The notes: generated by a model from the letters alone, not told the origin. DNA of 64,000 nucleotides from Pirellulales bacterium (GCA_019745975.1 JAIESQ010000006.1:48433-112432); one strand, 5' to 3'. Counted from the first letter of the stretch, positions 1 through 64,000 are shown. Made by a program: numbers and translations.

Positions 1-75
1 GCATGTCGCCCTGCTTCTACTCGATAGAACTTGCGCCGCATGCGCGCACATTGCATATTTGCAGTGGAGAGTTAG

Positions 76-303
76 ATGAGATTGAAGGAGTTCGCCAAGT
101 TTTTCTGTGGCTTCGAGGCGTTCCATGCCGTCTTCCACACGTATTTGTGGTTTTCGGGCACTTCGTTTACGGCATTTGGCATTACGGCGACGCCAACGCT
201 GAACGCCACAGCCGCTCTTGTGAACGGTGGTATCGCCGTGATCCTCGGCCTCTATGGTTGGAAAGCGTGGGAGCCGCGACGACCAACTGGCGGTCCAAGA
301 TGA
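76..303 (+). CDS. Small hydrophobic (membrane?) protein, 75 aa
   Basis: GGAGAG about 5 nt upstream of the ATG. Hydrophobic stretches FFCGFEAFHAVFHTYLWF and GGIAVILGLYGW. No family recognised. Confidence 0.45.
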   Translation: MRLKEFAKFFCGFEAFHAVFHTYLWFSGTSFTAFGITATPTLNATAALVNGGIAVILGLYGWKAWEPRRPTGGPR

Positions 304-386
304 GCAGCCGACACCACGCAGGAGAGACTGATTTCGATTCCGACGCACGTCGTGCGGCGAATTCGGCCTTGGCAGGAAGTCAGACC

Positions 387-1763
387 ATGAGCAAAGGCTT
401 CATATGGACGCTTCGCGAGGCATTTGCCTCTCGCAAGCCACAAAAAGTCGGCGAGCGGCAGAGCGCTCGCGTTGCCGAGATGGTTGCCTATGCGCGCGCC
501 AACTCGCCCTACTATCGCGACCGCTACCGGGACTTGCCGGAGCGCGTCGAGGATCCCGCACTCTTGCCCGTTACCAGCAAACGGGAACTGATGGCCCACT
601 TCGACGACTGGGCCACGGATCGGGAAGTGACCATCGAGAAGGCCCGCGCGTTTGCAAGCAATCCCGACCTGATCGGCGAGCAGTTTCTGGGTAAGTACAC
701 GGTCGCTACAACCTCCGGCACGACCGGAACGCCTGGCGTCTTCGTACTGGACGCCCGGAACATGGCTGTGACTGCGGCTATGGCCATCCGCACTCTCCGG
801 GCCTGGCTCGGGCTCGGCGATATCCTGAAGATCCTGGCGGGCGGCGGTCGCACGGCGATGACGATTGCGGCCGGCAGTCACTCCGCTACGGCTGTTGCCG
901 CGGCCCGCTTGCACAAGTCACCCTCGCGCAGCAAGAGGGTTCTGGTGCTCCCCGTGCACGCGCCCCTCGAAGAGATGGTCGCTAAGCTCAACGAGTTTCG
1001 CCCGGCGCTGCTCGCCCCGTATGCCAGCATCGCCAAACTCTTGGCCGCCGAGCAGGGAGCCGGTCGCCTGCACGTCAGCCCGGTGCTGGTGGTCTGCGCG
1101 GCAGAGGGACTTGCGGTGGGCGAGTATGACCGGATCGCCAAGGTGTTCGGCGCCAAGGTCGAGAACAGCTACGCCGCCACCGAGTGTTTCTTCTTCAGTT
1201 ATGGCTGCAAGGAGAGGTGGCTGCACGTCAACAACGATTGGGCCGTGTTGGAGCCCGTTGACGCCGACTACCGGCTCGTCCCGCCGGGCGAGCAGTCGCA
1301 CACCGTCCTGTTGAGCAACCTCGCCAACCGGGTGCAGCCGATCCTCCGCTACGACCTCGGCGACAGCGTCCTGCAGCGGGCCGACCCCTGCCCGTGCGGC
1401 AACCCGCTGCCCGCGATCCGCGTTCAGGGACGCGCGTCCGACGTGCTCACGTTCAAAAAGGGCGGGGGTGAGCGAGTCTCGATTCCGCCGCTCGCATTGG
1501 AGGTTGACCAAGTTCGCGGAGTCGAATTGTTCCAAATCGTGCAAACCACACCGACCAGCCTGCGGGTGCGCCTGCGGCCCACCGCCGGGACCGACCCGGA
1601 CCACGTATGGCAGACGGTGCATGGCGCAATCGCGCGTCTGCTCGCCGAGCACAAGCTCGAACACGTTGCAGTTGAGCGCGCAGAGGAAGCACCGGAGCAG
1701 TCAACCGGTGGGAAGTACCGCGCAGTCATCCCCTTGGAGGGGCCTAGCCTTGGCGACAAGTAA
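387..1763 (+). CDS. Adenylate-forming enzyme, phenylacetate-CoA ligase (PaaK) / coenzyme F390 synthetase-like
   Basis: In-frame ATG inside ORF 3..1763. AMP-binding motif TTSGTTGTPGVF and PaaK-like length. The first 128 codons of the ORF look non-coding. Confidence 0.75.
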   Translation: MSKGFIWTLREAFASRKPQKVGERQSARVAEMVAYARANSPYYRDRYRDLPERVEDPALLPVTSKRELMAHFDDWATDREVTIEKARAFASNPDLIGEQFLGKYTVATTSGTTGTPGVFVLDARNMAVTAAMAIRTLRAWLGLGDILKILAGGGRTAMTIAAGSHSATAVAAARLHKSPSRSKRVLVLPVHAPLEEMVAKLNEFRPALLAPYASIAKLLAAEQGAGRLHVSPVLVVCAAEGLAVGEYDRIAKVFGAKVENSYAATECFFFSYGCKERWLHVNNDWAVLEPVDADYRLVPPGEQSHTVLLSNLANRVQPILRYDLGDSVLQRADPCPCGNPLPAIRVQGRASDVLTFKKGGGERVSIPPLALEVDQVRGVELFQIVQTTPTSLRVRLRPTAGTDPDHVWQTVHGAIARLLAEHKLEHVAVERAEEAPEQSTGGKYRAVIPLEGPSLGDK

Positions 1764-1785
1764 CAAGTCCCTTCAAAGGCTCGAA

Positions 1786-3888
1786 GTGCGCGTCGGCAAC
1801 GTCGATTGCGAGCACGATGCCGCGTCGCTGAAGCGCGCGTTGTCCGGCGTCGCTGGCGTCGATGACGTGAAGGTGTTGCCCAAAGCAGCGAAGGTCTTCC
1901 TGACTTATGACCCGGCGACGACTTCGGTCGAGGTGCTTAAGGCAGAGCTCGGATCCCTTGGTTTCCCGCCGCAGCAGGGCGCGGGCGTACCCGCTGCACC
2001 GAAGCCCTGGCGCAATCCCAAGGTGCTCACGTCGGCATTGTCGGGACTCCTCTTCCTCCTTGGATGGTTCATTGCCCAGGCCGGTGCGCCGGCACCAGTT
2101 CCTACAACTATCCATGTCGCGGCGATCCTCATTGGCGGCTACTTCTTCGGGCGCGAGGCTATCGAGGAACTGATCTTCGATCGTCAGGTCGGGATAGAAT
2201 TCTTGATGAGCACGGCGGCGATCGTCTCCACGTTCATGGGTGAGGCGGCCGAAGGTGCGATGTTGGTCTTCCTGTACTCCATTTCCGAGGCAGCCGAGGG
2301 GTACACCGAGGAAAAGACTCGGTCTGCCATTAAGGCTCTCATGGACCTGACGCCGAAGCACGCGCTCGTGAAGCGAGACGGGCGCGAACTGGAGATCCCG
2401 GTGGAGGAGATCGTGCTCAGCGATGTGTTCATCGTTCGCCCAGGAGAGTCGGTGGCGACCGATGGCCGCGTGCTAGTCGGTAGATCTGAGGTCAACCAAG
2501 CGCCGATCACTGGCGAGAGCGTGCCCGTCCAGAAGCAGCCCAGCGATACCGTCTTCGCCGGGACAATCAACGGCGAAGGCGTCCTAGAGGTCGAGGCAAC
2601 GAAGACCTTCGCGGAGAACACGGTCTCTCGGATCATCCAGATGGTTGAGGAAGCACAGGAGCGCAAAGGGAAAAGCCAGAGGTTCATTGAACGATTTGGC
2701 GCGCGCTACAGCCCGGCTGTCCTGCTGATTGGTTTTTCACTGGCCGTTATACCCCCACTCATGTTCGGGGCCGATTGGCAAGCATCTCTCATCCGTGCCA
2801 CAGTGTTCATCGTTGCGGCAGCGCCTTGCGCGTTGGTTATCTCTGTCCCAATCACTCTCGTGGCATCTCTAGGGACGGGAGCGCGTCAAGGCGTACTGAT
2901 CAAGGGGGGCATGTACCTGGAAGAGTTGGCGAAGATCAAGACCGTTGCACTAGATAAGACCGGGACGCTGACCAGGGGTGAACCTGAGGTGACAGACATG
3001 CTGGTCTGCGCCGAAGGACGAGCCGACCTCAAGTCGTCGCAACAACTACTAGCTCTGGCCGCAGGCATTGAGCGGTATAGTGAACATCCGTTAGCGCGGG
3101 CTATTGTCCGCCACGCTCAAACGCAGTCGGTTGGGCTGGTTGAAGTCACCGAGTTTCAAGCTATGACCGGCGCGGGCGCATCCGGCCGTTTCCAGGGTCG
3201 GACTATCTACATCGGGAAACCGGATTTCTTCGAGAAGCAACTCCGCGTCAGCCTGGACTGTGTCCGTGACGAGATCGAGCGGTTACAGGACGACGGTAAA
3301 ACGGCCGTGCTGCTAGGTGATGATGAGAGTATCTGGGGCGTACTAGCGCTCCGCGACAACGTCCGTCCCAATGCACGAAAGGCTATTGTTGCGTTGCATA
3401 CTGTTGGTGTGCAGAACGTGGTCATGTTGACCGGGGACAACACACGTACCGCTCAGACGATCGCCCGCGAGCTCGGCATTGACCAGGTCTACGCAGACCT
3501 GAAGCCAGAAGACAAAGTGGTCAAGGTGCGAGAGCTAGCACAGAAATATGGTCATGTCGCGATGGTTGGGGATGGAGTAAACGACGCGCCAGCTCTTGCC
3601 GAGGCTACTGTCGGCATCGCGATGGGGACCGCCGGGACAGACGTTGCACTGGAAACGGCGGATGTCGCCTTAATGGCCGACGATTTGGAGAAGATGGTCT
3701 ACGCCTTACGCTTGGCCAGACGCACCCAGTCCGTCGTCAATCAGAACCTAGTCCTCTCCATGGTTGTGATCGGAGTCTTAGTCGTGGGAGCGGTTGCCGG
3801 GGTCTTTTCGCTGCCGATCGCCATCGTGGGGCACGAGGTCAGTGAGTTCGTTGTGATCGCAAGTGGCCTGCGCATGTTGCGCAGCTGA
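1786..3888 (+). CDS. Heavy-metal translocating P1B-type ATPase
   Basis: ITGESVP (TGES), DKTGTLT, GDGVNDAPAL, and an N-terminal HMA-like domain. The TM metal motif reads APC (AAAPCALVIS) and the last TM has HEVSE. Start is uncertain: GTG 1786 was chosen because earlier ORF codons overlap the preceding gene. Confidence 0.9.
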   Translation: MRVGNVDCEHDAASLKRALSGVAGVDDVKVLPKAAKVFLTYDPATTSVEVLKAELGSLGFPPQQGAGVPAAPKPWRNPKVLTSALSGLLFLLGWFIAQAGAPAPVPTTIHVAAILIGGYFFGREAIEELIFDRQVGIEFLMSTAAIVSTFMGEAAEGAMLVFLYSISEAAEGYTEEKTRSAIKALMDLTPKHALVKRDGRELEIPVEEIVLSDVFIVRPGESVATDGRVLVGRSEVNQAPITGESVPVQKQPSDTVFAGTINGEGVLEVEATKTFAENTVSRIIQMVEEAQERKGKSQRFIERFGARYSPAVLLIGFSLAVIPPLMFGADWQASLIRATVFIVAAAPCALVISVPITLVASLGTGARQGVLIKGGMYLEELAKIKTVALDKTGTLTRGEPEVTDMLVCAEGRADLKSSQQLLALAAGIERYSEHPLARAIVRHAQTQSVGLVEVTEFQAMTGAGASGRFQGRTIYIGKPDFFEKQLRVSLDCVRDEIERLQDDGKTAVLLGDDESIWGVLALRDNVRPNARKAIVALHTVGVQNVVMLTGDNTRTAQTIARELGIDQVYADLKPEDKVVKVRELAQKYGHVAMVGDGVNDAPALAEATVGIAMGTAGTDVALETADVALMADDLEKMVYALRLARRTQSVVNQNLVLSMVVIGVLVVGAVAGVFSLPIAIVGHEVSEFVVIASGLRMLRS

Positions 3889-3987
3889 AAGATAAACGAG
3901 ACTCGCAGCAATCAACCGTCAGTCGGAGACAGCCGCTCTTGCATAGTTCTCTCAGGAAAAACTATAAGTGCGAACAGGGAGGTTCTC

Positions 3988-5643
3988 ATGTGCGATATCA
4001 AATCATTCACCACGGTCACGTATTTGTTGGCAAGAATCGGCTTCCGATTCTTCCTAGTCGGGTTGATAGTGTCAGTGCTCCTCTTCGGGGCAAATCGGCG
4101 AGCGAATGCACAAGCACAGCTTGCCGAAGACATCATCGTCATCACCAAGGGATTGAGAGAGCAGGAGACCGGGCGGACGACTTCGCACTTGGGGAACGCC
4201 CCCGGCACCGGTCAGAGTCGCTTTGGCATCGCGCCAGGGAGCGGCGAAGCAAGGCTAGGAGAGCGTATCGCAGGTCCCGGGATGGCTCGTCGTGACGTCC
4301 TCGCTGCAGCTTCTGCTACCGCTGGTGGCCAGGCATTCGGTGCTCCTGAAGCCATCATCGCGCCGCCGCCGAGGCTCTCGGCCGCGGATCTGCCGCTTTA
4401 CGGCCCTCTGGAGGTGCCGCGCCCAGAGGAAGAAGGGCCGCCAGATGGGCTGACTTTGGACGCCGCAATCGAGCGGCTGGTGCAGGCCAACCTTGACCTG
4501 CAGACGAAGTTTCAGGAGATACCTAAAGCCCGCGCGGACATCCTCTCGGCCGGATTGAGAGGTAACCCGCTTGTCTTCGCCAGTGCGGATGACGTGCCGT
4601 ATGGCCAGTACTCTCCACAAAGGCCTGGCGAAAACGGTTACGGTATCACTGTCATTCAGCCAGTGGATGTCAACCACAAGCGTCGGGTGCGGATCCTCGC
4701 GGCTCAGCGAGCCAAGCGTGTACTTGATGCACAATATCAGGACGCGGTGCGACTGGAGATTGACAACCTCTATACTGCGTTTGTGGACGTGCTCGCAGCA
4801 CGGGAAGCAGTCCGGTATCTAGAAGCCAGCTTGACCGGTCTCAACGAGGCGTTGACCGTCACCAAGCAACAGCTTCGAGGTGAGGAGAGGTCGGGCATCG
4901 ACCTTGACCGCCTCACCGTCCAGAGGGACTCCGCCTTGATCGCTTTAGACGAAGCCAAGGCATCACTGTCGAACGCCAACCAGTTCCTCGCAGCGCGACT
5001 GAACCTTCCGGCGAACGACCAACTTACCGTGCGAGGTAGGATCACTACTCCGACAGATAGCATTGCACCCCTCGAAGAACTTATAGGGATGGCTATTGCG
5101 AACCGTCCAGACCTGACGGCATACCGCCTCGGGATTCAGCGAGCCCAGACGGACGTAACCCTCGCAAGAGCAGAAGCATTCCCTGACATGTTCGTGTTGT
5201 ATACGCCGTTCGGTTTCAGGAACAACACACCCACGGGTGGCCAAGACGCGACCTCGTGGAGCCTCGGAGTAATGGCGAGTGTTCCGCTGTTCAACCGGAA
5301 CCAGGGCAACATCCGTCGAGCTGAGATCAACGTGTCACAGACAACTATCGAGTTGGCTGGGGTGCAACGGCAAATCGAGACCGAGGTGCGTGGTGCGTGG
5401 AGAGACCTTGAGACTGCACGGGGAGCAGTGGATCGCCTTGAACGCACTGTGTTACCCCGCGCACGCTCAGTGCGCGACAAGACATTCAGTCTATTCAAGG
5501 CGGGTGAGGAGGGCACGATCGGCTACCTGAACGCACAGCGTGAATACAGCGAAGTCGTTCGGCAGTATCGCGACGCGCTGGTCCGGCATCGCCGCGGCGC
5601 CCTGCGGCTTAACACGGTGGTCGCACTGCGAATGATTCCCTAG
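3988..5643 (+). CDS. TolC/CzcC-family outer-membrane efflux factor (copy 1)
   Basis: GGGAGG 6 nt upstream of the ATG. Signal-like N-terminus. Two-repeat OMF layout (LTLDAAIERLVQANLDLQ... and RPDLTAYRLGIQRAQTDVTLARAE...). Confidence 0.8.
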   Translation: MCDIKSFTTVTYLLARIGFRFFLVGLIVSVLLFGANRRANAQAQLAEDIIVITKGLREQETGRTTSHLGNAPGTGQSRFGIAPGSGEARLGERIAGPGMARRDVLAAASATAGGQAFGAPEAIIAPPPRLSAADLPLYGPLEVPRPEEEGPPDGLTLDAAIERLVQANLDLQTKFQEIPKARADILSAGLRGNPLVFASADDVPYGQYSPQRPGENGYGITVIQPVDVNHKRRVRILAAQRAKRVLDAQYQDAVRLEIDNLYTAFVDVLAAREAVRYLEASLTGLNEALTVTKQQLRGEERSGIDLDRLTVQRDSALIALDEAKASLSNANQFLAARLNLPANDQLTVRGRITTPTDSIAPLEELIGMAIANRPDLTAYRLGIQRAQTDVTLARAEAFPDMFVLYTPFGFRNNTPTGGQDATSWSLGVMASVPLFNRNQGNIRRAEINVSQTTIELAGVQRQIETEVRGAWRDLETARGAVDRLERTVLPRARSVRDKTFSLFKAGEEGTIGYLNAQREYSEVVRQYRDALVRHRRGALRLNTVVALRMIP

Positions 5644-5786
5644 CTGAAACAAGCCGGTCATCGCCCTCGGGAGCTCGCATTGTTTGACTAGGCAGCGGCG
5701 ATGGCGTTCACGGTCGCATAAGGTCGTCGACGAGTCTGCCCTTGCGCTAGGTCCCTCTTTGAGGTAAGGTACCCAGCGCGAGGCGC

Positions 5787-6185
5787 ATGCGTTCAGTTTT
5801 TCAAAGTCTTTCATTGGTGGTGGTTCTTGCCCTGATTGGGGGCACTAAACACTGCATTGTCGAACGAGTCCTCGGGAGCGCGGTCCCCCCTCTGCATGCA
5901 TGTCCGGTAGACGGGGACCCTGACGGGGATGGTTCGACGTGCGAGTCGGTCCTGCCTCTTGCAACAAAAGCAACTGAGGCAGACCGTTGGTTGGGTAACG
6001 GATCCGAACAGCCCCCAATGATCGTGTCGACTCTCTTCGGCCCGGCCACTGTTCCCCGTCCGGTCACGCCCTCACCCTCGATCTTTGAGCAGCCTTCAGC
6101 TGTCCGGGCTCGTCGCGACTACTTGCTCGCTGCCCTTTCTGGGGCCCCAAATGCGCCCCCGTACATCGCGCGATTCGCAACCTAG
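5787..6185 (+). CDS. Hypothetical secreted protein
   Basis: Signal-peptide-like N-terminus (SLSLVVVLALIGG), Cys/His/Asp-rich segment, weak GAGG upstream. Sits between the two OMF genes. Confidence 0.3.
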   Translation: MRSVFQSLSLVVVLALIGGTKHCIVERVLGSAVPPLHACPVDGDPDGDGSTCESVLPLATKATEADRWLGNGSEQPPMIVSTLFGPATVPRPVTPSPSIFEQPSAVRARRDYLLAALSGAPNAPPYIARFAT

Positions 6186-6232
6186 ATCTCAAGCGTACCT
6201 ATTTTTTTACGACGACACACTTACGGAGTTCC

Positions 6233-7471
6233 ATGAAACTGCTTTGCGTCGTAGGACTCGGCTGTACTGTCCTACTGACTATCACGCTCTGCCCCGCACC
6301 CATACGTGCGCAGGGCAAAGCTCTCACTATCGACGATGCCGTCACTGCGGCGCTCACACACTCAGCACTCGTCCAGGAGATCGAAGCAACTTTTGTCCGC
6401 CAGAAGGCTGAGGCGTTTGAGACGCGAACGCTTGCGAACCCTGAGTTTGGAACTGAGTTGGCTGTCCCGTCATCCTTCGAACACTCGCGGGGAAGGAACG
6501 AAATAACTGTCAACCTTGTGCAACCGGTTAAGCTCACACATGGGACGGTGAGGAACAGGCTCGCTACGTTAATCGATATGGCTGGGAGCAGCGAAAGAGA
6601 GCGCGCGTTGCTTGAGCTGGCCGCGCGCGTTCGCATCGCCTTCGCGAGAACCTGGGTCCTCTCCGAGCGCCGAAACGCCTTTGCGACACTGATACCCCGT
6701 GCACAGGCCCTGGATCGGTTCGTCACTGCTGGGCTGAGAGTAGGGGCGTATGGCAAAGGGGAGGATGCACTGTTTCGGGCGGAGGTCTTCAAGGCTGAAG
6801 CTGAGCTAAAGGGGCTTACGGCGGAGAGTATCGCGGGGCTCTCGGAACTTTCTAGGGTCAGCGGATACTCTTTCGCGGACACTAGCCTCGCAGCACCAAC
6901 ACTGCCGGTTGTCCCGGCGGCCGACCAGCTCAAAGTCCGATTCGAGCGCTCCGAGACGAAGGTCCAAGAACGCAGCAAGATCCTTCTTGACTTAGCTAGG
7001 GCAGCGAAGGAAGTCGCGCGCGGCGATGCGTACCCTGAGTTCAGGCCCCGAATATTCTTTTCTCGCAGCAACGATGGGGTCGACCTGGTCGGTCTCGGAG
7101 TCTCGTTCGATCTCCCTTTTTGGAGTCGCAATACCGCGGACCGGATGAGGGCCGACGCCACCTTTGCAACGGCCCGAGCGAACCACCTTCTCATCGATAC
7201 TGAGAACTTCAAAATCTCGATTCTGGAAACGGCAAGGTCGTATTCGATACGCAGAGAGGAGATCCTCTTGTACCAACAGCACATCCTTCCCCTGGTTCGG
7301 CGGGCGCTCGAAGCGACGGAACTGCAAGTGAGGAGCGGTACTGGCAGCATCTTCCAACTTTGGCAGACTCTGCGCGAATACGCCGACGCCAATCAGCACT
7401 ATCTAGAACTATGGACGAAGGCGTTCACGGCCCACGTGGAGCTGTCGGTCCTCTTGGGTGAGGAGATCTGA
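6233..7471 (+). CDS. TolC/CzcC-family outer-membrane efflux factor (copy 2)
   Basis: Signal peptide ending ...APIRAQG, then LTIDDAVTAALTHSALVQEIEA, typical of CzcC. Immediately precedes the adaptor and pump genes. Confidence 0.8.
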   Translation: MKLLCVVGLGCTVLLTITLCPAPIRAQGKALTIDDAVTAALTHSALVQEIEATFVRQKAEAFETRTLANPEFGTELAVPSSFEHSRGRNEITVNLVQPVKLTHGTVRNRLATLIDMAGSSERERALLELAARVRIAFARTWVLSERRNAFATLIPRAQALDRFVTAGLRVGAYGKGEDALFRAEVFKAEAELKGLTAESIAGLSELSRVSGYSFADTSLAAPTLPVVPAADQLKVRFERSETKVQERSKILLDLARAAKEVARGDAYPEFRPRIFFSRSNDGVDLVGLGVSFDLPFWSRNTADRMRADATFATARANHLLIDTENFKISILETARSYSIRREEILLYQQHILPLVRRALEATELQVRSGTGSIFQLWQTLREYADANQHYLELWTKAFTAHVELSVLLGEEI

Positions 7472-7472
7472 C

Positions 7473-8396
7473 ATGAGGTGGCTATACGGATACTTGGTTA
7501 TTTGCCTGATGCTCGTGCCGACCTCCATAGTGGCTGGTGAAGAACACGGCGACGGGGACGACGAACGAGAGGGATCTCAATCGGGCGTGGAGATCAGTGA
7601 GGAAAACCTAGAACGGTTGGGGCTCCGTATGAATGAAGCTGGACAGGGGAACATCGTTCAAGGGATCGCGGCCACGGGCCGCATCGTTCCGGTCGACGGT
7701 CGACTCGCGAACGTCAGTCCGCGTTTTACAGGCGTCGTGACACAAGTCTCGGCGAATGTCGGCGACCACGTGAAACCTGGCAGCCCGCTCGCGGTGGTTC
7801 AGAGCAACCAGAACCTCCAGCCCTTTACCCTCACGCCAGCGATCGCCGGTATCGTCATAAAGCGGAGCGCGACTCTGGGGGAGGTCGTCACAGAAACAAG
7901 CGTCCTGTTTGTCGTCGCCGACCTGTCCGAACTGTGGGCCGAGCTTGCCGTCTACGGACAGGATGTCGCCAAAGTGCACATAGGCCAAAAGGTGATACTA
8001 TCGGTCGCTTCGTGCGCGAGCATCCCGGAAGGGACACTTGTGTTCCTATCTCCGGTCACTGATGAGAAGACCCAGTCTCGTATCGCCAGGGTTCACTTTC
8101 GGAGTCCAGACTCGTGCTTGTCGCCGGGGATATTTGTCGATGCCAAGATCATCACCGAGGCGACCCAGGTTCCCTTAGTCGTCCAAGCGGACGCATTGCA
8201 GCAGATCAATGGGAGACCGACCGTTTTCCTACAGGAGGGAGAGTACCTCCGCCCCCAGGCAATCGTTGTGGGGAGAGCCGATGCACAGACGGTAGAGGTG
8301 CTCCAGGGACTTACCGTGGGTACGCGCTACGTCACGGGGAACACCTTCATACTTAAAGCCGAGCTTGGGAAGGGCGAAGTAGCAGACGAGGACTAA
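7473..8396 (+). CDS. RND efflux periplasmic adaptor (CzcB/CusB-like MFP)
   Basis: ATG lies 2 nt after the previous stop. TM/signal N-terminus. Barrel-sandwich hybrid motifs (PRFTGVVTQVSANVGDHVKPGSPLAVV). Confidence 0.85.
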   Translation: MRWLYGYLVICLMLVPTSIVAGEEHGDGDDEREGSQSGVEISEENLERLGLRMNEAGQGNIVQGIAATGRIVPVDGRLANVSPRFTGVVTQVSANVGDHVKPGSPLAVVQSNQNLQPFTLTPAIAGIVIKRSATLGEVVTETSVLFVVADLSELWAELAVYGQDVAKVHIGQKVILSVASCASIPEGTLVFLSPVTDEKTQSRIARVHFRSPDSCLSPGIFVDAKIITEATQVPLVVQADALQQINGRPTVFLQEGEYLRPQAIVVGRADAQTVEVLQGLTVGTRYVTGNTFILKAELGKGEVADED

Positions 8397-8405
8397 GGGG
8401 GCGGT

Positions 8406-11400
8406 ATGTTGCGACGACTAATTCAGTTCTCGGTAGACCATCGTTATTTGGTCGTCCTTCTTACCGTCTTGGCCTCTTGCGTCGGCGCGCGTGATCTCTT
8501 ACGGATCCCGATCGACGCCGTGCCGGACATCACCAACAACCAAGTGCAGATAAATACTGTGTACAGCGCACTAGCGCCCGAAGAGATCGAGAAACAGATC
8601 ACATTCCCGGTTGAGACAGCGCTTGCAGGGATCCCGGGCCTCGACCATACGCGTTCCCTCTCCAGGAACGGGTTCTCTCAGGTCACGGCCGTGTTTGCAG
8701 ATGCTGTCGACATCTACTTCGCTCGACAGCAGGTCCAAGAACGATTGAGTGCAGCGAAGGAGGGCCTTCCACCGGGAGCCGAACCCCGAATGGGTCCTGT
8801 CTCGACCGGGCTCGGCGAAGTCTATATGTGGACCGTCGAGTACGAACATCCGCATGGCCACGGAGCAACTTCTGTTGACGGGACTCCTGGCTGGCAAATC
8901 GACGGCAGTTACCTGACGGCACGAGGCAAGAAGCTGAGGGGCGATGTCGAACTTGCGGCGTACCTTCGTGAAGTGCAGGACTGGCTCATTCGTCCCCAAC
9001 TGCGTTCGGTCGCCGGCGTTGCAGGGATCGATTCCATTGGAGGCTACGTCAAACATTACGTCGTTGAGGTTAGCCCATCCGCCCTGCTTGCCGTGGACCT
9101 CTCCGTGGCGGGTATCGTTGAGGCCTTGGAAGAGAGCAACCTCAGCACTGGTGCTGGCATCATTGAACACCGCGGCGAAGCATTCGTCGTTCGCGCCGCG
9201 AGTCTGCTCGTTGACGAAGAACAAATCGGCCAAGTTGTCGTCGCCGAGCGAGATGGTGTTCCGATCCGGCTTGGTCAGATCGCCAAGATCGCAATCGGCC
9301 GTGAGCAGCGGACTGGTTCCGCGAGTGGAAATGGCGAAGAAGTCGTTGTCGGGACTGCACTCATGCTGATCGGGGCTAACAGCCGCACAGTCGCCGACGC
9401 CGTGGACCAGAGGGTAGCTGAGATAAACCACACGCTGCCAAGCGACATTCGTGCCAGGCCTGTGCTCAATCGAATGAGGTTGGTTGACGCGACCATTGCC
9501 ACCGTCAAGAGGAACCTCGTCGAGGGCGCCATTCTGGTAACAGCCGTACTGTTCTTGCTGCTCGGTAACATCCGCGCGGCACTCGTTACAGCAACCGCAA
9601 TTCCACTTAGCATGCTGCTTACTGCTATCGGGATGGCACACACCAAGACGTCGGGAAACCTGATGAGCCTTGGGGCAATCGACTTCGGGCTAATCGTCGA
9701 TGGCGCGGTTATCATCGTCGAGAACAGTCTCCGGCGACTGGCTGAGCGTCAACACCAGCTTTCGCGTCGGCTCTCACTTGAGGAGCGGCTGCGCGTCGTC
9801 AGCGACGCTACGAAAGAGATGATTCAGCCATCGGTCTTTGGGCAGGCGATCATCATCACAGTCTATATCCCGATCCTTTCTCTGACTGGGACTGAGGGGA
9901 AGATGTTCCAACCCATGGCGCTGACCGTGATCTTCGCCTTAGTCGCTGCGTTTGTGCTGTCCCTGACATTTGTCCCTGCCATGGCGGCCATTGCCTTCAG
10001 CCGCGAAGTCAGGGAACACGACGTGCGCGTGGTCTCGGCCGCAAAGGGTCTCTATTGCCCACTGCTCGACCTCGCCCTACAAGCCCGTCACGTGGTAATT
10101 GCGGGGAGTGTCGTGTTGTTCGGGGCGTCACTCTGGCTCTTCACTGCACTGGGGCAGGAGTTCGTGCCATCGCTGGATGAAAAAGACCTACTAGTTAGCG
10201 CAATGAGGATTCCCGGTACCGGCATCGCTCAATCAACAGAGATGCAGCTCGAAGTAGAGCGCACGGTGTCTCAGATGCCCGAGGTGAAGTTCGTCTTCTC
10301 AAAGACGGGGACCGCAGAGATCGCTTCGGATCCGATGCCTCCCAACGTATCCGATACCTTCGTAATCCTTAAGCCCACGCACGAGTGGCCCAATCCGCAC
10401 GAGCCGAAGGCACGACTGGTTGAGCGCATGATGAAAGACCTAGCCCCGGTCCTAGGCAATAATTATGAATTCACACAGCCTATTCAAATGCGTTTCAACG
10501 ACCTGATCTCCGGTGTAAGGAGTGACGTGGCAGTAATGGTGTTCGGCGAAGACTTCGATGTGCTCTTGCCGGTTGCGGATCAAGTCGCGTCGATCTTGCG
10601 TGAGACGCCCGGTGGTTCTGACGTCAAGGTAGAACAGGTCTCCGGTCTGCCCTTCATAAGTGTCAATGTCAACCTCCTTCAGGCCGGCAAGCTTGGCCTC
10701 AGGCCTGCCGAGATCCATGCGCTGGTTGCCGCCGCTGTCCAGGGGCAGGAGGCAGGTTTCGTACTCGAAGGAGACCGGAGGTTTGGGATCCTTGTAAGGT
10801 TCCCGGAACAATTTCGTGCTGACCCTGAGTCGCTTCAACACTTGCCGATCCCTATCCCAGAATTAAAGGAAGGCATGCAGTCCGTGTTCGATGCGGGCGT
10901 GAAAGCCTATGACGCTAGCGCTTGGACGATCCCGCTCAGAGAGATTGCCAACATCGCCCTTAACGACGGCCCGAACCAAATCAGCCGACAGAACGGGAAG
11001 CGACGGATCGTGGTACAAGCGAACGTGCGTAACCGGGATCTCGGGTCTTTCGTCGCAGAGGCACAGAAGACGGTTGCTCAGCGCATAAGGCAGCCCCCTG
11101 GAGTATGGATGGAGTGGGGTGGCCAGTTCGAGAACCTCTTGAGAGCTAAAGGACGCTTGGCGGTTGTAGTCCCAGTTTGTCTGTTCCTGATCTTCGTCCT
11201 GCTCTTCTCGACATTCGATTCGGTGCGAGACGCCCTCCTTGTCTTCACTGCCGTCCCACTTGCGCTCCCCGGCGGCGTGATCGCTCTTTGGTTACGCGGG
11301 ATGCCATTCTCGATCTCAGCTGCAGTCGGGTTCATCGCTTTGTCAGGGATCGCGGTACTGAACGGACTCGTGCTCATTAGCTACATCAACAAGCTCATTG

Positions 11401-11636
11401 ACGAAAAACCTTTGCGCGAGGCCGTCACAGAGGGTGCGATAACGAGGCTCCGCCCCGTACTGATGACAGCTCTTGTGGCTTCGTTGGGATTCGTCCCGAT
11501 GGCTCTAGCGACTGGGACTGGCGCGGAAGTTCAAAGGCCGCTAGCGACTGTCGTCATCGGTGGGTTAGTCACAGCAACCGCGCTGACACTCTTCGTACTC
11601 CCTGCGCTCTGCCTGGTCGTCCGCCGCAAGGGTTAA
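8406..11636 (+). CDS. Heavy-metal efflux RND pump (CzcA/CusA family)
   Basis: 1076 aa with 12-TM RND architecture. HME signature AIDFGLIVDGAVIIVEN. Operon context with the adaptor and OMF genes. Confidence 0.95.
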   Translation: MLRRLIQFSVDHRYLVVLLTVLASCVGARDLLRIPIDAVPDITNNQVQINTVYSALAPEEIEKQITFPVETALAGIPGLDHTRSLSRNGFSQVTAVFADAVDIYFARQQVQERLSAAKEGLPPGAEPRMGPVSTGLGEVYMWTVEYEHPHGHGATSVDGTPGWQIDGSYLTARGKKLRGDVELAAYLREVQDWLIRPQLRSVAGVAGIDSIGGYVKHYVVEVSPSALLAVDLSVAGIVEALEESNLSTGAGIIEHRGEAFVVRAASLLVDEEQIGQVVVAERDGVPIRLGQIAKIAIGREQRTGSASGNGEEVVVGTALMLIGANSRTVADAVDQRVAEINHTLPSDIRARPVLNRMRLVDATIATVKRNLVEGAILVTAVLFLLLGNIRAALVTATAIPLSMLLTAIGMAHTKTSGNLMSLGAIDFGLIVDGAVIIVENSLRRLAERQHQLSRRLSLEERLRVVSDATKEMIQPSVFGQAIIITVYIPILSLTGTEGKMFQPMALTVIFALVAAFVLSLTFVPAMAAIAFSREVREHDVRVVSAAKGLYCPLLDLALQARHVVIAGSVVLFGASLWLFTALGQEFVPSLDEKDLLVSAMRIPGTGIAQSTEMQLEVERTVSQMPEVKFVFSKTGTAEIASDPMPPNVSDTFVILKPTHEWPNPHEPKARLVERMMKDLAPVLGNNYEFTQPIQMRFNDLISGVRSDVAVMVFGEDFDVLLPVADQVASILRETPGGSDVKVEQVSGLPFISVNVNLLQAGKLGLRPAEIHALVAAAVQGQEAGFVLEGDRRFGILVRFPEQFRADPESLQHLPIPIPELKEGMQSVFDAGVKAYDASAWTIPLREIANIALNDGPNQISRQNGKRRIVVQANVRNRDLGSFVAEAQKTVAQRIRQPPGVWMEWGGQFENLLRAKGRLAVVVPVCLFLIFVLLFSTFDSVRDALLVFTAVPLALPGGVIALWLRGMPFSISAAVGFIALSGIAVLNGLVLISYINKLIDEKPLREAVTEGAITRLRPVLMTALVASLGFVPMALATGTGAEVQRPLATVVIGGLVTATALTLFVLPALCLVVRRKG

Positions 11637-11717
11637 CAACAGACCTGTGGGAGTCCGAACCGGAGCGTTCTTCTCTTGGGACGGATTCGCCGGGGAGCGA
11701 TGCGACGTACTTTACGG

Positions 11718-12239
11718 CTATGCATCGATGAACACGTAGACCCCGAAGTCCGAGGATCGGACGCTGGAGTGACCGTCAAGGAAGATGTCTCGGCTGAATG
11801 CCTCGTAGTCGATGTAGAAGCGGAGATGCTCCGGCAGCTCGTGGGCATGTAGCTCATCGAATAAGTCTTGGGCATATGCCAACTCGGAGTCCCAGCGCCC
11901 GCGGTAGGCATCTAGGAACGACTCTTCTGTCGCACTGTCGTTGCCGACGTGCGCCGCGTAGGCGGCAAAGGGCTCTCCGTACTCATCAACCAGCAAAGCT
12001 AGCCTCGACACCTCGGAGAGCGGTTCGTACTCGTCGATGCGGATTTCGCCGAAGCCCTCGTAGTCGTGGATGGCCCATTCTTGCGCGATGGATTCGGGAG
12101 ACTGCTTGAGGAGTTCTTGCACTTCCTTGTGGAGTGAGTCCGCGTCCTGGGCTGCATGGATCCATTGTCCGTGGAGGGTCCCGGCGTTGTATGCCGCGAG
12201 GCAGGCGACGTAGATCATTGGCTTCAGTTTCTGATTCAT
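11718..12239 (-). CDS. ardA: Antirestriction protein ArdA
   Basis: N-terminus IYVACLAAYNAGTLHGQWIHA, then EWAIHDYEGFG, and a strongly acidic composition, all typical of the ArdA DNA-mimic family. Confidence 0.8.
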   Translation of the reverse strand: MNQKLKPMIYVACLAAYNAGTLHGQWIHAAQDADSLHKEVQELLKQSPESIAQEWAIHDYEGFGEIRIDEYEPLSEVSRLALLVDEYGEPFAAYAAHVGNDSATEESFLDAYRGRWDSELAYAQDLFDELHAHELPEHLRFYIDYEAFSRDIFLDGHSSVRSSDFGVYVFIDA

Positions 12240-12304
12240 ATCTATCCCTTCGTAAAAAGTAGTCGGTTGGTTGGGCTGGCCAGCTCGGGCCAGCCCGTTG
12301 GTTC

Positions 12305-12544
12305 TTAGGCCGCGGCGTCGGTTTGGCCGTGCTCGGCGATGTACCGGATCGCCTCTAGGGCGAGTTCGACAACCGCTTCGAGTTGTTCCCGGCTATAGCT
12401 GCCGTGCTGCCATTGACCGCTGCGGTCCTTGTAGGGCCGCTTGATCGTGGCTGAGAGCCAAGAGCCACCGTCTTTGCCGGTTTGCTCGAAGACTGCCATT
12501 TGCACGCTTCTCTTGTTGTTGGTTAGTAGTGGTTGCTTTTTCAT
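12305..12544 (-). CDS. Small conserved protein, paralog 1 of 3 (PC4/YdbC-like ssDNA-binding fold suspected)
   Basis: AAGGAG 7 nt upstream of the ATG. Shares the pattern ...R.YKD..G.W..S.S....L......A...I with ORFs 21202..21465 and 25085..25324. Confidence 0.6.
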   Translation of the reverse strand: MKKQPLLTNNKRSVQMAVFEQTGKDGGSWLSATIKRPYKDRSGQWQHGSYSREQLEAVVELALEAIRYIAEHGQTDAAA

Positions 12545-12562
12545 TTTTTTCTCCTTTTGAAA

Positions 12563-12605
12563 AAGTGGTTTGTTCTTTCACCCGGCGCTGAAGGACAAAC
12601 CACTT
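12563..12605. promoter_or_regulatory. 13-bp inverted repeat just upstream of the RBS of 12305..12544
   Basis: AAGTGGTTTGTTC (12563-12575) pairs with GGACAAACCACTT (12593-12605), 12/13 complementary plus one G-T. Confidence 0.5.
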
Positions 12606-13030
12606 TGGAAGGAGGAGGGGAGCGGCGTCGCAGCCAGAGTAGAAGTTGACCGACTGGTCGCAGGGCAAGTGACAGGCGCGGACTGGCACGGCTTTGCGTG
12701 AGGGAGGGTTCCAAGAAAGAACTGGCTGCTGCGGGCGACGAAAAAAAAGCGACTCAACGCTACCGACAGAGATGGGCGTGCGTCGGAATGGCTCTGGGAG
12801 CTGAGCCGGCGCCAGGTTCTTTGCTCCGTGCGATCGGGCAGAGACTTGGAATTGGCATCAGGGCGGAGGGCACACTCGGTCCCCCGAGAACTCGCCCCGC
12901 CGAAGATCCTGCGTTGGGGAAAAAGGAGAGAGTGGTCCAACGCGGCGGCCGGAGACTGGCTCAGTGGCCAGCCCTCAGCGACCGACACCGATCGAAGGGA
13001 TACACCAGGTCCGATTGGAGAAAGGACATA

Positions 13031-14005
13031 TCAGACGAGGATCCGCTCGATCTCGTCCAGCGTGATCTCGTCACCGGTGCGATCGTACAGCTTGGTGGTC
13101 CTGGGCGACTCGTGGGCGGCGATCGCCTGGGCATGTTCGATTGTGCCGCCGTTTTCGAGATAGGCTGTTATCCCCGTCGCTCTGAAGCTGTGGCAGCAGA
13201 TGCGCTCCGGGATGGCTGCCTGACGAGCTCGCCGCTTCACCATCCGTAGTGCGTCGTTCCTCGTCATCCCGCGCGCGGTGGTCCGGCCATGGCGGTCGAT
13301 CGTGCGGAAGAGGGGAGACTCGTTGTCGCCCGCGATGCGCGCCGCCAGGAGGTAGCCATCCAAGTACGCCTGGGCGTTGTGGTGTGCAGGGACTACGTGC
13401 TCTTTGCCACCTTTCTCGCGGAGCCGAAACCACGAGCGCTTCCCTTCCTGAAAGTAGTCCTCGACCTGCATCGACACGGCGGCGGATACGCGAGCGAAGC
13501 TATACACCATAAGACCAATCAGCGCGCGGTCGCGGAGACCGATGACCGACTCAACGTCAATCGAATCAAGAAGCTGGCGTGCCTCTCCTGCGGTGAGGAC
13601 GGGCGTCTTGCCACGCTTCACGATGTGCTTCGGACCACGGACGGAACTTGCGGGGTTGGTCTCGATGATGTGGCCGACGACTAGCCAGTCAAAGAGCATG
13701 CGGATAGCGGCCAGGTGTTGCTTCACGGTCGGGGCCGCATAGGCGGTCAAGAGATCCTCGATGTAGCCGGCCACAACGATCGGCTGTATCTCGCATAGTT
13801 GCCTCACACCTCGCGACTCGGACCAGTCGAGGAAGCTTGCGACGGCCCGTGTGTACGCCTCGCGCGTGTTCGCGTTGCGGATTTGTGCAGCGAAGAACTC
13901 GAGGAACTTCCGAGCTGCCTTCTCGCCACCGGCCCGGACCAGCGCGGGAACGACGGGCGCGCTAGCGGCGCCCGCTTGTCGTTTTCGAGCAAGCGACTTC
14001 TCCAT
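13031..14005 (-). CDS. Tyrosine recombinase / phage-type integrase
   Basis: C-terminal catalytic region HSFRATGITAYLENGG...AAHESPRTTKLYDR (R..HxxR..Y) and an N-terminal SAM-like domain. Start taken at MEKSLARK, with GGAGG upstream. Confidence 0.9.
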   Translation of the reverse strand: MEKSLARKRQAGAASAPVVPALVRAGGEKAARKFLEFFAAQIRNANTREAYTRAVASFLDWSESRGVRQLCEIQPIVVAGYIEDLLTAYAAPTVKQHLAAIRMLFDWLVVGHIIETNPASSVRGPKHIVKRGKTPVLTAGEARQLLDSIDVESVIGLRDRALIGLMVYSFARVSAAVSMQVEDYFQEGKRSWFRLREKGGKEHVVPAHHNAQAYLDGYLLAARIAGDNESPLFRTIDRHGRTTARGMTRNDALRMVKRRARQAAIPERICCHSFRATGITAYLENGGTIEHAQAIAAHESPRTTKLYDRTGDEITLDEIERILV

Positions 14006-14218
14006 CAACCTCCATTTCCGAAAACTTGGCCATGCGCACCATGCGATCACCGTGACACGGCCCTTGAAGATCTGTCAATCCGGCACATTACGTTCAGGAT
14101 GCCGCCGCACAACTATTCCGGCAGGTCACAGACGATATTCCGCGCACCGTCGCCATACTTGCCTGCATCCAAGTAGGGGCCGCTCAAATATCCGCGCGGC
14201 GTGCAAACGCCGACGCGT

Positions 14219-14971
14219 ATGAGTACGAACTGGAGGTCACCTGAAGAACTTGTCCAAGAGGGCTTCGACCGTTCGTCGGTAGTAATGGTGAATGAGGCGC
14301 ACGACGGTTGGGCTCGGTGCATCCGCACCCGAATTGTGGGACTTAACATTCTTGATGTTGCGCATTCCTACGGTGCGAGGTACTTGGCCATGGAAGCACT
14401 TACGCCAGAGGTCGCCGGCGCTGCAAACGCAGGCAAATGTTTGCCGAACACGACTGGTGGCTACGTGAACCAAGCGGATCTTAGATCTCTGATCGCGGAG
14501 GCGCTACGACTTGGATTCACGCTCATCGCGTACGATCCCGACTTCTGGACGTGGCGCGAACCATCATGTGCCTTCGAGTGCGCGAAGCAACGAGATAGGA
14601 TGCAGGCATCAAACCTTGCATCGGCCTGGCGGCAGGACGCAAAAATGCTTGTGTGGGCAGGGAACTTGCATATAGCTAAGGCTCCCCTGAAAACGCCAAA
14701 CGGGCCTTACCCGCAAATGGCTTACTGGTTCCGGAACCTGACGGAAATCGAACCGTTCTGCATCGATCAGACGGTGACGGTCGATTGGGCTCACGGCAAC
14801 GACCGCGGGTCTCAGCATGTCGCTCGGTTTCGTACCGAGCTTCACGGTTACGGAGGCACGGCGGGTTTCTTACGCGAGGAAGGTCCCGATCCATTTCAAC
14901 AAGAGATATACGCCGATGCCTTTCTGCTGTCACTCCACAATGCAATGACAGTTACCGCACCCGTCGCCTGA
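14219..14971 (+). CDS. Tiki/ChaN/erythromycin-esterase superfamily protein (putative hydrolase)
   Basis: VVMVNEAHDG...YLAMEAL and QRDRMQASNL...KMLVWAGNLHIAK match the GE.H / E / RD..MA.N / G..H signature of that superfamily. The 3' end overlaps the convergent ATP-grasp gene by 42 nt. Confidence 0.6.
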   Translation: MSTNWRSPEELVQEGFDRSSVVMVNEAHDGWARCIRTRIVGLNILDVAHSYGARYLAMEALTPEVAGAANAGKCLPNTTGGYVNQADLRSLIAEALRLGFTLIAYDPDFWTWREPSCAFECAKQRDRMQASNLASAWRQDAKMLVWAGNLHIAKAPLKTPNGPYPQMAYWFRNLTEIEPFCIDQTVTVDWAHGNDRGSQHVARFRTELHGYGGTAGFLREEGPDPFQQEIYADAFLLSLHNAMTVTAPVA

Positions 14972-16051
14972 AATCGCAGTCGGTGCCAGTCCGTTCGTAG
15001 CCAGGCGTGCCAACTCGTCAGCAATGGCCTCACTGATTTGCATGCCAGTCAATTGCTCGATCCAGCCCCATTGCCCGGCGGCATTAACTTCTAGAAACAC
15101 ATAGCGATCGTCTTCGGTGACGATCATGTCGATGCAACCAAACCTAAGGCCCAAGCGGCGCATTAGTGCGCGCAGACTCCGTTCAATCTGTGGCGGAAGC
15201 GTAAATGGCTGATGGTGCGGCGTTTCGGTTGGCACGTTGACGAACCGTCTGAAATCGACGCGTGTGCTGGGCCTCTCTTGAGAGAGGATTCTGCATGCGA
15301 AAATCGCGTCGCCGACGATTGTAATCCGGACATCGCATCGCTTTTTGATGAACTGCTGGAACATCACCGGCGCGATCTGGATGTGGTCCAATAAGGGTAG
15401 CCGATCCCTTGTTAGGAGTTGGGAAAAGAGAAAAAGAGACGGACGAGTGTCGTCTTGTGGGATCGCGGGCTGCCGAACAAGTCGTGGGCCGTAGGCCCGC
15501 ACCAGCTCATCTGCGTTACTGTTGTGTAACCAGGCTCCTCCCGAGACAGTCTTGAAAAGCACTTGCTCGTCGCATTCGTCAAAGAATTCCCGAGCATGCG
15601 TTGGATCATTGGTCACCAACGTTCTGGGAACGGCGAGGTGCAAGCTGCTTGCAACCGTGAGCTGATAAAGCTTATCGGTAGCACGATCCTCAGCCGCAGG
15701 GTCGTTCATCCACGGCGAGTGAAGGGTGCTAATCAAGCCGGTCAGGAGGGCACGACACTCAGTGTCGGCAAAGTGGCTTTCTGTCTCTGTCAGTCCCGCG
15801 GCAGAAACCGGCGGTACTGGCCTTCGGTACCACACCGCCTTGATGTATCGCGTATCAACTTCTCCGACAGCAGTCTCCAAGCTGGCCCAGACTTCCTTGC
15901 CGGCGATGTTCCACTGGATTGCTGTCGCTAGGGGAAACGCCTCGGTGTTGAGGCGGAACCACCGCAGACCTCGCCGTTCCAAGTGTGGGATTAGCTGGTT
16001 GACGTTTTGCTCGGCGAGGTTCGTAACGATCAGAACGGTCGGCGGTTTCAT
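14930..16051 (-). CDS. ATP-grasp ribosomal-peptide maturase (MvdC/MvdD-like)
   Basis: N-terminus MKPPTVLIVTNLAEQNVNQLIPHLERRGLRWFRLNTE. C-terminus GCIDMIVTEDDRYVFLEVNAAGQWGWIEQLTGMQISEAIADEL. Both are typical of graspetide ligases. Confidence 0.85.
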   Translation of the reverse strand: MKPPTVLIVTNLAEQNVNQLIPHLERRGLRWFRLNTEAFPLATAIQWNIAGKEVWASLETAVGEVDTRYIKAVWYRRPVPPVSAAGLTETESHFADTECRALLTGLISTLHSPWMNDPAAEDRATDKLYQLTVASSLHLAVPRTLVTNDPTHAREFFDECDEQVLFKTVSGGAWLHNSNADELVRAYGPRLVRQPAIPQDDTRPSLFLFSQLLTRDRLPLLDHIQIAPVMFQQFIKKRCDVRITIVGDAIFACRILSQERPSTRVDFRRFVNVPTETPHHQPFTLPPQIERSLRALMRRLGLRFGCIDMIVTEDDRYVFLEVNAAGQWGWIEQLTGMQISEAIADELARLATNGLAPTAISGDGCGNCHCIVE

Positions 16052-16362
16052 CGCAGGGAGGCTGCAGAATCGTAGCCATCACCTTTGGTGCTGCCGCCAA
16101 AGGTCGTGCATGGCGAGTCGCCAGCTCCAGTCACCTTCAAACCATCAACGAGTTCGGAAAAAACGCAGCCTGCCTGGCTCAATACGTCAACGGCCTTCTG
16201 TTCTGCGAACAGAAGAACGAACGGAGTGCTTGTTTTGGCGGTACCGGGCAAGGGTGCCGCGACCATCAGATTCTGAGCGCCACGTTGACTTGCGTTTCCC
16301 TTTCGGCGTGGAGCTCCGGGTTTTGCAGCATTCGACTTCCGGTTCAATTTCTTCTTCGACAT
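16048..16362 (-). CDS. Candidate graspetide precursor peptide (104 aa)
   Basis: GGAGG 8 nt upstream of the ATG. Its stop overlaps the ATP-grasp start (ATGA). Leader-like PFVLLFAEQ resembles the microviridin PFFARFL motif. The C-terminus is Thr/Ser/Lys/Asp-rich: CTTFGGSTKGDGYDSAASLR. Confidence 0.6.
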   Translation of the reverse strand: MSKKKLNRKSNAAKPGAPRRKGNASQRGAQNLMVAAPLPGTAKTSTPFVLLFAEQKAVDVLSQAGCVFSELVDGLKVTGAGDSPCTTFGGSTKGDGYDSAASLR

Positions 16363-16830
16363 TCTCCTGACCTCCTTCCCGGTGGTACGGCGCTCGGTGC
16401 ATTCGAAGGTAATCCGGCAGACTGTGCCAACAGCGTATCAACCCCCTCCGGCCAAAATCAAGCCGCGGCGGCGGTCATCAGGCATTCGGAAGGAAGGCAT
16501 CGCTTTCAAAAGCATGCGGGAATTGGTCGATGCTCCTCGAAGGCGGCACCTGCTTGGCGGCCGGCATAGGGGCACACTGGTCGCTCGATGACAATTCGGG
16601 AACTTACGCCCCCACGCTGCCTCATAACGTCCTTTATGCGGCGGCCCTAAGAACCCGTTATCACTTGGTGGAAACAGTTGCCGGCCTCGGTGTTTGAGCG
16701 GACGATTTTGCGAGCGGGCATGCGGCGACGAAGTTTGAAGACGAGCCGAGTAAACAGGAGAGCCAGTCGGCTGGCTCGGCCTAGCGAACTGCGTGACTAA
16801 CCTTTCGTGATTCAAGCTTTCTTTTGATCG

Positions 16831-17913
16831 ATGGATGTGGCATGCTCGCCGAGTGCTGATTGTTTTTTGAGCGAGCCTCTTATGACATCTTTTTCAAACG
16901 AACCCGTACCTCACGCTTCATGGAGCGAAGCACGCGAGAATGCTGCTCCTACGCAACGAACCTTGCGCCTAACAACGCTTATTGAAGGGTTGAAGAATCC
17001 TGACGTGTTGGCGTGCCTTCAATCGACGAGAGCACTTGTAGACATGGGCGAGAATGCAGTAGCGGCTCTGCTCGGCGTACTCACGGAGCCAAATCCGCTG
17101 GTGCGCTTTGTAGCGGCGTCCGCTATTGCAGAGATCGGGGCCGACAAAGCGCCCTTTCTTGCTGAAGCACTTAAAGTCCTAAACAGGGATGTGCGCCTAG
17201 AGACGGCATGGGGTCTTGGACTGACGGGGGCTATTGGTGCCGATGTAGTGCTTACTCTCGCTGATGCACTTAAAGACAAAAGCGTGAGTGTGCGCCTTCT
17301 GGCAGTGTGGGCACTTGGACAGAGAGGAGTGGATGCACGTCTTGCTGTTCCCGCTTTGGCCCAAGCACTCAAAGATTCTGACGAGGACGTGCGATATGAG
17401 GCAGCGGCGGCTCTTGCAGAGATCGGAGCAGATGCGCGGGATGCAGTACCGGCCCTGGTTGAAGCCTTCAAAGATTTAAGTAAGGAAGTGCGCTCCCATG
17501 TTGTGTGGGCTCTAAGGAACATCGGGCCTGATGCAGTCTCGACACTTGCCGAAGCTCTCAAGGATCCAAACGAGGAAGTGCGCCGTCACGCAGCATGGGT
17601 TCTTGTAAACATTGGGGGAGATGCTGTGCCGGCTGTTCTTGACGCGCTCAAACACCCGAGCCAACTTCTGCGCTTCCAGGCTGTGTGGGCTCTAAAAAAC
17701 ATCGGACCGGATGCCGTGCCCACACTTGCCGGAGCCCTCAAGGATGCAAGCGCGGAAGTGCGCTTCCTAGCCGCATCGGCGCTCGGAGAGATCGGCTCGG
17801 AAGCGTGGAATGCAGTACCGGCTTTGGTGGAAGCCCTTAAAGACCCCAACAATGAGGTGCGCTCCCAGGCGGCGTGGGCACTTGGAAGGATTGACCCGCG
17901 TGTGCTTATTTGA
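16831..17913 (+). CDS. HEAT-repeat (PBS-lyase type) protein, about 9 repeats
   Basis: Repeating ~31-aa unit D..VR..AAWALG.IG.DAVPAL.EALKD. Start is ambiguous (ATG 16831 or 16882). Confidence 0.85.
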   Translation: MDVACSPSADCFLSEPLMTSFSNEPVPHASWSEARENAAPTQRTLRLTTLIEGLKNPDVLACLQSTRALVDMGENAVAALLGVLTEPNPLVRFVAASAIAEIGADKAPFLAEALKVLNRDVRLETAWGLGLTGAIGADVVLTLADALKDKSVSVRLLAVWALGQRGVDARLAVPALAQALKDSDEDVRYEAAAALAEIGADARDAVPALVEAFKDLSKEVRSHVVWALRNIGPDAVSTLAEALKDPNEEVRRHAAWVLVNIGGDAVPAVLDALKHPSQLLRFQAVWALKNIGPDAVPTLAGALKDASAEVRFLAASALGEIGSEAWNAVPALVEALKDPNNEVRSQAAWALGRIDPRVLI

Positions 17914-17934
17914 AAGGTCTGGAAGGTGCTTGCG

Positions 17935-18210
17935 ATGGTCAATTTCGAAGAATGCGAAGACCTGACGGACGCAGAAATCCAGACCTTGCTTGAAGCGATC
18001 CCTCGCGACCTTTTTTTGAGAGCGATCGCAGGGTCGAACGAAGCGCTCAAGCAGCGGTTCTTTAAGAACCTTTCCGCTAAAGCGGTGCAGTGCATTGAGG
18101 GCGACCTCAAGCAGCTCAGGGCTGCTGCGGATGACGTTGAGAATGCACGACGAGAGGTCGTAGGTATCCTCCAGGGTCTGATTGACAAGGGCACGGTCGC
18201 CGCGCCGTAA
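17935..18210 (+). CDS. Stand-alone FliG C-terminal / MgtE_N-like domain protein
   Basis: LTDAEIQTLLEAIPRDLFLRAIAGSNEALKQRFFKNLSAKAVQCIEGDL...DVENARREVVGILQGL matches the FliG_C consensus layout. GGAAGG 8 nt upstream of the ATG. Confidence 0.6.
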   Translation: MVNFEECEDLTDAEIQTLLEAIPRDLFLRAIAGSNEALKQRFFKNLSAKAVQCIEGDLKQLRAAADDVENARREVVGILQGLIDKGTVAAP

Positions 18211-18389
18211 CGATGTGCGCGACGCGACCGGTCAACGGACTTGGAATCCGGAAGCCGAGTCAGGCCGGTTTGAGGAACTCTACGAAGGGAACAAACGCGA
18301 TATCTACCGGCTTCAGGCGCTCGAAGGACCGGCTATAATGCCAGTTCCATTTTTAGAGCCTGAGCGAGGCATCTCGGAGTGACCGTCTC

Positions 18390-19028
18390 ATGCAGCCTTT
18401 CTCCGTGCATCGTTCCAACCCGAACCGCAGCGCTGAGATGCACAAGACTTTGCTCTTCGTTCAGCGTCGGCTGTGCCGCACCATGAAGAATCAGAAGGTC
18501 GTGGGCCGCCGCGACTGGAACGGCCGGAAAGTCTCGCAGGCGGACTTCGATGCCGGCGACCGCAGCGCACACGTCTGTCCGTTCGTGCAGGATGCGCTAG
18601 ATCGCGACTTCCTTTGGCTGGAGGAGTCAAACAAGAGCACGCAAAGCGACGTGGAAGCTCTCCTGCAAAACCAGGTCGATCTCTTTATTCATACTCCCCC
18701 AGTCCACGACCCCGTGGCAACGCAACTACCTGCGAAAACGCCGGACCTCTGGAAGGCGTTCATCACCATTTTCCCTTTCCTGCCGCTGGACAGCAATCTC
18801 ATCCGGTCAATTCATCTGACGCTCAAGCCGCAGTTCGTCGCCAAGGGCTTGATGATCGGGGAGTTCTTTCCCGGTTTTACGGGTCAGAAAGGCATCCATA
18901 ACGACGTTGACTTTTTCCCGGGCATTGCCCCCTACCCCCTGTTCGCGATCAGATACATGGTCGAGTCGGACCGGCTCTTCAATCGCGACCCCCTGTACGA
19001 CGCCCACTATCGCCGCTATTTCCCCTAG
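18390..19028 (+). CDS. Hypothetical protein
   Basis: 212-aa ORF with protein-like composition. Start uncertain (ATGs at 18390, 18435, 18483). No family recognised. Confidence 0.5.
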   Translation: MQPFSVHRSNPNRSAEMHKTLLFVQRRLCRTMKNQKVVGRRDWNGRKVSQADFDAGDRSAHVCPFVQDALDRDFLWLEESNKSTQSDVEALLQNQVDLFIHTPPVHDPVATQLPAKTPDLWKAFITIFPFLPLDSNLIRSIHLTLKPQFVAKGLMIGEFFPGFTGQKGIHNDVDFFPGIAPYPLFAIRYMVESDRLFNRDPLYDAHYRRYFP

Positions 19029-19102
19029 TCCGTCTTCGCTCCCAGGAGGGACGGCAGGTATAATTGAGTGTTGTCGGTACCTCGATTGGACGGAGAAACC
19101 TG

Positions 19103-19474
19103 ATGGCCTCTCAAACTTTCCGTCTGGATGTGTCGGCGCGCGAGCGCGTCATGACGCTGTCCGGGGATCTCACAGATACACCGAGCGCTCGTGAACTCAT
19201 TGCGAGCCAACTAGGAAAGGTTGCCGCGAGCAAGGGAAAATGGCGGATCGTCGCTCACGAAGCTCGCGTACTGCCGACGGGTGCAGAGATGTGGATCGAA
19301 TACGCTCTTCAATCCCTCGCCGATTGCGAGTTGAAGTACGAGTTCAGCCAGCTTGCGTTGGTGCTCCTCTATGATGACGAGTACCGCGAAAAGCACCGGA
19401 ACTCAACGTTCGAGGAGCAACCGACCGGGATTCAGGCAGCAGAAGATACGGCGGGAGCGACTACACTCTGGTAG
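19103..19474 (+). CDS. Hypothetical protein (weak STAS-like N-terminal pattern)
   Basis: GGAGAA upstream of ATG 19103. MTLSGDLTDTPSARELIASQL resembles anti-sigma-antagonist/STAS openings. Weak. Confidence 0.5.
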   Translation: MASQTFRLDVSARERVMTLSGDLTDTPSARELIASQLGKVAASKGKWRIVAHEARVLPTGAEMWIEYALQSLADCELKYEFSQLALVLLYDDEYREKHRNSTFEEQPTGIQAAEDTAGATTLW

Positions 19475-19754
19475 TGATCACCGTCGCGGCGGATATGTAA
19501 ATAGCACTTCTCACGAGATCGGCTATCTCGGCTCGGAACGTCGGGCTCTCCCGAAAAATGGCTTTCCAAAAGTCGGGGTTTACCTGGATGCCGATTTTAC
19601 GAGGGCCATCATCGCACTGGATCGCTGCGCGTGATTTGGCAACGATCCAGTGTGAATGCGGTCTGCAGTGTCAGTCGGTTGGATCCGTGGCGTTGAATTC
19701 GGAGGTGAACTTACGCGTGAGTTGAGGTACGGATGCGGAATCGCAACGAGCCAA

Positions 19755-20258
19755 CTATGTCGCTGACGGACCTTTAAGAGCACGCGTCTTGGTGAATGCA
19801 TCCAATGCGTCCGCAGCTTGCTGATTCAAGAACGGGTTCGAGAGGATCTCAGCCCTTCTCGCTTCGTCGATGACCCCAGCCTTGACGCTCTCCTCAAGCC
19901 GGTGCTCGATCAACGCGAAATCCCGCCTGGCAGCGTCGACAACAGCGCAGATCAGGTCTGGCTGCTCACACGCATAGACCATGCGGACCATCTCGGTCTC
20001 GACCTGGCGGTTCGCGTGCAGGTCGTTTAGGTATGACATCGCGCGTGACAGCTTCTCCGCTTGCGCGGTGATGACTTCGCAGTCGAGGTCGTCTTTGGGG
20101 ACCTCCGACTCCATCTTCGTGAGTCGCGCCGACACAGGTTCCGCTAGCGTCCCTTGGGCTGCGGCATCGGCTACCGCCGACCTCAGTCCCGCCTGAGCCT
20201 GTTGCAGGCGTCTATCGGTGTAGTCGTTCGTCAAATGGGTTTGTCGCTTCGCATCCAT
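19755..20258 (-). CDS. Hypothetical helical protein
   Basis: AAGGAGG 4 nt upstream of ATG 20258 (MDAKRQTHL...). Alpha-helical composition. Confidence 0.6.
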   Translation of the reverse strand: MDAKRQTHLTNDYTDRRLQQAQAGLRSAVADAAAQGTLAEPVSARLTKMESEVPKDDLDCEVITAQAEKLSRAMSYLNDLHANRQVETEMVRMVYACEQPDLICAVVDAARRDFALIEHRLEESVKAGVIDEARRAEILSNPFLNQQAADALDAFTKTRALKGPSAT

Positions 20259-20693
20259 AGGCCTCCTTAACTTAGGTCTCAACAGTGGATATGGGCCGCT
20301 GGATCGATGGCGCAACATAACTAAACAGGTTGGCTGACGCGGTCGTGTCGCCGATCTCGGCTGGCACCCCTTGGATCAAGGGGTTACTGACTTTGAGATC
20401 CCAATACTTGCCGTCTCATCAGGCGGCGTCTCCCGCCGGATCCTATCTCGCCGTAGGACTTTGCAGTCCGGCACCTGGGTCTGCGATGCCTTGAAACGAC
20501 CGTGAGTTAGCGGCGCCCAAGAACTTTCTCTGCGCTGACACGTGCTCACCGCGATGTGAATGTAGCGGCCCACTCGGCCACCTCGGTGGACTGGAAAGGG
20601 CCTTGTCCATGCCGCGGGATGAGGACGGATTTGCCGTCCGCTGGACTAGCGGCGAATAGATCTCGCAGATGCGAGAGAAAGGTTTGGTGTCTT

Positions 20694-20906
20694 ATGTTTG
20701 GTGACGGACCGTTCTTCGGCGGTAGTATATTCCAGACTCCGGCGTGGCAAAGCCCGCCGGTGCCTCAGTACGGGTACTACACGTACGGCCCCAACCACTC
20801 GGGGTTCGTGAACAGTGGGTTCAGTGGCCCGACGTTCTGCGGTTACAAAGCCGAGCCCTACAAGTCGCTCGACTACTATGACTGCAACCGTCCGTACAGC
20901 TATTGA
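20694..20906 (+). CDS. Small Tyr/Gly/Pro-rich protein, 70 aa
   Basis: ATG preceded by GAGAGAAAGG. Sequence MFGDGPFFGGSIFQTPAWQSPPVPQYGYYTYGPNHSGF...YYDCNRPYSY. Followed 30 nt later by a strong intrinsic terminator. Confidence 0.6.
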   Translation: MFGDGPFFGGSIFQTPAWQSPPVPQYGYYTYGPNHSGFVNSGFSGPTFCGYKAEPYKSLDYYDCNRPYSY

Positions 20907-20935
20907 TCGCCACTGTCCGGGAAGTGGTCAGCCTA

Positions 20936-20968
20936 GGGGGCGTCGGAAACGACGCCCCCTTCTTTTTT
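20936..20968 (+). terminator. Rho-independent terminator
   Basis: GGGGGCGTCG-GAAA-CGACGCCCCC followed by TTCTTTTTT. Confidence 0.85.
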
Positions 20969-21201
20969 GCCGGGAGTTGAGAGCGATAAGGCACATGGCT
21001 ACAGACGGCTCTAACAGGAGATCGTCAGAACGCGCTGCACTGACCGCGTTGGACGTCTGAGCATGAGGCCGGCTGATACTCAGAAGGCAGTGAGATGGGT
21101 ACGAATCCCCGTGACGTTGTACAGCTGGACGGTCGAACCGCATCTGAAATGGAGAGAGGTTCGGTGGTGCGTAAAGAACCTCTCTGGCGGAGCGGCGCTG
21201 G

Positions 21202-21465
21202 TCAGAACTGTTCGTTCCGATCGTTGCCGTTCCCGTTCCCGTCCTGAACGTGCTGGAAGATCCACGTGTGAGCTTGGTCGGCGACCTTCGCCACGAGGGC
21301 TAAGTCGTCGCGACCGAAGCTCTGGGAAGTCTTCCAGTCGTCGCCATCCTTGTAGAGCCGCTGAAGGGTGACGTTGTGCCTAGTGCGTCCGTCGACTTCG
21401 TTGGCCCAGATGGCGGCTTTCACGTGCCCGAAACGGACTTCATGGACTGGTCGATTCGCTGACAT
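21202..21465 (-). CDS. Small conserved protein, paralog 2 of 3 (PC4/YdbC-like suspected)
   Basis: VKAAIWANEVDGRTRHNVTLQRLYKDGDDWKTSQSFGRDDLALVAKVADQAHTWI aligns with paralog 3 (VSAAIWANKTKQGDTRHCVTFSRVYY...STSFGRSDLVSLVKLAQDAHAYL). Confidence 0.65.
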   Translation of the reverse strand: MSANRPVHEVRFGHVKAAIWANEVDGRTRHNVTLQRLYKDGDDWKTSQSFGRDDLALVAKVADQAHTWIFQHVQDGNGNGNDRNEQF

Positions 21466-21492
21466 GATAGAACCTCACTTGAACAAAGAGCT

Positions 21493-21525
21493 AAAAAAAA
21501 CCGCACTGGCCTACGCAGCCAGTGC
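21493..21525 (-). terminator. Intrinsic terminator / attenuator on the minus strand
   Basis: The minus strand reads GCACTGGC-TGCGTAG-GCCAGTGC followed by GG and T8. It lies only 27 nt upstream of the 21465 start codon. Confidence 0.7.
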
Positions 21526-21619
21526 TCCGAACCACTTGCCGCGGGAGGGAGTCTACGACTCTTCCGCGCGGCGGCAATCGGGACAGAGGCCGATGAAGTT
21601 GGCCGACGGTAGATCAGGC

Positions 21620-21775
21620 TCATAGCTGATATCCGTCCAACTGGACTTCCCCACAAAACGTGGGGAAGGCCAAACCTTCATCCATCGCTTGCTCATACGT
21701 CCCGATCTCCATCCCGGCGTCGCATCGCGCACAGATGAGCGAGAAGACGACACCGGGCGAGACCTTTCCTGACAT
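21620..21775 (-). CDS. Unlisted micro-ORF, 51 aa (CxxC-containing)
   Basis: Hand translation: GGAGG, 7 nt spacer, then ATG. MSGKVSPGVVFSLICARCDAGMEIGTYEQAMDEGLAFPTFCGEVQLDGYQL. Sits 12 nt after the DUF932-like stop. Confidence 0.45.
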   Translation of the reverse strand: MSGKVSPGVVFSLICARCDAGMEIGTYEQAMDEGLAFPTFCGEVQLDGYQL

Positions 21776-21787
21776 GACAGTGCCTCC

Positions 21788-22879
21788 TTATGCCGCGACT
21801 GCTGCTAGCGCCAAGAGCTTTGACGCTTTCTCGTCCGCGTCCGTGCGGTCGCCGGCGTTGGAAGTCTCACGTGCAAGCCGCGTCAGGGCGTCCACCAGCG
21901 CGAAGATGGTGAACCTCCCCTGCTGCGCGGCTATCTCCAAAGCCTGCTTTGCAACGCTTCGAGCGATGCCGTTCTTCGCCAGGACCTTCATCACTTCCTC
22001 AGCGTCGTCGCCGAGCTTTGTCTCCATCGCCTTTTGGATCACCGTCGCAAAGCCATCTCTTCGCTTGTCGCGTTCGACGACTAGGCTCTCGATGATCCGA
22101 CGGATCTCGCGGAGGGACTCGTGGACGTTCGCCGTATGCTTTCGAGTGAACTCGAAGACATCCACGGCGTCCCAGACGATATGGTTCTGGCACACGGCCT
22201 GGAACCAAAAGGTCTGGATACCCAGCGAGCGCCGTCCCACTTCCGAGTTCCAGATGAAGAACCCGGGGGCGAACGCCTCGCCGTCGATCTCAGTCCAGCC
22301 GGCCGGGTCGATGAGAAAACAGAACAGGTCCTGTTCTCCCGAATACAGCCCGGTCGCTCCATTGAACCCCCTCTGCGGGGGCTGGAAGTCGACGGCAAAC
22401 TCCTGGAGCATGGCGATGAGGTCCGCGTCAAAGAGCCGCGTGTAGCTTGTCCCGTGGATCGAACGGATGTTCTCCCCTTCGGTAAAAAGCTGGAGCGGCT
22501 TAGTGCCTCGCGGAAGCGTCTCCGCGAAGACTTGCGACGCGGTCTCTGGAGAGAGTCGGTTGACCGTCTCCTTCCCTACCCCGGCCAGTTTGCAGAGCTG
22601 GCTGAAGCTCCAGTCGTTCATCAGGAAGGCGCCGTCGTTCCCTGCTGATAGCAGGAGGCCATTTCCGTCTACCGGATCGATGGCGAGCTGCGCCGGCAGC
22701 TGCCAACGGTCCTGGGAGTGCTCCTGTTTCGCCCTACAGTGGACAGACAACGCAGCCAACGACTCGAACCTCTCGTCGTCGGTCCTGCGGAACAGTTCAC
22801 TGTGGGCACGTGTCAGGTTCTGCACGATCTTTGTCCTTTCTGTTTGGAACCCATGTTTGAAACCGACCATCGGTCTCAT
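21788..22879 (-). CDS. DUF932-like protein (plasmid/ICE/phage associated)
   Basis: Core FFIWNSEVGRRSLGIQTFWFQAVCQNHIVW matches the NS.dGs.s...vC.N signature of DUF932. GAGG upstream of the ATG. Confidence 0.8.
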   Translation of the reverse strand: MRPMVGFKHGFQTERTKIVQNLTRAHSELFRRTDDERFESLAALSVHCRAKQEHSQDRWQLPAQLAIDPVDGNGLLLSAGNDGAFLMNDWSFSQLCKLAGVGKETVNRLSPETASQVFAETLPRGTKPLQLFTEGENIRSIHGTSYTRLFDADLIAMLQEFAVDFQPPQRGFNGATGLYSGEQDLFCFLIDPAGWTEIDGEAFAPGFFIWNSEVGRRSLGIQTFWFQAVCQNHIVWDAVDVFEFTRKHTANVHESLREIRRIIESLVVERDKRRDGFATVIQKAMETKLGDDAEEVMKVLAKNGIARSVAKQALEIAAQQGRFTIFALVDALTRLARETSNAGDRTDADEKASKLLALAAVAA

Positions 22880-23084
22880 GAAAACCTCATGGATTCAACC
22901 TTTTGCACCACCGACCTCTCGTCCACAAAAGCCTTGCTGTTGCCGACGAGTGGCCGGGTTGCCTACCTCTACCCAGATTGGCCGTTCAAAGAACGAGCAT
23001 TTACCAAGGATATAAGGGTTTCCCTTACAGACGTGACATGTGTGGAATGCGCATTCCATCGCGGCACGCAGTAACGAAGAGGGA

Positions 23085-23275
23085 CTTTCGCCTGCCTTCG
23101 TCGGCCTGTCATCGTCGGGGCTCACCCAGTGAGGCCGTCCGGCCCTTGGCCCCGACGAGGACGGGACAGAGAAGGCAGAGTCGTGCGAGAGTGCTCTCCG
23201 CACGTTAACGGTGGGTCCGAGAGAGCCTGCCTTTGTTGGTCCGATTCCGAGGGGCTCGTCCGCCGGCTGCCTATT
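23085..23275 (+). repeat. Structured non-coding element, family 1, copy A
   Basis: Roughly 75 percent identical, by eye, to 32545-32740. About 90-nt imperfect hairpin (GCCTTCGTCGGCCTGTCATCGTCGGGG ... CCCCGACGAGGACGGGACAGAGAAGGC), then conserved CCTGCCTTTGTTGGTCCGATTCCGAGGGGCTCGTCCG. Confidence 0.5.
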
Positions 23276-23382
23276 GGGACGGCGACTAAGGTGTGCTGGC
23301 CGAGTGCCAGTCGACCGGTGGGTTCACACTGGCCTCTAGTCCAGCGTTCAGAAGAGCTCGTAGGCCTCTTGAGCTAACTCCG

Positions 23383-23550
23383 CTAGGTTACGAGTTCTTC
23401 GCGGCGGATCGTCATGGCGAACCAGCTCTCTCGGTCTCTGTGAGCGATGGTCACGCACTGTTCAGTCGTCCCGTCTGGGTTCGTGACGACCCAACCGTTG
23501 ACGACGAGGTCGCCCTTAATTCGCTTGAAGACTATTTCTTGATTGACCAT
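23383..23550 (-). CDS. Unlisted micro-ORF, 55 aa
   Basis: Hand translation: AAGGAGGG, spacer ACAAC, then ATG. MVNQEIVFKRIKGDLVVNGWVVTNPDGTTEQCVTIAHRDRESWFAMTIRREELVT. Its RBS context is nearly identical to that of gene 24665..25030. Confidence 0.5.
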   Translation of the reverse strand: MVNQEIVFKRIKGDLVVNGWVVTNPDGTTEQCVTIAHRDRESWFAMTIRREELVT

Positions 23551-23571
23551 GTTGTCCCTCCTTGATCGGTA

Positions 23572-23715
23572 GTGGCCGGTTCAGCCACGAGTAAGTTAGT
23601 CGTGCGACCGGACCACGTAGCGTCGGGGGCAAGTCAAGGAGGAACGTACCGAAGGGCGGCAATTCCTTGACTGGTCAGCCTCGATGCGCAGTGAGGAAAC
23701 GGAAGACCTTATGCA
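23572..23715 (-). promoter_or_regulatory. Conserved ~145-nt leader element, family 2, copy 1
   Basis: Shares three blocks with 25345-25492: the GTGGCC..GGCCAC-type hairpin, CCACGAGTWARTTAGTCG, and the hairpin GTCAAGGA-(23 nt)-TCCTTGAC. Confidence 0.55.
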
Positions 23716-23847
23716 ACTCGTGCTGAACGGCGACCGGAGGGAACGACATGCGCGACACAGTCGCAGAGCGGGCATTGACGGAGGAGCAACGGTTGCGACG
23801 CTGCGATGAAGGGCCGCTGAGCAGACGGCTGGGGCCGTGTGGTTCAG

Positions 23848-24396
23848 TCACTCCGACGGGCCGGGTGTTGCGTCGACTACGTGTCCGTCACGCCGGCGCC
23901 ACACCGGCGGCTGATCCTCGCCGCGTTCCCAAACCAGATCGACACCCCATGCGGCGCCGACGCCAAACGTGAACTCGGCAAACTCTCGGAGGACCGGAGG
24001 GCTCGGGCCGAGTCGTTCGCCCCATGGCCGGCCTGGTTGGAAGACGAAGGTCTCGGAGATCTGCAACACGACCTCACCGGGCGGCCGGTAGTCAACGACA
24101 AAGCCCTCGACGACCTCCGTCAGCCTTTCCCGGCGCTGGTGCATCTGCAACGCGATCGCCAGTATCTCCTCGTCGGTTGGGACTTGGAGCGGGATCGTGG
24201 TGTTGCTCCCCCGCGAGCCTTCGGGCGGCGAAACGTACGCATAGGGGTAGCTGCCGCGACCCGTGCCGACATCTGTCCAGCCAGCGCGCACGAGCAAAGG
24301 ACGGTCAGCCAAGCCGACCTTGTAGGCGTTACGGCCATACTTCGCAGGAGCCTTGCCGTATGTGTCGATTCGGACTTGGATGCTTCGGAATCTCAT
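23848..24396 (-). CDS. Hypothetical protein
   Basis: Minus-strand ORF co-oriented with its neighbours. Start taken at MRFRSIQV, with GGGGGGAG upstream. A competing plus-strand ORF exists, so strand choice is tentative. Confidence 0.4.
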   Translation of the reverse strand: MRFRSIQVRIDTYGKAPAKYGRNAYKVGLADRPLLVRAGWTDVGTGRGSYPYAYVSPPEGSRGSNTTIPLQVPTDEEILAIALQMHQRRERLTEVVEGFVVDYRPPGEVVLQISETFVFQPGRPWGERLGPSPPVLREFAEFTFGVGAAWGVDLVWERGEDQPPVWRRRDGHVVDATPGPSE

Positions 24397-24664
24397 GTGC
24401 TCCCCCCGCGCGCCGCCTCCGGCAGTCTTGTCTGGTGTTTTCGTGAGGAGCGGAGCGCCGTTGCCAGCGCGTGGCCCTGTCATCAAGGATATTGGATCGC
24501 GGTCGTCGGTTGAAGCGCAGCGTAGTTCAAGGAACAGCATAGGTTCGAGACGGCGACTGCTATGTGGTGGTCCCCGAAGGCGGAGTTCGGTCTCAGGCGA
24601 GGCGGTGGACCGCGTAGCGCCCGGCGGGGTATCGGTTCGATGCTACGCGCGGGGGCGGGCTGAC

Positions 24665-25030
24665 TCAGTCCTCGTCGGGGAGCATGACGGTGATGACCGG
24701 CTCCAGGTCATCGCCCGCACCGCAGACCGCCTTGAGCGTTACGAGCTCGTCGAGACGGTTGTGATTGCGGACAGAGAGCCCGAAGAAGAGCGTATCGACA
24801 TCGAGGTGGCGGCGGATGGCACACGAGAGCATCCACAGGATGTCCCAGAGCCTGCCCGCTTCGTCCTGAGCTTGGACGCCTTCGGGTACTTCAATGTACT
24901 TGGTCCAGACGGCTCGCGTCAGAGCTACCGGATAGCGGAAGCCAGCCTCTCGGGCGGTCCCTGTCACGTCGATGAGCACTCCGTCTTCGATGGCGTGCTG
25001 TCTGCTGTAAGAGCTGATGATGTCGTTCAT
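24665..25030 (-). CDS. Conserved hypothetical protein (MGE-type)
   Basis: AAGGAGG 6 nt upstream. The N-terminus MNDIISSYSRQHAIEDGVLIDVT resembles a family I recall from plasmid/ICE contexts. Unverified. Confidence 0.65.
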   Translation of the reverse strand: MNDIISSYSRQHAIEDGVLIDVTGTAREAGFRYPVALTRAVWTKYIEVPEGVQAQDEAGRLWDILWMLSCAIRRHLDVDTLFFGLSVRNHNRLDELVTLKAVCGAGDDLEPVITVMLPDED

Positions 25031-25084
25031 GGTTGTCCTCCTTGATAAAGGGCCGACCGGCTGAGGCGCCGGTCGGCCGCGTGG

Positions 25085-25324
25085 TTATTCCGCCCGTTGT
25101 TCCTCGGTCCGGATCAAGTACGCATGTGCGTCTTGTGCCAGTTTGACCAACGACACCAGGTCGCTGCGACCGAAGCTGGTCGAGTCTCTAGGCTGGTCTG
25201 CGGTGTAGTACACCCGCGAGAAGGTCACGCAGTGGCGGGTATCCCCTTGTTTCGTCTTGTTGGCCCAGATCGCGGCACTGACGCCTTGCTCCTTGAGCTT
25301 GTGGATTGGCTTATTCGATCCCAT
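25085..25324 (-). CDS. Small conserved protein, paralog 3 of 3 (PC4/YdbC-like suspected)
   Basis: GGAG 7 nt upstream of ATG 25324 (MGSNKPIHKL...). Aligns with paralog 2. Confidence 0.65.
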   Translation of the reverse strand: MGSNKPIHKLKEQGVSAAIWANKTKQGDTRHCVTFSRVYYTADQPRDSTSFGRSDLVSLVKLAQDAHAYLIRTEEQRAE

Positions 25325-25344
25325 GTGGTTTCTCCATTTCAATG

Positions 25345-25492
25345 GTGGCCTTAGGCGGCCACGAGTTAATTAGTCGAGAGGCCACAACGCGGAGCAACCG
25401 AGGTACGTCAAGGAGGAACGCACCGCCAGGGCGGCAATTCCTTGACGCTCCGCCTCGGGGCGCAGCGAGAGGGAACGAGATACTAATGCGAG
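25345..25492 (-). promoter_or_regulatory. Conserved ~145-nt leader element, family 2, copy 2
   Basis: GTGGCCTTAGGCGGCCAC hairpin, CCACGAGTTAATTAGTCG, GTCAAGGAGGAACGCACCGCCAGGGCGGCAATTCCTTGAC, then CCTCGGGGCGCAGCGAGAGGGAACGAG. Confidence 0.55.
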
Positions 25493-25944
25493 GTGGCCGC
25501 GAGGCAGCCAGTTGGAGGAACCTCACGAATAGAGCATCCGGAGACGGGAGCAGGTTAGACAAGGAGTCGCGAGTGGGGCAAATCAACGGGGGACCCCTGG
25601 TACTCGGGTTCACTGAGCGACTTTGTGCAGGACCAATCGAGTGCGTCAGCGGAAGGCGCTTACGGAGTTGGGGGCGAGGTCGACGAGAGCACGGGCTCGG
25701 GATCCCGGCAACTGGCGGTGGTAGTCGGCGGGGCGCCCGGCTCAGCAGAGGGACACCCCCATGATGTGTGTGGCAGCACCGGTCGAGATAGACCGCCCTT
25801 GTAGTTTGACGACAAACTCGCGGTCGCCAATGCGGACCTTCCTAGTTCGGTGAGCAGTGGGCGTCGATAGAGCGACGGCCGGAGCTTCATTCTGGTGCGC
25901 AAATCTAGGTGCCTGGGAGAGGCGCCCACCGTCCGGCGCACGCT

Positions 25945-27501
25945 TTACCGTGGCCGGCGCAGGCAGCAGCGCTTGAACTTCTTGCCGCTGCCGCACGGGC
26001 AAGGCTCGTTGCGACCGACTTTAACGCGGGAGGCGCTCTGATGATGGCTGGCTAGCTCAGTCGCGATGCGGGTGGGAGGGAGGAGCGGACGGTCGGTGAA
26101 GCGGTGTACCGGGCCTTCACCGGAGACTTCCAGCTCCTTCTGGATGTCGGCGGCCGAAGACTCCATTTCGGGCGTCCATCGATCGCCTTCTAGGATGACG
26201 ACGTCGAAGGTGCGGTACGGTTCTTCGCCAGCTTCGGACGCAATGCCCAGCACGCGTCGATACCGTCGGTGTTTGCTGGCGACAAGGAAACAGTAGTCGC
26301 GCAGGTATTGTTGCCGAGCCTGACGGTACTCAGTGACGGACGGGAAGGCATTGGGGACGAACACGAAGACGTAGAGGGTGTCGAGGAGCGATGGTGACGC
26401 GACGACCCTGTAGTCGACCCTATCTTTCGTGCCATGCGTCCAGCGTTCGTACATCTTCGCAGCGAGGAAGGCGCGGGCCCAGCGCGGTTCTTTCGCCATG
26501 CAACGGAAGATCTGTTCGTTCGCGGTCACGGTCTCGGGGCTGCCCTGGACGAGTGTGCCGGCGAAAGCATGCGTGGCGAACTCTTGGATGATGTGGTCCC
26601 AGATATAGCTTGGCTGGAGAGTTCGTCGCGATTCGCGGTACCAGTCGGTCTCCGTGACCAGGTCCCAGGGACCATCGCCGACGTGCACGAGAGCGCCGTC
26701 CTTCGCCTCGCTCAACAGGGTGCGCCAGTCGCCGGTGTGGACGTAGCGGCTCAGGAACAAGCCGAGGAGGTTCTCTTCACCGGCGACGTGTCCGATCTTG
26801 TTCGATTGGAATAGTGCCTCCTTGAACTCAAGGTAGGACACGAGGTCGGTGACTGTGTCGAGTTCTTTCAGGATCAGCGGGAGGGTGAAGTCATCGAGGA
26901 CATGGAAATACCGTGCGTCGGCGCCGACAGAACCGACTGCGAAAGGCTGGACATCGAAGGCCTGTAGGTCGTAGTGGGCTCTGCCGACGATCGCGGGCGA
27001 GAGCGAGAGGCTGCCGCTGCCGCCTCGATGCTGACGGCAGCAATCCTGTGCACCTAGGGCGACGACGATCCGATGGAAACGGCACGTGGCGATATCAGGC
27101 AACGAGACCGGCAAGGGCTCAGTGCACTTATTGTCTAAGTAGACTCGGTCGGGGTGCTGGTTGAGCCAGCGTTCTGCTCCGATCAGTTGTCTGGCAGACT
27201 CGCTGACCGTCTTTCGGAACCAGCGGGACCAGTCGAGTTTCACGTTGCCGGTGTCAGGGAAGGCGCAGCTCTTGTCGGAGAAGAGGAGGATGTGGTTGTC
27301 GCAGACGACGGTCAGGTCACAGAGCTCCTTGGGTCCGCCCTGGTCGCGGAACGTGTTCGCATAGCTCCAGAAACCCAAGAACGTCTGCTCGCAGAGTCTC
27401 GCCACCAGTCGCTCGCTCGGAGTGCTCCCTTCGGATTTGGTTGGGGCCATCATCCATGTCCGTGGCGGGTGGCGGCGGGGCAGAGCTTCGAACGGGTTCA
27501 C
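25945..27501 (-). CDS. Protein with N-terminal PD-(D/E)xK/NERD-like core and C-terminal SEC-C zinc motif
   Basis: The C-terminus ends in NEPCPCGSGKKFKRCC. The N-terminus has SERLVARLCE...ELCDLTVVCDNHILLFSDKS. GTG start at 27501; the alternative is MMAPT at 27453. Confidence 0.8.
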   Translation of the reverse strand: MNPFEALPRRHPPRTWMMAPTKSEGSTPSERLVARLCEQTFLGFWSYANTFRDQGGPKELCDLTVVCDNHILLFSDKSCAFPDTGNVKLDWSRWFRKTVSESARQLIGAERWLNQHPDRVYLDNKCTEPLPVSLPDIATCRFHRIVVALGAQDCCRQHRGGSGSLSLSPAIVGRAHYDLQAFDVQPFAVGSVGADARYFHVLDDFTLPLILKELDTVTDLVSYLEFKEALFQSNKIGHVAGEENLLGLFLSRYVHTGDWRTLLSEAKDGALVHVGDGPWDLVTETDWYRESRRTLQPSYIWDHIIQEFATHAFAGTLVQGSPETVTANEQIFRCMAKEPRWARAFLAAKMYERWTHGTKDRVDYRVVASPSLLDTLYVFVFVPNAFPSVTEYRQARQQYLRDYCFLVASKHRRYRRVLGIASEAGEEPYRTFDVVILEGDRWTPEMESSAADIQKELEVSGEGPVHRFTDRPLLPPTRIATELASHHQSASRVKVGRNEPCPCGSGKKFKRCCLRRPR

Positions 27502-27523
27502 TCCGGCAAGAGTGTCCTGAGGG

Positions 27524-27889
27524 CTACTCTCCGTGCGGCAAGTCGCGGATCCAGTTGCTCAGTACTTTGGCCGCGGCACGGGCGACGGTGACCTCGAACT
27601 GCTCGTGCTTCTCCGCTGCCGCGGCGCGGTACTTCTCGGCGTCCCTGATGTACATCAACTCGATCACGTTGAGGACGTAGAACTCGAGCTTGCCGTCGTC
27701 TTCCTCAGGTCGATCGAACACCAAGGTCTGGGAGTTGACTAGGTCGCGGCATATCTGGATCGCCGCGAACTGTTCAAGCGTAAGTGCGAGCGACGTGGAC
27801 CTCTCGATCGCTTCGGGTTTCTTCTCGACATACATGGACTGCAAGTTGCTTGCAATCCAGCTGGCGGCTTCTTGTTCGTTGTACTGCAT
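27524..27889 (-). CDS. Small acidic helical protein, 121 aa
   Basis: In-frame ATG (MQYNEQEAASWI...) within ORF 27524..28087. Sits between the two nuclease-like genes, 22 nt upstream of the SEC-C gene. Confidence 0.6.
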   Translation of the reverse strand: MQYNEQEAASWIASNLQSMYVEKKPEAIERSTSLALTLEQFAAIQICRDLVNSQTLVFDRPEEDDGKLEFYVLNVIELMYIRDAEKYRAAAAEKHEQFEVTVARAAAKVLSNWIRDLPHGE

Positions 27890-27995
27890 GGGGTTCCGCG
27901 CTGTGCTCCGCGACCTGTGCCTAAGGACGAATGTGGCGTTGGGCTGTTGGATGCAGGCGAGTCGCATGGGCGGGCGTCGTCGTCGTGTCCCTAAC

Positions 27996-28018
27996 AGTTG
28001 TCGTGGGCGGGGACAGGT
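27996..28018. promoter_or_regulatory. 23-nt conserved operator-like motif, site 1
   Basis: AGTTGTCGTGGGCGGGGACAGGT matches 29872-29894 at 21/23. Imperfect inverted half-sites AGTTGTC / GACAGGT. Confidence 0.5.
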
Positions 28019-28067
28019 AAATTCAGAAGAGCCTCGACTGGGGCCGTCGATTGACCCGCGGCTTTGC

Positions 28068-29702
28068 TCAGGCCGTAGGAACAACACCCACTGCGAACGG
28101 CCAACGCTGCGCGTCCTTGAAGCCGTCCATGAGCTGGGTAAGGGAGACGCACGGGTAATCGGGGATGAAATAGCTGGCGTACGTCGGGTGCAGTGTCACC
28201 AGCGCGCCCGCCAAGTGGGTCGGCGCCACTCGGGGGCACCCGGGCAGCAACGAGGACAGACCTGTGCAGACGGCCGGGAGGTTCGCCCGCACCCAGGTGA
28301 GCTTCCGTCGCAGCTGCTCGGCGTAAGGCTTGCTGCCGGTGACGAAGCTGCTTATGTCGTCCCGGAAATAGCTCGGCTCGGAGGCACCATCGACAAATTT
28401 GTCTTCTAGCAAGACCAGCAGCTGGTGCTCTGGCAGATAGCCGAGGTAGTCGATCTCTCCAACGGCCGGCGGGGTTTGGATGCGGTCAACCCCTAAGCCG
28501 ATCCCGTCTTTCAGTGACGGCTTCCCAACGAAACCAAGCACCGCCATGTTGCTGTCTACCTGGTCTTCGAACCATTTGCCCACTTTTCTCTGGAGAGCGG
28601 CGAGAGCTGTGTCGATTGGGCCAGCCTTCCACTCTGGAGGACAGCGCTGGAAGAGTGTGCCCTTCATTAGCTCGAACAGGCATTCGCGGGCCATCGTGCG
28701 CGACCACACGAGGTGTGGCCCGGTCTCGTGCGGCATCTCGAAGAACGCGCGGCGGAGGGCGCGGTATTCCTGCTTCGGCTTGAAGATCGTTCGGTTCTCT
28801 TGCTCCATTTTCAGCTTCGGGAGCGAGAAGCCGTCGAGAAGCTGCTCGATCGCATCCGCGTGCCAGCCCGTCGCTTGTCGGATCTGCTCGATGATGAGCG
28901 CACGCCGGACGAACGGGACATCGAAGCTGTCGGGGTCTGGGACGACCGCCCCATCGACCACCTGCATCAACGCCTGGATCCCGTCCTTGTATCCGAAGCC
29001 GAATGCAGCGCGAAAGCCCTCATCGAGCTCCGCGGCCTGGTAGTTCAAGTCGTAGCGGAGGGGCAGGCCTGCCAGATACTCTTTCTGTCGGGCAGTGTCG
29101 CGGCCAATCCGAGATGGGAAGTCGCTGTATCGCTCGAAGTGCTGGACCTTCAACTCAAGGTAGTCCAACGTTCCTTCGGGATGGATCGTGAGTACCGTGT
29201 CGTCGGGATGGACACCATGCGTCTGGTCGCTCAAGTGGTAGAGCTGGACGAGCATCTCGCTGCATATGACGATCGTGTCCAGGTTAAGAGGCATTGCCGC
29301 TCTCTCGAGCGCCGGTGCTTCGGGCGGTGCGAGCATCGCCACGACTTCCGCCAAGTGTTTCAGGGCGCGGCGAATGAGCGGTCCGTGGTTCGCCCAGTAC
29401 GCCGTGTCGTCGCCCGACAGGCGACCTGATTTGTGCAGCTGGGTGACTTTCGCCGCCGCGTCATACTGGCCGAGGAGGAACTCCATTAACTGGCGTGACG
29501 CTGACTTCGGGATCTCGGCGTGCAGCAGGCTGTAGAAATGGGCGAACCGCGACTGGATGATCTCGTTGATCTTCTTGGGGTCCTTGTAGACGCCGCTTGA
29601 ATAGCCGTCGCGGAGTTGCTTCTCGGCCTCGGTCCGCGCGAGTACCTCGCTCTGAAGTCGCGGGCGATACAGGAGGACGCCGCCAACCCGTTTGACTTCC
29701 AT
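28068..29702 (-). CDS. Large protein with C-terminal PD-(D/E)xK-like nuclease core
   Basis: WFEDQVDS...GEIDYLGYLPEHQLLVLLEDKFV gives the E / D / ExK order. GAGGGAAGG upstream of the ATG. No family recognised for the N-terminal ~400 aa. Confidence 0.8.
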   Translation of the reverse strand: MEVKRVGGVLLYRPRLQSEVLARTEAEKQLRDGYSSGVYKDPKKINEIIQSRFAHFYSLLHAEIPKSASRQLMEFLLGQYDAAAKVTQLHKSGRLSGDDTAYWANHGPLIRRALKHLAEVVAMLAPPEAPALERAAMPLNLDTIVICSEMLVQLYHLSDQTHGVHPDDTVLTIHPEGTLDYLELKVQHFERYSDFPSRIGRDTARQKEYLAGLPLRYDLNYQAAELDEGFRAAFGFGYKDGIQALMQVVDGAVVPDPDSFDVPFVRRALIIEQIRQATGWHADAIEQLLDGFSLPKLKMEQENRTIFKPKQEYRALRRAFFEMPHETGPHLVWSRTMARECLFELMKGTLFQRCPPEWKAGPIDTALAALQRKVGKWFEDQVDSNMAVLGFVGKPSLKDGIGLGVDRIQTPPAVGEIDYLGYLPEHQLLVLLEDKFVDGASEPSYFRDDISSFVTGSKPYAEQLRRKLTWVRANLPAVCTGLSSLLPGCPRVAPTHLAGALVTLHPTYASYFIPDYPCVSLTQLMDGFKDAQRWPFAVGVVPTA

Positions 29703-29871
29703 GTGGCCTTCCCTCTGGTCAAAGCCCGGACTCTGGTGGCGTCGGAGCAGGTCATTGGCGGCGAGCAGGCCGTCGCTCTAGGTTTCGGCAACTCGGGGGC
29801 GTAGCAAATGCATTGCTGCGCCGCGATGGCCAGATGCAGGCTGGACGGACGGTGCCCCGCGGCACTCAATA

Positions 29872-29894
29872 AGTTGTCGCGGCCGGGGACAGGT
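29872..29894. promoter_or_regulatory. 23-nt conserved operator-like motif, site 2
   Basis: AGTTGTCGCGGCCGGGGACAGGT, about 170-190 nt upstream of the 29702 start codon. Confidence 0.5.
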
Positions 29895-30317
29895 TTTCTT
29901 TAGTGCGGGCCGTGGTCCCTGTGGCTACTTGGCGGGGATTTGGCTCGCAGACCCGTACCGAGCCCGGAGTAGGCGCTGGGGACTGGAGGCCCCAGCTCCC
30001 GGGAGAGAGATGCTGGCGATCGGTCGGATGCAGGGTGCTTGAGACCCGAAGGACCGCAAGCTACAGACGCCGGAGATCGGACGTAAAGTCCGTCGTCGAA
30101 ACGCCTAACGTGCGAGGCGACCGCCCCTAGTTTCTAGGGAGGACTACGAGAGCCGGCGTAATGCCCTGATTTGGTGTAGCAGAAATGGGCTGGAGTATAG
30201 AGCAAGAGGGCGCAGAGAGCGGTGCGGACCCTGTCGATAACTAAATAGGCAAGGGGCCTAGGGTTGGGGCGTGGTTGAGATTGGCGTGGTCTTGAGAATC
30301 GGTGGGGGCGCTCGTCG

Positions 30318-31247
30318 ATGTGGGTAAAGCGCGGGCTGCAATTCTTCTTCGTGGCTCTTCTCCTGCTTCGGCCGTTATACGCTGTCGCTCAAGGGCCATC
30401 GAGTCGGCCTACCATCTCTGGTCCACCGGTCGAGATGTTCTTCCGTGACGGGACGAGCCGGACAGTGGAGACCGAAGTCCCCGTTCCCGACTTGTTTCGG
30501 ATGGAAGCCCCGTTCGTCGAGCGGAACATCCGCTTCGACTATCTGAGCACGAACAATCTGCACGAGCCGCGCTCCGATGAATCGCAGTTCTTCACGGAGG
30601 TCTCGTATTCGTTTTCAGACCGTCTCGGCGTCATCGTGGCCAGTCCGTTGTTACTACGCGACAACTTCTTCGGCCCGGACACCGCGGGCTTCGGCGACCT
30701 GGAAGCTGGTGTGCGCTACGTCCTCTTAGGCTACAAGAACGACGATCCCTTCAAACTGGCGTTGGGGCTCAACGTGGCGGCGCCGACGGGTGACGTCGAC
30801 CGAGAGCTGGGTGCAGGGCAGACTTTCATCGAACCGGAGGTCTTGCTTTTTCAAAGAGTCGCCAGGCAGACCTTCGTCCAAGGGCAATTCAGCTTAGGTA
30901 TCCCGACGGCAGACGATGGTTCGAGTACTGAGTTCGGTTGGAACGTGGGACTAGGATACGTGTTCACTGACGTTGCAGCGTCCCAGTACTTCAAGTTTCC
31001 GACTGCCGTGTTTGAACTCAACGGGGGCACAGCGCTTGGGGGCTTCGAGGCTGGCACCACAGTGCTTGATGTGACCTCTGGACTGAGATGGACGATCGGC
31101 AGCAAGGCGTTTGGAGGCGTGGCCGTGAGTGTCCCCGTTACAGAGTCGAGGGAGTTTGAGGCTCAGTTCATCTTCAGCGTGATTTACCGGTATGGGGCTC
31201 CTGAGGAGGTAGGCAGGGATCCGACATCGTCACGAGCATACTTTTAG
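30318..31247 (+). CDS. Outer-membrane beta-barrel protein (MetA-pathway/transporter-like)
   Basis: Signal peptide ...LLRPLYAVAQG, alternating beta-strand pattern, GFGDLEAGVRY motif, C-terminal aromatic residue (..RAYF). Confidence 0.7.
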   Translation: MWVKRGLQFFFVALLLLRPLYAVAQGPSSRPTISGPPVEMFFRDGTSRTVETEVPVPDLFRMEAPFVERNIRFDYLSTNNLHEPRSDESQFFTEVSYSFSDRLGVIVASPLLLRDNFFGPDTAGFGDLEAGVRYVLLGYKNDDPFKLALGLNVAAPTGDVDRELGAGQTFIEPEVLLFQRVARQTFVQGQFSLGIPTADDGSSTEFGWNVGLGYVFTDVAASQYFKFPTAVFELNGGTALGGFEAGTTVLDVTSGLRWTIGSKAFGGVAVSVPVTESREFEAQFIFSVIYRYGAPEEVGRDPTSSRAYF

Positions 31248-31640
31248 CCAATTAGGCCTTAAGTGGCTATCGGCCGGACGGCAGGCGACCGGCATCTGCG
31301 GCTATCAAGCCTTGCAACGTCGCCAGAAACGTCATCGCGGAACCTCTTGACGATCTCCTTTCGCGATTCCGTCAGCAGAGCTGAGTCGGGACCTTCGGTT
31401 GCCTTATCTGTCTTCCTTGCGCAGAGCCAGCCCGCCGCCAGAACTGGCCGCGGCGACATATCCTCCTCCGGCGTGAATGTCGAAATGGCTTTCGAGGGAC
31501 GACGCGCTGAATTGAGGCAGTCGCTCTTCTGGCCGACTAACTGTAGAGCGTGTCGATGCCAGGGCCAGGAAGAGAGCTGCGGAGACGATGGCCGGACTGC
31601 CGAATGCGCGACGATGCGAACGAGGAGGATGCGGAACGCC

Positions 31641-32261
31641 TCAACGACGCCCGCGCCTTTCGGCTGAAGAGGTGCCACTTCCCCCGCTCGCTGACGCAGG
31701 TGAAGCGAGCTCGTTCGCGCTCGGGCAGTTTGGGTATGTCCTGGCCGCGCAGGATGAGGTACCTAGCCCATTGCGCGAGGCATCCGATATAGCGAAGAGG
31801 TAAAGGGAATAGGTGGATCCCGCGACTAGTGCCGCTAGAGTCACATCCGTGACGCTGGCACCAGCAAGGAAGAAGAACATTGCCGAACTGAAAGCTATCA
31901 GCGCGGCAGCGACGCCCACTTCCTCCCCAAAGAATCGCTTCCCGTAGCTCCAGATGACCACGAGTAGAGCGACGGCAGCCAACCAGCTTGGGAGGCGCGC
32001 TGTCCACTCATCGATTTCGAACAGACGATACGCACTGGCCGTCAGCCAAAAGTGCAGCGGTGGCTTCCCGAAGTATGGGACTATCCCTTCGGGCATCGGC
32101 AGCCGAGGCGTAAGCCAATCGTGCAAGAGTACCATCTCTTGCGCGACGCTCGCGTAACGTGTCTCTGTCGGATCGAGCAGGTCCGTGTACCCTAGGAGGA
32201 AGCCACGCAAGAGAACGGCGCCCAGGAGCAATAGAAGAGGAACACGTATGACGCTGGTCAT
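31641..32261 (-). pseudogene. Truncated ArnT/PMT-type GT-C glycosyltransferase fragment (N-terminal ~165 aa only)
   Basis: DPTETRYASVAQEMVLLHDWLTPRLP...YFGKPPLHFWL...EWTARLPSWL is the conserved N-terminal module. After about residue 165 the frame degenerates into low-complexity S/A/G/R sequence, and no continuation was found in other frames. Confidence 0.6.
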
Positions 32262-32544
32262 GTGGTACGACAGTAGCGCCTCATTAGTGAATCCACAAGG
32301 TCGAGCGCATCTAAGGCCCGGCGTAGGCCCGATGCTTCCGACGCAGGGAGACCGACCTCGGTCGTCCTAAGGCACGGACACGGGAGGCGCAGAAAACGCC
32401 GTTGGCGACTCCGAGCGCAGCTTAGAAGGCATTGGAGACAGCGGCGGCGGCGCGAAGCCGTAGATGGTCTGAGGAATTGCGTAGCTGAGCCAGTTGAGCT
32501 TTGAGGTTCGACAGTCTCGGCACGAGCGCCCTCTCCTAAGGAGT

Positions 32545-32740
32545 CTTCGCCTGCCTTCGTCCGCCTGTCATCGTCGGGGCTCGCCCGCTGAGGCCGAAGG
32601 GCCGTTGGCCCCCGACGGGGACGGGGCGGCGAAGGCGAGGTACTGTCCGTCTCCGCCTGCTGGATTTGCCGCAAACAGCGGGCGGGCTACAGGCGGACCT
32701 GCCTTTGTTGGTCCCGATTCGGAGGGGGCTCGTCCGGGGT
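32545..32740 (+). repeat. Structured non-coding element, family 1, copy B
   Basis: GCCTTCGTCCGCCTGTCATCGTCGGGG ... CCCCGACGGGGACGGGGCGGCGAAGGC hairpin, then CCTGCCTTTGTTGGTCCCGATTCGGAGGGGGCTCGTCCG. Confidence 0.5.
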
Positions 32741-32905
32741 GCTTGGATTTAGAGGGGGGATCAGGTAGAACTAGCGCTCGACAATCTGAATACCCTGATG
32801 GGAACCCGGTCAGGCAAAACAAACAGGGCGACGGCTAGTGCAACGCAAGCACCAATCCGGCGTCCTGTTATTTTTTGCGCTGATGCGCAGGAAAGGAAGT
32901 TTCAG

Positions 32906-33628
32906 ATGATTGATGCTGAATTGCAGGTCCGATTTGCGAGGGCGGTTTCGGAACTCTCCGCCGTGGCCGAAGCAGCGGGAATCAATGTCGCGGACGAGGA
33001 CACGGATGGTGAGGTTCGCCTCTGGCTCGACGGCAACGATGCGCCCCTCGATTGGGCCGGGCCAAAGTTGACATCCGATGAGTGGTTCTTTGTCACGACG
33101 CTCTATGGCCCGTGGAACCTGGGGCGTCAACGCTCGCTGATTCGAAGGTGCTTTCCCCGCTTTGTGAGGCAGGCCGGGCGAGAAATGCAAAGCGTCTCCG
33201 ACGAAATGTTTGTCGACTGGGGCTTATTGGCTTGGATGGGAAAGAGGCTTTGCCGAATGGCCGAAGTGCTTAAGAAGCTCGGCATGACGATGGAGAGGTA
33301 CGCGAACTTGCTGCGCGACTTGGAGGCAATGGCGACTCCGGAGGATCCGATGCCCGGGCTCGATCGAATCATGCACGACCATCGGGCCGGGGAAGGAAAG
33401 ACGCTGAGCGTCTTTGTGCGTGACTGCGCAAAAGGGAACTGTTTCCCGATAGACACTCGGGTCGCGAAGCAGCTTGAAGTTTTCGGGCTTCCCAGAGACG
33501 AAAGTTGGCTCGTGAGCCGTTGCCTTGGGATGGGATTGAATCCGCGTCGGATCGCACGAATCTTCTACCAGGCGGCAGACCCGTCAGAGCGTACGATTGG
33601 CCGTAAGTGCATGGCCAATCGTAATTAG
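32906..33628 (+). CDS. Hypothetical protein with HhH-GPD-like C-terminal segment
   Basis: GGAAAGGAAG upstream of ATG 32906. FPIDTRVAKQLEVFGLP resembles the vDtHv.Rv..RlGl segment of EndoIII-type glycosylases. Weak. Confidence 0.5.
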   Translation: MIDAELQVRFARAVSELSAVAEAAGINVADEDTDGEVRLWLDGNDAPLDWAGPKLTSDEWFFVTTLYGPWNLGRQRSLIRRCFPRFVRQAGREMQSVSDEMFVDWGLLAWMGKRLCRMAEVLKKLGMTMERYANLLRDLEAMATPEDPMPGLDRIMHDHRAGEGKTLSVFVRDCAKGNCFPIDTRVAKQLEVFGLPRDESWLVSRCLGMGLNPRRIARIFYQAADPSERTIGRKCMANRN

Positions 33629-34160
33629 CGACTTCGACCACGTCTTTAGGGGAGTCAAAAAAAGTTCAATAGCCGTCCTGTTGCCCCGATTTGCCTTTCT
33701 TAACGAGTCATCCTTCCCGACCGACACATCAACACGAACGCCAGTTGCCTGTTGCCCGGCCGATAGTGCCTCGGCCCAATAGGCAGGCAATTTGTTGCGG
33801 GGCGTTGGGCGCTGGCAGACCTCAATCGGCGGCTCGGCAGCACCGACGGTTAGTACGCCCCTGACCACTTTGTTCGACGTGCGCTTGCCCTGGGCTCACT
33901 TCTCGAAGGCCAGATAGAGCTGAGCGTCACCTTCACCGGTATTCGTTGACACCAGGCGATATCGACGCCGATCGGTATTTCCCGGAAGCGACCATCTTGA
34001 TTTATTCATCAACGAACACCGACAAACTTGGCGACGTTAAGCCGAGCGTCACGGACAAATGGTTGCACCTATTAGCGATAGCACTCGCGATAGGCCTCAG
34101 CTGGAAGGCCGCGTGGGCCGTCATCGCACGTCAACGCCGCGGGCCCGCGCGGCAGAATGA

Positions 34161-35171
34161 ATGGCTATGAACAAACCGAAACGCCGCTGGTGGCCAATTC
34201 ATTTCTGCACGTCGATCGTCAGCGCGTTGGCGCTGGCGCTCGTGACACCGTGGCCGGCACAAGGGGCCGACAAGCCGGTCGAGCCGACGACGGTCGTTTA
34301 CAAACAGGTCGGCGAGACGAAAATCGAGGCCGACGTCTATCCCTGTGAGCATCGCGCCGGCGAGCAACTGCGGCCGGTCGTTGTTCACATTCATGGCGGC
34401 GCGCTGATGATGGGCTCGCGCCGCGGCGTGCCGGGCAACCTGCGCGAGTTCTGCCGAGAGCACGGCTTGGCGCTCGTGTCGATCGACTACCGGCTGGCGC
34501 CCGAGGTGCTGGTGCCCCAGATCATCGAGGACGTGCGCGACGCGTTCCGCTGGGTGCGCGGCGCGAGGGCGAAGCAGTTTGGTTTCGATCCGGCCAAAGT
34601 CGCGGTCACCGGCGGCTCGGCCGGCGGATACCTCACGATGATGACCGGCTGCGCGGTCGAGCCACGCCCCGTGGCGCTGGTGGCCTACTTTGGCTACGGC
34701 GATATCGACGGGCCGTGGCTCACGACGCCCTCAAAGCACTATCGCACGACGGTGCCGCTGGTGGGCGAGGCCGAGGCCCGCGCGGTCGTTGGCGGGCAGG
34801 TGCTCACGGGCGCCGTGCCCGGCGGCAAGGACCGCAAGCAGTTCTATCTGTGGTGTCGACAGAATGGATTCTGGCCGCGCGAGGTGACGGGCTGGGACCC
34901 GGCGCGCGACCGGGACAAGTTCACGCCCTATTGCCCGATCCGCAACCTGGGGTCCGACTATCCGCCGATCCTGATGATTCATGGCACGGCCGACACCGAC
35001 GTGCCGGTCGAGACGTCAAAGGCGATGGCCGAAGCGCTCGCCGAGCGCAAACTGCCGCACGAGTTGATCCTGATCCCGAATGGCGAGCATGGGTTGGGTG
35101 GTGGCGACCCGAAACTGGTGGCCGAAGCGCACCAGCGGGCACTCGAGTTCTTGATGAAGCACTTGGAGTAA
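34161..35171 (+). CDS. Secreted alpha/beta hydrolase (esterase/lipase-like)
   Basis: Signal-like N-terminus, oxyanion HIHGGALMMG, nucleophile elbow GGSAGG, HGTADTDV. Confidence 0.85.
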   Translation: MAMNKPKRRWWPIHFCTSIVSALALALVTPWPAQGADKPVEPTTVVYKQVGETKIEADVYPCEHRAGEQLRPVVVHIHGGALMMGSRRGVPGNLREFCREHGLALVSIDYRLAPEVLVPQIIEDVRDAFRWVRGARAKQFGFDPAKVAVTGGSAGGYLTMMTGCAVEPRPVALVAYFGYGDIDGPWLTTPSKHYRTTVPLVGEAEARAVVGGQVLTGAVPGGKDRKQFYLWCRQNGFWPREVTGWDPARDRDKFTPYCPIRNLGSDYPPILMIHGTADTDVPVETSKAMAEALAERKLPHELILIPNGEHGLGGGDPKLVAEAHQRALEFLMKHLE

Positions 35172-35279
35172 CGGGGGGTGGCACGTCGTCGCGAAGAGTC
35201 TCGCGCAAAGGCGCGAAGGCGCAAAGGATCACGTGTCGGGCGCTCCGCAGAAGGCGCCGGTGATGCAGAGTTCTAGATG

Positions 35280-35678
35280 TCAATGGCGAAACAGCGGTAC
35301 GAGTTCAATGGGCCGCGCGATGAAGGGAACAGCCAAGCCGATTAATTGAAGCGAGTCGGGCGTTTCCTCAACGCGATCCAGCGTGGCGACCACCCACTCG
35401 TAGGGCCGCCGCTCGGATCGGGTCAGTTCGACTAGTCGGTCCACGTAACCTTCGAGAATAAAACTGCCGAGTTGGGCAACGTCGCTGGCGATATAATCGG
35501 GCCAACTTTGCTCACCTCGGCGTCCCGCTAGATCGAAGACTCCGTTGACGTGCGCTCGTCCGACGGTAATACAATACGACAACGCGCCGGCGGCTTCCTT
35601 GACGGGCTGGAGATGGACCCAGACGACGCCGAAGCTAACGGCGGTAGCTCCCACCACGACGGAAGGGTCACGAGTCAT
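35280..35678 (-). CDS. Hypothetical protein
   Basis: 132-aa ORF with protein-like composition. No motif recognised. Confidence 0.5.
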   Translation of the reverse strand: MTRDPSVVVGATAVSFGVVWVHLQPVKEAAGALSYCITVGRAHVNGVFDLAGRRGEQSWPDYIASDVAQLGSFILEGYVDRLVELTRSERRPYEWVVATLDRVEETPDSLQLIGLAVPFIARPIELVPLFRH

Positions 35679-35815
35679 CGCGAGCCACTCTGACTCTTAG
35701 ATCAAGCACTGCTGGACAAGCCAGCAGTGGCACCCGGCGCACAATGTGCAAAGACCTTTGCTCCGCGTACTCCGCGCCTCCGCGTGACAGTGGCATTGCA
35801 ACTCACATGTCCGCG

Positions 35816-36598
35816 TTACTCGGGCATGCGGCCTTCGGCCAGTTCGCGATCCCAGTCGCGCATCAGCGGCCAGTCGGCGGCGCAGGTGCCGAAGTCGGCC
35901 ATGTGCAGATAGCCGCGGACGCGCTCGATCGTGCGGTCCAACAGCGCGTTGTCCTTGCGGAAGATCGGCCCGTGGCTTGGCAGCAGCCACTCGACGTCGC
36001 TGGCCCGGATGCGTTCCAGCGATTTGACGAAGGCCGCGATGTCGCTGCCGTGATGGGCGTCGATCACCCCCACGCAGCCGTCGCGGTAGATGTTGTCGCC
36101 GCTCAACAGCAGGTTGCCCAGCCGGAACGAGAGTTGGCTATCGGTGTGGCCGGGGGTGTGCCAGACTTCGAGGTTTAGACCGCCGACCGTGATGCGATCC
36201 CCTTCGTCGACCAGGTGGTCGAGCTTGACGCTGGGCATATCGAGGTAGATGCCCTGGGCGGCGATCTGGGCGTACGTTTTAACCGGGTCGCTGGTGGCCA
36301 GTGGTTCGGCGGCCAGGCGATGCCCGTAGGTGGGGGCCTTGAGCAGTTGCCGGGCTTTGGCGAGCCCTTGTACGTGATCGACGTCAGCATGCGTGGCCAC
36401 GAGCCCCTTGCAAGCCGAGAGCGGGAAGTCCATCTGCCGGATCAGCTCGACGATTTCTTCGACGGTGTCCTCGAAGCCGATATCGATCAGCAACCATTCG
36501 TTGCGGTCGAAGACCAGGTAGACGTTGCAGCCCAGGCGTTCGCCCGCCTGGTAGTTCAATTCGATGACGTTGGGAAATACGGGCTTCCGCTTGATCAT
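35816..36598 (-). CDS. MBL-fold metallo-hydrolase
   Basis: [11 protein letters not shown] (HxHxDH variant) and WHTPGHT. Start taken at MIKRKPVF. Confidence 0.85.
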
Positions 36599-36755
36599 GC
36601 GCGTGGGGCCTTCCGTCGAGATAGGAGCTCGAAACGACGCCTGGCGGCGGCGGGGACGATCGTTTGCGATCTCTGGCCGGATTCTAGAATGCCCGCCGCG
36701 CGGCGACAACCGGGCGCGAGGCTTGCGGCCGGAGCACGTTGCAAGTCGATCGGGA

Positions 36756-37676
36756 CTACTGTGCACTGGCAGAGCCAGTGGCACCCGAAGCGCGCTGGCT
36801 CTCAGCGGCGATGATCGCCGCGAGCCCTGCGCGGTACGACGGATACTTGAGCTCGATCTTCAGTTCGCTTCGCAGCCGCGAGCTGTCGATCCGTTTATCT
36901 CCGTCGTTCCGCTCGGCGGCCGGCGAGTCGGCGGGCGGCTCGATGAACCTTGGCGGCGGGCCGCCGGTCAAGCGCGCGACTTCGGCGAAATACTCTGCAC
37001 GCAGCACCGGCTGGCCATCGGAGACGAGATACAAGCGCGGCGGGGGAACGGCTAGCGCTTCGGCGGCGAGGATGACTGCGACCGCGTCGTCGACGTGGAT
37101 CAGGTTCAAGTAACCGTGCCGCGGCGCGGCGACTGGCTGGCCGGCCGCCAGCTCCGCGCGGCGCGGCACGCGACCGGGTCCATACAAGCCGGCCAAGCGC
37201 AAGCGGATCGAGCGCTCGCCCAGCGAGTGCGCGAGGAGCAGTTGTTCGGCGGCCAGCGCCACTTGGCCCCCTTCGCGCGAGGGCTCGCAGGGCGATTCCT
37301 CGTTCACCCAAGCGCCATCGTGCTGACCGTAGACGCCGGTGGTGCTGATGTAGACGAGGCGAGTGGCGTCGGCCGGCAAGCGCCCGAGCACATTGCGCAG
37401 ACCCTCGACGTAAACCTGCTGGCGCGAGTTTTCCAAGCGGCGATCGAAGCCGATCGCATAGAGCACGGTATCAAGCGGCGGCAACTCTGCCAGCGCTACG
37501 AGCGTGTTCGCGTCCGTGACATCAGCGACGATTGGCGCGATCCCCTGCTGGCGCAGGTCGGCGGCGCGCTCTGCACTGCGCGTGACCGCCAGCACGCGGT
37601 CGCCGGCAGCCAGCCAGCGCCGCGCGACGCGGGCACCCAGGTATCCGCAACCGAAGATGAGTTTGGTGGTAGGCAA
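36756..37676 (-). CDS. NAD-dependent epimerase/dehydratase (SDR family)
   Basis: Rossmann N-terminus [30 protein letters not shown]. Confidence 0.85.
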
Positions 37677-37694
37677 GCCGTCACTTCAAGTGCG

Positions 37695-38204
37695 TCAGCG
37701 GTCGTCGAGCGGCTTTAGATCGGTCGAGGCGGTGGGCGTCGCGACCCGCGCGCGCTCGTGCGGCGGCGCTTCGAGCCAGGCGGTCAGCAGCACTTGCGCG
37801 GCGACGGCATCGAGGCGTTTTTTCTGCCGCTTCTTGGTGAAGCCGGCCGGCGCGAGCTGCTCGGTCGCGAAGGTTGTCGAATAGCGCTCGTCAAAAAACT
37901 CGACCGGCACGCTGGTCGTCTCGTGCAGCCAGCGGCCGAACGCGGTGGCTTCGCGCGACTTGGCGCTTTCGTGGCCGTCGAGGTGGACCGGCAGGCCGAC
38001 GACGAACAGCCGCACGCCCTCTTCCTTGACGAGGCGCACGAAGCGAGCGGCGTCGGCCTGGCGACTGACCCGCGTGTAGGTCTCGAGTGGCGAGGCCAAC
38101 GTGCGGCGGCGATCGGTGATGGCGATGCCGATCCGCACGGTGCCGTAATCGATGGCCGCCACGCGGCCCGGCTCGGTGTCGCTTGTGGGGAGCTCGGCGG
38201 TCAT
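37695..38204 (-). CDS. ruvX: Holliday-junction resolvase-like RuvX (YqgF)
   Basis: RVAAIDYGTVRIGIAITD...LFVVGLPVHLDG...SA typical of YqgF. Its ATG overlaps the upstream stop (ATGA). Confidence 0.85.
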   Translation of the reverse strand: MTAELPTSDTEPGRVAAIDYGTVRIGIAITDRRRTLASPLETYTRVSRQADAARFVRLVKEEGVRLFVVGLPVHLDGHESAKSREATAFGRWLHETTSVPVEFFDERYSTTFATEQLAPAGFTKKRQKKRLDAVAAQVLLTAWLEAPPHERARVATPTASTDLKPLDDR

Positions 38205-38788
38205 CGGCTGCCGCGCGTGCCGCACGCGCCGGCGACCGCGCAGCCGGCGCCGCACGATCCACATCCGGCGCCGGTCGCCTCGTCGGTGCCGCAGCCGGGT
38301 CCGCAGCCGGCCGTGACTGTTTCGACGAACCCTCGGAACTGCGCCTTGGCGTCGTAGGCATCAGCCAGCTCGGCGGTGAGCTGGTCGAGTTCGGGCGGCA
38401 TGTCGCCCAGGAAGTAGAAGACGAGCGTCTGGCCGTCGAAGAGGTGTTCGACGTCCAAGAGGACGGTCGGCAACGCGCGCCGCGCGAGTTCGGCGGCGCA
38501 CGACTGGCTGGCGGCCAGGCGGTTGCGCTCGAGACGGGCGGCGAGCAACTCGTCTTCGACCGTCATACCGCGGATGATCGTGCCGTCTACCGCGCTAGCG
38601 CCTGATCCGGCGGCGGGCCCCAACGGCAGAGGAATATCGTCGGGCGGAGCCAAGACGTGCCCGATCTCCAGCCCGCGACGGGTGCGGACGATCACCCGGC
38701 TGCCGCGGGGATAGCGCGCGGCGTCGGCGGAGCCGAACGGGGCAACGTCGGCCATGGCGCCTACGCGAACGAGGTGAACGCCTGTCAT
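38201..38788 (-). CDS. PSP1/RicT-like protein with Cys-rich C-terminal tail
   Basis: VIVRTRRGLEIGHVL... resembles the PSP1 C-terminal domain. The tail TAGCGPGCGTDEATGAGCGSCGAGCAVAGACG contains 7 Cys. Confidence 0.6.
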   Translation of the reverse strand: MTGVHLVRVGAMADVAPFGSADAARYPRGSRVIVRTRRGLEIGHVLAPPDDIPLPLGPAAGSGASAVDGTIIRGMTVEDELLAARLERNRLAASQSCAAELARRALPTVLLDVEHLFDGQTLVFYFLGDMPPELDQLTAELADAYDAKAQFRGFVETVTAGCGPGCGTDEATGAGCGSCGAGCAVAGACGTRGSR

Positions 38789-39015
38789 GGTTATCGAGCT
38801 CGTGAATCCGGGCGGTCGCGCCGCGGAAACATCCTTCTATTTATTGTGACTTCGGCCAGAAGTAGTGCCAAGCTGCGACCGATTTGCTGCTGTGGCCGCA
38901 GGCGGTCGCCTTGTCCGGCCTGCGGGGTTCTGTTGTAATCCTAGGGCTGGCCTCGGCGTCGGCAATCGGGTAACTGACGCGTCAAACCCCTCGGCACGTA
39001 CGAGAAATTGCACTC

Positions 39016-40107
39016 ATGATCGACCGATTGTCGACTAAACGCGAAGCTGCCAGCACGGCCACGACCACGTCGGCCGCAGGCAGTTCGGGAGCGGATCGCT
39101 GGCACGACCTGGCCGATCGGGTGCTGGCCGGACAGCGGCTGACCGAGGACGAGGCGCTGGCGATTCTCGCCTCGCCCGACGACGAATTGATGGACCTGCT
39201 GGCGGCCACCTATCGTGTGCGGCGCCGGCACTTCGGCAACGAGGTGCAGCTTTACTTCTTGATGAACGCCAAGAGCGGGCTCTGCCCCGAAGACTGCTCG
39301 TACTGTTCGCAGTCGAAGGTTTCCGAGGCGGAGATCCCGCGCTACAACCTGCTCGACGAACAGAAGCTGATGGATGGCGCGCGGATCGCCGCCGAGCGTC
39401 AGGCCAAGACGTATTGCATTGTGATCTCGGCCCGCGGCCCGAACGAGCGCGAAGTGGCGACGATCGAGTCGATCGTGCCCAAGATTAAGTCGGCCTACAA
39501 CCTCAAGGTGTGCGCGTGCCTGGGGCTGCTGCGGCCCGATCAGGCGCAGCGTTTGGCGGCGGCCGGGGTCGATCGGGTGAATCACAACCTGAACACGAGC
39601 GAAGCGTATTACGGCGACATTTGCACGACGCACACTTGGCGCGACCGCGTCGGCACGCTCGAAGCGGTGCGCGATGCCGGCATGGAAATGTGCTCGGGCG
39701 GCATCGTCGGCATGGGCGAGCGCGACGCGGACGTGGTCGAGATGGTGTTCGCTTTGCGCGACCTGGGCGTGCACTCGATTCCGATTAACTTCTTGAACGC
39801 CATCCCCGGCACGCCGCTGGCGGGCATCAGCCGCTTGAACCCGCGGTACTGCCTGAAGGTGCTCTGCCTGGCGCGGCTGGCCAACCCCGCGAGCGAGATT
39901 CGCATCGCCGGGGGGCGCGAGTTGCACCTGCGGAGCTTGCAGCCGCTGGGGATGTACGCGGCCAACTCGCTGTTCGTGGGCGACTACCTGACGACCAAAG
40001 GGCAGCCGGCCGAAGACGACTACCGCATGCTCGCCGACATGGGCTTTACGGTCGCGCGAAACCCGGAACCGGGCACAGTGCTGGCAGGATGCTCAAGCGC
40101 GACATAA
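39016..40107 (+). CDS. bioB: Biotin synthase
   Basis: Radical-SAM motif GLCPEDCSYCSQS plus BioB-typical CIVISARGP, NHNLNTS and CSGGIVGMGE. Confidence 0.95.
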   Translation: MIDRLSTKREAASTATTTSAAGSSGADRWHDLADRVLAGQRLTEDEALAILASPDDELMDLLAATYRVRRRHFGNEVQLYFLMNAKSGLCPEDCSYCSQSKVSEAEIPRYNLLDEQKLMDGARIAAERQAKTYCIVISARGPNEREVATIESIVPKIKSAYNLKVCACLGLLRPDQAQRLAAAGVDRVNHNLNTSEAYYGDICTTHTWRDRVGTLEAVRDAGMEMCSGGIVGMGERDADVVEMVFALRDLGVHSIPINFLNAIPGTPLAGISRLNPRYCLKVLCLARLANPASEIRIAGGRELHLRSLQPLGMYAANSLFVGDYLTTKGQPAEDDYRMLADMGFTVARNPEPGTVLAGCSSAT

Positions 40108-40183
40108 CGACGCTGGCCCGGCTTTGGCGGCAATCCGCAAGTGGCCCCCGTCTGGCAGCCGATTCAATTCATCAGGAGTCTGC

Positions 40184-40765
40184 ATGAGCCGAACTTGCTG
40201 CCGCCGAATGGTCCTGCCGCTGCTTTGCGGAGTGTGGCTGGCGGGCAGCGGTGTGACCTCGGCCGAGGAGCTGGCTGGCCGGGTGATCGACATACCTGAC
40301 AGCGACGTGGTGGTGATCCAGTTCGGGACGCAGCAGCGGACTGTGCGGCTGGCGGGGGTCGACGCTCCCGAGATGCCGCAGCCGTACGGTGGCACCGCGC
40401 GGATGGCGCTGGTACGGTGGGCGAGCGGTCGGCAGGCGATCGTCGAAGTCACGCGGCGCGAGCAGGGCGATCGTCTCGAAGGGCGCGTGTTGGTCGACGG
40501 CCGCGATCTGGGGCGCGATCTGGTCGATCAAGGGCTGGCCTGGCGGTTACCGCTGGTGGACGAATCGCGGGCCGGCGACTACAGCCGCGATCTGGCCGCG
40601 GTCGAGCGCATGGCGCGGCGCCGCCATCGCGGACTCTGGTCGCGCAGCAGTCCCCTCCCTCCCTGGCAGTGGCGCGAGCTCGAGGCCGAAGCTCAAGGGA
40701 TCAACGACAGCCAGCTCAATCTGCCCTACGACGTGAATGGCCGGTACGTGCCGAGCAGCCGTTGA
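40184..40765 (+). CDS. Secreted thermonuclease (SNase-like)
   Basis: Signal peptide, then VRLAGVDAPEM...GRVLVDGRDLGRDLVDQGLAW, typical of staphylococcal-nuclease homologues. Confidence 0.8.
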   Translation: MSRTCCRRMVLPLLCGVWLAGSGVTSAEELAGRVIDIPDSDVVVIQFGTQQRTVRLAGVDAPEMPQPYGGTARMALVRWASGRQAIVEVTRREQGDRLEGRVLVDGRDLGRDLVDQGLAWRLPLVDESRAGDYSRDLAAVERMARRRHRGLWSRSSPLPPWQWRELEAEAQGINDSQLNLPYDVNGRYVPSSR

Positions 40766-40801
40766 TGTGACTTGTCCGACCTCGTTGTCCCCCGCGCTCG
40801 T

Positions 40802-41905
40802 ATGACAGCCCCGCTTGTTGCTGATCGGTTTACCTCCACGGGGCTCGAGCGCGCCTGGCAGTTTCTGGCCGACGCCGCGGCGACCGATCGCACGCCAGGG
40901 GTTTCGGCCATCGTCGGCAGTTCGCACGGCGCCAGCGAAGCGTGTTGGTTTGGCCGACAGGGCGTCGCCCCCGAGAGCCCGCCCTTGCGGCGCGACGCGT
41001 TGTATTTGATCGCCAGCCCCACGAAGCCGATTGTCGCGATGGCGGTGATGATGCTCGTCGAAGAGGGGCGCGTGCAGTTAGCCGATCCGGTGTCGGCCTA
41101 CGTGCCGGAGTTCAACTCGCACGGCAAGCGCAACATTACGCTGCTGCATTGCCTGACCCACACCTCGGGCCTGCCAGACATGTTGCCCGACAACGCGCGG
41201 CTGCGCGGGGCGCAAGCGCCGCTGTCGGAGTTTTTGTCGCGGGCGTGCGAATTGAAGCCCGACTTTCTGCCGGGCTTCGACGTGCAGTATCAAAGCCTGG
41301 GCTATCTGCTGCTCGGCGAAGTAGTGCGGCGCGTGACGGGCCGCCGGGTGGGAGAGATGTTGCGCGAGCGCGTCTTCGCACCATTGGAAATGCAGAACAC
41401 GTCGCTGGGGCTCGAAAGTGGCTACGAACGGGTGCCCGAAATCCGCGTCACCGGCGTGCAACTTTCGGGGGCGTCGTACTGGAACGAGCCGTATTGGCGG
41501 CGGCTGGGAGTCCCCTGGGGCGGGGTATTTTCCGATGCCGTCGATCTGGGAAAGCTCTGCCGGCATCTGCTGGGGATTCATCGCGGGGAGCCGGGGATTG
41601 TCAGCCGCACCTCGCTGGAAACGATGACCGCCAACTGGTTCGAGCGCATGCCCGATGTGCCCGAGCGGCATCGTCGCTGTTTTCCCTGGGGCCTGGGGTG
41701 GCAACTGCACTGGCCGGCGCATGCCACGACGTTTGGCGATTTGCTCTCGCCGGCGGCGTACGGTCACTGGGGCTCGACAGGCGTATTGCTGTGGATCGAT
41801 CCGCAGCGCGACGCCTTTGCGGTGGCGCTATCGACCGAGCCGCTGGAGCTGGGGCGCCGCTGGCTGGCGCGATTCACGAGCACGGTGTGCGCGGCGATCG
41901 CGTAG
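40802..41905 (+). CDS. Serine hydrolase (beta-lactamase / PBP family)
   Basis: SxxK motif IASPTKPIVAMAV and YQSLGYLLLGEVV. Start uncertain (TTG 40772 or ATG 40802). Confidence 0.85.
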   Translation: MTAPLVADRFTSTGLERAWQFLADAAATDRTPGVSAIVGSSHGASEACWFGRQGVAPESPPLRRDALYLIASPTKPIVAMAVMMLVEEGRVQLADPVSAYVPEFNSHGKRNITLLHCLTHTSGLPDMLPDNARLRGAQAPLSEFLSRACELKPDFLPGFDVQYQSLGYLLLGEVVRRVTGRRVGEMLRERVFAPLEMQNTSLGLESGYERVPEIRVTGVQLSGASYWNEPYWRRLGVPWGGVFSDAVDLGKLCRHLLGIHRGEPGIVSRTSLETMTANWFERMPDVPERHRRCFPWGLGWQLHWPAHATTFGDLLSPAAYGHWGSTGVLLWIDPQRDAFAVALSTEPLELGRRWLARFTSTVCAAIA

Positions 41906-42410
41906 CCGGCGCAGCGCATCTTCGAGCGCTCAATCTCTTCGCTGGTGTGCCTTGATGGAGTTGCTGCTTCGCTCTGATCGAGCACGCGAGCGCGCACGAT
42001 GTTGTTCGACGGCGCGCCGCGCATGTCGCGCGCCACGCGCGCGATTGAATGACTTCGCAGCGCTGGCGACGAGCAAATTGGCGCGAATCGGCGTCGAAAA
42101 CTTTTTCAAAAAAGTTGCGCGCCAAATGGTGAAATTCTGTTGCACAAATTTGGAGAATCCGTACAACTAACGTCCAAGAGTGATCGGTCAAGTCGCCAGC
42201 GCGCGGCGCGACGACACTCGCCGCGAGTCGTCGGCGAAGCGCGAACGAGAGTCGCAGTGCAGTGGCTGAAACGATCTGACCGTGGCACTCGGGAAGAAAC
42301 GAATGGAGCGTTTTAGTCAAGGGTGAGCATCGTCGGTCGTTGTTCTTCGAGAGTGTTCTCAAGCGACGACCGAGCGAACGTCACCGCGACACTTTTTAGG
42401 AGGATGGACT

Positions 42411-42500
42411 GTGGCAAAGAAGAAGAAGGCCGCCGCGAAGAAGGGTGGAGCGACCAAGAAGAAGGCCGCGAAGAAGAAGACCGCGAAGAAGAAGAAGTAG
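42411..42500 (+). CDS. Lys/Ala-rich micro-protein, 29 aa
   Basis: AGGAGG 7 nt upstream of a GTG. Hand translation MAKKKKAAAKKGGATKKKAAKKKTAKKKK. Confidence 0.45.
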   Translation: MAKKKKAAAKKGGATKKKAAKKKTAKKKK

Positions 42501-42620
42501 CTTCGTGGCGGTCGTCGGATACTGACCGCGTCAACCGCACCGGTGCGAGCGCTTGCGCTGGCCGTGGTTGTGGTGGCCGAACGCGGTCGGCTATCTGCGA
42601 CTTGCTGGCCACAACGAGAA

Positions 42621-42659
42621 AGAGCCGCCTACCGCATTTCGGTGGGCGGCTCTATTTTT
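42621..42659 (+). terminator. Rho-independent terminator
   Basis: 14-bp stem AGAGCCGCCTACCG-CATTT-CGGTGGGCGGCTCT followed by ATTTTT. Confidence 0.8.
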
Positions 42660-42826
42660 GCGCCCCCGGGTGACGGTTCCGCGGCCAGCCGCCCCCTTCC
42701 CAGGGCTTTGCCGGGCCGGGGGTTAGAAGAATTCGCCCAAATTGTTTGACGCGACCACGTCGTTCCGCTAGGCACAGAACCTCGCCCGTTACTGATTTCC
42801 AACCGCTGACCCCTCACCGTTCGTAC

Positions 42827-43903
42827 CTACAAGATCGGCAGCGGCACTGAGGGCGGCGCTTGCTTGTGCCGCGTGCTGATCTCTTTGACGAGCCGGTAGC
42901 ACAACCCCTCGAGAAACGGCGCGCAAGTCGGATCATCGAAGCTGGCGCCGACGCGCCCCTCGTCGCCGTTGACGCGCATCGCGATGTTGATCGGCACTTC
43001 GCCGAGAAAGGGAACGTCGAGCTCGGCGGCCTGCCGCTTCGCCCCGCCGGAACCAAAGATGTCGTACCGCTTGTCGCAGTTGGGGCAGACGAAGTAGCTC
43101 ATGTTCTCGACCATGCCGAGCACGGGAATGTTCACCTTGCGGAACATGGCGATCGCCTTGACGGCGTCGATCAAGGCGACATCTTGCGGAGTGCAAACCA
43201 CTACCGCGCCGGTCAGCGGCAAGAGCTGCGAGAGGGTCAGCGCGATGTCGCCCGTGCCCGGCGGCAAGTCGATGAACAGGTAGTCGAGCTCTCCCCAGTC
43301 GGTGTCGCGCAAGAACTGCGTGATGGCACCGTGCAGCATCGGACCGCGCCAAACGACGGCCTCTCCCGGCGGCACCAGGAAGCCCATCGACATCACCTTG
43401 ACCTCGTCGACCACGATCGGCTGGATCTTCTGGTTGACGATCTCGGGTCGGCGATTGACGCCGATCAAGTGCGGCACGCTCGGTCCGTAGACGTCGGCGT
43501 CCATCAGACCGACTTTGCAGCCCGCACGGCGCAGGCCGTAGGCCAGGCTGGCGGCGATGGTGCTCTTGCCAACACCACCCTTGCCCGAGCCGACGGCCAC
43601 GACGCTCTTGGCGGCCAGGCCGATTTCGCCGAGTCGTTCGGGGGGGCGTTCGTGCGTAGCGAGTTTGACCTGCACGTCGGCCGCGGGAAACTCGCGCTGC
43701 AGGCGTTCGACCAGTTCGGCGCGAGTTTCATTCCAGAGGGGGGCCGCGTGGGTCGTCAGGGCCAACGTGAGCGCGATGCGCCCCCCGCCGACGGCGAGGT
43801 CGCGAACCTGCTCGAGCTTCCAGATGCCGCGGCCGGTCTCGGGGTCTTGAAAGTCGGCCAGCACGCGCTCGACGTCGGCGCGCAAGATCGATACGTCGCT
43901 CAT
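42827..43903 (-). CDS. Mrp/NBP35/ApbC-family Fe-S cluster carrier ATPase
   Basis: Deviant Walker A VGSGKGGVGKST, N-terminal DUF59-like region, CPNC motif (FVCPNCDKRYDIFG). Confidence 0.9.
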   Translation of the reverse strand: MSDVSILRADVERVLADFQDPETGRGIWKLEQVRDLAVGGGRIALTLALTTHAAPLWNETRAELVERLQREFPAADVQVKLATHERPPERLGEIGLAAKSVVAVGSGKGGVGKSTIAASLAYGLRRAGCKVGLMDADVYGPSVPHLIGVNRRPEIVNQKIQPIVVDEVKVMSMGFLVPPGEAVVWRGPMLHGAITQFLRDTDWGELDYLFIDLPPGTGDIALTLSQLLPLTGAVVVCTPQDVALIDAVKAIAMFRKVNIPVLGMVENMSYFVCPNCDKRYDIFGSGGAKRQAAELDVPFLGEVPINIAMRVNGDEGRVGASFDDPTCAPFLEGLCYRLVKEISTRHKQAPPSVPLPIL

Positions 43904-43908
43904 GGAAG

Positions 43909-44412
43909 CTATTCCTCGGCTTGCAAAAGGCGGGATGCGCCTCCCCAAGGGAGCGCGTCCAGAATCTGTTGTTCCCAACTGCGGGTCGGGCTTTCCAACT
44001 CAAGACAGTAGTTTTCGAACCAGTCGACCAGGGGCTGCAATTCGCGGACCGACCAGGCGCAAGCCGTCGCGCCGGCCCAACGAGCGGCCGCCTCGACGCC
44101 CCGCTCGGCGCGGCTCCCGGCGACAAAGAGGGCCCGCGCGGGCCAGGTCGCCCGCAGTCGGGCAAGTTGCTCGCAAGTGGAAACCCGATTGTCGCTGGTG
44201 ACTTCGAGCAGGACGCCGGCGGGCCGAAAGCGGTCGATCGTCGCCGGCAGCTCGGCGAGGCGCCGCAGCGAACGCAACAGGGTCACCGTTCGTCGCGAGG
44301 CCTTACTGGGCGGTGACTTGCTCGGCGCGCGGCGCGCTTGCCAGGTCTGCCAGCCGAGTCGCCAACGGTCGGTTTGTTCGCAGACGATCAAGGTTGGGGT
44401 CACGGTCGTCAT
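43909..44412 (-). CDS. Hypothetical protein, 167 aa, translationally coupled to the upstream regulator
   Basis: ATG 44412 overlaps the TGA of 44409..45803 (ATGA). Only the last 167 codons of ORF 43909..45756 look protein-like. Confidence 0.6.
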   Translation of the reverse strand: MTTVTPTLIVCEQTDRWRLGWQTWQARRAPSKSPPSKASRRTVTLLRSLRRLAELPATIDRFRPAGVLLEVTSDNRVSTCEQLARLRATWPARALFVAGSRAERGVEAAARWAGATACAWSVRELQPLVDWFENYCLELESPTRSWEQQILDALPWGGASRLLQAEE

Positions 44413-45803
44413 TCGGTGACTAAGCCTACCTGGAGCATGCGGCGGTACAAGCGGGGGCGGGTCGTTCCCAGCAGTTTGGCCGCCCGCGACTTGTTCCCTT
44501 TGGCCTGCCGCAGGGCGCGCTCGATCAGCTCCCGCTCGACGCGGCGCAGAAAATCGTCGAGCACTATCGGCGGCTCGGCGCGAGGCGGCGTGGCGGGTTG
44601 GGCTTCGGTCGCCAGCCGAAACCAGCGCGGCAGATCGCGCACTTGCACCAGCGGGCCATGCGCGGCGCGATGAGCTTCGCCGAGCACCTCCGCAAGTTGT
44701 CCCACATTCTCCGGCCAGGCATACAGAGCCAGGAGGTCGATCACTTCGGGAATGACGCCCGCGAGCTGTTTCTCGCCGTCGGCGTTCAGTTGCTCGACGA
44801 TCGCTTGGGCCAACAGGGGGAGATCGGATGACCGCTCGACTAGCGCAGGGATCTCGATCGCGAGCGTGCTGAGCGCCGCCGCGATGTCGGGGCGAAATTC
44901 GCCTCGGGCGGAAAGCGATTCGAGCGGCGCAGTCGAAGTTCCCAGGATGCGGATCGACAAAGGCGCGTCGGTCAGTCGGGCGGCAAGCTCGCTCTGCGCT
45001 TCGCCTGGCAGTTGCTCGACGTCCAAGAGCAGGAGGGTCGCCCTTGGCGGCCGTGCATGGGCCAGCGACGCCGACAGCGAGGCCCAAGTCGCGCGGAGCA
45101 ATTCGGCGCTGAGCGAGCGGCAGGGCAACGTCGCCGTGGGCTCGAGGGCCTCGTTGCGACCCAACTGGAAAATGACGCGGGCGGCGTGCGCGCGGCCGCT
45201 GCCCAAGGGCCCGATCAGCACGACGTTGGCACGGCTGGCAGCGGCCAGCTCGAGCTGCGCGCGGACACGACGCATCGCTGGCGAATCTCCGGCCAGGCTG
45301 GCCAGGCGGTAGCGGCGGCGCTGCGCGGCCTGGAACTTCGCGAGCCAATCGTGCAGCGCAGCGGCCGAATCGGGATCGGCCGCCGGAACACGCTTTGTCG
45401 CCGCTTCGGAAGGTTCGCCAGCGTGCTCCGCTTCCCAGGGATCGACAAGCGCGAGGACCGCTTCGAGTTGCCCGGCGTTGTCGCGCAGCGGCACGAACTG
45501 GCACCAGCGTGCCGACACATTCTCGGCCGTCGGAATGTGCAGTTGCACGGTGGCGCGGGCGCCATCGAGCACTGCCGGCGGAGGGCAAAGCGCGGCAGCC
45601 AGGGCTTCGCGAGGGGGTAACTCGGTGTCGGCGCAGAAGTAGCAAACGCGACCGACGAGTTGCTCGACGGCGACCCCGGCCCAGGCAGCCAGGGCGTCGT
45701 TGGCAAAGATGATCCGCCGCCGCGCATCGATGACGTACACGGGACCGGCCAGGCACGCCAACAGTCGCCCAAGCTCGGTCAGCGGACTGCGCGGTGATGC
45801 CAT
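44409..45803 (-). CDS. PAS - AAA+ (degenerate) - Fis-type HTH regulator, sigma54-activator-like
   Basis: PAS-like VYVIDARRRIIFANDALAAWAGV. GDSPAMRRV...VVLIGPLGSGRAHAA, where the Walker A Lys is Arg. C-terminal AAKLLGTTRPRLYRRM. No GAFTGA loop seen. Confidence 0.8.
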   Translation of the reverse strand: MASPRSPLTELGRLLACLAGPVYVIDARRRIIFANDALAAWAGVAVEQLVGRVCYFCADTELPPREALAAALCPPPAVLDGARATVQLHIPTAENVSARWCQFVPLRDNAGQLEAVLALVDPWEAEHAGEPSEAATKRVPAADPDSAAALHDWLAKFQAAQRRRYRLASLAGDSPAMRRVRAQLELAAASRANVVLIGPLGSGRAHAARVIFQLGRNEALEPTATLPCRSLSAELLRATWASLSASLAHARPPRATLLLLDVEQLPGEAQSELAARLTDAPLSIRILGTSTAPLESLSARGEFRPDIAAALSTLAIEIPALVERSSDLPLLAQAIVEQLNADGEKQLAGVIPEVIDLLALYAWPENVGQLAEVLGEAHRAAHGPLVQVRDLPRWFRLATEAQPATPPRAEPPIVLDDFLRRVERELIERALRQAKGNKSRAAKLLGTTRPRLYRRMLQVGLVTE

Positions 45804-45859
45804 GCCTGCGAGTTTAGTCTTGCCGCGCTGCGGACGGAAAGACCCCACACGCGTAGCGC

Positions 45860-46258
45860 TTAACCGGCGGAGAAGAGCGCTGCCAGGCGGACGCCAAACA
45901 CCAGCGCGCCGACCCCCACGGCACCGACGGCCACCAGGAGCACCGCGCCGCTGGCGATATCCAGCGCGTCGCGCAGGCGTTCGTCGAAGTCGCGTGTGAT
46001 CGTCTGCGAAATCAGCTCGAGCGACGTGTTGAACAACTCGGCGACGAGCACGGCGGTCACGCACAACAAGAGCAGGCACCATTCGAGCCGCGTGACCCGC
46101 AGCACGAAGCCGGCCACGATCACGGCCAGCGCTGCGAACAGGTGGACGGCGAAGCTGCTCTGATCGCGCACCCCCTGCCGCACGCCGCGGAAAGCATGGC
46201 GGAACTTGCGCACCCAGTAGCGGGGGCCGGACAACGGTTGAGGCGACCAGTGGGTCAT
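45860..46258 (-). CDS. dgkA: Diacylglycerol kinase (prokaryotic DAGK family)
   Basis: FAVHLFAALAVIVAGFVL...EWCLLLL...AELFNTSLE...ALDIASGAVLL matches DgkA topology and motifs. Confidence 0.8.
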   Translation of the reverse strand: MTHWSPQPLSGPRYWVRKFRHAFRGVRQGVRDQSSFAVHLFAALAVIVAGFVLRVTRLEWCLLLLCVTAVLVAELFNTSLELISQTITRDFDERLRDALDIASGAVLLVAVGAVGVGALVFGVRLAALFSAG

Positions 46259-46360
46259 GGGAACAGGCTTGAGTCGTGAGGCTTGAGGCTGTTAGCCGCA
46301 GACTGAGCTTGTCGTAGCCCGCGCGCTAGGGTGTTTGACGTTTGGACTTGTCAGCTCCCG

Positions 46361-49300
46361 TTACTCCAATCCGAACGCGCCGGCGACCGGCACGCGCATG
46401 CCGCGTGCACGGCTGGTGGGCAGGAACCGCGGCTCGACCATGATTGTGCCGCCGACGTTGTTCTTGCTGGCGTCGACCGTCACACCCAAGCTCATCAGGA
46501 ACGATTCGCCGATGCGTGTAAGGGTGAAGTTCTGGCCGATGTTGCGGCCGCGCAGATCGAGCGACGCGCCAGCCGAGGAGAGCCACTTCGGGCTCAGGAG
46601 GTAGCTATACGAAGCGGTGAGCACGTCGGCCTTAAAGGCTTGCAGGGCCCCCGGCACGTACGGCCCACGCAGCATGCGCAAACCGACGTAGAGGTTGCCG
46701 CGCGGCGGGCGGGTGAGGAAGCCGCCGACGGAGACGATCTGCTGCCCCTGAGTGAAGAAGTCGAAGATGCCGTCGGAGACCAGGCTGAAGCGGTCGCCGA
46801 CGTTCCAGCGATAGTCGTAGTTCAACAGACCGAACGGTTCGCCGAAGTTATCGCGGCCAGGATTGGGAAACCAGACCACGCCGGTGTCGAACAGCATCCA
46901 ATCGATGATCCGCCGCTGCCCCGGCAGGCCGCGCTTGGTTTGCAAGCGTTGACGCAAGTTGAGCCGGCCGGTCGCCAGCGTGTCGGCGATTTCGAGGCTC
47001 GGGCTGGTGACGTTGCTCGCCAGGCCGTAGCGCACGGCGTAGAGCCGCTCGTCGAACTGCGGCGGGATGAAAAATGGCGACGCGTTGTTCACCATGTTCG
47101 GCGGAATTCCGAAGGTCGTGTCGATGAAGCGGCGACGGAACAAGAGAATGTTGTTGTCGTCGATTCGCTCGTAGAGCGGCAGATCGGTGACGCTCTGGCT
47201 GCTGTCAGCCCAGGAGAAGTCGGTTTCGAGCGCCACCTTGTGCGCCAGGCCGTGCACGTTAAACAACGTGCTTTCGACGTTGGGATTGCTGCTCCAGAAG
47301 GGGAGCGCGGCCCGCACCCCCGCCTGGCCGTAGAGGCGGTTGAAGTTCGAATCGTTGAGCGACGCGCCCCAGTGCGCGGCTTCACCCAGGCCATAGGGAA
47401 CGACCTTGAGGGGCCCGAGGTTAAGGGGCAAGTCGATCTCTTGGCGCGTGATCAGGCGTTCGCCGCGGCGCGGTTGTTCCCAGGGGAGCAGGTGCCATTG
47501 ATCGGCGTCGTTGGGGTCGGTCGGCGGAGCCGAGACGCGCAACTGGCCGTAGGCGGCGGTCGAGTGCTCGTACCAGGTGAGCCAATCGCCCAACAGCGGC
47601 TGGCCGAGCCAGTAGTGATCGACCTTCGGCAGCCAGTTCGGCTCGGTGAAGAAGGGGTTGAGCCGGACGTCGGTTTCGAGGTTCAGCGAGCGGTTATCGC
47701 GCAGCCGCTTGAGCTCCAGGCCAGTCGACGGGTCCTTGAATTCGTCCCACTCCTTCTCGTAGTACTGTTCGAGGAAGTTGAAGTCGCTGATGTAGCCGAC
47801 CTGACCGGTGAGTTGCCAATCGCCGGGGAGCAACTGGCGATGGCGACCCAAGACGCGGCCGCGCATGGGGTGCGGGAAGGTTATCGAGCGGCGATTCAGG
47901 CCGAGGTTGTCGATGCCGGTATCGTAAATACCCCAAGCGTCGAGCAAGCCCGAGGCCGGCCCATCGAGCCCGAACAAATTCTGTCGGCTATAGAAGAACG
48001 AAGTCCCGCCGGCCGGGCCGCGCTTGCTGAAGTAGTCGCCGTTCAATAACCAATCGGTGCCGGCAGGCTTGTTGCGGATGCCGAGCAACTGGTAAGTATC
48101 AAAGCTGGTGAGCAACTGGGTGCCAAAGATGCGGTCGTTGCGGAACAGGATCCGCCGCAGGTAGAAGCTCGGCTCGGTCAGGTCGGTCGCCAGTGTGGGC
48201 CAGTAGAAGACCGGCACGGGACCGAGGAATGCAAGGTTGTTGCGACTGGTGGCCAGCCGCTGATGATCGACCATCGGCTCGCCCGTTTCGGGGTTGAGCA
48301 TGACGGCGCCGCTGGCCGGATCGACGCGCGGGCGCTGCAAGTCTTCGACGAAGATTTCGCCCGCCTGCAAGCGGTAACCCGGCGACGCCAGCCGGCTCGA
48401 AGTCAGGTAGCTCTGCTGGGCGACGAAGCGATCGCGCCCGGTAATCCGCAAGATCTCCGACTTGAGCTTGAGCATGCCCGCGTACTCGGGCACGGGGGTG
48501 AGCAATTCGGCCTTGATGACGACGCCGTGCTCGTTGGGGACGTTGTAGTACATGCGATCGGCGTAGACGACGCGATCCCCTTCGCGGAAGACGATGTTCC
48601 CTTCGACGTAGAGCTCGAGCGGGACGTCGTCGGACTGCAGGGTTTCGGCGAGCAGGTTCGGTTCGGCGGCGCCGGCGGTCCAAACGACAACGCGATCGGC
48701 GGCGATATCGAGCACGCCGACGCCGGGCAGGCCGTCGACGAGCACGCGCACGCCGTTGTCGATGGTGCCGATCCACTCCATGCCGGTGCTACTGGGGAAC
48801 CACTTGATCCGCATCGGCACCGTGCTGCGCGGTACAACGCGCACACGCCGCGGGGTGATGGGGGGACGGCCGCCGGCGGGCGGAGCCGCTTCCTCGGGCG
48901 CGACACTCACGGGGCCTGGCGCGGGAGCGACGGCGGCGTCGGCCGGCGGCGCGATGGGAGGCTGCGCCACTGGCGGGGCAGCCCCAGGCACGGGCGCGGC
49001 GATGGGCATCGGCGGGTCGGCGGCCGGCTGATTGAACTGCGCTTGGCGGATGCTCGCCCAAGGCTTCGGCGTGCGGCGGGCGTGTCCGCGCAAGTAGACG
49101 GGGGGCTTCTGCTGGGGCTCGACGCGCGGCGGCGGAGTGTCGAAGCGCAAGGTGCGCGTCGAGACGAATTCGCCGAGCCAACTGGCCGATTTCACTTCGG
49201 CGCGCCCCTCGGCATCGACGAACTCGATCGCGACGTTGCCTTCGAGGTAAGTGCTGACGCGACTGAGAGGCTGCCCGGCGGGGCCTTCTTCTTGCGAGAT

Positions 49301-49600
49301 CCAAAGCACGGCTTCTTCGGAGCGGGCCACCGTTTGCCCCTGGCGCAACTCGCAATCGCCCGAGAGCACCCACACGTCGTAGGCCCCTTGGACCCAGCGC
49401 TGCGCGGCGCGGGCGGTGATCGAGAGGGGCTCGCGCGCGTCGGGAATGGGCATGAGCACGTCGGCGCGGGCACGCGCGGCGAAGAGACCGATCGCGAAGA
49501 CAAGCCCGATGAGCAGCGCGCGTAGCAGACTGCCGGCGCGCATGGCGCGCGGGGGCGCGGAGCGACCGTTCGCGCAACGTGCGCGCGGCCGCGCGTGCAT
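46361..49600 (-). CDS. LptD/OstA-like outer-membrane LPS-assembly protein
   Basis: OstA-like N-domain (WVLSGDCELRQGQTVARSEEAVLW...YLEGNVAIEF) followed by a very large beta-barrel-type region. Start uncertain (49600 or 49543). Confidence 0.7.
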   Translation of the reverse strand: MHARPRARCANGRSAPPRAMRAGSLLRALLIGLVFAIGLFAARARADVLMPIPDAREPLSITARAAQRWVQGAYDVWVLSGDCELRQGQTVARSEEAVLWISQEEGPAGQPLSRVSTYLEGNVAIEFVDAEGRAEVKSASWLGEFVSTRTLRFDTPPPRVEPQQKPPVYLRGHARRTPKPWASIRQAQFNQPAADPPMPIAAPVPGAAPPVAQPPIAPPADAAVAPAPGPVSVAPEEAAPPAGGRPPITPRRVRVVPRSTVPMRIKWFPSSTGMEWIGTIDNGVRVLVDGLPGVGVLDIAADRVVVWTAGAAEPNLLAETLQSDDVPLELYVEGNIVFREGDRVVYADRMYYNVPNEHGVVIKAELLTPVPEYAGMLKLKSEILRITGRDRFVAQQSYLTSSRLASPGYRLQAGEIFVEDLQRPRVDPASGAVMLNPETGEPMVDHQRLATSRNNLAFLGPVPVFYWPTLATDLTEPSFYLRRILFRNDRIFGTQLLTSFDTYQLLGIRNKPAGTDWLLNGDYFSKRGPAGGTSFFYSRQNLFGLDGPASGLLDAWGIYDTGIDNLGLNRRSITFPHPMRGRVLGRHRQLLPGDWQLTGQVGYISDFNFLEQYYEKEWDEFKDPSTGLELKRLRDNRSLNLETDVRLNPFFTEPNWLPKVDHYWLGQPLLGDWLTWYEHSTAAYGQLRVSAPPTDPNDADQWHLLPWEQPRRGERLITRQEIDLPLNLGPLKVVPYGLGEAAHWGASLNDSNFNRLYGQAGVRAALPFWSSNPNVESTLFNVHGLAHKVALETDFSWADSSQSVTDLPLYERIDDNNILLFRRRFIDTTFGIPPNMVNNASPFFIPPQFDERLYAVRYGLASNVTSPSLEIADTLATGRLNLRQRLQTKRGLPGQRRIIDWMLFDTGVVWFPNPGRDNFGEPFGLLNYDYRWNVGDRFSLVSDGIFDFFTQGQQIVSVGGFLTRPPRGNLYVGLRMLRGPYVPGALQAFKADVLTASYSYLLSPKWLSSAGASLDLRGRNIGQNFTLTRIGESFLMSLGVTVDASKNNVGGTIMVEPRFLPTSRARGMRVPVAGAFGLE

Positions 49601-49831
49601 CGGCAGCACCGACTCGAAGCTCAGCAGTTTGACGTTCCTTCGGTCGCGCGGAGAAGGACGTAACGAGACGCTGACTGCGTCGTCGCAACGCGAAGGTGAC
49701 AAGACCTTTAAGACATGAAAACGGAACCCCGCGCGGGGGCGGATTATAAGAACGCCGCGCCGCCAGGGTCAAGCCGGGTTGGAGGTCGTGCGGCGCGCTT
49801 CAAGTTCAGATTGCAGGGTCACTTACGCCTG

Positions 49832-51235
49832 CTAGCGCTGCGGATGCTGCGCGCCGCGCAGGCGGCTCGCGCCAGCAGCCGCCAAGAGGGCGACGACGGG
49901 CATGACCGGGGCGCGCATCCGCAGGTCGCTCCAATAAACGGCGTGGACTACCGAAAGCGCCACGACCAGGAGCACGCCCGCCAGCCAGCTTGCCCGCCTG
50001 GGGCTGTTTGCCGCGACGGTCAAGCCGACGACGGCCAGCGCAAATTCGGCAAGGTACCAGGTGGCGATCAGCCAGCGTGTGCTGGCACTGTCGAGAGGCG
50101 AGCCGTGCGCGCTAGCGTGCGGCGCGAGGCTCCAGAACCGGCCGAGCCGCACGGCCGTCGCGCGGACGAAGCCGACAGGATCGTCGCGCATCGTGTCGAT
50201 CGCTAATTGCCGCGCGAGGCGGTCTTCGTCGACTTCGTTGTCGATGCCGGCCGCACGCTTGCGGGCGAGCCAGTCGTCGACGAACTCGCGCGAATCCCAA
50301 ATGGTCCCCCACGCGCCTTCGCGCAACCAGCCGTAGAAGCGCGTGTTGTTGGCCAACAGCAGCGTGTAGCCGCCATGCGTAGTGGTGACGATCGGCCGGC
50401 CGAGCTCGCGCCAGTTTCGCGCGGCCCACGGCGCGAGGGCCAGCGCGAATGCCGCGATAGCCAGCGCCGGTTGCAAAAGTTGCCGAGTTCTCCAGCCATA
50501 CCCAGCGGACCAGGCCATGATCAAGAATCCCCAGAGCAGGAAGGTTGGTCGGCACATGACCGCCATCCCAAGCAAGATGCCGGCGGCAACCGCGCGCAGA
50601 TGTGGACGTTGCTCCGCGACGAGGATCGACCACGCACCCACGGCCAGGAGCGTGGCCAGCGTCTCGGTCATCACTTGCGCCGACTGATAGACCAAGAGCG
50701 GATCGCAGATCACAAGCACCGCGGCCAGCAGCGACCACCGTCCAAGTCCTAATCGCCAGCCGAGATACAGCACGAGGAGCGCGGTCGCCACTCCGCAGAT
50801 GACCTGCGTCACTCCGACCGAAACGACGAAGGCGCGCTCGGCCTGCTCGGGCCCTGCCCAATCACTGATCCACAGCAGCTTGGCCAGGAGCAACGGATAG
50901 AGGGGTGGTCGCCAGGCGGTCGGCTGTCCGTCGCGCAGCAAGTCGCCGTGATCGACCAGCGAGCGGGCGACGACGCGGTAGCCGTCGGGATCGCGCGCGA
51001 GGTTGTCGGCCAACCGCCAAACCGCCGCGCCGCGAACTGCCATCGCCAGGAGCGCCACGGCCACGACGGTGGCAATCGTCGGTCGCTGATTGGCCCCGAG
51101 GGAAGTGGTAATTGCAACCGCCTTCGTGCAAGTGCCCGCCGCCGCGGGGCGTTGGTCGCAGTGGCGGGCGCGTGTAAAATGCCGGCCGCCCGCTCCAAGT
51201 ATTGGATTATCCGCTCGACCACTTCCACCCGCCAC
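49832..51235 (-). CDS. GT-C fold glycosyltransferase (family 39/83-like, PMT_2)
   Basis: Multi-TM protein with DPDGYRVVARSLVDHG...WRPPLYPLLL N-terminal loop. Start uncertain because the ORF overlaps the divergent MMPL gene. Confidence 0.75.
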   Translation of the reverse strand: MAGGSGRADNPILGAGGRHFTRARHCDQRPAAAGTCTKAVAITTSLGANQRPTIATVVAVALLAMAVRGAAVWRLADNLARDPDGYRVVARSLVDHGDLLRDGQPTAWRPPLYPLLLAKLLWISDWAGPEQAERAFVVSVGVTQVICGVATALLVLYLGWRLGLGRWSLLAAVLVICDPLLVYQSAQVMTETLATLLAVGAWSILVAEQRPHLRAVAAGILLGMAVMCRPTFLLWGFLIMAWSAGYGWRTRQLLQPALAIAAFALALAPWAARNWRELGRPIVTTTHGGYTLLLANNTRFYGWLREGAWGTIWDSREFVDDWLARKRAAGIDNEVDEDRLARQLAIDTMRDDPVGFVRATAVRLGRFWSLAPHASAHGSPLDSASTRWLIATWYLAEFALAVVGLTVAANSPRRASWLAGVLLVVALSVVHAVYWSDLRMRAPVMPVVALLAAAGASRLRGAQHPQR

Positions 51236-51237
51236 CC

Positions 51238-53490
51238 ATGCCGCTGACGACGATATCGGAGCGCATCACCGCGGGGCTGATTCGCTGGCGAATGCCGCTC
51301 TTGGCGGCGGCCGTCGTCGCGACGCTCTTGTCGGTGCGACCGGCAGGGCGGTTGGGCTTCGACCGCTCGGTCGAAAACATGTTCGCGCCCGACGACCCGC
51401 TACTGGTCCCCTATCAGCAGCTCAAGCGCACCTTTGGCGGCAACGAGCTCGCGCTGGCGGCCTACGTCGATCCGCAACTGCTGACGACCGGCGGCTTGGC
51501 GCGATTGGGCGACCTGACGACGGCTCTGGCCGCCGTGCCGGGCGTGCAGAGCGTGCTCAGCTTGTCAGCGGTGCCGTTCGTGGCCGATTTTCTCGACAAG
51601 CCCGATCAATTGCAGCCACTGTTGGATGTGTTCGAAGGTTACCTGGTGAGCAAGGACCGGCGGACCGCGGCAGTGGTCTGCATGCTGGCCCCCGAGGAAG
51701 ACTCGAACAAGCGGAGCGAGACGGTCCGGCTGCTGCGCGAACACGTCGCCAAGCACGACCCCACCGGCGTATTGACCGGCGAGCCGGTGATGGTGTGCGA
51801 GGGGTTCCGGTCGCTGGAGGAAGACGGCGAGCTGTTGGGGCGGATCTCGACCGGACTGCTGATGCTGACGATCGTGCTCTGTTTTCGCAGCTTGCGGTGG
51901 GTGATCGCGCCGGTGGCGGTGGTCGTGGCCGCGCTGTGGCTCACCAAGGCGCTGCTCGTGCTCGGCGGCTTCCGCCTGAGCATGGTGAGCAGCATGCTGT
52001 GGTCGATCATCACGGTGATCGGCGTGGCCCACGTGGTGCACATCATCGTCAAGTTCCGTGAGGAGCGCGAAAAAGGGACCACGCCGCGCGGCGCGTTTCT
52101 GGCGTGCGGCAGCATGCTGACGGTGCCGATCATCTGGGTCTGCCTGACCGACACGGCGGGCTTCGCGTCGCTGCTGGCGGCGAACGTCGGGCCGGTGCAG
52201 GATTTCGGCGCGATGATGGCGATCGGTTCGGTGTTCGTGCTGTTGTGCATCGCCCTGGTGTTGCCTGGCGTGGCGTTGTCGGGCAAGTTCGACGCCGATC
52301 CGCATCGCGCTTGGGGGGAAGAGAATCTCGATCGTGGCCTGCACGACATTGTCTATTGGCTGGAGCGGCGGCCGCGCACCGTCGGTTTCGCGGCGCTGGT
52401 GTTCATCGGGGTATCGCTCATCGGTTATCGCTGGCTGGAGGTCGAAACCGACTTCACAAAGAACTTTCGCGCGTCGAGCCCCGTGGTGCACAGCTATCAA
52501 TTCGTCGAGACCAACCTGGGCGGGGCCGGCGTGTGGGACATCTTTCTCCCCCTGCCGGCCGAGGTGGACGCGGCGTTCTTCCAGCGCGTCGGCGCGCTGG
52601 AAGACGAGCTGCGAAAATCGGTGCAGGTGGTCAACGAGCGCCAGGAAATGGTGCCGGGCCTGACCAAGGTGCTCAGCGTGGTCGACACACTCGACGCGAT
52701 GCGAAAGAGCTTCACCGCGGCGCTGGCGGGTTCGAATCTGTCGCTGGAGAACCTGCTGCCGCTCGAAGAGCTGCTCGACCAGTTTCGCCGCGCGATGCCG
52801 GGAGCGTACGGGGCACTCATCGGCCGCGATCCGGTCGACGGTCGGCAATACCTGCGGATCATGCTACGCGCCCGCGAGCGGCAGCCGTCGGATCAGAAGA
52901 ACGTGCTCATCGCGCAGGTGCGCGAGGTGTGCGCCAAACACTTCGGCGAGGAGGCCCGAGTGACCGGCTTCTTCGTGCTGTTGACGAACCTGATCGACAG
53001 CATGATCCGCGATCAGTGGGTGTCGTTCCTGATCGCCACGACGTCGATCTGGCTGATGATGGTCGTGGCGTTCCGCAGCGTGCTGTTGGCGGTGATCGCC
53101 ATGATCCCCAACGCCCTGCCGATCATGGTCGTGTCGGGATTGATGGGCTGGCTCGACGTGCACATCAACATGGGGGCGGCGATGATCGCGGCGGTGTCGA
53201 TGGGGCTGGCCGTCGATTCGTCGATCCACTACATCTACGAATTCCTCGACGCCCGGCGCGACGGGCTCGGCGTGTACGCGGCAATCGATCGCGTGCACCA
53301 GAGCGCCGGCCGGGCGATGGTCTTCTCCACGCTATCGCTGGTCGTGGGCTTCAGCGCGCTGGTGTTCAGCCAGTTCGTGCCGCTCGTTTATTTCGGCGTG
53401 CTGATGGGGTTGTCGATGATCGGCGGCATGCTGGGCAACTTGATCTTATTGCCGCTCTTGCTGCGATTGTGGTCGGGCGAGCGGATTTAG
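51238..53490 (+). CDS. MMPL/RND-superfamily transporter (HpnN-like)
   Basis: About 750 aa with two 6-TM bundles and duplicated sterol-sensing-like segments (LWSIITVIGVAHVVHII and MIAAVSMGLAVDSSIHYI). Confidence 0.85.
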   Translation: MPLTTISERITAGLIRWRMPLLAAAVVATLLSVRPAGRLGFDRSVENMFAPDDPLLVPYQQLKRTFGGNELALAAYVDPQLLTTGGLARLGDLTTALAAVPGVQSVLSLSAVPFVADFLDKPDQLQPLLDVFEGYLVSKDRRTAAVVCMLAPEEDSNKRSETVRLLREHVAKHDPTGVLTGEPVMVCEGFRSLEEDGELLGRISTGLLMLTIVLCFRSLRWVIAPVAVVVAALWLTKALLVLGGFRLSMVSSMLWSIITVIGVAHVVHIIVKFREEREKGTTPRGAFLACGSMLTVPIIWVCLTDTAGFASLLAANVGPVQDFGAMMAIGSVFVLLCIALVLPGVALSGKFDADPHRAWGEENLDRGLHDIVYWLERRPRTVGFAALVFIGVSLIGYRWLEVETDFTKNFRASSPVVHSYQFVETNLGGAGVWDIFLPLPAEVDAAFFQRVGALEDELRKSVQVVNERQEMVPGLTKVLSVVDTLDAMRKSFTAALAGSNLSLENLLPLEELLDQFRRAMPGAYGALIGRDPVDGRQYLRIMLRARERQPSDQKNVLIAQVREVCAKHFGEEARVTGFFVLLTNLIDSMIRDQWVSFLIATTSIWLMMVVAFRSVLLAVIAMIPNALPIMVVSGLMGWLDVHINMGAAMIAAVSMGLAVDSSIHYIYEFLDARRDGLGVYAAIDRVHQSAGRAMVFSTLSLVVGFSALVFSQFVPLVYFGVLMGLSMIGGMLGNLILLPLLLRLWSGERI

Positions 53491-53511
53491 TGCGTTCTTC
53501 GCACAGTGCGA

Positions 53512-55266
53512 TCAACTAGCCGACGCGGCTGCCGGGCGCGTGCTAGTGCCGGCGGGTTGCGAGCCGGTCGCGGGTGGACGCGCGGGCGTACTGCCCGGCG
53601 TGGTTGTCGCCGGCGGTTTGGCCGGCGCGGGGCGCGGAGTGCTCGGGTTTGCCGCGGGGGCGGTGGTCGGCTGCCGCGGCCGCTGCGGCGCGACCGCCGG
53701 AGCATTCGTCGGAGAAGCTGGCGCGGGAGTCGCTGGTTGGGCGCCGCCGACAGGCATCAGGAAGTTCAATTTCTCCTGCCCCATGTTGGTCCAGAAGGTG
53801 CCCGGCCCGCTGTGAAACAAGCGCAACTGGACGTTGGGGTTGAGCTGGTCGGCTAGCGAATAGCGCAAGTAGGCGTCGGCATCATGCTGGAACGCCTCGA
53901 GCGTAAGCGGGAAGAGCGAGTTCTCGGCCGTTTCGCGGAGTTTGACGACCGAGGCCTCGGCCTCGCCCAAAAGCTGCGTGCGCTGGGCTTCAAGCGCGGC
54001 GATCTTGGCGCCGTACTCGGCCTTGAGCTTTTCGACCGAGGCCTCGGCGCCGGTGCCGAGGTTTTCCACCTGGCGATCGAGCTCGGCCACCATGCGGCGC
54101 GTTTCGGCTTCGACCTCGGCCACGCGCTGCTTGATCAACTGCTGCTCGCGCTCGACGTCCGCTTCACTCTGAGCCGTGGCTTCCTTAGCCTTGTTGGTAC
54201 GTTCGGTTTCGGCGGCGATCTGCTTGTCGCGGATCGGTTGCAAATAATTTTCCGGGATCACGATGTTGCGAATAAACGCCGAGTGGACCGTGACATTCTT
54301 CACTTTGCAAACGCGCGTCAACTCTTCGGTAAACTCCGTTTGAAACCGCTCCCGCTTCGAGCCTTCGAGAAAATCCTGCACTCCGTAGTCGATGCCTTTG
54401 TCGCGGCCGATCGAGTGCGCCTGCACGTCGACGACGTTCTGCTCGATCCGCTCGCGGGCGCCGTACTCGGCCACCAGGTTCGGCATGTCGCTGGGGAGTA
54501 TCTCCCATTCGATCGTGCAGTCCATGCTGATCTGGAAGCCACCGCGGCTGGTGAACGTGATGGCGGTGTTCTGCTGTGGATCCTGGTCGTAGCGGAAAGT
54601 CGTCTGGAAGATGCCCACCTTGGTGAGCGACACTTCGTATTCGCGCGTGTTCAGGTAGTACAAACCAGGCTCGAGCACCGTGGGGACAATTCCCTGATGG
54701 GCGGGGGATTCAGCGAAGCGCCCCTTGCTCGGCAGGCCGAGCTTGCGGCGGAGCACGCCGACAAAGCCCGCTGGAATATCGACGGCGTCGACCAGCTCGA
54801 CGTTGTAGCCGTGCAAGTTGATGCGGTAGGTGCCCGGCGGCAAGACATCGCGGCGGATGCCCTTCTCGCCATCATGTTCAGCGAGCACACGGCCGGGCGG
54901 GAGCGGCTTGCCACCCTTGGAGGTGACGACGCCGACCTTGCCTGGCGGCACGACGAGATTGTCTTCGAGCTCCCAAGTGTAGAGGATCGGCATGACGAAG
55001 TGCCAACCTTCGCCGTGAACGGCGCGGAGCACGCCCTTCTGACCGGGCTCGGCGAGGACTTCGTCGGCGGGCAGTTGCGCCCCTTCCTTGGCCACGACCA
55101 CCAGATGTTTGCCTTGCGGAACGTAGGCGAAGAACTCGTTCCACGTGATCAAAAAGATCACCAGCAGTGCGAAGAACAGCACCGCCAGGACGATCAGCCG
55201 CCGGCGCCAGTAGCGGAACGACAGCGACCCCTTGCGCGGGGCGAAGGATTCGAAAGTCTGGCTCAT
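53512..55266 (-). CDS. SPFH/Band-7 domain membrane protein with coiled coil and Pro/Ala/Thr-rich tail (copy 1)
   Basis: N-terminal TM, prohibitin-like core, EAETRR..coiled coil, and a C-terminal ~80-aa P/A/T tract. Confidence 0.85.
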   Translation of the reverse strand: MSQTFESFAPRKGSLSFRYWRRRLIVLAVLFFALLVIFLITWNEFFAYVPQGKHLVVVAKEGAQLPADEVLAEPGQKGVLRAVHGEGWHFVMPILYTWELEDNLVVPPGKVGVVTSKGGKPLPPGRVLAEHDGEKGIRRDVLPPGTYRINLHGYNVELVDAVDIPAGFVGVLRRKLGLPSKGRFAESPAHQGIVPTVLEPGLYYLNTREYEVSLTKVGIFQTTFRYDQDPQQNTAITFTSRGGFQISMDCTIEWEILPSDMPNLVAEYGARERIEQNVVDVQAHSIGRDKGIDYGVQDFLEGSKRERFQTEFTEELTRVCKVKNVTVHSAFIRNIVIPENYLQPIRDKQIAAETERTNKAKEATAQSEADVEREQQLIKQRVAEVEAETRRMVAELDRQVENLGTGAEASVEKLKAEYGAKIAALEAQRTQLLGEAEASVVKLRETAENSLFPLTLEAFQHDADAYLRYSLADQLNPNVQLRLFHSGPGTFWTNMGQEKLNFLMPVGGAQPATPAPASPTNAPAVAPQRPRQPTTAPAANPSTPRPAPAKPPATTTPGSTPARPPATGSQPAGTSTRPAAASAS

Positions 55267-55290
55267 GGTAGCTCGATCCGTAAAGGTTAA

Positions 55291-55432
55291 GTTCTCAGTG
55301 CTCGGTGTTCAGTTTTCAGTCCGAACAATCGCTGCTTCACTTGTCAGGCATACGGCGACTGACGTTAGGCACTACAGTTCTCAATACGCGAGTGATGGCG
55401 ACCGTTTGCTGAAAACTGAATACTGAACACTC
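55291..55432. repeat. Inverted heptad-repeat arms bracketing the SPFH intercistronic spacer
   Basis: The left arm on the minus strand reads ACTGAAA ACTGAAC ACCGAGC ACTGAGA (55291-55320). The right arm on the plus strand reads GCTGAAA ACTGAAT ACTGAAC ACTC (55408-55432). The arms are mutually complementary. Confidence 0.55.
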
Positions 55433-55436
55433 ATTA

Positions 55437-57230
55437 TTACTCTGGCACCGGAGTGACGACCGGGGGCGCGGCGGTCGAGGCCGCGTCGGTCGTTGCCGGC
55501 GACGTCGTCGGTATGGGTGTCGCTACGGGCGCAATCGAGAGTGCGGCGGGCACGGTCGTCGCCGGCGGCCGCGACGTGAGGTACTCGGCGATCAACCGTG
55601 CGAACTCACTGTCGTCGGACGCAAAGATCTCGGAGATGGCCGGCCCGAGCCGCGCCAGAATCTGGTACTGCGCGTATTGTTGCGCGCTGCCGAAACCGTC
55701 GATCGCCGTTTGCAAGCCAGACACTTTCGCCTGGTTGTTGAGTTGAATGACGGCGGCATCGGCGCGGCCGCGGGCCAAGGTGGCCTCGGCCTGATTACGG
55801 GCCGCGTCGAGGGTCACCTGGGCGTTGGTCAGATCCTGTTTGAGCCCCGATTCCTCAACCTCGAGCATTTGCGTCGCTTTCGTTTTGGCTTGGACGACGC
55901 GCGTTTCGGCTTCGACCTTTTCGCGGGCCTGTTGCTTGAGCGCTTCCTTGGCCTTGAGCTCCTGTTCGGCCTGGTATTGCCGCAGCCGGACGATGTTCTT
56001 TTCGCGCTCCACGCGGGCCAGCTCGCGCTGCGAAATCTGATCCGAAAGCTCGTCGGGCGGGCGCATGTCGGCCAAGGTCACCGCGCGGACGTCGACCCCC
56101 ATCTCGGTGCAGCGCGGCTTGACCTTGCTCAAGAGTGCTTTCTGCAAGACCTCGCGGGCATTCGTCGGCTTGGCGGCCGGCACAGCGGCGGCAGCCGCGG
56201 GTTGGCCCTCGGCGGGAGCGGCAGGTGCAGCCGGGGGCGCGGCGTCGGCCGGCTTCGCGCCGTCGACCGGGGCGACGATGTCCTCGGGCTCGGCCGCCGT
56301 GAGAATAAAGTCGCGAGCGTCGAAGTTGCTTCCCTCGATCCGCGCGTAGCCGCGAATGTGCGGCAGGATCACCTTCTGCAACACTTCGTTGGCCTGCTGC
56401 TCTTCAGGCGTGCTGTCACCTTGATGCAGGATGCCTTCGTCGGTGATGCGGACCAACAGCTCGGGCGCGCTCTCGGGGCGCACGGCGTATTCGACCACGA
56501 CGTAGGGCTTGATGATGAAGCCGTCGCGCGAGGGAAACTCGATGTCGCCCAGACCGACCCGATGGCTGCGAATGTCGATCGGGTCGATGTTCTCGACGTA
56601 CGGATTGATGTAATAGGTGCCAGGGGGGAGGGGCTTGTCCTGCACGCCGCGAAAACCATCGGGAACGGTGTAGGGGCTTTCCCGCTGGTCGGCGGCCAGT
56701 TGACTGGGGTCTTTGCCTACCTTCAGCGTGCGGACGCCGACTTCGTTGATCTTGACTTCGCGCGCCGTCTCGGGCGACCAGCTATAGGCGTAGGGGTTCA
56801 AGCGATAGCTACCGGGGAGCAGCACGTCGCGGACGATGCCGCGCTCGACCGTCGGTTTGTCGCGCGCCAGCACGTCGCCGGCGGCGATTCGTTCGGCCGG
56901 GATCGACTTGCCATACATCCGCGTGAGCACCCGGCACTCGCCCGGTGGGACGTATACCATCTTCTTGCGCTCGTAGGACCAGAAGATGGGATTGAGAAAG
57001 TGCCGCCCTTCAGGGAGCACGTCGAGCATCACGCCTTTGTAGTTGGAGTCGGGCGCGACGATTTCGCCTTCGGGGAGGTTCTTTCCCCAACGCGACATAA
57101 TGACGAGGAACTCGCCCGGCGGCACCTCGATGCGCTCGACTTCCCAGTGCCAGACCTGTTGCACGATGCCCAGACCGACACCGATCGCGATCAGTGTCGT
57201 CCAGAAGCGAGGTCGTTTGTAAAACGCCAT
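55437..57230 (-). CDS. SPFH/Band-7 domain membrane protein (copy 2)
   Basis: Start at MAFYKRPRFWTTLIAIGVGLGIV (TM). Same architecture as copy 1. The upstream 171 codons of the ORF are Ser/Pro/Arg-rich and rejected as non-coding. Confidence 0.85.
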   Translation of the reverse strand: MAFYKRPRFWTTLIAIGVGLGIVQQVWHWEVERIEVPPGEFLVIMSRWGKNLPEGEIVAPDSNYKGVMLDVLPEGRHFLNPIFWSYERKKMVYVPPGECRVLTRMYGKSIPAERIAAGDVLARDKPTVERGIVRDVLLPGSYRLNPYAYSWSPETAREVKINEVGVRTLKVGKDPSQLAADQRESPYTVPDGFRGVQDKPLPPGTYYINPYVENIDPIDIRSHRVGLGDIEFPSRDGFIIKPYVVVEYAVRPESAPELLVRITDEGILHQGDSTPEEQQANEVLQKVILPHIRGYARIEGSNFDARDFILTAAEPEDIVAPVDGAKPADAAPPAAPAAPAEGQPAAAAAVPAAKPTNAREVLQKALLSKVKPRCTEMGVDVRAVTLADMRPPDELSDQISQRELARVEREKNIVRLRQYQAEQELKAKEALKQQAREKVEAETRVVQAKTKATQMLEVEESGLKQDLTNAQVTLDAARNQAEATLARGRADAAVIQLNNQAKVSGLQTAIDGFGSAQQYAQYQILARLGPAISEIFASDDSEFARLIAEYLTSRPPATTVPAALSIAPVATPIPTTSPATTDAASTAAPPVVTPVPE

Positions 57231-57297
57231 GCGAGTAGTCCTGCTGCGTAGTGTTCCGTGTTCAGTGAATTCGTTGTAGCCACGGGGGGCGACGCGA

Positions 57298-58116
57298 TTA
57301 GTTGTGACCGTTGGTTTCGGTTTGGGGGCGCGGACGCGGGGGCTGCGCGGCTTCCGCGGCGGCTTTGTCGGCCAGCGTGCGGTCGAGTTCGGCGCGCAAC
57401 TCGGCGAGCTGCGATTCGAGCACCAGCGGATCGATCGGTTGCGGCTGCCCGGCGATCGCCAGGTCGGCCGTGTCGGCGTAAACGCGTTCCATGGCGCGGG
57501 CGTTGAGGGCCTTCTCTTGCACGAGGCCTTCGGCCTTTTGCCAGTCGGCGACGGCGTTGAAGGGATCGAACTTGTTGGCGATCGCGTATTGCTGTTCGGC
57601 CGTCTTGGCTTCGGCCAGTTGGCTGAGCAGGATGCTGCGGCCGACTTCGTACTGTCGCAACTGCAGCTCGAGCAAGTAGAGCCGGCGGCGCGACTCGGCC
57701 ATGAGCTTGCGCTGTCGCTCGAGCTGCGCGCGGAAATTCTCAATCGCCATCCGCTCGAGGTTCAACTTGTAGAGATCGGCCTGCGCGGCCAGCGCGTCGT
57801 GCTGCGTGGCGTGTTCGCGAGCGTGCTGTTCCAGAGCGGTCACGTTGGCTTCGCTTTGTTCGAGATTGTGCAACAGCTCGGCCTCGGCGATCTCCGCCTG
57901 GGCCACGGCCCTGCGGACCGCGACGACGTGCTGCTCGTGCTGGCGCACGACTTGCGTGAGGATTTCCTCTGGATCCATGCGCTTTTGCGTGATCCAGTTC
58001 CAGCCCTGCTTGACGGCGCTCCAGAGCCGCTTTGGTCCGACGACCAAGGTGAGCAGCAGAAGCGGCAGGCCAAACAACAGCACAAGCCGCAGCACCAGAC
58101 GTTCGAGGTATCCCAT
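57298..58116 (-). CDS. PspA/IM30 (ESCRT-III-like) family protein with N-terminal TM helix
   Basis: MGYLERLVLRLVLLFGLPLLLLTLVV, then MDPEEILTQVVRQHEQ..., and a long heptad coiled coil resembling the PspA/Vipp1 layout. Confidence 0.7.
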   Translation of the reverse strand: MGYLERLVLRLVLLFGLPLLLLTLVVGPKRLWSAVKQGWNWITQKRMDPEEILTQVVRQHEQHVVAVRRAVAQAEIAEAELLHNLEQSEANVTALEQHAREHATQHDALAAQADLYKLNLERMAIENFRAQLERQRKLMAESRRRLYLLELQLRQYEVGRSILLSQLAEAKTAEQQYAIANKFDPFNAVADWQKAEGLVQEKALNARAMERVYADTADLAIAGQPQPIDPLVLESQLAELRAELDRTLADKAAAEAAQPPRPRPQTETNGHN

Positions 58117-58596
58117 GCGAGCAGTTCCGGTCGTCCGGGCGGGCACAGCGACAAGCAGACCCACCGACGGAATCGTGAAAATGTAGCTTGCCGCGATTGT
58201 AGGGGCGCGCGGGGCGGCTGGCCAATGATCGGGCGCGGGAGCGCCGCCGCCGCGGCGCAAAGTCTGCATTGGGTAGGGGACAGATCCACGTTGTCGGGCG
58301 ACATGCATGGGCGCAGCCTGACCTTGACGCGGCGCAGACAAAAGGAACTGTCGCCGACGCGCATCCGCGTGTGGCGAAATGGCAACACGGATGTGGCGTT
58401 GCCGAATGGAGCATGGCACGAACGCGTTGGTTACTTTGACCGTGCGGCATCCGTGAGCTATCCGTTTCAGTAGCGATGGCTTTGATCGCGGGCATTCGCT
58501 CGCGCGCATCGCGAGTTCGGCTCACGGCTGGCGGCCCTGGCTTTTAGTGAGTCGGGCTGGGCACATCCGAACAAGCTAGCAAGTCGCGGTTCTTCG

Positions 58597-59133
58597 ATGC
58601 GTCACGGATACTCCAAGATGACTGGCGTATTTGCACGGCAGCGCTGTTCGCGCGAGCGGCGCGGCGCAGTGGCGGTCGAGGCGGCAATCGTGATGCCGCT
58701 CTTGATCATCATGATGTTCGGCATCTGGGAAGTAGGCCGCCTGATCCAGGTGCAACAGGTGATCACGAACGCGGCCCGTGAGGGTGCGCGCGTGGCGGCG
58801 GGCGGCTACGTTGACGGCACGCCGGTGACGGTGAGCTACGTCCAGACGACGGTCCGCAATTACATGACGGCGTCGGGACTGCCGACGGCGGCGGCGACCG
58901 GCTCCGTGGTCACGCTGACCAACACGAGTGCGAACACCTGGACCGATCCGGTCAATGCCATGCCGCTCGATACGTTTCGCGTGACAGTGCAGATCCCCTC
59001 GGGCGCCGCGTTCAACAGCCTCCCCTGGTCGACCGTGTATCACCTGACGGGCGTGACCAGCTTGCAAGCGATCGTCAATTGGCGTTCAGCCAACGACACC
59101 TTGATTAGCGTCGACTCCTCGTTGCCCTACTAA
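58597..59133 (+). CDS. TadE-like pilus/pseudopilin-type protein 1
   Basis: RRGAVAVEAAIVMPLLIIMMFGIWEVGRL...NAAREGARVAAGG. Confidence 0.8.
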   Translation: MRHGYSKMTGVFARQRCSRERRGAVAVEAAIVMPLLIIMMFGIWEVGRLIQVQQVITNAAREGARVAAGGYVDGTPVTVSYVQTTVRNYMTASGLPTAAATGSVVTLTNTSANTWTDPVNAMPLDTFRVTVQIPSGAAFNSLPWSTVYHLTGVTSLQAIVNWRSANDTLISVDSSLPY

Positions 59134-59145
59134 GTGAACCAGCGC

Positions 59146-59634
59146 ATGAGCCAGCGCAGAGCGATCGACCGACCGAACAGACAAGCCCAGCGCCGCCGAC
59201 GTGGCGCCGCCGCGGTCGAAGCGGCGCTCGTGTTGCCGTTCTTGATGATGTTTCTGTTGGGCGTGATGGAATACGGCCGCTACGTGATGATGCTGCACGT
59301 GCTACAGAACGCCGCCCGCGAGGGGGCCCGGTACGCGATCGCGCACACCGAGCCGGTGGTCGTGTCGGGTGTCACGTATGGCAATGCGACGACCGACGTG
59401 ACGAACGTCGTCAACAATTTCCTGGCTGGCCAATCGCTGAGTGGCCAGACGGTGCAGGTCTACCTATCGGATACCTCGGGGAACAACATCGGTACCTGGA
59501 CGAACGCGGAAGCCGGGGACCTGATCTGTGTGCGCATCAGTGGGAACTTCAATTTCATCGTCCCCAGTCTGCTGCGCGTATCGAGCTCTTTGAACGTGAA
59601 TATCCAGTCGGTGATGCGGAACGAAGCCACGTAG
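59146..59634 (+). CDS. TadE-like protein 2
   Basis: RRGAAAVEAALVLPFLMMFLLGVMEYGRY...NAAREGARYA. ATG 59146; the alternative is GTG 59134. Confidence 0.8.
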   Translation: MSQRRAIDRPNRQAQRRRRGAAAVEAALVLPFLMMFLLGVMEYGRYVMMLHVLQNAAREGARYAIAHTEPVVVSGVTYGNATTDVTNVVNNFLAGQSLSGQTVQVYLSDTSGNNIGTWTNAEAGDLICVRISGNFNFIVPSLLRVSSSLNVNIQSVMRNEAT

Positions 59635-59650
59635 GCATAGGAGCGGCGCC

Positions 59651-62167
59651 ATGTGCGGCAAATGGCAAACTCGACGAACTTCGCAACGGCGCGGTACGGC
59701 GCTGGTATTGGTGGTGCTGGCGCTGATTCCGCTGATGGCCTTCGCGGCGTTGGCGATCGACTTGGGGCTGTTGGCCGTCGCGCGCACGCAGACCCAGCAG
59801 GCCGCCGACGCCGCGGCGATGTCGGGCGCGCGAGCGATCAACGGCAACACGGCCAACAACAACAACTACGCCAGCGTTTCACCAACCGCGACCACGGCCG
59901 CCACGGCCAATTACATTCTCGGGTCGCAGGTGCAATCGAGCCAACTAGCGCTCGACATCGGCCGCTACACGTACAGTAGCGCCAACAAGCGATTCGAAGG
60001 GCAGTTCCCGGGCCCCACTGGCGAGAACTGGAGCCTGGTCAAAGCCACGATCTCGGCCAACGTGAGCACGAGCCTGGCCTTTTCGAAGGTGTTCAACGTT
60101 GGCACGACCAACATGACCGCCATGGCCCTGGCGGCGCATCGGCCGCGCGACGTGGCGGTGGTCCTCGATTTTTCGGGCTCGATGCGCTTCGCGAGCCTGG
60201 TCTCCACACCGACGACAGGCGACCGTTCGTCGAACGTCGAGGATACCGACTATCCGCAGTTCGGACACTACAATTCATCGTCGGCCAGCATGTACCAGAG
60301 CTCGCACACGAGCCCCTACATCGAGCCGAACATCACGACGACGACGAGCGATAACCGCAAACCGGTGATCGAAGACTTCTACACCGACGCCAGCGGCTCT
60401 CCGGCGTTCAGCAAGGCCTCGTCGTCTTACAAGACCACGCCCGGGGGCGACGACCATCTGAAGAGCAACTTCGGCGCGGGTTCGTATGCGTCGACACTCT
60501 CAAGCGTGCTCAACATCGGCTCGGTGAGCAACTCCACCAAGGACACGCAATTCGAGTCGCAAGGCTACAAGGCTTACGGGATGCGCGCCTCTTTCGCGCG
60601 GTACACGCAAGGGCCGAGCTACTACGGCAAGACGTTCTTCATTTGGCCCCCCGATCCGGCTAACGGCGACGACGGTCAGACAAACGATTGGCGCAAGCGC
60701 TATTTCGACTACCCCGGCACTAGCACGCCTATGGACGACAACTCGCGACTGTGGGACAGCTCGGGTAATTGGCGCACGCCCGCTAGCAGCAGCTACCAGA
60801 TCGACTACACGGCGATTCTCAATTTCATCAAGAACATTGGGCCCAATCCGTTCCCGTCGCAGCTCCGCTCGGGGCGCATCCTCTACTACGACGCGATCCC
60901 CAATAGCATCAGCACGGGGAGTTGGCCGCCGTCGAACCAGAACGAACGCTTCTGGAAAGATTATATCGATTACGTACTGGGGCTGATGCAAGATGGCGGC
61001 AGCTCCTGGCAAATCCTCAACGACGGCAACAACGGGCTCACCGGCTACGGCGCTGATTACACCTGGGGCACCGTGCGGATCACCGCGAAGTCGAGCTTGA
61101 CGCCGACGGGCAATCCGGCGACCGCTCCGTTCATGCGCTACGACGACAACCCGCGGCGGCCACGGCTGCACTTCTGGTTCGGGCCGCTGACGATGATCGA
61201 CTTCTTGGGAAACTACAACATGTGGGGACAGGTGACGCCGTACGCTTCGCGCTACGGCTGGTGGCCCGGCACCTGTCACGAATCGCCCATGTACGCCTGC
61301 AAACTTGGCGTGCGAGCTGGCTTGATCGACGCGAAGGACAACCACCCCAACGACATGGTCTCGCTGATCTTCTTCAGCGGGCCCAAGACCAGCTCGACCG
61401 ACACCGGTTCGGGGCGGTTCAATCGCGTGCGAGTGGGGCTGAGCCGCAGCTACGACAACATTATCGAGAGCCTGTGGTATCCGCCGAGCACCATCGGCAA
61501 CTCGAACGCCACGATTCGGCCGTACGACTCCGACAACATGGACGTGCCGCGCGCGATGGGCGCCACCAGCTATTCCATGCCTTTGATGCTGGCCTACAAC
61601 CAGTTCAGCGGCAACACGAGCCTGCAGTCCTATAGCAGTGGGCAACCGAGCGGTGATGCGGGGGGCAACGGTCGCAAAGGGGCCCAGAAGATCATCATTT
61701 TCGAAACCGACGGTGCCCCCAACACAACCGCCACGGCCAGCTTCACCAACGCCGGCTCGCACAACTCGTACTACAACGTACGCTACAACTACAGTAACCC
61801 TGGCGCGAGCCAGTACCCGACCGGCGTCAACGGCTATAGCGACAACGCCAGCACGGTGACGACGCAGATCAACTCGGTCTGCACGCAGATTTGCGCCCTG
61901 GAGACGGCCAGCAGCCCGGGCTATTCGTCGGCGACCAAGAAGGTACAGATTCACTGCATCGGCTTCGGACCGCAGTTCGATCCAGCCACGTCCGGCCAAT
62001 CGACGCGTGTCGCCACGCTCAACGCGATGCAAGTGATCGGCAACGTGAACGACGGCATGCCCAGCTACAAGCTCGTCTACGGCAACGAAACGACGATGAT
62101 CAACAACATGCAGCAGGCATTCACCAAGATTCTGCAAAACGGCATTCAGATTTCTTTGATTCAATAG
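59651..62167 (+). CDS. TadG-like N-terminus plus von Willebrand factor A domain protein
   Basis: RRGTALVLVVLALIPLMAFAALAIDLG...AADAAAMSGA, then the MIDAS motif DVAVVLDFSGSM. Confidence 0.85.
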   Translation: MCGKWQTRRTSQRRGTALVLVVLALIPLMAFAALAIDLGLLAVARTQTQQAADAAAMSGARAINGNTANNNNYASVSPTATTAATANYILGSQVQSSQLALDIGRYTYSSANKRFEGQFPGPTGENWSLVKATISANVSTSLAFSKVFNVGTTNMTAMALAAHRPRDVAVVLDFSGSMRFASLVSTPTTGDRSSNVEDTDYPQFGHYNSSSASMYQSSHTSPYIEPNITTTTSDNRKPVIEDFYTDASGSPAFSKASSSYKTTPGGDDHLKSNFGAGSYASTLSSVLNIGSVSNSTKDTQFESQGYKAYGMRASFARYTQGPSYYGKTFFIWPPDPANGDDGQTNDWRKRYFDYPGTSTPMDDNSRLWDSSGNWRTPASSSYQIDYTAILNFIKNIGPNPFPSQLRSGRILYYDAIPNSISTGSWPPSNQNERFWKDYIDYVLGLMQDGGSSWQILNDGNNGLTGYGADYTWGTVRITAKSSLTPTGNPATAPFMRYDDNPRRPRLHFWFGPLTMIDFLGNYNMWGQVTPYASRYGWWPGTCHESPMYACKLGVRAGLIDAKDNHPNDMVSLIFFSGPKTSSTDTGSGRFNRVRVGLSRSYDNIIESLWYPPSTIGNSNATIRPYDSDNMDVPRAMGATSYSMPLMLAYNQFSGNTSLQSYSSGQPSGDAGGNGRKGAQKIIIFETDGAPNTTATASFTNAGSHNSYYNVRYNYSNPGASQYPTGVNGYSDNASTVTTQINSVCTQICALETASSPGYSSATKKVQIHCIGFGPQFDPATSGQSTRVATLNAMQVIGNVNDGMPSYKLVYGNETTMINNMQQAFTKILQNGIQISLIQ

Positions 62168-62194
62168 ACCGACCCTCCGCGCGCGAGGCCCCCC

Positions 62195-63091
62195 TTGCCC
62201 CGGCTTACTCCCCACGCCTTCGAACTCGATCACGTCACGAAGACCTACCGCAGCGGCTGGCTCGGCCGCCGTGTGCTGCGCGCCTTGGACGATGTCTCGC
62301 TGCGCGTGAGCACGGGGCGCACATTCGGCCTGGTCGGCCCCAACCGTGCCGGCAAGACGACGCTCGTCAAAGTGTTGCTCTCGATCACGCACCCCACATC
62401 AGGGCGCGTCGTGCGGTTGGGCCGCCCCTGGGCCGATCGCAGCACGCTGGCCCGCATCGGCTACGTGCACGAGCGGCAGGCCTTTCCCGGGTATCTCACG
62501 CCGGTGCAATTGCTTGAACTGTACGGACGGCTCTCGGGTGTCGGCCGTCTCGACGTGCGGCGGCGCTCGCAGGAGTTGCTCGAGCGCGTCGAGCTGGCCG
62601 ATCGCGCGGCCTCGCCGATCGCGACCTTCAGCAAGGGAATGGTGCAGCGGCTGGCGTTGGCTCAAGCCTTGGTCAACGAGCCGGAGCTGTTAGTGCTCGA
62701 CGAGCCGACCGAAGGGCTCGACCTGTCGGCCCGCCGACTCGTCTACGAAATCCTGGCCGAGCGCCGCAGCAAGGGGCGCTCGGTGCTGCTGGTGACACAT
62801 CAATTGAGCGATATCGAGCGGTTGTGCGACGACGTGGCGGTGTTGCGCGCCGGGCGCGTGGTGTTCACCGGGTCGCCGAGCATGTTGGTCGATCGTGAGA
62901 CATCGCGCGCTGCCAAGTGCCAGGTCGCCACAGCGCCCGTCGCTCAACTGGTGGCGACGGCCGGCTCCGCGGGTGACGCCGCATCGGGCTGGCCCGACCT
63001 GGAACTGACGGCGCCGCCGCACGCGGCCGCCGATGGCCAATCGGCTTTCGAGTCGGCCATGCAGCACTTGTACGAGGAGGCGCCGGCATGA
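62195..63091 (+). CDS. ABC transporter ATP-binding protein
   Basis: Walker A GPNRAGKTT, signature FSKGMVQRL, Walker B LLVLDEPT. Confidence 0.9.
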   Translation: MPRLTPHAFELDHVTKTYRSGWLGRRVLRALDDVSLRVSTGRTFGLVGPNRAGKTTLVKVLLSITHPTSGRVVRLGRPWADRSTLARIGYVHERQAFPGYLTPVQLLELYGRLSGVGRLDVRRRSQELLERVELADRAASPIATFSKGMVQRLALAQALVNEPELLVLDEPTEGLDLSARRLVYEILAERRSKGRSVLLVTHQLSDIERLCDDVAVLRAGRVVFTGSPSMLVDRETSRAAKCQVATAPVAQLVATAGSAGDAASGWPDLELTAPPHAAADGQSAFESAMQHLYEEAPA

Positions 63092-64000
63092 CGTCGAACT
63101 TGGCGCTCGTGACAATTCATCAACTGGTGCGCGACACGTTCCGTCAATCGCGCGCGCAAGGGGTGTTCTGGCTGCTGCTGGGAATCTCGGCGGTTTGCAT
63201 CTTGTTGTGCGCGAGCGTGAACATCGAGGGAGCGCAGCAACTGGCGACACCGGGCGAGAACCCTGACTTTCTCCCCCGCAACGATCCGCGGGCCGGTGAC
63301 CGCGAAACGCTCGAGCGCGATGGCGTGGTGGTGGTCGGCGGAGAACTGACGCTGGGCTTCGGCGCGGTTCGCGTTCCCTTGGCGCGCGACGCCGGGAACG
63401 CCGTCCACGCGTTGCAACTGGCGCTGGCCGCCGGCGTGGCCGACACGCTCGGCGTGCTTCTGGCCCTGGTGTGGACCGCCGGATTTCTGCCGGGCTTTTT
63501 GGATCGGCAGTCGATCAGCGTGCTGTTGGCCAAGCCGGCGCCGCGCTGGGCGCTACTCTTGGGCAAATATGCCGGCGTGCTGGCGTTCGTGCTCTTACAG
63601 GGGGCGATCTTCGTCGGCGGCACCTGGTTGGCGCTGGGTGCCCGCACCGGCATCTGGGATTTCGCATACCTGAAGAGCGCTCCGTTGTTGCTGCTGCACT
63701 TTGGTATCTTCTTCAGCGTGTCGCTGCTGTTGGCCGTTTGCACGCGGAGCACCGTGGCCAGTGTGTTCGGCTCGATCGCTTTCTGGCTGCTGTGCTGGGG
63801 AATGAACTTTGGGCGGCATGCCTTGGTGGCCGACGTGGCTGCCGGCAGCGGCGCGCAGTTCGGTCAGCCGCTGTTGGGGATTGTCGAATTCGGCTATTGG
63901 TTTTTGCCCAAGCCGGCCGACTTGGGGATGCTGGTGCGCGACGCCCTGGGAGCGCAGAACTTCTACGGTCAGCCGGCCGTGTTCGAAGCCGTGCAGGCGC
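63088..64000 (+). CDS. ABC-2 type permease (partial, runs off the window)
   Basis: The ATG overlaps the ATPase stop (ATGA). Hand-read N-terminus MTSNLALVTIHQLVRDTFRQSRAQGVFWLLLGISAVCILL, with hydrophobic segments downstream. Confidence 0.7.
   Translation, partial: MTSNLALVTIHQLVRDTFRQSRAQGVFWLLLGISAVCILLCASVNIEGAQQLATPGENPDFLPRNDPRAGDRETLERDGVVVVGGELTLGFGAVRVPLARDAGNAVHALQLALAAGVADTLGVLLALVWTAGFLPGFLDRQSISVLLAKPAPRWALLLGKYAGVLAFVLLQGAIFVGGTWLALGARTGIWDFAYLKSAPLLLLHFGIFFSVSLLLAVCTRSTVASVFGSIAFWLLCWGMNFGRHALVADVAAGSGAQFGQPLLGIVEFGYWFLPKPADLGMLVRDALGAQNFYGQPAVFEAVQA

Follow-up and report, generated by a model that had tools for sequence, protein, structure and literature searches.

Graspetides (omega-ester/amide RiPPs) are predicted to number more than 21 000 and have been divided into 43 groups (PMC13097080), and a general graspetide leader motif has been given as Phhx(1,2)h (PMC8939145). 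Within group 13, judged from Table S4 of PMC13097080, a PIMT-type methyltransferase (TIGR04188) occurs in essentially all clusters. Other graspetide loci are on record as having Tiki/TraB or Ere-like genes (PMC8939145; group 15 in PMC13097080). Independently of the present finding, Makarova et al. described in 2022 a graspetide locus of Gammaproteobacteria that includes an erythromycin-esterase-like gene (PMC8939145); the function of TIKI/Ere hydrolases at graspetide loci was noted that year to be unclear. As for the hydrolases themselves, RRSP, PMT, HopBA1, Bcr135 and ChaN have been grouped as the TIKI superfamily, with the Ere family, to which the esterase EreC belongs, being discussed alongside TIKI proteins (PMC6254334).

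Here we analyzed a locus within a 64 000-nucleotide stretch of Pirellulales DNA (the window), which a preliminary description had presented as a non-canonical graspetide locus with a convergent hydrolase gene. We consider it likely that the locus is a minimal graspetide (omega-ester RiPP) module carried as cargo by an integrative mobile element. One more minimal graspetide cluster would not in itself be surprising, but three features make this locus a useful test case: a rare precursor family with an invariant and distinctive core (C-TT-FGG...GDGYDSA) and an unusual basic extension; a ligase that is repeatedly paired with a TIKI/Ere-type hydrolase, the latter catalytically intact as far as its motif indicates; and the location of the module on a mobile element beside antirestriction genes.

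Organization of the locus

The three ORFs of the preliminary description were all judged to be real, and the strings quoted there (VLIVTN, RWFRLNTE, FLEVNAAGQWGWIEQLTGMQISEAIADEL, PFVLLFAEQ and the core string listed in Table 1) were all found in the translations. The precursor stop and the ligase start overlap as ATGA, as had been claimed, and this holds for the window as well as for both related loci, L001 and L150 (three of the three known loci). The GGAGG Shine-Dalgarno was likewise found as described; its counterpart is AGGAG at L001 and a weak match alone at L150. The hydrolase ORF, ending at 14971 (+), may start at either 14219 (ATG) or 14201 (GTG), and its 3' end overlaps that of the ligase gene by 42 nt. 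Homologues span 96% of the 250-aa form starting at 14219, whereas the public gene call for this protein (P0124) comprises only 193 aa, without the invariant NEAH motif. A search of the locus for sigma-70-like promoters found none, terminator-like matches did not exceed the shuffled expectation and included no convincing terminator, and the locus contains neither a transporter nor a recognised leader peptidase.

Table 1. Features of the graspetide locus and of the surrounding element, with positions counted from the first nucleotide of the window.
Feature	Position	Strand	Basis and remarks
ArdA antirestriction protein	11718..12239	(-)	PF07275, 142 bits; 80% identical to L150 ArdA
Tyrosine recombinase/integrase	13031..14050	(-)	PF00589, 64.5 bits; XerD-like, below cut-off
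TIKI/ChaN/Ere-superfamily hydrolase, 250 aa	14219..14971	(+)	Convergent; predicted cytoplasmic; AF2, Foldseek, motif
ATP-grasp ligase, 373 aa	14930..16051	(-)	Graspetide-type macrocyclase; profile and PDB matches
Precursor ORF, 104 aa	16048..16362	(-)	ORF reading
Precursor parts			Residues 1-32, basic extension; ~34-80, conserved leader; ~82-104, predicted core
Predicted core CTTFGGSTKGDGYDSAASLR, residues 85-104	16051..16110	(-)	Alignment of three precursors
Leader recognition motif PFVLLFAEQ, residues 47-55	16198..16224	(-)	Invariant in three close precursors
GGAGG Shine-Dalgarno	16371..16375	(-)	8 nt 5' of precursor ATG; sequence reading
DUF932-like protein	21788..22879	(-)	PF06067 weak (21.8 bits, cut-off 23); phrog_1362, E 6e-16

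The ATP-grasp ligase

Profile comparisons identify the 373-aa protein as a graspetide-type ATP-grasp ligase. Its residues 5-118 matched the MvdD pre-ATP-grasp domain (PF21068) at 50.1 bits with a cut-off of 27, and its top NCBIfam matches were all RiPP maturases at 205-250 bits, namely TIGR04187 (249.8 bits), MvdC (TIGR04185, 214.5 bits) and MvdD (TIGR04184, 204.5 bits), scores that nevertheless lie below the curated cut-off of every named maturase subfamily (350 bits for SAV_5884-type TIGR04187, 425 for MvdC and 475 for MvdD). The protein aligned over its full length with MdnB/MdnC, save for a 26-residue insertion at residues 170-195. In an alignment of the clade the residues K167, R242, D266, R268, E321 and N323 were invariant, and these we take, by analogy with ATP-grasp enzymes in general, to be the ATP/Mg-binding and catalytic residues.

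It could be argued that the protein is instead a RimK/GshB-type ligase of primary metabolism or protein glutamylation, with the upstream ORF being spurious or unrelated, since weak RimK-domain matches were obtained (28 bits to PF08443 and 54.5 bits to TIGR00768, with 20 bits to GshB) and homologues carry the JGI auto-annotation 'glutathione synthase/RimK-type ligase-like'. That reading is effectively refuted by the RiPP-maturase models, which score four to five times higher than RimK, by a PDB search in which MdnB/MdnC (E 1e-42) outdid RimK (E 3e-3) by 40 orders of magnitude, by the presence of the MvdD-specific N-terminal domain, and by an upstream ORF that is conserved, coupled and under selection. 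The protein thus groups with the MvdC/D-type macrocyclases, as the preliminary description had proposed.

The precursor peptide

The pattern of substitutions identifies the precursor ORF as a true coding gene under purifying selection: within the three-locus family pS was 0.66-0.88, with synonymous sites saturated, as compared to a pN of 0.17-0.23, and the ORF is therefore more than a chance occurrence. The three family members share 74-80% identity across the C-terminal 71 aa and are each coupled by ATGA to ligases that are 56-69% identical. The family is rare, with just three sequence clusters among 5.8 billion proteins. When 1.84 billion representatives were searched with a profile, five more short precursors having the leader in common were recovered, and the one of these that was looked up (P0251) is encoded directly upstream of a PF21068 ligase. 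The upstream ORF is hence conserved beside homologous ligases, and its PFVLLFAE leader recurs across the wider clade.

The N-terminus had been described as very basic, and indeed the first 32 residues hold 10 K/R and no D/E. This composition is kept in four precursors, and the long ORF, with an M-(S/A)-K-K start, is open at all loci examined. An alternative start at M33 was rejected, as the ATG/TTG/GTG codons are out of register across the three loci and are not preceded by a Shine-Dalgarno. A 32-residue basic extension in a 104-aa precursor is atypical for graspetides.

The proposal that PFVLLFAEQ is the leader recognition motif gained support from its invariance in the three loci, from its fit to Phhx(1,2)h in a small precursor adjacent to the ligase, and from its recurrence as PFV(L/M)(L/M)(W/F)AE in the precursors located by clade ligases of Armatimonadota and Gemmataceae, as well as in metagenomic relatives. 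ORFs with PFV(L/M)(L/M)WAE...VFS(E/P) were found upstream of clade ligases in Capsulimonadaceae, Chthonomonas, Armatimonadales and Gemmataceae genomes.

In the predicted core, the residues C85, T87, F88, G89, G90, G94, D95, G96, Y97, D98, S99 and A100 are invariant among the three precursors, with T or S at position 86, such that T87 and S99 provide conserved potential donors and D95 and D98 conserved potential acceptors. Candidate ester donors are T86/T87, S91/T92 and S99, with D95, D98 and, just upstream of the core, D82 as candidate acceptors. The same TT-x6-GD spacing recurs in the sister clade, where cores follow the pattern E-TT-x6-8-D-TT. Because the core Lys is not conserved, K93 being replaced by A in both relatives, an omega-amide is unlikely and esters are expected. 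The absence of the microviridin core TxKxPSDx(E/D)(E/D), also noted before, was borne out by the alignment, in which the core is a different one. The leader and core strings gave no match in the text-searchable supplement parts of PMC13097080 and PMC8939145, where the group logos are images.

The convergent hydrolase

The AF2 model of the hydrolase (pLDDT 95, pTM 0.93) gave Foldseek matches to RRSP, HopBA1, ChaN, PMT-C1, EreC and Bcr135, with E-values of 3e-5 to 5e-3 and probabilities of 0.87-1.0, and on this model we confidently predict an alpha+beta fold of the TIKI type, built around a core of parallel beta-sheet. Among 119 homologues, E26-x-H28, E59 and R125 were invariant and H151 was kept in at least 90%. 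The RRSP counterparts are E3900-x-H3902, E3930, R4001 and H4030 (PMC6254334), a correspondence that we infer from order and spacing rather than from structural superposition, and the 2His/2Glu+Arg catalytic motif thereby appears to be intact. Model, structural matches and motif together uphold the earlier Tiki/ChaN/EreA assignment. With the Pfam Erythro_esterase model (PF05139) the protein scored 20.5 bits, under the threshold of 26.4, with residues 123-156 alone being matched, which places it outside that family as defined by Pfam. No PHROG match was found for the hydrolase.

Whether this enzyme belongs functionally to the graspetide genes is a matter on which the evidence is divided, and we give about an even chance to its being a dedicated partner of the module. 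The competing explanation, which we place a little short of even, is that the graspetide module consists of two genes only and that the element carries the hydrolase as a separate cargo gene that merely happens to adjoin the ligase, perhaps a stand-alone esterase or a resistance-type enzyme. The gene is convergent with that of the ligase in all three loci having the trio, and the two are therefore not co-transcribed. The wider hydrolase family, with more than 226 members and relatives encoded on 435 metagenomic stretches, was sampled at 80 loci, of which 27 were at least 5 kb long; none of the 80 contained a ligase and no consistent neighbour emerged, a penicillin-acylase-like gene being present in 8 of them. 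Conversely, the 64 other ligase loci lacked the hydrolase, except for a distant homologue in Rhodanobacter, and one member of the hydrolase subclade found at the trio loci (P0127, locus L158) has no ligase beside it and is adjoined by IS1 fragments. All of this would suit unrelated cargo. Against it, the trio is intact in L001, which has no other gene in common with the window or L150, the trio-associated hydrolases form a subclade of their own with a branching that mirrors that of the ligases, and in Rhodanobacter the hydrolase homologue (hhalign probability 97.6%) comes after a graspetide ligase that is distantly related, an independent pairing to which the published Tiki/TraB or Ere-like genes at other graspetide loci can be added. 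At P0126 (JGI 3300056388), considered together with this subclade, the hydrolase is followed by a truncated convergent ORF.

A module carried by a mobile element

The locus had been said to sit on a low-GC island that would suggest horizontal acquisition. With a GC content of 0.562 it is indeed the lowest 2.1-kb stretch of the window (mean 0.620, sd 0.034). It does not, however, form a sharp island, because the left flank (1-11700) is already at 0.592 and the surrounding element at 0.582. The GC argument is weak, and gene content gives the better supported case for horizontal carriage, which itself stands: that the module is cargo on a mobile element with ArdA, integrase and DUF932 genes (Table 1) is well supported. 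The homologous element L150 has a backbone 80-89% identical to that of the window, with indels, and includes a 345-aa protein 89% identical to the DUF932-like protein, while the trio is more divergent at 59-69%; the integrase is missing from the corresponding position in L150. L001 has only the three module genes in common with the window and L150, which speaks for the integrity of a three-gene module. Neither a tRNA gene nor flanking direct repeats (att) were found that would mark the boundaries of the element.

A HEAT-repeat protein (16831..17913) was rejected as a further partner, being absent from both L150 and L001; it has a generic, repeat-level likeness to a Gemmataceae HEAT protein, and its matches to the 200-aa proteins of the Chthonomonas type were non-significant (E 0.03 or weaker). 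A known defence system was also rejected, with PADLOC matching none of the precursor, the ligase and the hydrolase.

These surroundings bear on the destination of the product, which might, instead of being a secreted natural product, be an intracellular crosslinked peptide at the service of the element, such as a protease inhibitor with a part in defence or anti-defence during transfer, its basic tail acting in retention or targeting and the hydrolase as an off-switch. Several observations fit such a role, including the lack of an exporter and of a leader peptidase at the locus, the ArdA and DUF932 neighbours together with the PIN, AAA+/S8-peptidase pair and HsdM genes of L150, a related precursor-ligase pair (L154) that abuts a RadC/JAB-like gene, the preserved composition of the basic extension and the protease inhibitor activity of microviridins, the best-known graspetides (PMC13039773). 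The argument comes entirely from context, however, and the PADLOC result opposes it, as does the fact that many bona fide graspetide clusters likewise lack proteases and transporters; we rate it as quite improbable.

Proposed biosynthesis and role of the hydrolase

Returning to the minimal omega-ester module, we can go beyond the observed memberships, conservation, gene coupling and synteny to propose a chemistry, ring positions and a hydrolase role. Precursor and ligase would be translated together by way of the ATGA overlap, whereupon the leader (PFVLLFAEQ with the downstream VFSEL.DGL box) would be bound by the MvdD-type pre-ATP-grasp domain of the ligase. The ATP-grasp domain would then turn side-chain carboxylates of the core Asp residues into acyl-phosphates, and attack by Thr/Ser hydroxyls would give one to three side-chain macrolactones, each with a mass change of -18 Da. 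The likeliest ring would link T86 or T87 to D95, a second one probably involving D98 or D82 together with S/T91-92 or S99; a lactam would not be expected, the sole core Lys not being conserved.

The TIKI/Ere enzyme family includes peptide-processing proteases as well as macrolactone esterases. By analogy with TIKI and RRSP, which are peptidases, the hydrolase could be the leader peptidase; alternatively, by analogy with Ere enzymes, which open macrolactones, it may act as an esterase on the product macrolactone for immunity or turnover. The most far-reaching combination, in which an Ere-type hydrolase reopens the omega-ester macrolactones or represents a new class of leader peptidase, and the module with its basic-tailed precursor works inside the cell for the ArdA element, for example by making a protease inhibitor that is not secreted but used in defence or anti-defence conflicts, we regard as improbable. 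Were it true, the enzyme might in the first of these cases be the first Ere-family esterase to reopen RiPP omega-ester macrolactones, giving a reversible crosslink or immunity.

Comparison with known systems

Microviridins (MdnA with MdnB/MdnC or MvdC/MvdD; group 1) share with the present locus the pre-ATP-grasp leader-binding and ATP-grasp domains of the ligase, the P-hydrophobic leader motif and the position of the precursor directly upstream of the ligase, and microviridin ligases (5ig8 and 5ig9) were the best solved-structure matches, at full length. The locus nevertheless falls outside the microviridins. It has one ligase instead of two, with scores of 214.5 vs 425 and 204.5 vs 475 bits against the MvdC and MvdD cut-offs, the GNAT acetyltransferase is absent, the leader motif is PFVLLFAEQ instead of PFFARFL, the microviridin core is replaced by one in which no lactam is expected for want of a conserved Lys, and the ligase carries the 26-residue insertion that MdnB and MdnC lack. 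The SAV_5884-type maturases (graspimiditide-type, group 13) gave the best-scoring curated model, TIGR04187, yet the ligase stays under its cut-off, the PIMT-type methyltransferase is not in the locus, and the precursor had no NCBIfam match, thus none to the target model TIGR04186, so that the locus does not fit group 13 either.

Related loci with a PFVLLWAE leader occur in Armatimonadota and Gemmataceae (L005-L011, L018, L036, L066, L154 and L156), with ligases 38-45% identical to that of the window. They have the same bipartite leader, PFV(L/M)(L/M)(W/F)AE...VFS(E/P)..GL, and behind it a core that is rich in Thr and Asp and spaced as TT-x6-8-D. Their precursors are shorter (58-92 aa as compared to 104 aa) and mostly without the basic extension, the pattern of their cores is E-TT-x6-8-D-TT-(F/W) instead of C-TT-FGGxxx-GD-GY-DS, and they lack the TIKI-type hydrolase, some of them having a membrane-anchored protein of ~200 aa between precursor and ligase. 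The Rhodanobacter locus (L052) resembles the window in having a hydrolase homologue by a graspetide ligase, with the NE.H, LA.E, RE..QA, G.xH and IDQT motifs in common. It differs in that its ligase is only 29% identical, its hydrolase is a 416-aa protein with a signal peptide encoded co-directionally with the ligase, and a PCAT exporter is encoded there along with a SPASM-like protein.

With the TIKI superfamily (Tiki, RRSP, EreA-D/Bcr135, ChaN, HopBA1 and PMT-C1) the window hydrolase shares the predicted fold and a 2His/2Glu+Arg spacing close to that of RRSP, differing as a minimal 250-aa single domain with nothing appended, and most of its own family has no link to RiPP genes. The locus is, in conclusion, a conserved three-gene module that constitutes a rare member of the well-known graspetide class, and not a new type of system.

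Gene organization of the locus

All three ORFs claimed in a preliminary description of this DNA were found by reading the window (see table), with every peptide string quoted there recovered in them, the precursor stop overlapping the ligase start as ATGA and the GGAGG lying 8 nt 5' of the precursor ATG. The 3' ends of the ligase and hydrolase genes overlap mutually by 42 nt. Since homologues cover 96% of the 250-aa form of the hydrolase, its start at 14219 should be about right. At 193 aa, its public gene call (P0124) falls short of this form and lacks the invariant catalytic NEAH motif. A second gene shortened in public calls is the ligase of the metagenomic mobile element L150 (P0003), given 241 aa by JGI for an intact ATGA-coupled ORF of 355 aa.

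Features of the trio locus, its surroundings and related loci
Feature	Locus	Coordinates	Strand	Remark
Heavy-metal resistance block	Window	1468-11636	+	Left flank; P-type ATPase (TIGR01525, 603 bits), TolC-like outer-membrane protein, CzcA-type RND pump
Tyrosine recombinase	Window	13031..14050		In place of the PIN toxin-antitoxin pair of L150
Hydrolase ORF	Window	ATG 14219 or GTG 14201, to 14971	+	Convergent to ligase; ORF reading
Ligase ORF, 373 aa	Window	16051..14930	-	ORF reading
Precursor ORF, 104 aa	Window	16362..16048	-	ORF reading
Core G96-Y97-D98	Window	16066-16074	-
HEAT_2 repeat protein (360 aa), FliG_C-like 94-aa protein, DUF6875 protein	Window	16831-19028	+	Absent from L150
Intergenic repeat, ~88 nt	Window	23584-23671 and 25358-25446		1.77 kb apart
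Further pair of related regions	Window	21205-21474 and 25088-25369
Ligase P0003	L002/L150	10312-11379
Membrane-anchored protein, ~200 aa	L009	4378-4989
Membrane-anchored protein, ~200 aa	L010	910-1635
Membrane-anchored protein, ~200 aa	L066	4415-4990
Membrane-anchored protein, ~200 aa, two copies	L011	3361-3963 and 4355-4987
Graspetide operon	L052 (Rhodanobacter sp. OK091)	2585-9227		Order: PCAT exporter, graspetide ligase, ChaN/Ere-like protein, membrane protein, SPASM-like protein
RadC/JAB-like ORF	L154	2327-2737	-	HNHPSG motif; convergent, after precursor P0251 and its ligase

A graspetide-type ligase

Pfam recognized an MvdD pre-ATP-grasp domain in the ligase (50 bits, cut-off 27) and a RimK-type ATP-grasp domain in its C-terminal part. 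RiPP maturases headed the NCBIfam ranking (TIGR04187 249.8 bits, MvdC 214.5, MvdD 204.5, grasp-with-spasm 109), against 54.5 for RimK and 20 for glutathione synthase, all of these scores being exceeded by the curated subfamily cut-offs. Among solved structures MdnB and MdnC were the best matches (E 1e-42), followed by AMdnB, CdnC, 9bou and PsnB, with RimK at merely E 3e-3. The ligase aligns with MdnB/MdnC end to end except for a 26-residue insertion (residues 170-195), and K167, R242, D266, R268, E321 and N323 are invariant across 21 aligned clade ligases, the last two being the E-x-N of FLEVN. The maturase scores and MdnB/MdnC matches thus place the enzyme, as had been proposed, with the MvdC/D-type ligases and not with those of RimK, GshB or cyanophycin type. 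As judged from these comparisons the ligase is a graspetide-type macrocyclase, and one that falls outside the MvdC, MvdD and SAV_5884 subfamilies.

Conservation of the precursor

The closest relatives of the ligase, P0002 (56% identical) and the 355-aa form of P0003 (69% identical), are each directly preceded, in loci L001 and L002/L150, by an ORF of 103 or 104 aa with the same ATGA overlap. In the three-sequence alignment, precursor residues 34-104 are largely invariant (AAPLP..AK..TPFVLLFAEQK..DVL..A.CVF.EL.DGL...G.GD..C.TFGG...GDGYDSA..L), and the conserved 71 residues, searched against 5.8 billion protein clusters, retrieved these three proteins only (100, 80 and 74% identity). Over 72 conserved codons synonymous sites were saturated (pS 0.66-0.88) at a pN of 0.17-0.23, on which grounds we take the precursor ORF to be a true coding gene. 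Its N-terminal 32 residues are poorly kept in sequence but strongly basic in every member, with 10-13 K/R and 0-3 D/E. A start inside the ORF at residue 33 found no support.

A bipartite leader, PFV(L/M)(L/M)WAE followed after 9-13 residues by (V/I)FS(E/P), recurred in ORFs 5' of ligases about 40% identical, a clade seen in Capsulimonadaceae, Chthonomonas, Armatimonadales and Armatimonadota genomes and on one Gemmataceae metagenome contig; the C-termini of these ORFs differ from that of the window precursor and are Thr/Ser/Asp/Glu-rich. Conservation of the upstream ORF beside homologous ligases, on which the earlier reading depended, was accordingly found both as coupled genes and as a recurring leader. 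A profile of the three precursors, run against 1.84 billion representatives, retrieved five more small proteins with an LP......KPFVLL(F/W)AE(Q/P).AV(D/E)VLK..N.VFSEA..GL leader and E-TT-x6-8-(G/A)D-TT-(F/W) cores; three further matches were repeat proteins and were discarded as spurious. Among the five, P0251 likewise bears a basic N-terminal tail; it lies directly 5' of a PF21068 ligase. The window leader also conforms to the motif Phhx(1,2)h shared by graspetide leaders in general (PMC8939145).

In Chthonomonadales/Armatimonadota graspetide loci, a conserved membrane-anchored protein without Pfam match was seen between precursor and ligase (see table); it is a candidate for what Carter et al. 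2026 call a partner protein.

Core peptide and proposed ring chemistry

The window core, C-TT-FGGSTK-GD-GY-DS, retains the TT-x6-GD spacing of the clade, with Cys in place of the upstream Glu and Y-D-S in place of the downstream TT. An omega-amide, one option in the preliminary description, appears unlikely because the sole core Lys (K93) is replaced by Ala in both relatives. In microviridin-type ligases the leader binds the pre-ATP-grasp domain. By analogy, the precursor leader would dock on this domain, the ligase would phosphorylate Asp carboxylates of the core, and Thr/Ser hydroxyls would capture these, giving up to two or three lactones from the invariant donors T87, S/T86 and S99 and the acceptors D95, D98 and D82. 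Our best guess for the first ring would be T86/87 to D95, as the TT-x6-D spacing is clade-wide.

The invariant core also contains G-Y-D-S, resembling the E-Y-D-P at which RRSP, a TIKI-family protease, cuts Ras between Tyr and Asp (PMC6254334); this is probably a coincidence.

Fold of the hydrolase and its possible link to the ligase

The hydrolase gave only an Erythro_esterase match below the Pfam threshold (20.5 vs 26.4 bits, residues 123-156) and no match in a PDB sequence search. Its family, which has no Pfam assignment, numbers more than 226 proteins, each about 250 aa long. Its AF2 model, based on a 119-member alignment, was very confident (pLDDT 95, pTM 0.93) and matched in Foldseek RRSP (6a7h, 6a8j, 5w6l), HopBA1 (5t09), ChaN (2g5g), PMT C1 (2ebf), EreC (6xcq) and Bcr135 (2rad, 3b55); RRSP, PMT, HopBA1, Bcr135 and ChaN have been grouped as the TIKI superfamily (PMC6254334). 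N25, E26, H28, G41, E59, R125, W146, G148 and Q184 do not vary across the 119 sequences, and at least 90% of these retain H151. By order and spacing, rather than superposition, E26-x-H28, E59, R125 and H151 agree with the catalytic 2His/2Glu motif of RRSP (E3900, H3902, E3930 and H4030, plus R4001; PMC6254334). Model, matches and motif bear out the Tiki/ChaN-superfamily reading of this neighbour, which has no signal peptide and looks catalytically competent.

We put the chance of a functional link between hydrolase and ligase at about even. In each of the three close loci a full-length NEAH hydrolase gene converges on that of the ligase, the two overlapping by 14-42 nt or standing up to about 40 nt apart, and at E 1e-5 nothing beyond the trio is common to L001 and the window or L150. 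The three hydrolases form, with P0126 and P0127, a separate subclade in a neighbour-joining tree. A 416-aa homologue with signal peptide (hhalign probability 97.6%, E 2.7e-12) follows a 29%-identical graspetide ligase in Rhodanobacter, in an operon that includes a PCAT exporter (see table); this is probably the gammaproteobacterial graspetide locus for which Makarova et al. reported an erythromycin-esterase homologue, describing its function as 'unclear' (PMC8939145). Tiki/TraB genes have also been described in graspetide loci of candidate phyla radiation bacteria (PMC8939145), and PF05139 in 15 of 16 group 15 clusters (PMC13097080). What speaks against a link is, first, that hydrolase and ligase, being convergent, are not co-transcribed. 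Moreover, 80 metagenomic loci sampled for the wider hydrolase family (27 of them at least 5 kb) had neither a ligase nor a consistent neighbour gene, no other ligase-clade locus examined had the hydrolase, and the subclade hydrolase P0127, in locus L158, has IS1 fragments and a non-ligase gene as neighbours. If linked, the hydrolase would act either on the leader as a peptidase or on the lactones as an esterase, neither being favoured; an Ere-type esterase or peptidase dedicated to graspetides, acting intracellularly and serving the element, seems improbable.

Carriage by a mobile element

Window positions 11.7-23.3 kb are homologous to L150, with backbone identities of 80% (ArdA), 87% (142-aa protein) and 89% (DUF932-like protein), the trio being clearly more divergent (precursor 62%, ligase 69%, hydrolase 59%). 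Further along L150 are an AAA+/S8-peptidase pair and HsdM. A block of about 4.8 kb (16.4-21.2 kb), encoding the HEAT, FliG_C-like and DUF6875 proteins, is present in the window and absent from L150; as the HEAT protein gave weak PADLOC matches to HEAT-ARM_XIII and HEAT_CxxC_PD-DEXK, the block may be an insertion of defence-type cargo. Horizontal carriage of the trio, suggested earlier from a low-GC island, is well supported on account of the gene content of the element; the trio locus is indeed the GC minimum of the window (0.562), but the island argument itself is weak, the left flank being at 0.592 and the element at 0.582. Neither tRNA nor att repeats were found around the element.

Like the window with its resistance block, L150 has efflux-type genes: an outer-membrane efflux protein (PF02321 OEP) is found there with a redoxin and a TetR regulator, on the other side of the element, whereas the window block lies beside ArdA. 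The copies of the intergenic repeat share 75% identity, including an exact 19-mer, and terminate in CAAGGAGGAAC; they may reflect duplication of a promoter or 5' UTR preceding paralogous small genes. In L154, the RadC/JAB-like gene, of a type typical of mobile elements, hints that the PFVLL(F/W)AE clade as a whole is often carried by mobile DNA.

Comparison with known graspetide systems

The module was compared with the 43 published graspetide groups by its leader and core strings, which had no match in the supplements of PMC13097080 and PMC8939145 or in the part of the PMC13097080 main table that was covered. The interest of the module lies in its recurrent TIKI/Ere-hydrolase pairing, its long basic-tailed precursor and its carriage by an ArdA-type mobile element. 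On sequence grounds the module is predicted to work like a minimal graspetide cluster, displaying all testable defining features of the class; it qualifies neither as a microviridin nor as a SAV_5884/graspimiditide system, and we regard it as a new and rare graspetide cluster within a known class.

Follow-up and report, generated by a model that had tools for sequence, protein, structure and literature searches.

A conserved folded element of plasmid-derived islands in Planctomycetes that looks like a single-strand signal

We showed that a window of a Pirellulales bacterium (GCA_019745975.1 JAIESQ010000006.1:48433-112432, the whole stretch of 64,000 nt that was analysed) carries two genuine copies, A and B, of a highly conserved folded DNA/RNA element that was undescribed before and is confined to genomic islands of Planctomycetes that derive from plasmids. 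The copies belong to a family, their hairpin is under selection on one defined strand, and they are linked to mobile-element genes. The explanation that we tentatively favour, with less than even confidence, is that the element serves as a signal during a single-stranded DNA phase of the island.

Both copies lie on the plus strand where a sequence-only reading of the window had located them. A covariance model (CM R1) was made from relatives and then run on the window, and its spans are slightly wider than the units first proposed (23085-23275 and 32545-32740). Homology to relatives starts at about 23088 in A and about 32546 in B and extends to GGGGCTCGTCCGC at 23263 and 32736, respectively. 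The two copies share 78% column identity in pairwise alignment, and their first 67 nt are 88% identical (family D4). With as many as 3 mismatches tolerated, two conserved words of 17 and 20 nt each occur exactly twice in the 64 kb, while 0 of 100 shuffles gave two matches; no third copy was found by the model in the window. Searching relatives with the model, a check that had been proposed, did yield further homologues, at least 27 full instances, all of them in genomes or metagenomes of Planctomycetota. Lacipirellula parvula PX69 carries the element on the minus strand of AP021861, at 4272782-4272966. The element is 150-215 nt long across the family, and each island holds one or two copies, in the same orientation and kilobases apart (9.5 kb in the window, 2.9 kb in the related locus L067). 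The parts of the two copies are as follows.

23076..23274, plus strand: copy A, whole element (CM R1, 160.7 bits, E 2.7e-43; alignments A1, A2 and A4)
23093..23177, plus strand: copy A hairpin P1 (fold, pair counts, coordinates from the sequence)
23179..23225, plus strand: copy A variable linker, unconserved between copies and between loci (alignments A1, A2 and A4, composition)
23226..23263, plus strand: copy A block 2, CCTGCCTTTGTTGGTCCGATTCCGAGGGGCTCGTCCGC (sequence words, alignments, pairing analysis)
32535..32748, plus strand: copy B, whole element (CM R1, 130.8 bits, E 6.2e-35)
32552..32637, plus strand: copy B hairpin P1 (fold, pair counts, coordinates from the sequence)
32698..32736, plus strand: copy B block 2 (sequence words, alignments)

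P1 is an imperfect hairpin of 28-30 bp with an almost invariant 5' arm and a variable apex. In copy A the 5' arm is CCTGCCTTCGTCGGCCTGTCATCGTCGGGGC and the 3' arm GCCCCGACGAGGACGGGACAGAGAAGGCA, with two small hairpins in the apex. The predicted inner stem TCGTCGGGG/CCCCGACGA was found in both copies; the predicted outer stem GCCTTCG/CGAAGGC is true of B, while A has GCCTTC/GAAGGC followed by a G·A mismatch. The foot GCCTTCG/(N)GAAGGC occurs in 27/27 sequences, and the pattern of mismatches and bulges in the stem is conserved in the alignment. A variable linker of about 8-70 nt, often C-rich on the plus strand, separates P1 from the second conserved block, CCTGCCTTTGTTGGTCC..GGGGCTCGTCCG, which is present in both copies as had been described. 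Block 2 is invariant across the family and nearly duplicates the 5' arm of P1, and the lower 3' arm can pair with block 2 in copy A; sequence conservation reaches about 90% in one P1 arm and in block 2. In 93.8% of cells the 3' arm could pair with block 2 instead, as an alternative helix. At column 104 of alignment A4, the A variants leave a mismatch in P1 in 6/27 sequences and give 7 A-U pairs in the alternative helix. A role for block 2 is unaccounted for when the element is read as single-stranded DNA, which we counted against that reading.

Covariation supported P1. Over 27 instances 91.4% of cells were paired and 12 pairs had both sides changed; the observed pairing was equalled in 0/500 shuffles, slid controls gave 30-52%, and the analysis was repeated on an independent MAFFT alignment. 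The claim that G-T wobbles favour the plus strand is weak on the two copies alone (2 G·U vs 1 A·C in A, 5 vs 1 in B) and strong over the whole family, with 78 G·U vs 22 A·C cells and, among core stem columns, G·U in 13 and A·C in 2. The P1 fold is very stable on either strand (-56 vs -48 kcal/mol), the plus strand being the more stable in 23/24 instances with RNA parameters and in 19/24 with DNA parameters. Under the model the 25 main-family instances scored 111-167 bits on the forward strand, as against 23-52 bits on the reverse. Pair counts and wobble asymmetry across the family thus agree with the earlier view that the structure is selected on the plus strand. P1 also holds a conserved tandem pair, 5'-UG/GU-3' (U·G/G·U); such pairs are commoner in RNA than in DNA, a point counted against action as single-stranded DNA.

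A rather unlikely alternative, with some of these features on its side, is that the folding strand is transcribed as a non-coding RNA, antisense to the island genes on either side, which it would regulate or shield from read-through. P1 would give this RNA a stable stem, and a conformational switch would arise from the 3' arm pairing with either of two competitors, the 5' arm or block 2. The G·U-rich helix with its tandem pair suits this reading, as do the pairable alternative helix and the column 104 variants that mismatch in P1 and pair there with U, and plasmids commonly encode antisense RNAs. Element words occur in metatranscriptome assemblies and in many RNA-labelled runs, an occurrence that we also set against the single-stranded DNA reading. 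However, the runs are of low depth and carry no strand information; the RNA contigs extend 79-225 nt beyond the 5' edge of the element at a depth of 2-7, and a 127-kb contig in at least one 'RNA' run indicates that DNA was present in that run. The invariance of block 2 means that covariation cannot probe the switch. Rfam 15, scanned as had been suggested, gave zero gathering-score matches in the window and, with hits of E up to 10 accepted in 22000-34000, none on the element, so that no Rfam family matches it. No conserved promoter upstream or terminator downstream was found in 24 contexts, and the sequence before block 1 and that after block 2 are unconserved across contexts, which argues against a dedicated small-RNA promoter or terminator. 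FinP, CopA and RNAI resemble the element in being structured, in lying opposite mobile-element genes and in their G·U-rich stems, but each of those RNAs covers the 5' region of a defined target and has a promoter and terminator of its own, whereas the element has no conserved target, promoter or terminator.

The genes of the island around the two copies are listed here.

13031..14050, minus strand: Xer-like tyrosine recombinase that ends this co-oriented gene block on its far side (Pfam, NCBIfam)
21229..21468, minus strand: small conserved protein gene, about 80-90 aa, after the DUF932 gene in nearly all related loci (tblastn)
21788..22825, minus strand: DUF932-family gene, recurrent neighbour of the element (Pfam, relatives, tblastn)
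23001..23029, minus strand: conserved palindrome with TATAT motif, between copy A and the DUF932 gene (flank comparison by eye)
25085-25324, minus strand: paralogue of the small gene at 21229..21468 (tblastn)
31641..32261, minus strand: truncated PMT_2 (GT-C) fragment, left of copy B (Pfam)
32906..33628, plus strand: ORF 158 nt downstream of copy B, with coding-like codon-position GC

By its sequence, the gene beside copy A qualifies as a member of the DUF932 (PF06067) family. Its protein scores 21.8 bits against the Pfam model, just below the cut-off of 23, but has more than 2800 relatives, several of them named DUF932 by NCBI, and many relatives at 70-91% identity bear PF06067 or the DUF932 name; it also aligns over its full length with plasmid DUF932 proteins at 27-28% identity. 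The longest ORF reaches 22879; the true start is near 22825, which fits the relatives. Copy A lies upstream of the gene, as had been noted, at a distance of about 250 nt. Among alphaproteobacterial plasmids, 274 carry homologues, which lie beside ParB, toprim and SSB genes; 168 of these plasmids are typed conjugative. The surroundings of the relatives are plasmid- or ICE-like (RepA, ParA, TrwC, T4CP-like and integrase genes), and the element itself co-occurs with DUF932, RepA(RPA), ParA, PIN toxin-antitoxin, HTH_17, Xer-like integrase, T4CP-like and defence cargo genes. The recombinase is 67% identical to the integrase of L063, and its position at the end of the block marks the island as an integrative element. 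No relaxase, mating-pair gene or oriT was identified in the window.

The element lies on the strand opposite DUF932 in 8/8 loci and, by manual tally, opposite the nearest identifiable island genes on the right in about 14/16 and on the left in about 12/15 cases. In about 14/16 loci (manual tally) a gene on the opposite strand has its stop codon 8-120 nt from the element, usually a shorter gap than that to the next start (130-550 nt); this proximity to the preceding stop was counted against a single-stranded DNA signal. The shortest post-stop distances are 8 nt (L067a), 12 (L066), 16 (L008), 26 (L059) and 29 (L006), and in L060, L008, L066 and L067 the element comes after a gene block, either 8-30 nt beyond a stop codon or, in L066, between convergent genes.

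Such positions are also those of a recombination or module-boundary site acting as folded single-stranded DNA, similar to an integron attC, where cargo modules would be taken up or swapped by the island's Xer-like recombinase. We consider this unlikely. As in attC sites, among them the highly conserved VCR type from chromosomal integrons, the folded strand is opposite the ORFs and just past their stops (a hairpin opposite and directly after a cassette-like ORF in about 14/16 loci, manual tally), and a conserved stem with mismatches and bulges carries a variable terminal structure. The cargo is likewise often defence or toxin-antitoxin: same-orientation copies flank JetABCD, AbiEi/AbiEii, PIN toxin-antitoxin, reverse transcriptase and ResIII helicase genes. 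The synteny of related loci breaks precisely at the element edges, and an Xer-like recombinase lies about 6.5-9 kb away in three loci (the window, L063 and L066), with the same DUF932-to-integrase layout in L069, where the contig stops before the element. Against this, the alignment has none of the R and L core sites (R''/R' RYYYAAC, GTTRRRY) in a stem whose foot is GCCTTCG/(N)GAAGGC, and the element is longer than attC and has block 2. There is no IntI: the recombinases score 40.4, 71.8 and 32.4 bits against TIGR02249 (cut-off 265), their best matches being XerD/XerC, also below cut-off. Loci have at most two copies, kilobases apart, with few, multi-gene modules between them; neither an A-by-B deletion nor a circle junction was found in the source metagenomes, nor a partial third copy near the integrase; and in the group of copy A, L009 and L061 it is the downstream DUF932 module, and not the upstream ORF, that the element accompanies.

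The same positions past stop codons and between convergent genes, with a stem very stable on both strands, would suit an element similar to REP/BIME that insulates or terminates transcription, or stabilises mRNA ends, at module borders. We regard this as very improbable, since neither strand has a U-tract after the hairpin, the asymmetry of the wobbles is in favour of the strand that is antisense to the genes, the conservation of one arm and block 2 would be needless for a terminator, and the copy number is low. Two further candidates were rejected: an intrinsic terminator, because P1 is followed by a variable linker on the plus strand and by an A-rich stretch on the minus strand; and a MITE or REP-type repeat, because the ends are not inverted repeats and at most two copies occur per window, locus or genome scanned.

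An origin of transfer, in which P1 would be bound by a relaxase and the nick would fall within or close to the repeated word, has an equally slim chance. The hairpin is specific to the strand expected to transfer, the element of L063 has a T4CP-like operon on one side and the DUF932 block on the other, and planctomycete chromosomes carry MOBF relaxases and T4CPs. Known oriT nick sites stand at a fixed short distance from the hairpin, whereas here the hairpin and block 2 are separated by 8 to about 70 nt. Moreover, two copies lie within one island, some copies follow AbiEii, Tpt1 or PIN genes with no relaxase near any copy, and the only locus with a TrwC relaxase (L064) is without the element.

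The sequence-only reading had proposed a single-strand promoter of the Frpo type, which is partly supported: its strand and mobile-element context fit, and its promoter hexamers and uniform position are missing. As in the Frpo/ssi sites of F and IncI1 leading regions, a long imperfect hairpin folds on the strand that is the template of co-oriented adjacent genes, and one to three same-orientation copies lie kilobases apart beside leading-region-type genes. F and ColIb-P9 carry repeated Frpo/ssi copies, which the element resembles in copy number and spacing. In contrast, no -35 (TTGACA) or -10 (TATAAT) hexamer or UP element is rebuilt in or near the stem, an absence counted against the single-stranded DNA reading as a whole; no sigma-70-like site was found on either strand at 22700-23700 and 32200-33000, and the best promoter reading of the 3' arm by eye is TTGGCC-N17-ACGAAG. 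Copy A has no match among the 72,556 plasmids of PLSDB (blastn, word size 11), so similarity to known Frpo/ssi copies did not appear. P1 of about 30 bp compares with roughly 100 bp in Frpo, and the downstream near-duplicate of the 5' arm and the variable gene position are further differences. A leading-region-type ORF follows within 50-350 bp in A, L009, L061, L063 and L050; L060, L066 and L067b have no co-oriented gene after the element in the integrated state, which we weighed against our reading together with the missing relaxase and mating-pair genes of the window island and the lack of reports of conjugation in the phylum.

The palindrome at 23001..23029, common to L009 and L061, is probably an ordinary double-strand promoter/operator of DUF932, which also speaks against the Frpo reading. 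Copy B does lie near a truncated GT-C fragment, but with all conserved blocks intact it is no relic by sequence. A 5' leader of 32906..33628 was not borne out, the same-strand genes downstream of B and L067b being unrelated; this ORF has no family match and is not kept beside other copies. The element looks like a single-strand signal but is not homologous to the F-plasmid single-strand promoter. The sso regions of rolling-circle plasmids and the G4/M13 minus-strand origins are likewise strand- and orientation-specific, hairpin-rich regions (150-300 nt) that recruit RNA polymerase or primase on single-stranded DNA, but they fold on the coding strand of most genes, unlike the element, which also lacks the RSB/CS-6 motifs of sso; RepA(RPA) plasmids are not known to replicate by rolling circle.

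Selection on P1, folding of the plus strand, the mobile-gene context, the orientation, the copy spacing and the lack of own transcription signals together point to the single-stranded DNA signal, whose state, enzyme and outcome we infer. The element would be a functional module of plasmid-derived integrative planctomycete islands that acts as a folded single strand, the folding strand being the template for neighbouring island genes, during single-stranded transfer or replication of the island. P1, as a long hairpin, would remain uncovered by SSB and, with the invariant words GCCTTCGTCGG and GCCTTTGTTGG, may recruit an enzyme of the host or of the island (primase, primosome or RNA polymerase), by which synthesis of the complementary strand, early transcription or both would be started toward the co-oriented genes. 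The element would then be an analogue, not a homologue, of ssi/Frpo/sso signals; leading-region genes and Frpo are reported to follow the same orientation rule (PMC11541004).

In conclusion, it is possible, with rather low confidence, that the element is the cis site of an undescribed planctomycete pathway of single-stranded DNA, either an SSB-excluding initiation signal or an attC-like site of the Xer-like recombinase. If the former is true, the islands would pass from cell to cell in single-stranded form, in a phylum from which conjugation is unreported (10.1101/2024.01.22.576637) and which differs in this from the hosts of Frpo. If the latter is true, the islands would hold an integron-like system without IntI that shuffles defence cargo.

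The hairpin-rich element is present twice in the window, as copy A (23076-23274) and copy B (32535-32748), both on the plus strand and with 78% column identity in pairwise alignment (88% across the first 67 nt). Two conserved words each occurred exactly twice in the 64-kb window at up to 3 mismatches, which was reached by no shuffle, so the two plus-strand copies described in the sequence-only reading were confirmed. In each copy an unconserved linker, part (ii), separates a long imperfect hairpin (P1) from block 2, and the conserved features are as follows.

Block 1, part (i) of each copy: CCTGCCTTCGTCNGCCTGTCATCGTCGGGGC, the 5' arm of P1.
P1, copy A 23093-23177 and copy B 32552-32637, plus strand: imperfect hairpin of 28-30 bp.
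Block 2, part (iii), copy A 23226-23263 and copy B 32698-32736, plus strand: CCTGCCTTTGTTGGTCCGATTCCGAGGGGCTCGTCCGC.

The apex of P1 holds two small hairpins. Block 2 is approximately a duplicate of the P1 5' arm, and by reading of the first 22 positions the two differ mostly by C-to-T or T-to-C, with which pairing to the 3' arm would be retained. Over all linkers C accounted for 36% and G for 25%, as estimated from an approximate extraction that was overlong in a few sequences; a C-rich, rut-like linker was rejected, being only a trend, with the A and B linkers G-rich instead. A terminator formed by the linker and CCTGCC-TTTGTTGG was predicted in A and B but was not conserved at other loci, and was also rejected.

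Comparison of metagenome contigs with copy A revealed other loci in which both blocks are present and the middle is shorter. When 185,579 species genomes were scanned with a two-block pattern, nine loci were obtained, all from Planctomycetota MAGs (Pirellulales and Planctomycetaceae). A metagenome scan with block 2 only gave 47 loci, about 15 of which were GC-rich true instances, each with the hairpin upstream of block 2, and the remainder chance matches. The covariance model R1 was then constructed from 21 sequences. Forward-strand scores were 111-167 bits for 25 main-family instances and 68-74 bits for a divergent pair of loci, while the reverse strand of the palindromic stem scored 23-52 bits, so the two strands are told apart by R1. 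The divergent subfamily (L013 1420-1569 and L021 952-1100) lies about 30 nt past the stop of an IS3-type (rve) transposase ORF, and its block 2 folds as a hairpin of its own, UUUGUUGG...CCAACAAA. No third copy was found in the window with R1. The Rfam scan suggested with the sequence-only reading placed no known family on the element, either at gathering score (Rfam 15, window) or at E up to 10 (22-34 kb). Blastn against PLSDB plasmids gave no match to the element, the only matches in scans of viral contigs were chance ones to AT-rich phage genes, and no tRNA was found in the window.

In an independent MAFFT alignment of 21 sequences, P1 was paired in 89.8% of cells with 5 pairs changed on both sides, and the observed P1 pairing and covariation score were reached by no shuffle. 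In 27 sequences aligned to the model, an alignment fitted to the structure, P1 was paired in 91.4% of cells with 12 pairs showing double changes; 0 of 500 shuffles reached the observed values and slid controls gave 30-52% pairing. New instances contributed compensatory changes at columns 25:107 (G-C to A-U), 33:98 (A-U) and 36:95 (C-G). The 5' arm of P1 is near-invariant and the 3' arm variable. The family contained 78 G·U cells versus 22 A·C cells, and in the core stem G·U occurred in 13 columns and A·C in only 2, with a tandem U·G/G·U in the consensus. Since neutral transitions, given the base make-up of the fixed arm, predict about 61:39, the wobble bias is real, and it is far stronger across the family than on A and B alone. 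With RNA parameters the plus-strand P1 was the more stable in 23 of 24 instances, and DNA parameters gave the same result in 19 of 24. On the basis of the pairing, wobble and stability data, the central structural claim of a hairpin folding on the plus strand through G-T wobbles holds.

Block 2 had no consistent downstream partner across instances. Over 14 pairs, 93.8% of cells would allow it to base-pair with the lower part of the P1 3' arm. At column 104, A variants of the 3' arm disrupt the P1 pair and give A-U with block 2. This alternative helix is beyond the reach of covariation because block 2 is invariant; from the modeled pairing it is possible. A second hairpin made by block 2 was rejected as a general feature, as it was seen only in the subfamily of L013/L021 and, perhaps weakly, in copy A.

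The window is a planctomycete chromosome, with heavy-metal efflux genes at 1-12 kb and housekeeping genes (esterase, MBL, RuvX, BioB) from about 34 kb. An island of genes mostly without known function lies between them; its features, listed with related genes of locus L064, include the following.

13031-14050: Xer-like tyrosine recombinase, at the start of the island.
21229-21468 and 25085-25324, minus strand: small-protein genes.
L064 (Gemmataceae locus) 6623-6871, 11128-11454, 11611-11874 and 12076-12330: paralogues of the small-protein genes.

To the left of copy A is a gene of the DUF932 family, whose protein in the window scored just under the Pfam cut-off and has more than 2800 relatives in metagenomes at 68-91% identity, several of them named DUF932, and all named relatives are planctomycetal. 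RepA(RPA), ParA, PIN_3 and HTH_17 were present on the DUF932 contigs of Lacipirellula parvula and one MAG. Another DUF932 contig carried a T4CP-like gene together with HNH/Mrr genes and an integrase sharing 67% identity with that of the window, and further ones carried Wadjet, or AbiEi/AbiEii, Tpt1 and more integrases. In a preprint on the planctomycete plasmidome (10.1101/2024.01.22.576637), RPA is reported to be a replication initiator of planctomycete plasmids, chromosomal RPA genes are regarded as coming from integrated plasmids, and conjugation is described as unreported in Planctomycetes. Of the 274 alphaproteobacterial plasmids with full-length DUF932 homologues (27-28% identity), 168 were typed conjugative, and in one example ParB, toprim and SSB genes adjoined the homologue. 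The DUF932 contig of a Gemmataceae MAG encodes a TrwC relaxase as well as Dam and a giant SNF2 protein. That the element itself is an oriT is a weaker reading, to which we give little credence.

Several other features of the islands were observed. A family of small proteins (about 80-100 aa, no Pfam match) follows DUF932 in nearly every related locus, and the Gemmataceae island has at least four paralogues. A second repeat family with its own hairpin, GCCACGAGTAAGTTAGTCG...GTCAAGGAGGAACG..GGCGGCAATTCCTTGAC, occurs on the plus strand at 23584-23651 and 25358-25425 (75% identical, reaching about 23675 and 25450), and each repeat adjoins the upstream side of a small, divergently oriented minus-strand gene (starts near 23551 and 25324); the family is probably a shared promoter/operator or leader. 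A weak Rfam match to PtaRNA1, a plasmid-transferred antisense RNA, at 25033-25082 on the plus strand (23.5 bits, with 47 as the gathering score; E 0.48) coincides with a GC-rich hairpin directly behind the 25085-25324 gene and most probably represents just a terminator. The 518-aa protein at 25945-27501 (minus strand) matched phrog_18195 of unknown function over its full length (E 1.4e-54), and its C-terminal SEC-C motif alone matched the PADLOC PDC-S12 and E1-E2/E2 models. A HEAT-repeat gene containing internal DNA repeats of 90/99 nt (families D1-D3) lies in the island at 16831-17913 (plus strand), as do an ATP-grasp gene of MvdD type (14930-16051) and, at 18390-19028, a DUF6875 gene. No functional lead emerged when neighbouring proteins were searched against PHROGs, PADLOC and PDB.

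With R1 the element was found in six of nine fully sampled DUF932 loci (the window, L060, L061/62, L063, L066 and L067, where two copies are separated by 2.9 kb) and was missing from L064, L065 and L068. Loci found by the element alone contained island genes as well: L006 and L059 have ParA and RepA, L028 has a PIN toxin-antitoxin pair, and L050 has HTH_17 together with integrase-linked genes. The element is confined to plasmid-derived islands, and its conservation exceeds that of the surrounding proteins. Defence-like cargo often flanks it (JetABCD, AbiE, PIN, reverse transcriptase, ResIII helicase). In L061 a complete Wadjet (JetABCD) system at 2601-9336 stops 206 nt short of the element and DUF932 gene, and in L067 an AbiEi/AbiEii pair ends 8 nt before one copy, so that defence systems abut the element. 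In source metagenome run X1 a second, diverged DUF932-plus-element locus was present at depth 7.8; compared over window 22637-23088, homology was lost between 22921 and 23088 and returned exactly at the element start. The DUF932 gene of L064 has another hairpin, starting CCTGCCTCTCGGGAG, 50-120 nt upstream (9885-9960, locus minus strand), also on the strand opposite DUF932, and on the gene strand this hairpin encloses a perfect terminator-like GGCCTCCGGTCGAGGCCTTTTTT; the L064 repeats included no family equivalent to the element.

The element was opposite the DUF932 strand in all eight loci with both, and by our tally the nearest identifiable genes were opposite-strand too (about 14 of 16 on the right side and about 12 of 15 on the left). 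Its position is not constant. In A, L009 and L061 its distance upstream of DUF932 is about 250 nt, in L063 it is found upstream of a 146-aa gene and DUF932, and L050 has it 131 nt upstream of HTH_17. The element follows the gene block in L060, L008 and L066, and in L067a is 8 nt past the AbiEii stop. In L066 convergent genes surround it with stops 12 and 9 nt away; an insulator is likewise a weaker reading and seems improbable. Homology among related loci ends exactly at the outer edges of the element. A folded recombination or module-boundary site, ranked third, is unlikely: no third partial copy that could mark an att core was found near the integrase or at the other island end, and no A-by-B deletion or excision joint was found in the source metagenomes. 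An integron attC was rejected, with no core sites and a recombinase score of 40 bits on the IntI model versus a cut-off of 265.

The element is not an intrinsic terminator, because there is no U-tract, nor a MITE, because inverted ends are lacking and copy number is low. A reverse transcriptase lies near one copy only, on the opposite strand; as this only nearby enzyme is on the wrong side and wrong strand, the element is not a retron. The proposal of a 5' leader of the downstream gene was abandoned, since the same-strand genes downstream of copy B and of the L067b copy are unrelated and neighbour ORFs are unconserved across loci apart from island genes. Candidate Frpo single-strand promoters are defined by structure plus -35/-10/UP (PMC11541004). 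Whereas -35/-10 are expected in an Frpo stem, no sigma-70-like pair was found around A or B (the best, in the 3' arm, was TTGGCC-N17-ACGAAG), and the Frpo identity suggested earlier did not stand. PLSDB held nothing similar, and DUF932 has its own palindrome with a TATAT motif, GTAAGGGAAACCCTTATATC (gene strand), at 23001-23029. This palindrome separates the element from the gene, is also conserved in L009 and L061, and looks like an ordinary promoter/operator of DUF932.

No RNA run containing copy A was found. Words of a consensus-like copy were present in many RNA-labelled runs, and the L050 RNA contigs were 151-264 nt long, strandless and of depth 2-7, reaching 79-225 nt past the 5' edge of P1. 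One RNA-labelled run had a 127-kb contig, so DNA was present in it. The RNA contig data are compatible both with a discrete sRNA and with none. An antisense RNA with a switch between the 5' arm and block 2 is ranked second and is doubtful; the strand antisense to island genes and the predicted alternative helix are consistent with it, and the lack of a promoter or terminator belonging to the element counts against it.

Taken together, the element is a conserved hairpin folding on the strand antisense to island genes, with one sequence-invariant arm, a downstream near-copy and sharp, context-independent edges. By analogy, the best fit, which we hold tentatively, is a signal read on single-stranded DNA, a planctomycete counterpart of ssi/Frpo/sso. 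The island would be single-stranded, and the folded element would start complementary-strand synthesis or early transcription, with enzyme and outcome presumed.

In conclusion, the element is real, non-random and contained in neither Rfam nor PLSDB; the motif is new, and its kind, a strand-specific structured element of mobile DNA, is already known. To our knowledge, very few mobile-element signals have been described in Planctomycetes. The element offers a conserved handle with a ready covariance model (more than 110 bits of separation) and serves as a marker of plasmid-derived islands that form a widespread family. A copy is present in the isolate Lacipirellula parvula PX69 (AP021861 4272782-4272966, minus strand), where it comes after the DUF932 gene PLANPX_3801, so the question is directly testable. 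If it is an RNA, it would represent a new class of plasmid-borne regulator; if it instead serves as a site of single-strand initiation or recombination, it would be direct evidence on DNA movement in Planctomycetes and a useful part for genetic tools.

What the first reader, a model, noticed from the sequence alone, without database searches (positions are those of the whole stretch)
25945..29702. Three-gene minus-strand module with two paralogous PD-(D/E)xK-like cores, a SEC-C zinc motif and a small acidic protein: candidate uncharacterised defence or addiction system
Gene order on the minus strand is 544 aa, then 121 aa, then 518 aa. The 544-aa protein ends with an E / D / ExK arrangement (WFEDQV ... 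GEIDYLGYLPEHQLLVLLEDKFV). The 518-aa protein begins with the same block (SERLVARLCE ... ELCDLTVVCDNHILLFSDKSC), which aligns residue for residue (D-x8/9-H-x-LL-x-[LF]-[ES]-DK). In the 518-aa copy the first acidic residue of ExK is Ser, so that copy may be catalytically altered. The 518-aa protein ends in a textbook SEC-C metal-binding motif (CPCGSGKKFKRCC). A 121-aa strongly acidic helical protein lies between them, only 22 nt from the SEC-C gene. I do not recognise this architecture as any named defence system. It sits in a mobile island next to anti-restriction genes, a typical neighbourhood for defence or exclusion cargo.
Basis: partly seen in the sequence, partly recalled or inferred. Interest (0 to 1): 0.78.

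Follow-up and report, generated by a model that had tools for sequence, protein, structure and literature searches.

The report
Two stand-alone nuclease defence genes
The three neighbouring genes are not one system. They are two unrelated single-gene nucleases carried on mobile DNA, one a short relative of the known anti-phage protein Upx and the other an uncharacterised, widespread family with a SEC-C zinc tail, with a small unrelated gene between them.

Summary
The three minus-strand ORFs, the SEC-C motif and the mobile, anti-restriction neighbourhood are real. The "three-gene module with two paralogous cores" is not.

- **No synteny.** In about 55 loci with a homologue of the 544-aa gene and 82 loci with a homologue of the 518-aa gene, the other two genes never co-occur. 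Neither family has any conserved neighbour. Only strains about 93% identical in DNA keep the order, and there the 518-aa gene is disrupted.
- **No paralogy.** BLASTP and profile-profile comparison find no similarity between the two large proteins.
- **544-aa protein.** It has an invariant E…D…ExK site. By structure and by profile it is a free-standing homologue of the C-terminal nuclease half of Upx, and it lacks Upx's N-terminal sensor and middle domains. The family has over 1,200 clusters, nearly all 520-600 aa, and is often next to restriction-modification (RM), BREX or pAgo genes.
- **518-aa protein.** It belongs to a large unstudied family (phrog_18195) found on IncN plasmids, a phage satellite, prophages and CBASS/RM islands. 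It has a conserved non-canonical D…SDK nuclease-like N-terminus.
- **121-aa protein.** It has only seven homologues, each upstream of a different gene.
- **In passing.** SEC-C also caps 8 of 185 Upx-like proteins.

Verdict: adjacent independent defence-type cargo. Moderately interesting.

The parts
28068..29702 (-). Gene A, 544 aa. A stand-alone homologue of the Upx C-terminal domain (PD-(D/E)xK nuclease).
   Evidence: ORF. An identical 544-aa protein is called in the public collection (P0001). AlphaFold model pLDDT 90.6. The Foldseek top PDB hit is 9wuf Upx: E 1.2e-10, probability 1.0, 569 aligned columns. The family profile hits 9wuf_A at E 0.004.
28194..28622 (-). Catalytic core of A (residues 361-503). 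E379 is at 28566-28568, D418 at 28449-28451, E433 at 28404-28406 and K435 at 28398-28400.
   Evidence: The four residues are invariant in 34 sequences. They sit on helix 361-388, strand 417-423 and strand 428-435 of the model. They align to the mapped Upx catalytic residues D1161, E1176 and K1178 (PMC13099982).
27524..27889 (-). Gene B, 121 aa. A small, moderately acidic conserved protein of unknown function. It is not a dedicated partner of A or C.
   Evidence: Seven homologues at 66-98% identity, 102-122 aa, with the same start. No match in Pfam, PADLOC, NCBIfam or PHROGs. Its homologues lie upstream of unrelated genes.
25945..27501 (-). Gene C, 518 aa from the GTG start, or more likely 502 aa from the ATG at 27453. 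A member of a large uncharacterised family (phrog_18195, annotated 'SEC-C metal-binding domain-containing protein' or 'YecA family protein').
   Evidence: ORF. More than 309 homologues. 366 loci among GTDB species genomes across many phyla. phrog_18195 matches full length at E 1.4e-54. Present on 148 plasmids. Model pLDDT 86.3.
27157..27429 (-). N-terminal nuclease-like domain of C (residues 25-115). Conserved residues: E30, E59, D62, S75-D76-K77.
   Evidence: E30, E59, S75 and K77 are invariant. D62 and D76 are at least 90% conserved in 42 sequences. Predicted order is helix 28-38, strands 46-53, 57-67 and 70-75, then helix 87-115. Only weak, non-significant Foldseek hits, many of them PD-(D/E)xK exonucleases.
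25957..26013 (-). SEC-C zinc-knuckle motif of C (residues 497-515, RNEPCPCGSGKKFKRCCLR), after a disordered linker.
   Evidence: Pfam PF02810 E 1.8e-9. The profile matches the SecA and YchJ metal-binding tails in the PDB. Residues 472-492 have pLDDT below 50. 91 of 120 family members carry the motif.
29872..29894 (-). 23-nt motif ACCTGTCCCCGGCCGCGACAACT, 170-192 nt upstream of the start of A. Possibly a shared operator or cassette junction (inference).
   Evidence: Two copies in the window against 0.01 expected by chance. The similarity does not extend beyond about 24 nt.
27996..28018 (-). Second copy of the motif (ACCTGTCCCCGCCCACGACAACT), 107-129 nt upstream of the start of B, inside the A-B spacer.
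   Evidence: (family D8).

Best explanation
The segment is a stretch of accessory cargo in an integrated mobile element. It holds two independent single-gene cassettes plus a small gene. It is not one system.

**Gene A** is a free-standing version of the effector half of the anti-phage protein Upx.
- It has an N-terminal helical region equivalent to Upx residues about 735-1120.
- This is followed by a canonical PD-(D/E)xK nuclease using E379, D418, E433 and K435.
- It most likely acts as a Mg2+-dependent nuclease that destroys nucleic acid when an invading element is present. By analogy with the Upx C-terminal domain, the substrate would be single-stranded DNA degraded 3'->5'.
- Because it lacks the Upx N-terminal sensor and the middle domain, it must be controlled differently. 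The control could come from its own helical region or from expression level.

**Gene C** belongs to a separate, widespread, horizontally mobile family.
- It has an N-terminal nuclease-like domain with a conserved non-canonical D...S-D-K site.
- It has two further domains and a flexible linker ending in a SEC-C zinc knuckle.
- It most likely is also a stand-alone conflict nuclease. In SecA-like proteins the SEC-C knuckle binds SecB and ribosomes, so here it may dock the enzyme to a cellular partner.

**Gene B** is a small conserved protein that travels with different cargo genes and has no established link to A or C.

**Shown:** gene structure, conserved residues, homology of A to the Upx C-terminal domain, absence of synteny, and genomic contexts.

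**Inferred:** nuclease activity, defence function, activation, and the role of SEC-C.
For: **Independence of the genes**
- tblastn with A, B and C against 53 A-family and 80 C-family loci finds no co-occurrence. About 30 of the A loci have more than 2 kb downstream, and most C loci have 8 kb on both sides.
- The closest homologues show the same. A at 66% identity in Fimbriiglobus ruber lies between an AAA kinase-like gene and a type I RM plus pAgo. Another A at 66% is flanked by transposases. C at 60% sits between two CBASS operons and a type I RM. Another C at 60% sits alone.
- Clustering of all neighbouring ORFs gives no recurrent partner.

**A resembles the Upx C-terminal domain**
- Foldseek E 1.2e-10, probability 1.0.
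- The profile alignment pairs GEID...ECK with Upx GDID...ECK, with identical 15-residue D-to-E spacing. The colinear offset of about 735 places A on Upx residues 735-1272.
- Upx D1161, E1176 and K1178 are catalytic and needed for defence (PMC13099982, PMC13601566).

**The A family is a genuine short form**
- 1,244 representative clusters match. Among the best 150 listed, nearly all full-length hits are 520-600 aa.
- 160 of 185 sequences keep G[ED]xD...[ED]xK.

**Neighbours of A**
- The commonest Pfam families are ResIII, N6_Mtase, Eco57I, HsdR, MmeI and transposases, with single cases of BrxL and HaeIII.
- PADLOC hits among the neighbours include MADS, type I RM, PDC-S14 and DrmMI.

**The C family**
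- Its conserved polar residues fit an active enzyme.
- It is spread across many bacterial phyla, candidate phyla radiation (CPR) bacteria and an archaeon at 34-42% identity.
- It is in PHROGs and in 25 IMG/VR contigs.
- It is on 148 plasmids, 92 of them conjugative. These include IncN plasmids and a Klebsiella satellite-like element, where it lies between the primase and the capsid genes.

**SEC-C**
- SEC-C-type domains bind SecB and ribosomes (bioRxiv 10.1101/613315).
- A SEC-C protein, Rugutis, is a proven single-gene defence (PMC11381338).
Against: - No experiment supports a defence function for either family.
- No PADLOC model matches A or the body of C.
- The nuclease fold of C is not established. 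The best Foldseek E-values are 0.028 (PDB) and 0.043 (BFVD), and the motif is S-D-K, not (D/E)-x-K.
- Many C-family neighbours are housekeeping genes. I could not compute a defence-island enrichment against a background.
- C is absent from 50,697 deposited phage genomes.
- A and the B-C unit share a 23-nt upstream motif, so local co-regulation is possible.
- The A-B-C order is retained in strains about 93% identical in DNA.
- A lacks the domains that sense phage terminase in Upx, so the analogy says little about its trigger.
Confidence: 0.6

Rival explanations
1. In this lineage A, B and C work together as one co-regulated three-gene defence or exclusion system, even though the combination is not conserved elsewhere.
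For: - All three genes have the same orientation with short spacers.
- The same 23-nt motif lies upstream of A and of B.
- No terminator-like site was found on the minus strand between the genes.
- The order is retained in contigs about 93% identical in DNA from several samples.
Against: - No co-occurrence in about 137 loci of the two families.
- In the related strains C appears broken after about residue 113, while A and B stay intact.
- Both families are typical single-gene cassettes in other genomes.
- Retention at 93% DNA identity is simply shared ancestry.
Confidence: 0.08
2. B and C form a two-gene toxin-antitoxin or addiction pair. The small acidic B neutralises the nuclease C and stabilises the island.
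For: - B lies directly upstream of C, 22-70 nt away depending on the start.
- B is small and acidic.
- B homologues precede other possible effectors, including a receiver-TIR protein.
Against: - None of 82 C-family loci has a B homologue. No recurrent small upstream gene was found.
- C homologues stand alone on plasmids and on the satellite.
- The downstream genes of B homologues are unrelated to each other and to C.
- B sits 318 nt from the TIR gene, which does not suggest an operon.
Confidence: 0.07
3. The genes are anti-defence or establishment functions of a conjugative element's leading region, like ArdA. They would protect the incoming element rather than the host.
For: - They share orientation and island with ArdA, DUF932 and DUF6573.
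- C homologues are backbone genes of conjugative IncN plasmids, a few kb from ardK, ardB, ardR and mucAB.
- 92 of 148 plasmids carrying C are conjugative.
Against: - A is homologous to the effector of a proven defence protein.
- A homologues sit beside RM, BREX and pAgo genes in chromosomes.
- C homologues sit inside CBASS/RM islands. One lies between the primase and capsid genes of a satellite-like element. From my own knowledge, that position is typically occupied by defence cargo.
- C is absent from deposited phage genomes.
Confidence: 0.12
4. One or both are nucleases with a non-conflict role, for example DNA repair or recombination, or processing of the element's own DNA.
For: - Many C-family neighbours are housekeeping genes.
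- The weak structural neighbours of C are recombination exonucleases of the RecB, Cas4 and YqaJ type.
- The IncN homologue lies near mucAB.
Against: - Both families have a patchy, cross-phylum distribution with no conserved neighbours.
- They are carried on plasmids, satellites and prophages.
- C is disrupted in a closely related strain and frameshifted in one IncN plasmid. This fits dispensable cargo.
Confidence: 0.1

Closest known systems
Upx (single-protein anti-phage system; Salmonella enterica SeUpx, 1272 aa, PDB 9wuf)
   Same: - Gene A matches the Upx C-terminal domain (residues about 735-1272) in fold: Foldseek E 1.2e-10.
- It matches in catalytic signature: FE...G(E/D)ID...ECK with identical D-to-E spacing.
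- Like Upx it is a single gene with no conserved partner.
   Different: - A is 544 aa. It lacks the Upx N-terminal domain (1-515, the terminase sensor and second atypical nuclease) and the middle domain (516-714), which boosts activity of the C-terminal domain (PMC13099982, PMC13601566).
- Sequence similarity is marginal: profile E 0.004 and no PADLOC hit.
- Published Upx censuses removed truncated proteins and seeded on N-terminal and central regions, so this short family was not counted.
- Some members carry an N-terminal SEC-C motif instead.
PD-(D/E)xK exonucleases of the RecB / Cas4 / YqaJ / RecE type
   Same: - The N-terminal domain of C has the helix, three strands, helix order.
- It has a conserved Glu on the first helix, Asp on the second strand and Lys just after the third strand.
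- Its weak Foldseek neighbours are mostly such nucleases.
   Different: - No significant match by structure or sequence.
- The motif is S-D-K, with the acid next to the Lys rather than two residues before it.
- The protein has about 350 further residues with no recognisable relatives, plus a SEC-C tail.
SEC-C metal-binding domain of SecA, YecA and YchJ
   Same: The last 19 residues of C match PF02810 and the SecA and YchJ tails in the PDB. As in SecA, they follow a flexible linker.
   Different: Only the tail matches. NCBIfam YecA/YchJ-type models score 16-40 bits against cut-offs of 120-158. The database name 'YecA family protein' is therefore a mislabel of the protein body.
Rugutis (lactococcal plasmid single-gene anti-phage system with a SEC-C motif)
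   Same: It is a plasmid-borne single protein whose only recognisable feature is a SEC-C motif, and it has proven anti-phage activity (PMC11381338). This is a precedent for SEC-C-tagged stand-alone defence proteins.
   Different: Rugutis is 359 aa with the motif at the N-terminus. Homology of the protein bodies was not tested because its sequence was not at hand.

Membership tests
Upx | C-terminal PD-(D/E)xK nuclease with catalytic D...ExK (SeUpx D1161, E1176, K1178) | tested here: met
   A has D418, E433 and K435, plus E379. They are invariant in 34 sequences and align to Upx 1119-1179.
Upx | Overall fold of the C-terminal domain (residues 715-1272) | tested here: met
   Foldseek against the PDB gives 9wuf as the only significant hit: E 1.2e-10, probability 1.0, TM 0.54 on the query, 569 columns. 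The two colinear profile segments give an offset of about 735.
Upx | Large N-terminal sensor domain (1-515) and middle domain (516-714) in the same polypeptide, about 1200-1300 aa in total | tested here: not met
   A is 544 aa. Nearly all full-length family hits listed are 520-600 aa. There is no co-oriented gene upstream of A in the window and no conserved neighbour elsewhere. The one long member listed (P0280, 1051 aa) has an N-terminal half with no PADLOC match that is unrelated to C.
Upx | Single-gene system | tested here: met
   No recurrent neighbour in about 55 loci.
Upx | Anti-phage activity triggered by the phage large terminase | not testable with these tools
   This needs plaque assays and co-expression toxicity screens.
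PD-(D/E)xK superfamily (gene C) | Restriction-endonuclease-like alpha-beta-beta-beta-alpha core | tested here: inconclusive
   The secondary-structure order fits. The best Foldseek E-values are 0.028 (CidB nuclease domains) and 0.043. The weak hits are enriched in PD-(D/E)xK exonucleases. Model coordinates could not be inspected.
PD-(D/E)xK superfamily (gene C) | Catalytic D...(D/E)-x-K signature | tested here: not met
   The family consensus is D62...S75-D76-K77. Ser is invariant at the canonical acid position. An active variant site is possible but unproven.
   BLASTP shows nothing. hhalign probability is 0.8% for the full proteins and 0.25% for the core segments.
SEC-C motif (PF02810) | CxC...SG.K.K.CC zinc knuckle scoring above the Pfam gathering score | tested here: met
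   37.7 bits against a cut-off of 20.4.
YecA / YchJ family (database name for C homologues) | Full-length match to the family models | tested here: not met
   Only residues 479-515 match, at 16-40 bits against cut-offs of 120-158.
Multi-gene defence system or toxin-antitoxin pair (A-B-C or B-C) | Gene combination conserved across divergent genomes | tested here: not met
   Zero co-occurrence. The partners of B homologues differ. The order is kept only at about 93% DNA identity.

The most novel reading that the evidence does not exclude
The SEC-C zinc knuckle is a portable docking tag that unrelated stand-alone defence nucleases have acquired independently. It is at the C-terminus in about three quarters of the C family and at the N-terminus in 8 of 185 short Upx-like proteins. 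It also occurs in PADLOC's E2 and E1-E2 models, in PDC-S12 and in Rugutis. Because SEC-C domains bind ribosomes and SecB, the tag could station these nucleases at translating ribosomes. There they could sense nascent or unfolded phage proteins, which would fit the proposal that Upx recognises an unfolded terminase ATPase, possibly co-translationally. On this reading the C family would be a new, widespread single-gene immune sensor-effector, present on clinically important IncN plasmids.
Probability: 0.12. Interest if true: 0.75.

Novelty: new variant of a known kind. Interest (0 to 1): 0.42.

Why it matters
- **A short form of Upx.** The effector half of Upx exists as a large family of autonomous proteins of about 540 aa (more than 1,200 clusters at 50% identity) that published Upx surveys excluded. 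How a nuclease without the terminase-sensing domains is kept harmless and then triggered is a concrete question.
- **A candidate defence gene on clinical plasmids.** The 518-aa family is an unstudied, cross-phylum gene. It is present on conjugative IncN resistance plasmids, on a Klebsiella phage satellite and inside CBASS/RM islands, which makes it a reasonable candidate for a new single-gene defence.
- **A testable idea about SEC-C.** The motif recurs on both families, which suggests it has a role in immunity proteins.
- **A general caution.** Adjacent genes in a defence island should not be read as an operon-level system without a synteny test.

Tried and rejected
- **Split Upx.** I tested whether A plus C (plus B) are a split Upx, with C as the N-terminal domain and B as the middle domain. 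I rejected this. C has no significant PDB match and 9wuf is not among its top 50 hits. The gene order would be permuted, and the genes never co-occur.
- **Fusion evidence.** The one long A-family protein among the 150 hits listed (P0280, 1051 aa) has an N-terminal half unrelated to C (hhalign probability 0.1%).
- **A longer B.** The 187-aa ORF version of B overlapping the end of A is unlikely. Most homologues start at the same Met as the 121-aa form. The gene downstream of A in F. ruber is unrelated.
- **Partners of B homologues.** The 189-aa, 276-aa and receiver-TIR proteins are unrelated to each other, to A or to C.
- **The 23-nt motif elsewhere.** It occurs in none of the 143 loci fetched at the time and in no IMG/VR contig.
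- **Other negative searches.** Rfam finds nothing in the window. There are no tRNA genes. No sigma-70-like promoter was found in 25.6-30.3 kb. A relatives are absent from IMG/VR and C relatives from deposited phage genomes.
- **Literature.** Searches for the C family under 'SEC-C', 'YecA family protein' and IncN found no functional study.
- **Not done.** I could not superpose models directly or inspect coordinates.

Full report
**What is in the sequence.**
- The minus strand carries three ORFs: A (28068-29702, 544 aa), B (27524-27889, 121 aa) and C (25945-27501, 518 aa from a GTG start).
- A longer 187-aa form of B that overlaps the end of A is unlikely. Most B homologues start at the same Met.
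- C homologues begin a few residues before the conserved KSxGxTPSER block. The ATG at 27453 (Met17, 502 aa) is therefore a better start, and the B-C gap is then 70 nt rather than 22.
- Pfam, PADLOC and NCBIfam recognise nothing in A or B. In C they recognise only the SEC-C motif at residues 497-515.
- The surroundings are a mobile island: a heavy-metal efflux cluster (1.5-11.6 kb), ArdA (11718-12239), a tyrosine integrase (13031-14050), a weak DUF932 match (21788-22879) and DUF6573 (24665-25030). There is no tRNA gene in the window.

**Are the two large proteins paralogous?**
- They are not, as far as sequence methods can tell. BLASTP finds no significant alignment and does not even list the motif segment.
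- Profile-profile comparison of the two families gives 0.8% probability. When restricted to the two putative cores it gives 0.25%, and the motifs do not align.
- The two segments, GEIDYLGYLPEHQLLVLLEDK and ELCDLTVVCDNHILLFSDK, differ by two residues between the His and the Lys.
- The His and the Asp of 'EDK' in A are not conserved in the A family, whose consensus is AECK. The 'residue for residue' match is partly coincidence.

**Gene A.**
- An alignment of 34 homologues (36-70% identity) has invariant E379, D418, E433 and K435.
- The AlphaFold model is confident, with pLDDT 90.6. It places these residues on a helix (361-388) and on two consecutive strands (417-423 and 428-435).
[quoted passage not shown] Unrelated PD-(D/E)xK enzymes follow at E above 0.2.
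- A profile of the A family also finds Upx by sequence (E 0.004). It pairs WFE/GEID/ECK with Upx FE/GDID/ECK at residues 1119-1179. A second colinear segment (A 227-303 with Upx 960-1033) gives an offset of about 735.
- Upx has an N-terminal domain (1-515), a middle domain (516-714) and a C-terminal domain (715-1272). Its catalytic D1161, E1176 and K1178 are required for defence (PMC13099982).
- Upx's N-terminal sensor recognises phage large terminase (PMC13601566).
- A therefore corresponds to the Upx C-terminal domain alone.
- An exhaustive profile search finds 1,244 representative clusters (236 at E <= 1e-30). Among the best 150 listed, nearly all full-length hits are 520-600 aa. This is a true short family, not a set of fragments.
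- The published Upx census removed truncated proteins and seeded on N-terminal and central regions. It would not have included this family.

**Gene C.**
- The family is large. There are more than 309 clusters and 366 loci among GTDB species genomes. These span Planctomycetota, Acidobacteriota, Chloroflexota, Bacillota, Cyanobacteria, Proteobacteria, candidate phyla radiation (CPR) bacteria and an archaeon at 34-42% identity. That pattern points to horizontal transfer.
- Invariant or nearly invariant residues include E30, E59, D62, S75, D76, K77, Q105, E110, H143, H200 and D203. The SDK triplet occurs in 98 of 120 sequences. The Ser is thus a family trait, not a decayed copy.
- The model (pLDDT 86.3) predicts helix 28-38, strands 46-53, 57-67 and 70-75, then helix 87-115. 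This is the order of a restriction-endonuclease-like core. Further domains, a disordered linker (472-492) and the zinc knuckle follow.
- No structural match is significant. The best are the CidB nuclease domains (E 0.028, PDB) and E 0.043 in BFVD. Many of the weak hits are RecB, Cas4, YqaJ and RecE-type PD-(D/E)xK exonucleases. I rate the nuclease fold of C as likely but unproven.
- By sequence only the SEC-C tail matches solved structures. The database name 'YecA family protein' rests on that tail alone.
- C matches phrog_18195 over its full length (E 1.4e-54).

**Is it a three-gene system?**
- I fetched 48 metagenomic loci for the A family and 80 genomic loci for the C family. I added loci for the closest homologues.
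- tblastn with A, B and C shows that no A locus contains B or C, and no C locus contains A or B.
- Clustering every neighbouring ORF within 4 kb found no recurrent partner for either family. The largest cross-locus clusters cover at most 10 of 137 loci, on either side and either strand.
- Contexts of close homologues are telling:
  - A at 66% identity in Fimbriiglobus ruber lies beside a type I RM system and a pAgo gene.
  - Another A at 66% lies between transposases.
  - A at 38% follows an MmeI-like enzyme and a TIR-like protein.
  - C at 60% lies between two CBASS operons and a type I RM system.
  - Another C at 60% stands alone.
- Among 125 neighbours of A, the commonest Pfam families are ResIII, N6_Mtase, Eco57I, HsdR, MmeI and transposases, with single BrxL and HaeIII cases. 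PADLOC hits among them include MADS, type I RM, PDC-S14 and DrmMI.
- Neighbours of C are more mixed. Some are RM, TIR, TrwB, WYL, MADS or PD-T4-6 proteins, but many are housekeeping genes.
- C is also on 148 plasmids, 92 of them conjugative.
  - On IncN pKPC_FCF/3SP it lies between repA and the resolvase, near ardK, ardB and mucAB, and is frameshifted there.
  - In a Klebsiella satellite-like element it lies between the DUF5906 primase and the capsid genes. From my own knowledge, that position is typically occupied by defence cargo.
- There are 25 IMG/VR contigs with C and none with A. No deposited phage genome carries C.

**The only conserved A-B-C order.**
- Short contigs from several samples that are about 93% identical in DNA to the window keep the 3' end of A, then B, then the start of C.
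- In three contigs the identity stops at exactly 27163 (C residue about 113), shortly before each contig ends. This suggests an insertion or rearrangement that disrupts C.
- This is shared recent ancestry, not evolutionary conservation. It also shows that C is dispensable.

**Gene B.**
- B has seven homologues (66-98% identity, 102-122 aa, mostly planctomycete) and is clearly a real gene.
- It is moderately acidic, with pI 4.8.
- Each homologue precedes a different, mutually unrelated gene: a 189-aa protein, a 276-aa protein or a receiver-TIR (CAP12-type) protein. Integrases, transposases, an Mrr-SNF2 giant protein or an integron-cassette protein lie nearby.
- B is therefore a small protein of mobile or variable regions, not a dedicated partner of C. 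I could not assign it a function.

**A local link.**
- A 23-nt sequence, ACCTGTCCCCGSCCRCGACAACT, occurs exactly twice in the window. One copy is 170-192 nt upstream of A and the other is 107-129 nt upstream of B. The chance expectation is 0.01. Similarity does not extend beyond it.
- It may be a shared operator or a cassette junction.
- It is the only evidence for local coupling of A with B-C, and it keeps a small probability on a lineage-specific joint unit.

**SEC-C as a recurrent tag.**
- 91 of 120 C-family proteins end in SEC-C. Unexpectedly, 8 of 185 A-family proteins begin with one, for example P0307 [22 protein letters not shown].
- PADLOC models PDC-S12, E2 and E1-E2 match the same tail.
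- The lactococcal single-gene defence Rugutis has SEC-C as its only recognisable feature (PMC11381338).
- SEC-C-type domains bind SecB and ribosomes (bioRxiv 10.1101/613315).
- This supports, but does not prove, the idea that the tag docks stand-alone immune nucleases to a common cellular partner.

**Conclusion.**
This is conflict-type cargo in a mobile island, and A has a genuine restriction-endonuclease-like active site.
- The unit, however, is the single gene. A is a new short variant of a known kind, the Upx effector domain on its own. C is an uncharacterised family that deserves testing as a single-gene defence. B is unexplained.
- The mechanisms given for A and C are inferences from homology (A) and from conserved residues plus context (C).

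Noticed in passing
window 23087-23242 and 32546-32714: There are two copies of a structured repeat, 9.46 kb apart. Each has a core of about 95 nt at 88% identity plus a second conserved block. They bracket the segment that holds DUF6573, C, B, A and a 309-aa ORF. Each core folds as a long imperfect hairpin as ssDNA (-33.8 and -33.3 kcal/mol, z -5.3 and -3.5), and several differences between the copies keep the pairing. It could be an att or attC-like site, a single-strand promoter or a REP-like element. It has no Rfam match.
   Followed up: partly
window 23584-23671 and 25358-25446: An element of about 88 nt is repeated 1.77 kb apart (75% identity, then 19 nt identical). The second copy lies directly upstream of the 85-aa minus-strand ORF at 25085-25342. 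It contains a GTCAAGGA...TCCTTGAC inverted repeat over an AAGGAGG-like site. Folding energy is not significant (z about -1.3). It may be a shared promoter or leader of island genes.
   Followed up: partly
P0189, P0209, P0215, P0226, P0255, P0275, P0296, P0307 (A-family proteins): 8 of 185 short Upx-like proteins carry an N-terminal SEC-C zinc knuckle (positions 9-29). The otherwise unrelated C family carries the same motif at its C-terminus.
   Followed up: partly
L171, L172, L174 against window 27163: In contigs about 93% identical in DNA from several samples (ERR147907xx), identity to the window stops at exactly 27163 (C residue about 113), and the contigs end 60-210 nt later. This suggests an insertion or rearrangement that disrupts gene C in a related strain.
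   Followed up: partly
L001 6093-11665 (also L002, L003): An A homologue (38% identity) lies directly downstream of, and co-oriented with, an MmeI-family RM enzyme (946 aa) and a 343-aa protein that matches a PADLOC TIR effector model. The gene ends overlap or lie about 40 nt apart. This could be a local composite defence locus.
   Followed up: no
L142 657-2571, L140 706-6954, L138 8001-8952: Homologues of the small protein B sit next to an integron-cassette family protein (VCH_CASS14) and a receiver-TIR (CAP12/Pycsar-type) protein, next to a 1387-aa Mrr_cat-SNF2 helicase protein, or upstream of unrelated unknown proteins. B seems to mark variable cargo regions.
   Followed up: partly
L169 (IncN plasmid pKPC_FCF/3SP) 8983-10457; L170 (K. 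pneumoniae pKpnB3_1) 8986-10458: C-family genes are backbone or accessory genes of clinical elements. In this IncN plasmid the gene is split by a frameshift between repA and the resolvase, while it is intact in other plasmids at a similar record position. A copy is also intact in an integrase-AlpA-primase-capsid satellite-like element.
   Followed up: partly
window 14930-16051, 16831-17913, 18390-19028: The island also carries an MvdD/RimK-type ATP-grasp ligase (microviridin-like maturation enzyme), a HEAT-repeat protein whose gene holds internal repeats at multiples of about 90 nt, and a DUF6875 protein.
   Followed up: no
window 31641-32261 and 32258-32674 (minus strand): Two abutting ORFs lie here. 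The first (31641-32261, 206 aa) matches the first 100 or so positions of the PMT_2 glycosyltransferase model. This may be a split or truncated gene at the edge of the inserted segment.
   Followed up: no
window 1468-11636: A heavy-metal type cluster lies next to ArdA and the integrase: a P-type ATPase with an HMA domain, two outer-membrane efflux proteins, a membrane-fusion protein and an AcrB/CzcA-type RND pump. G+C content is about 58-62% up to roughly 35 kb and 63-69% beyond.
   Followed up: no
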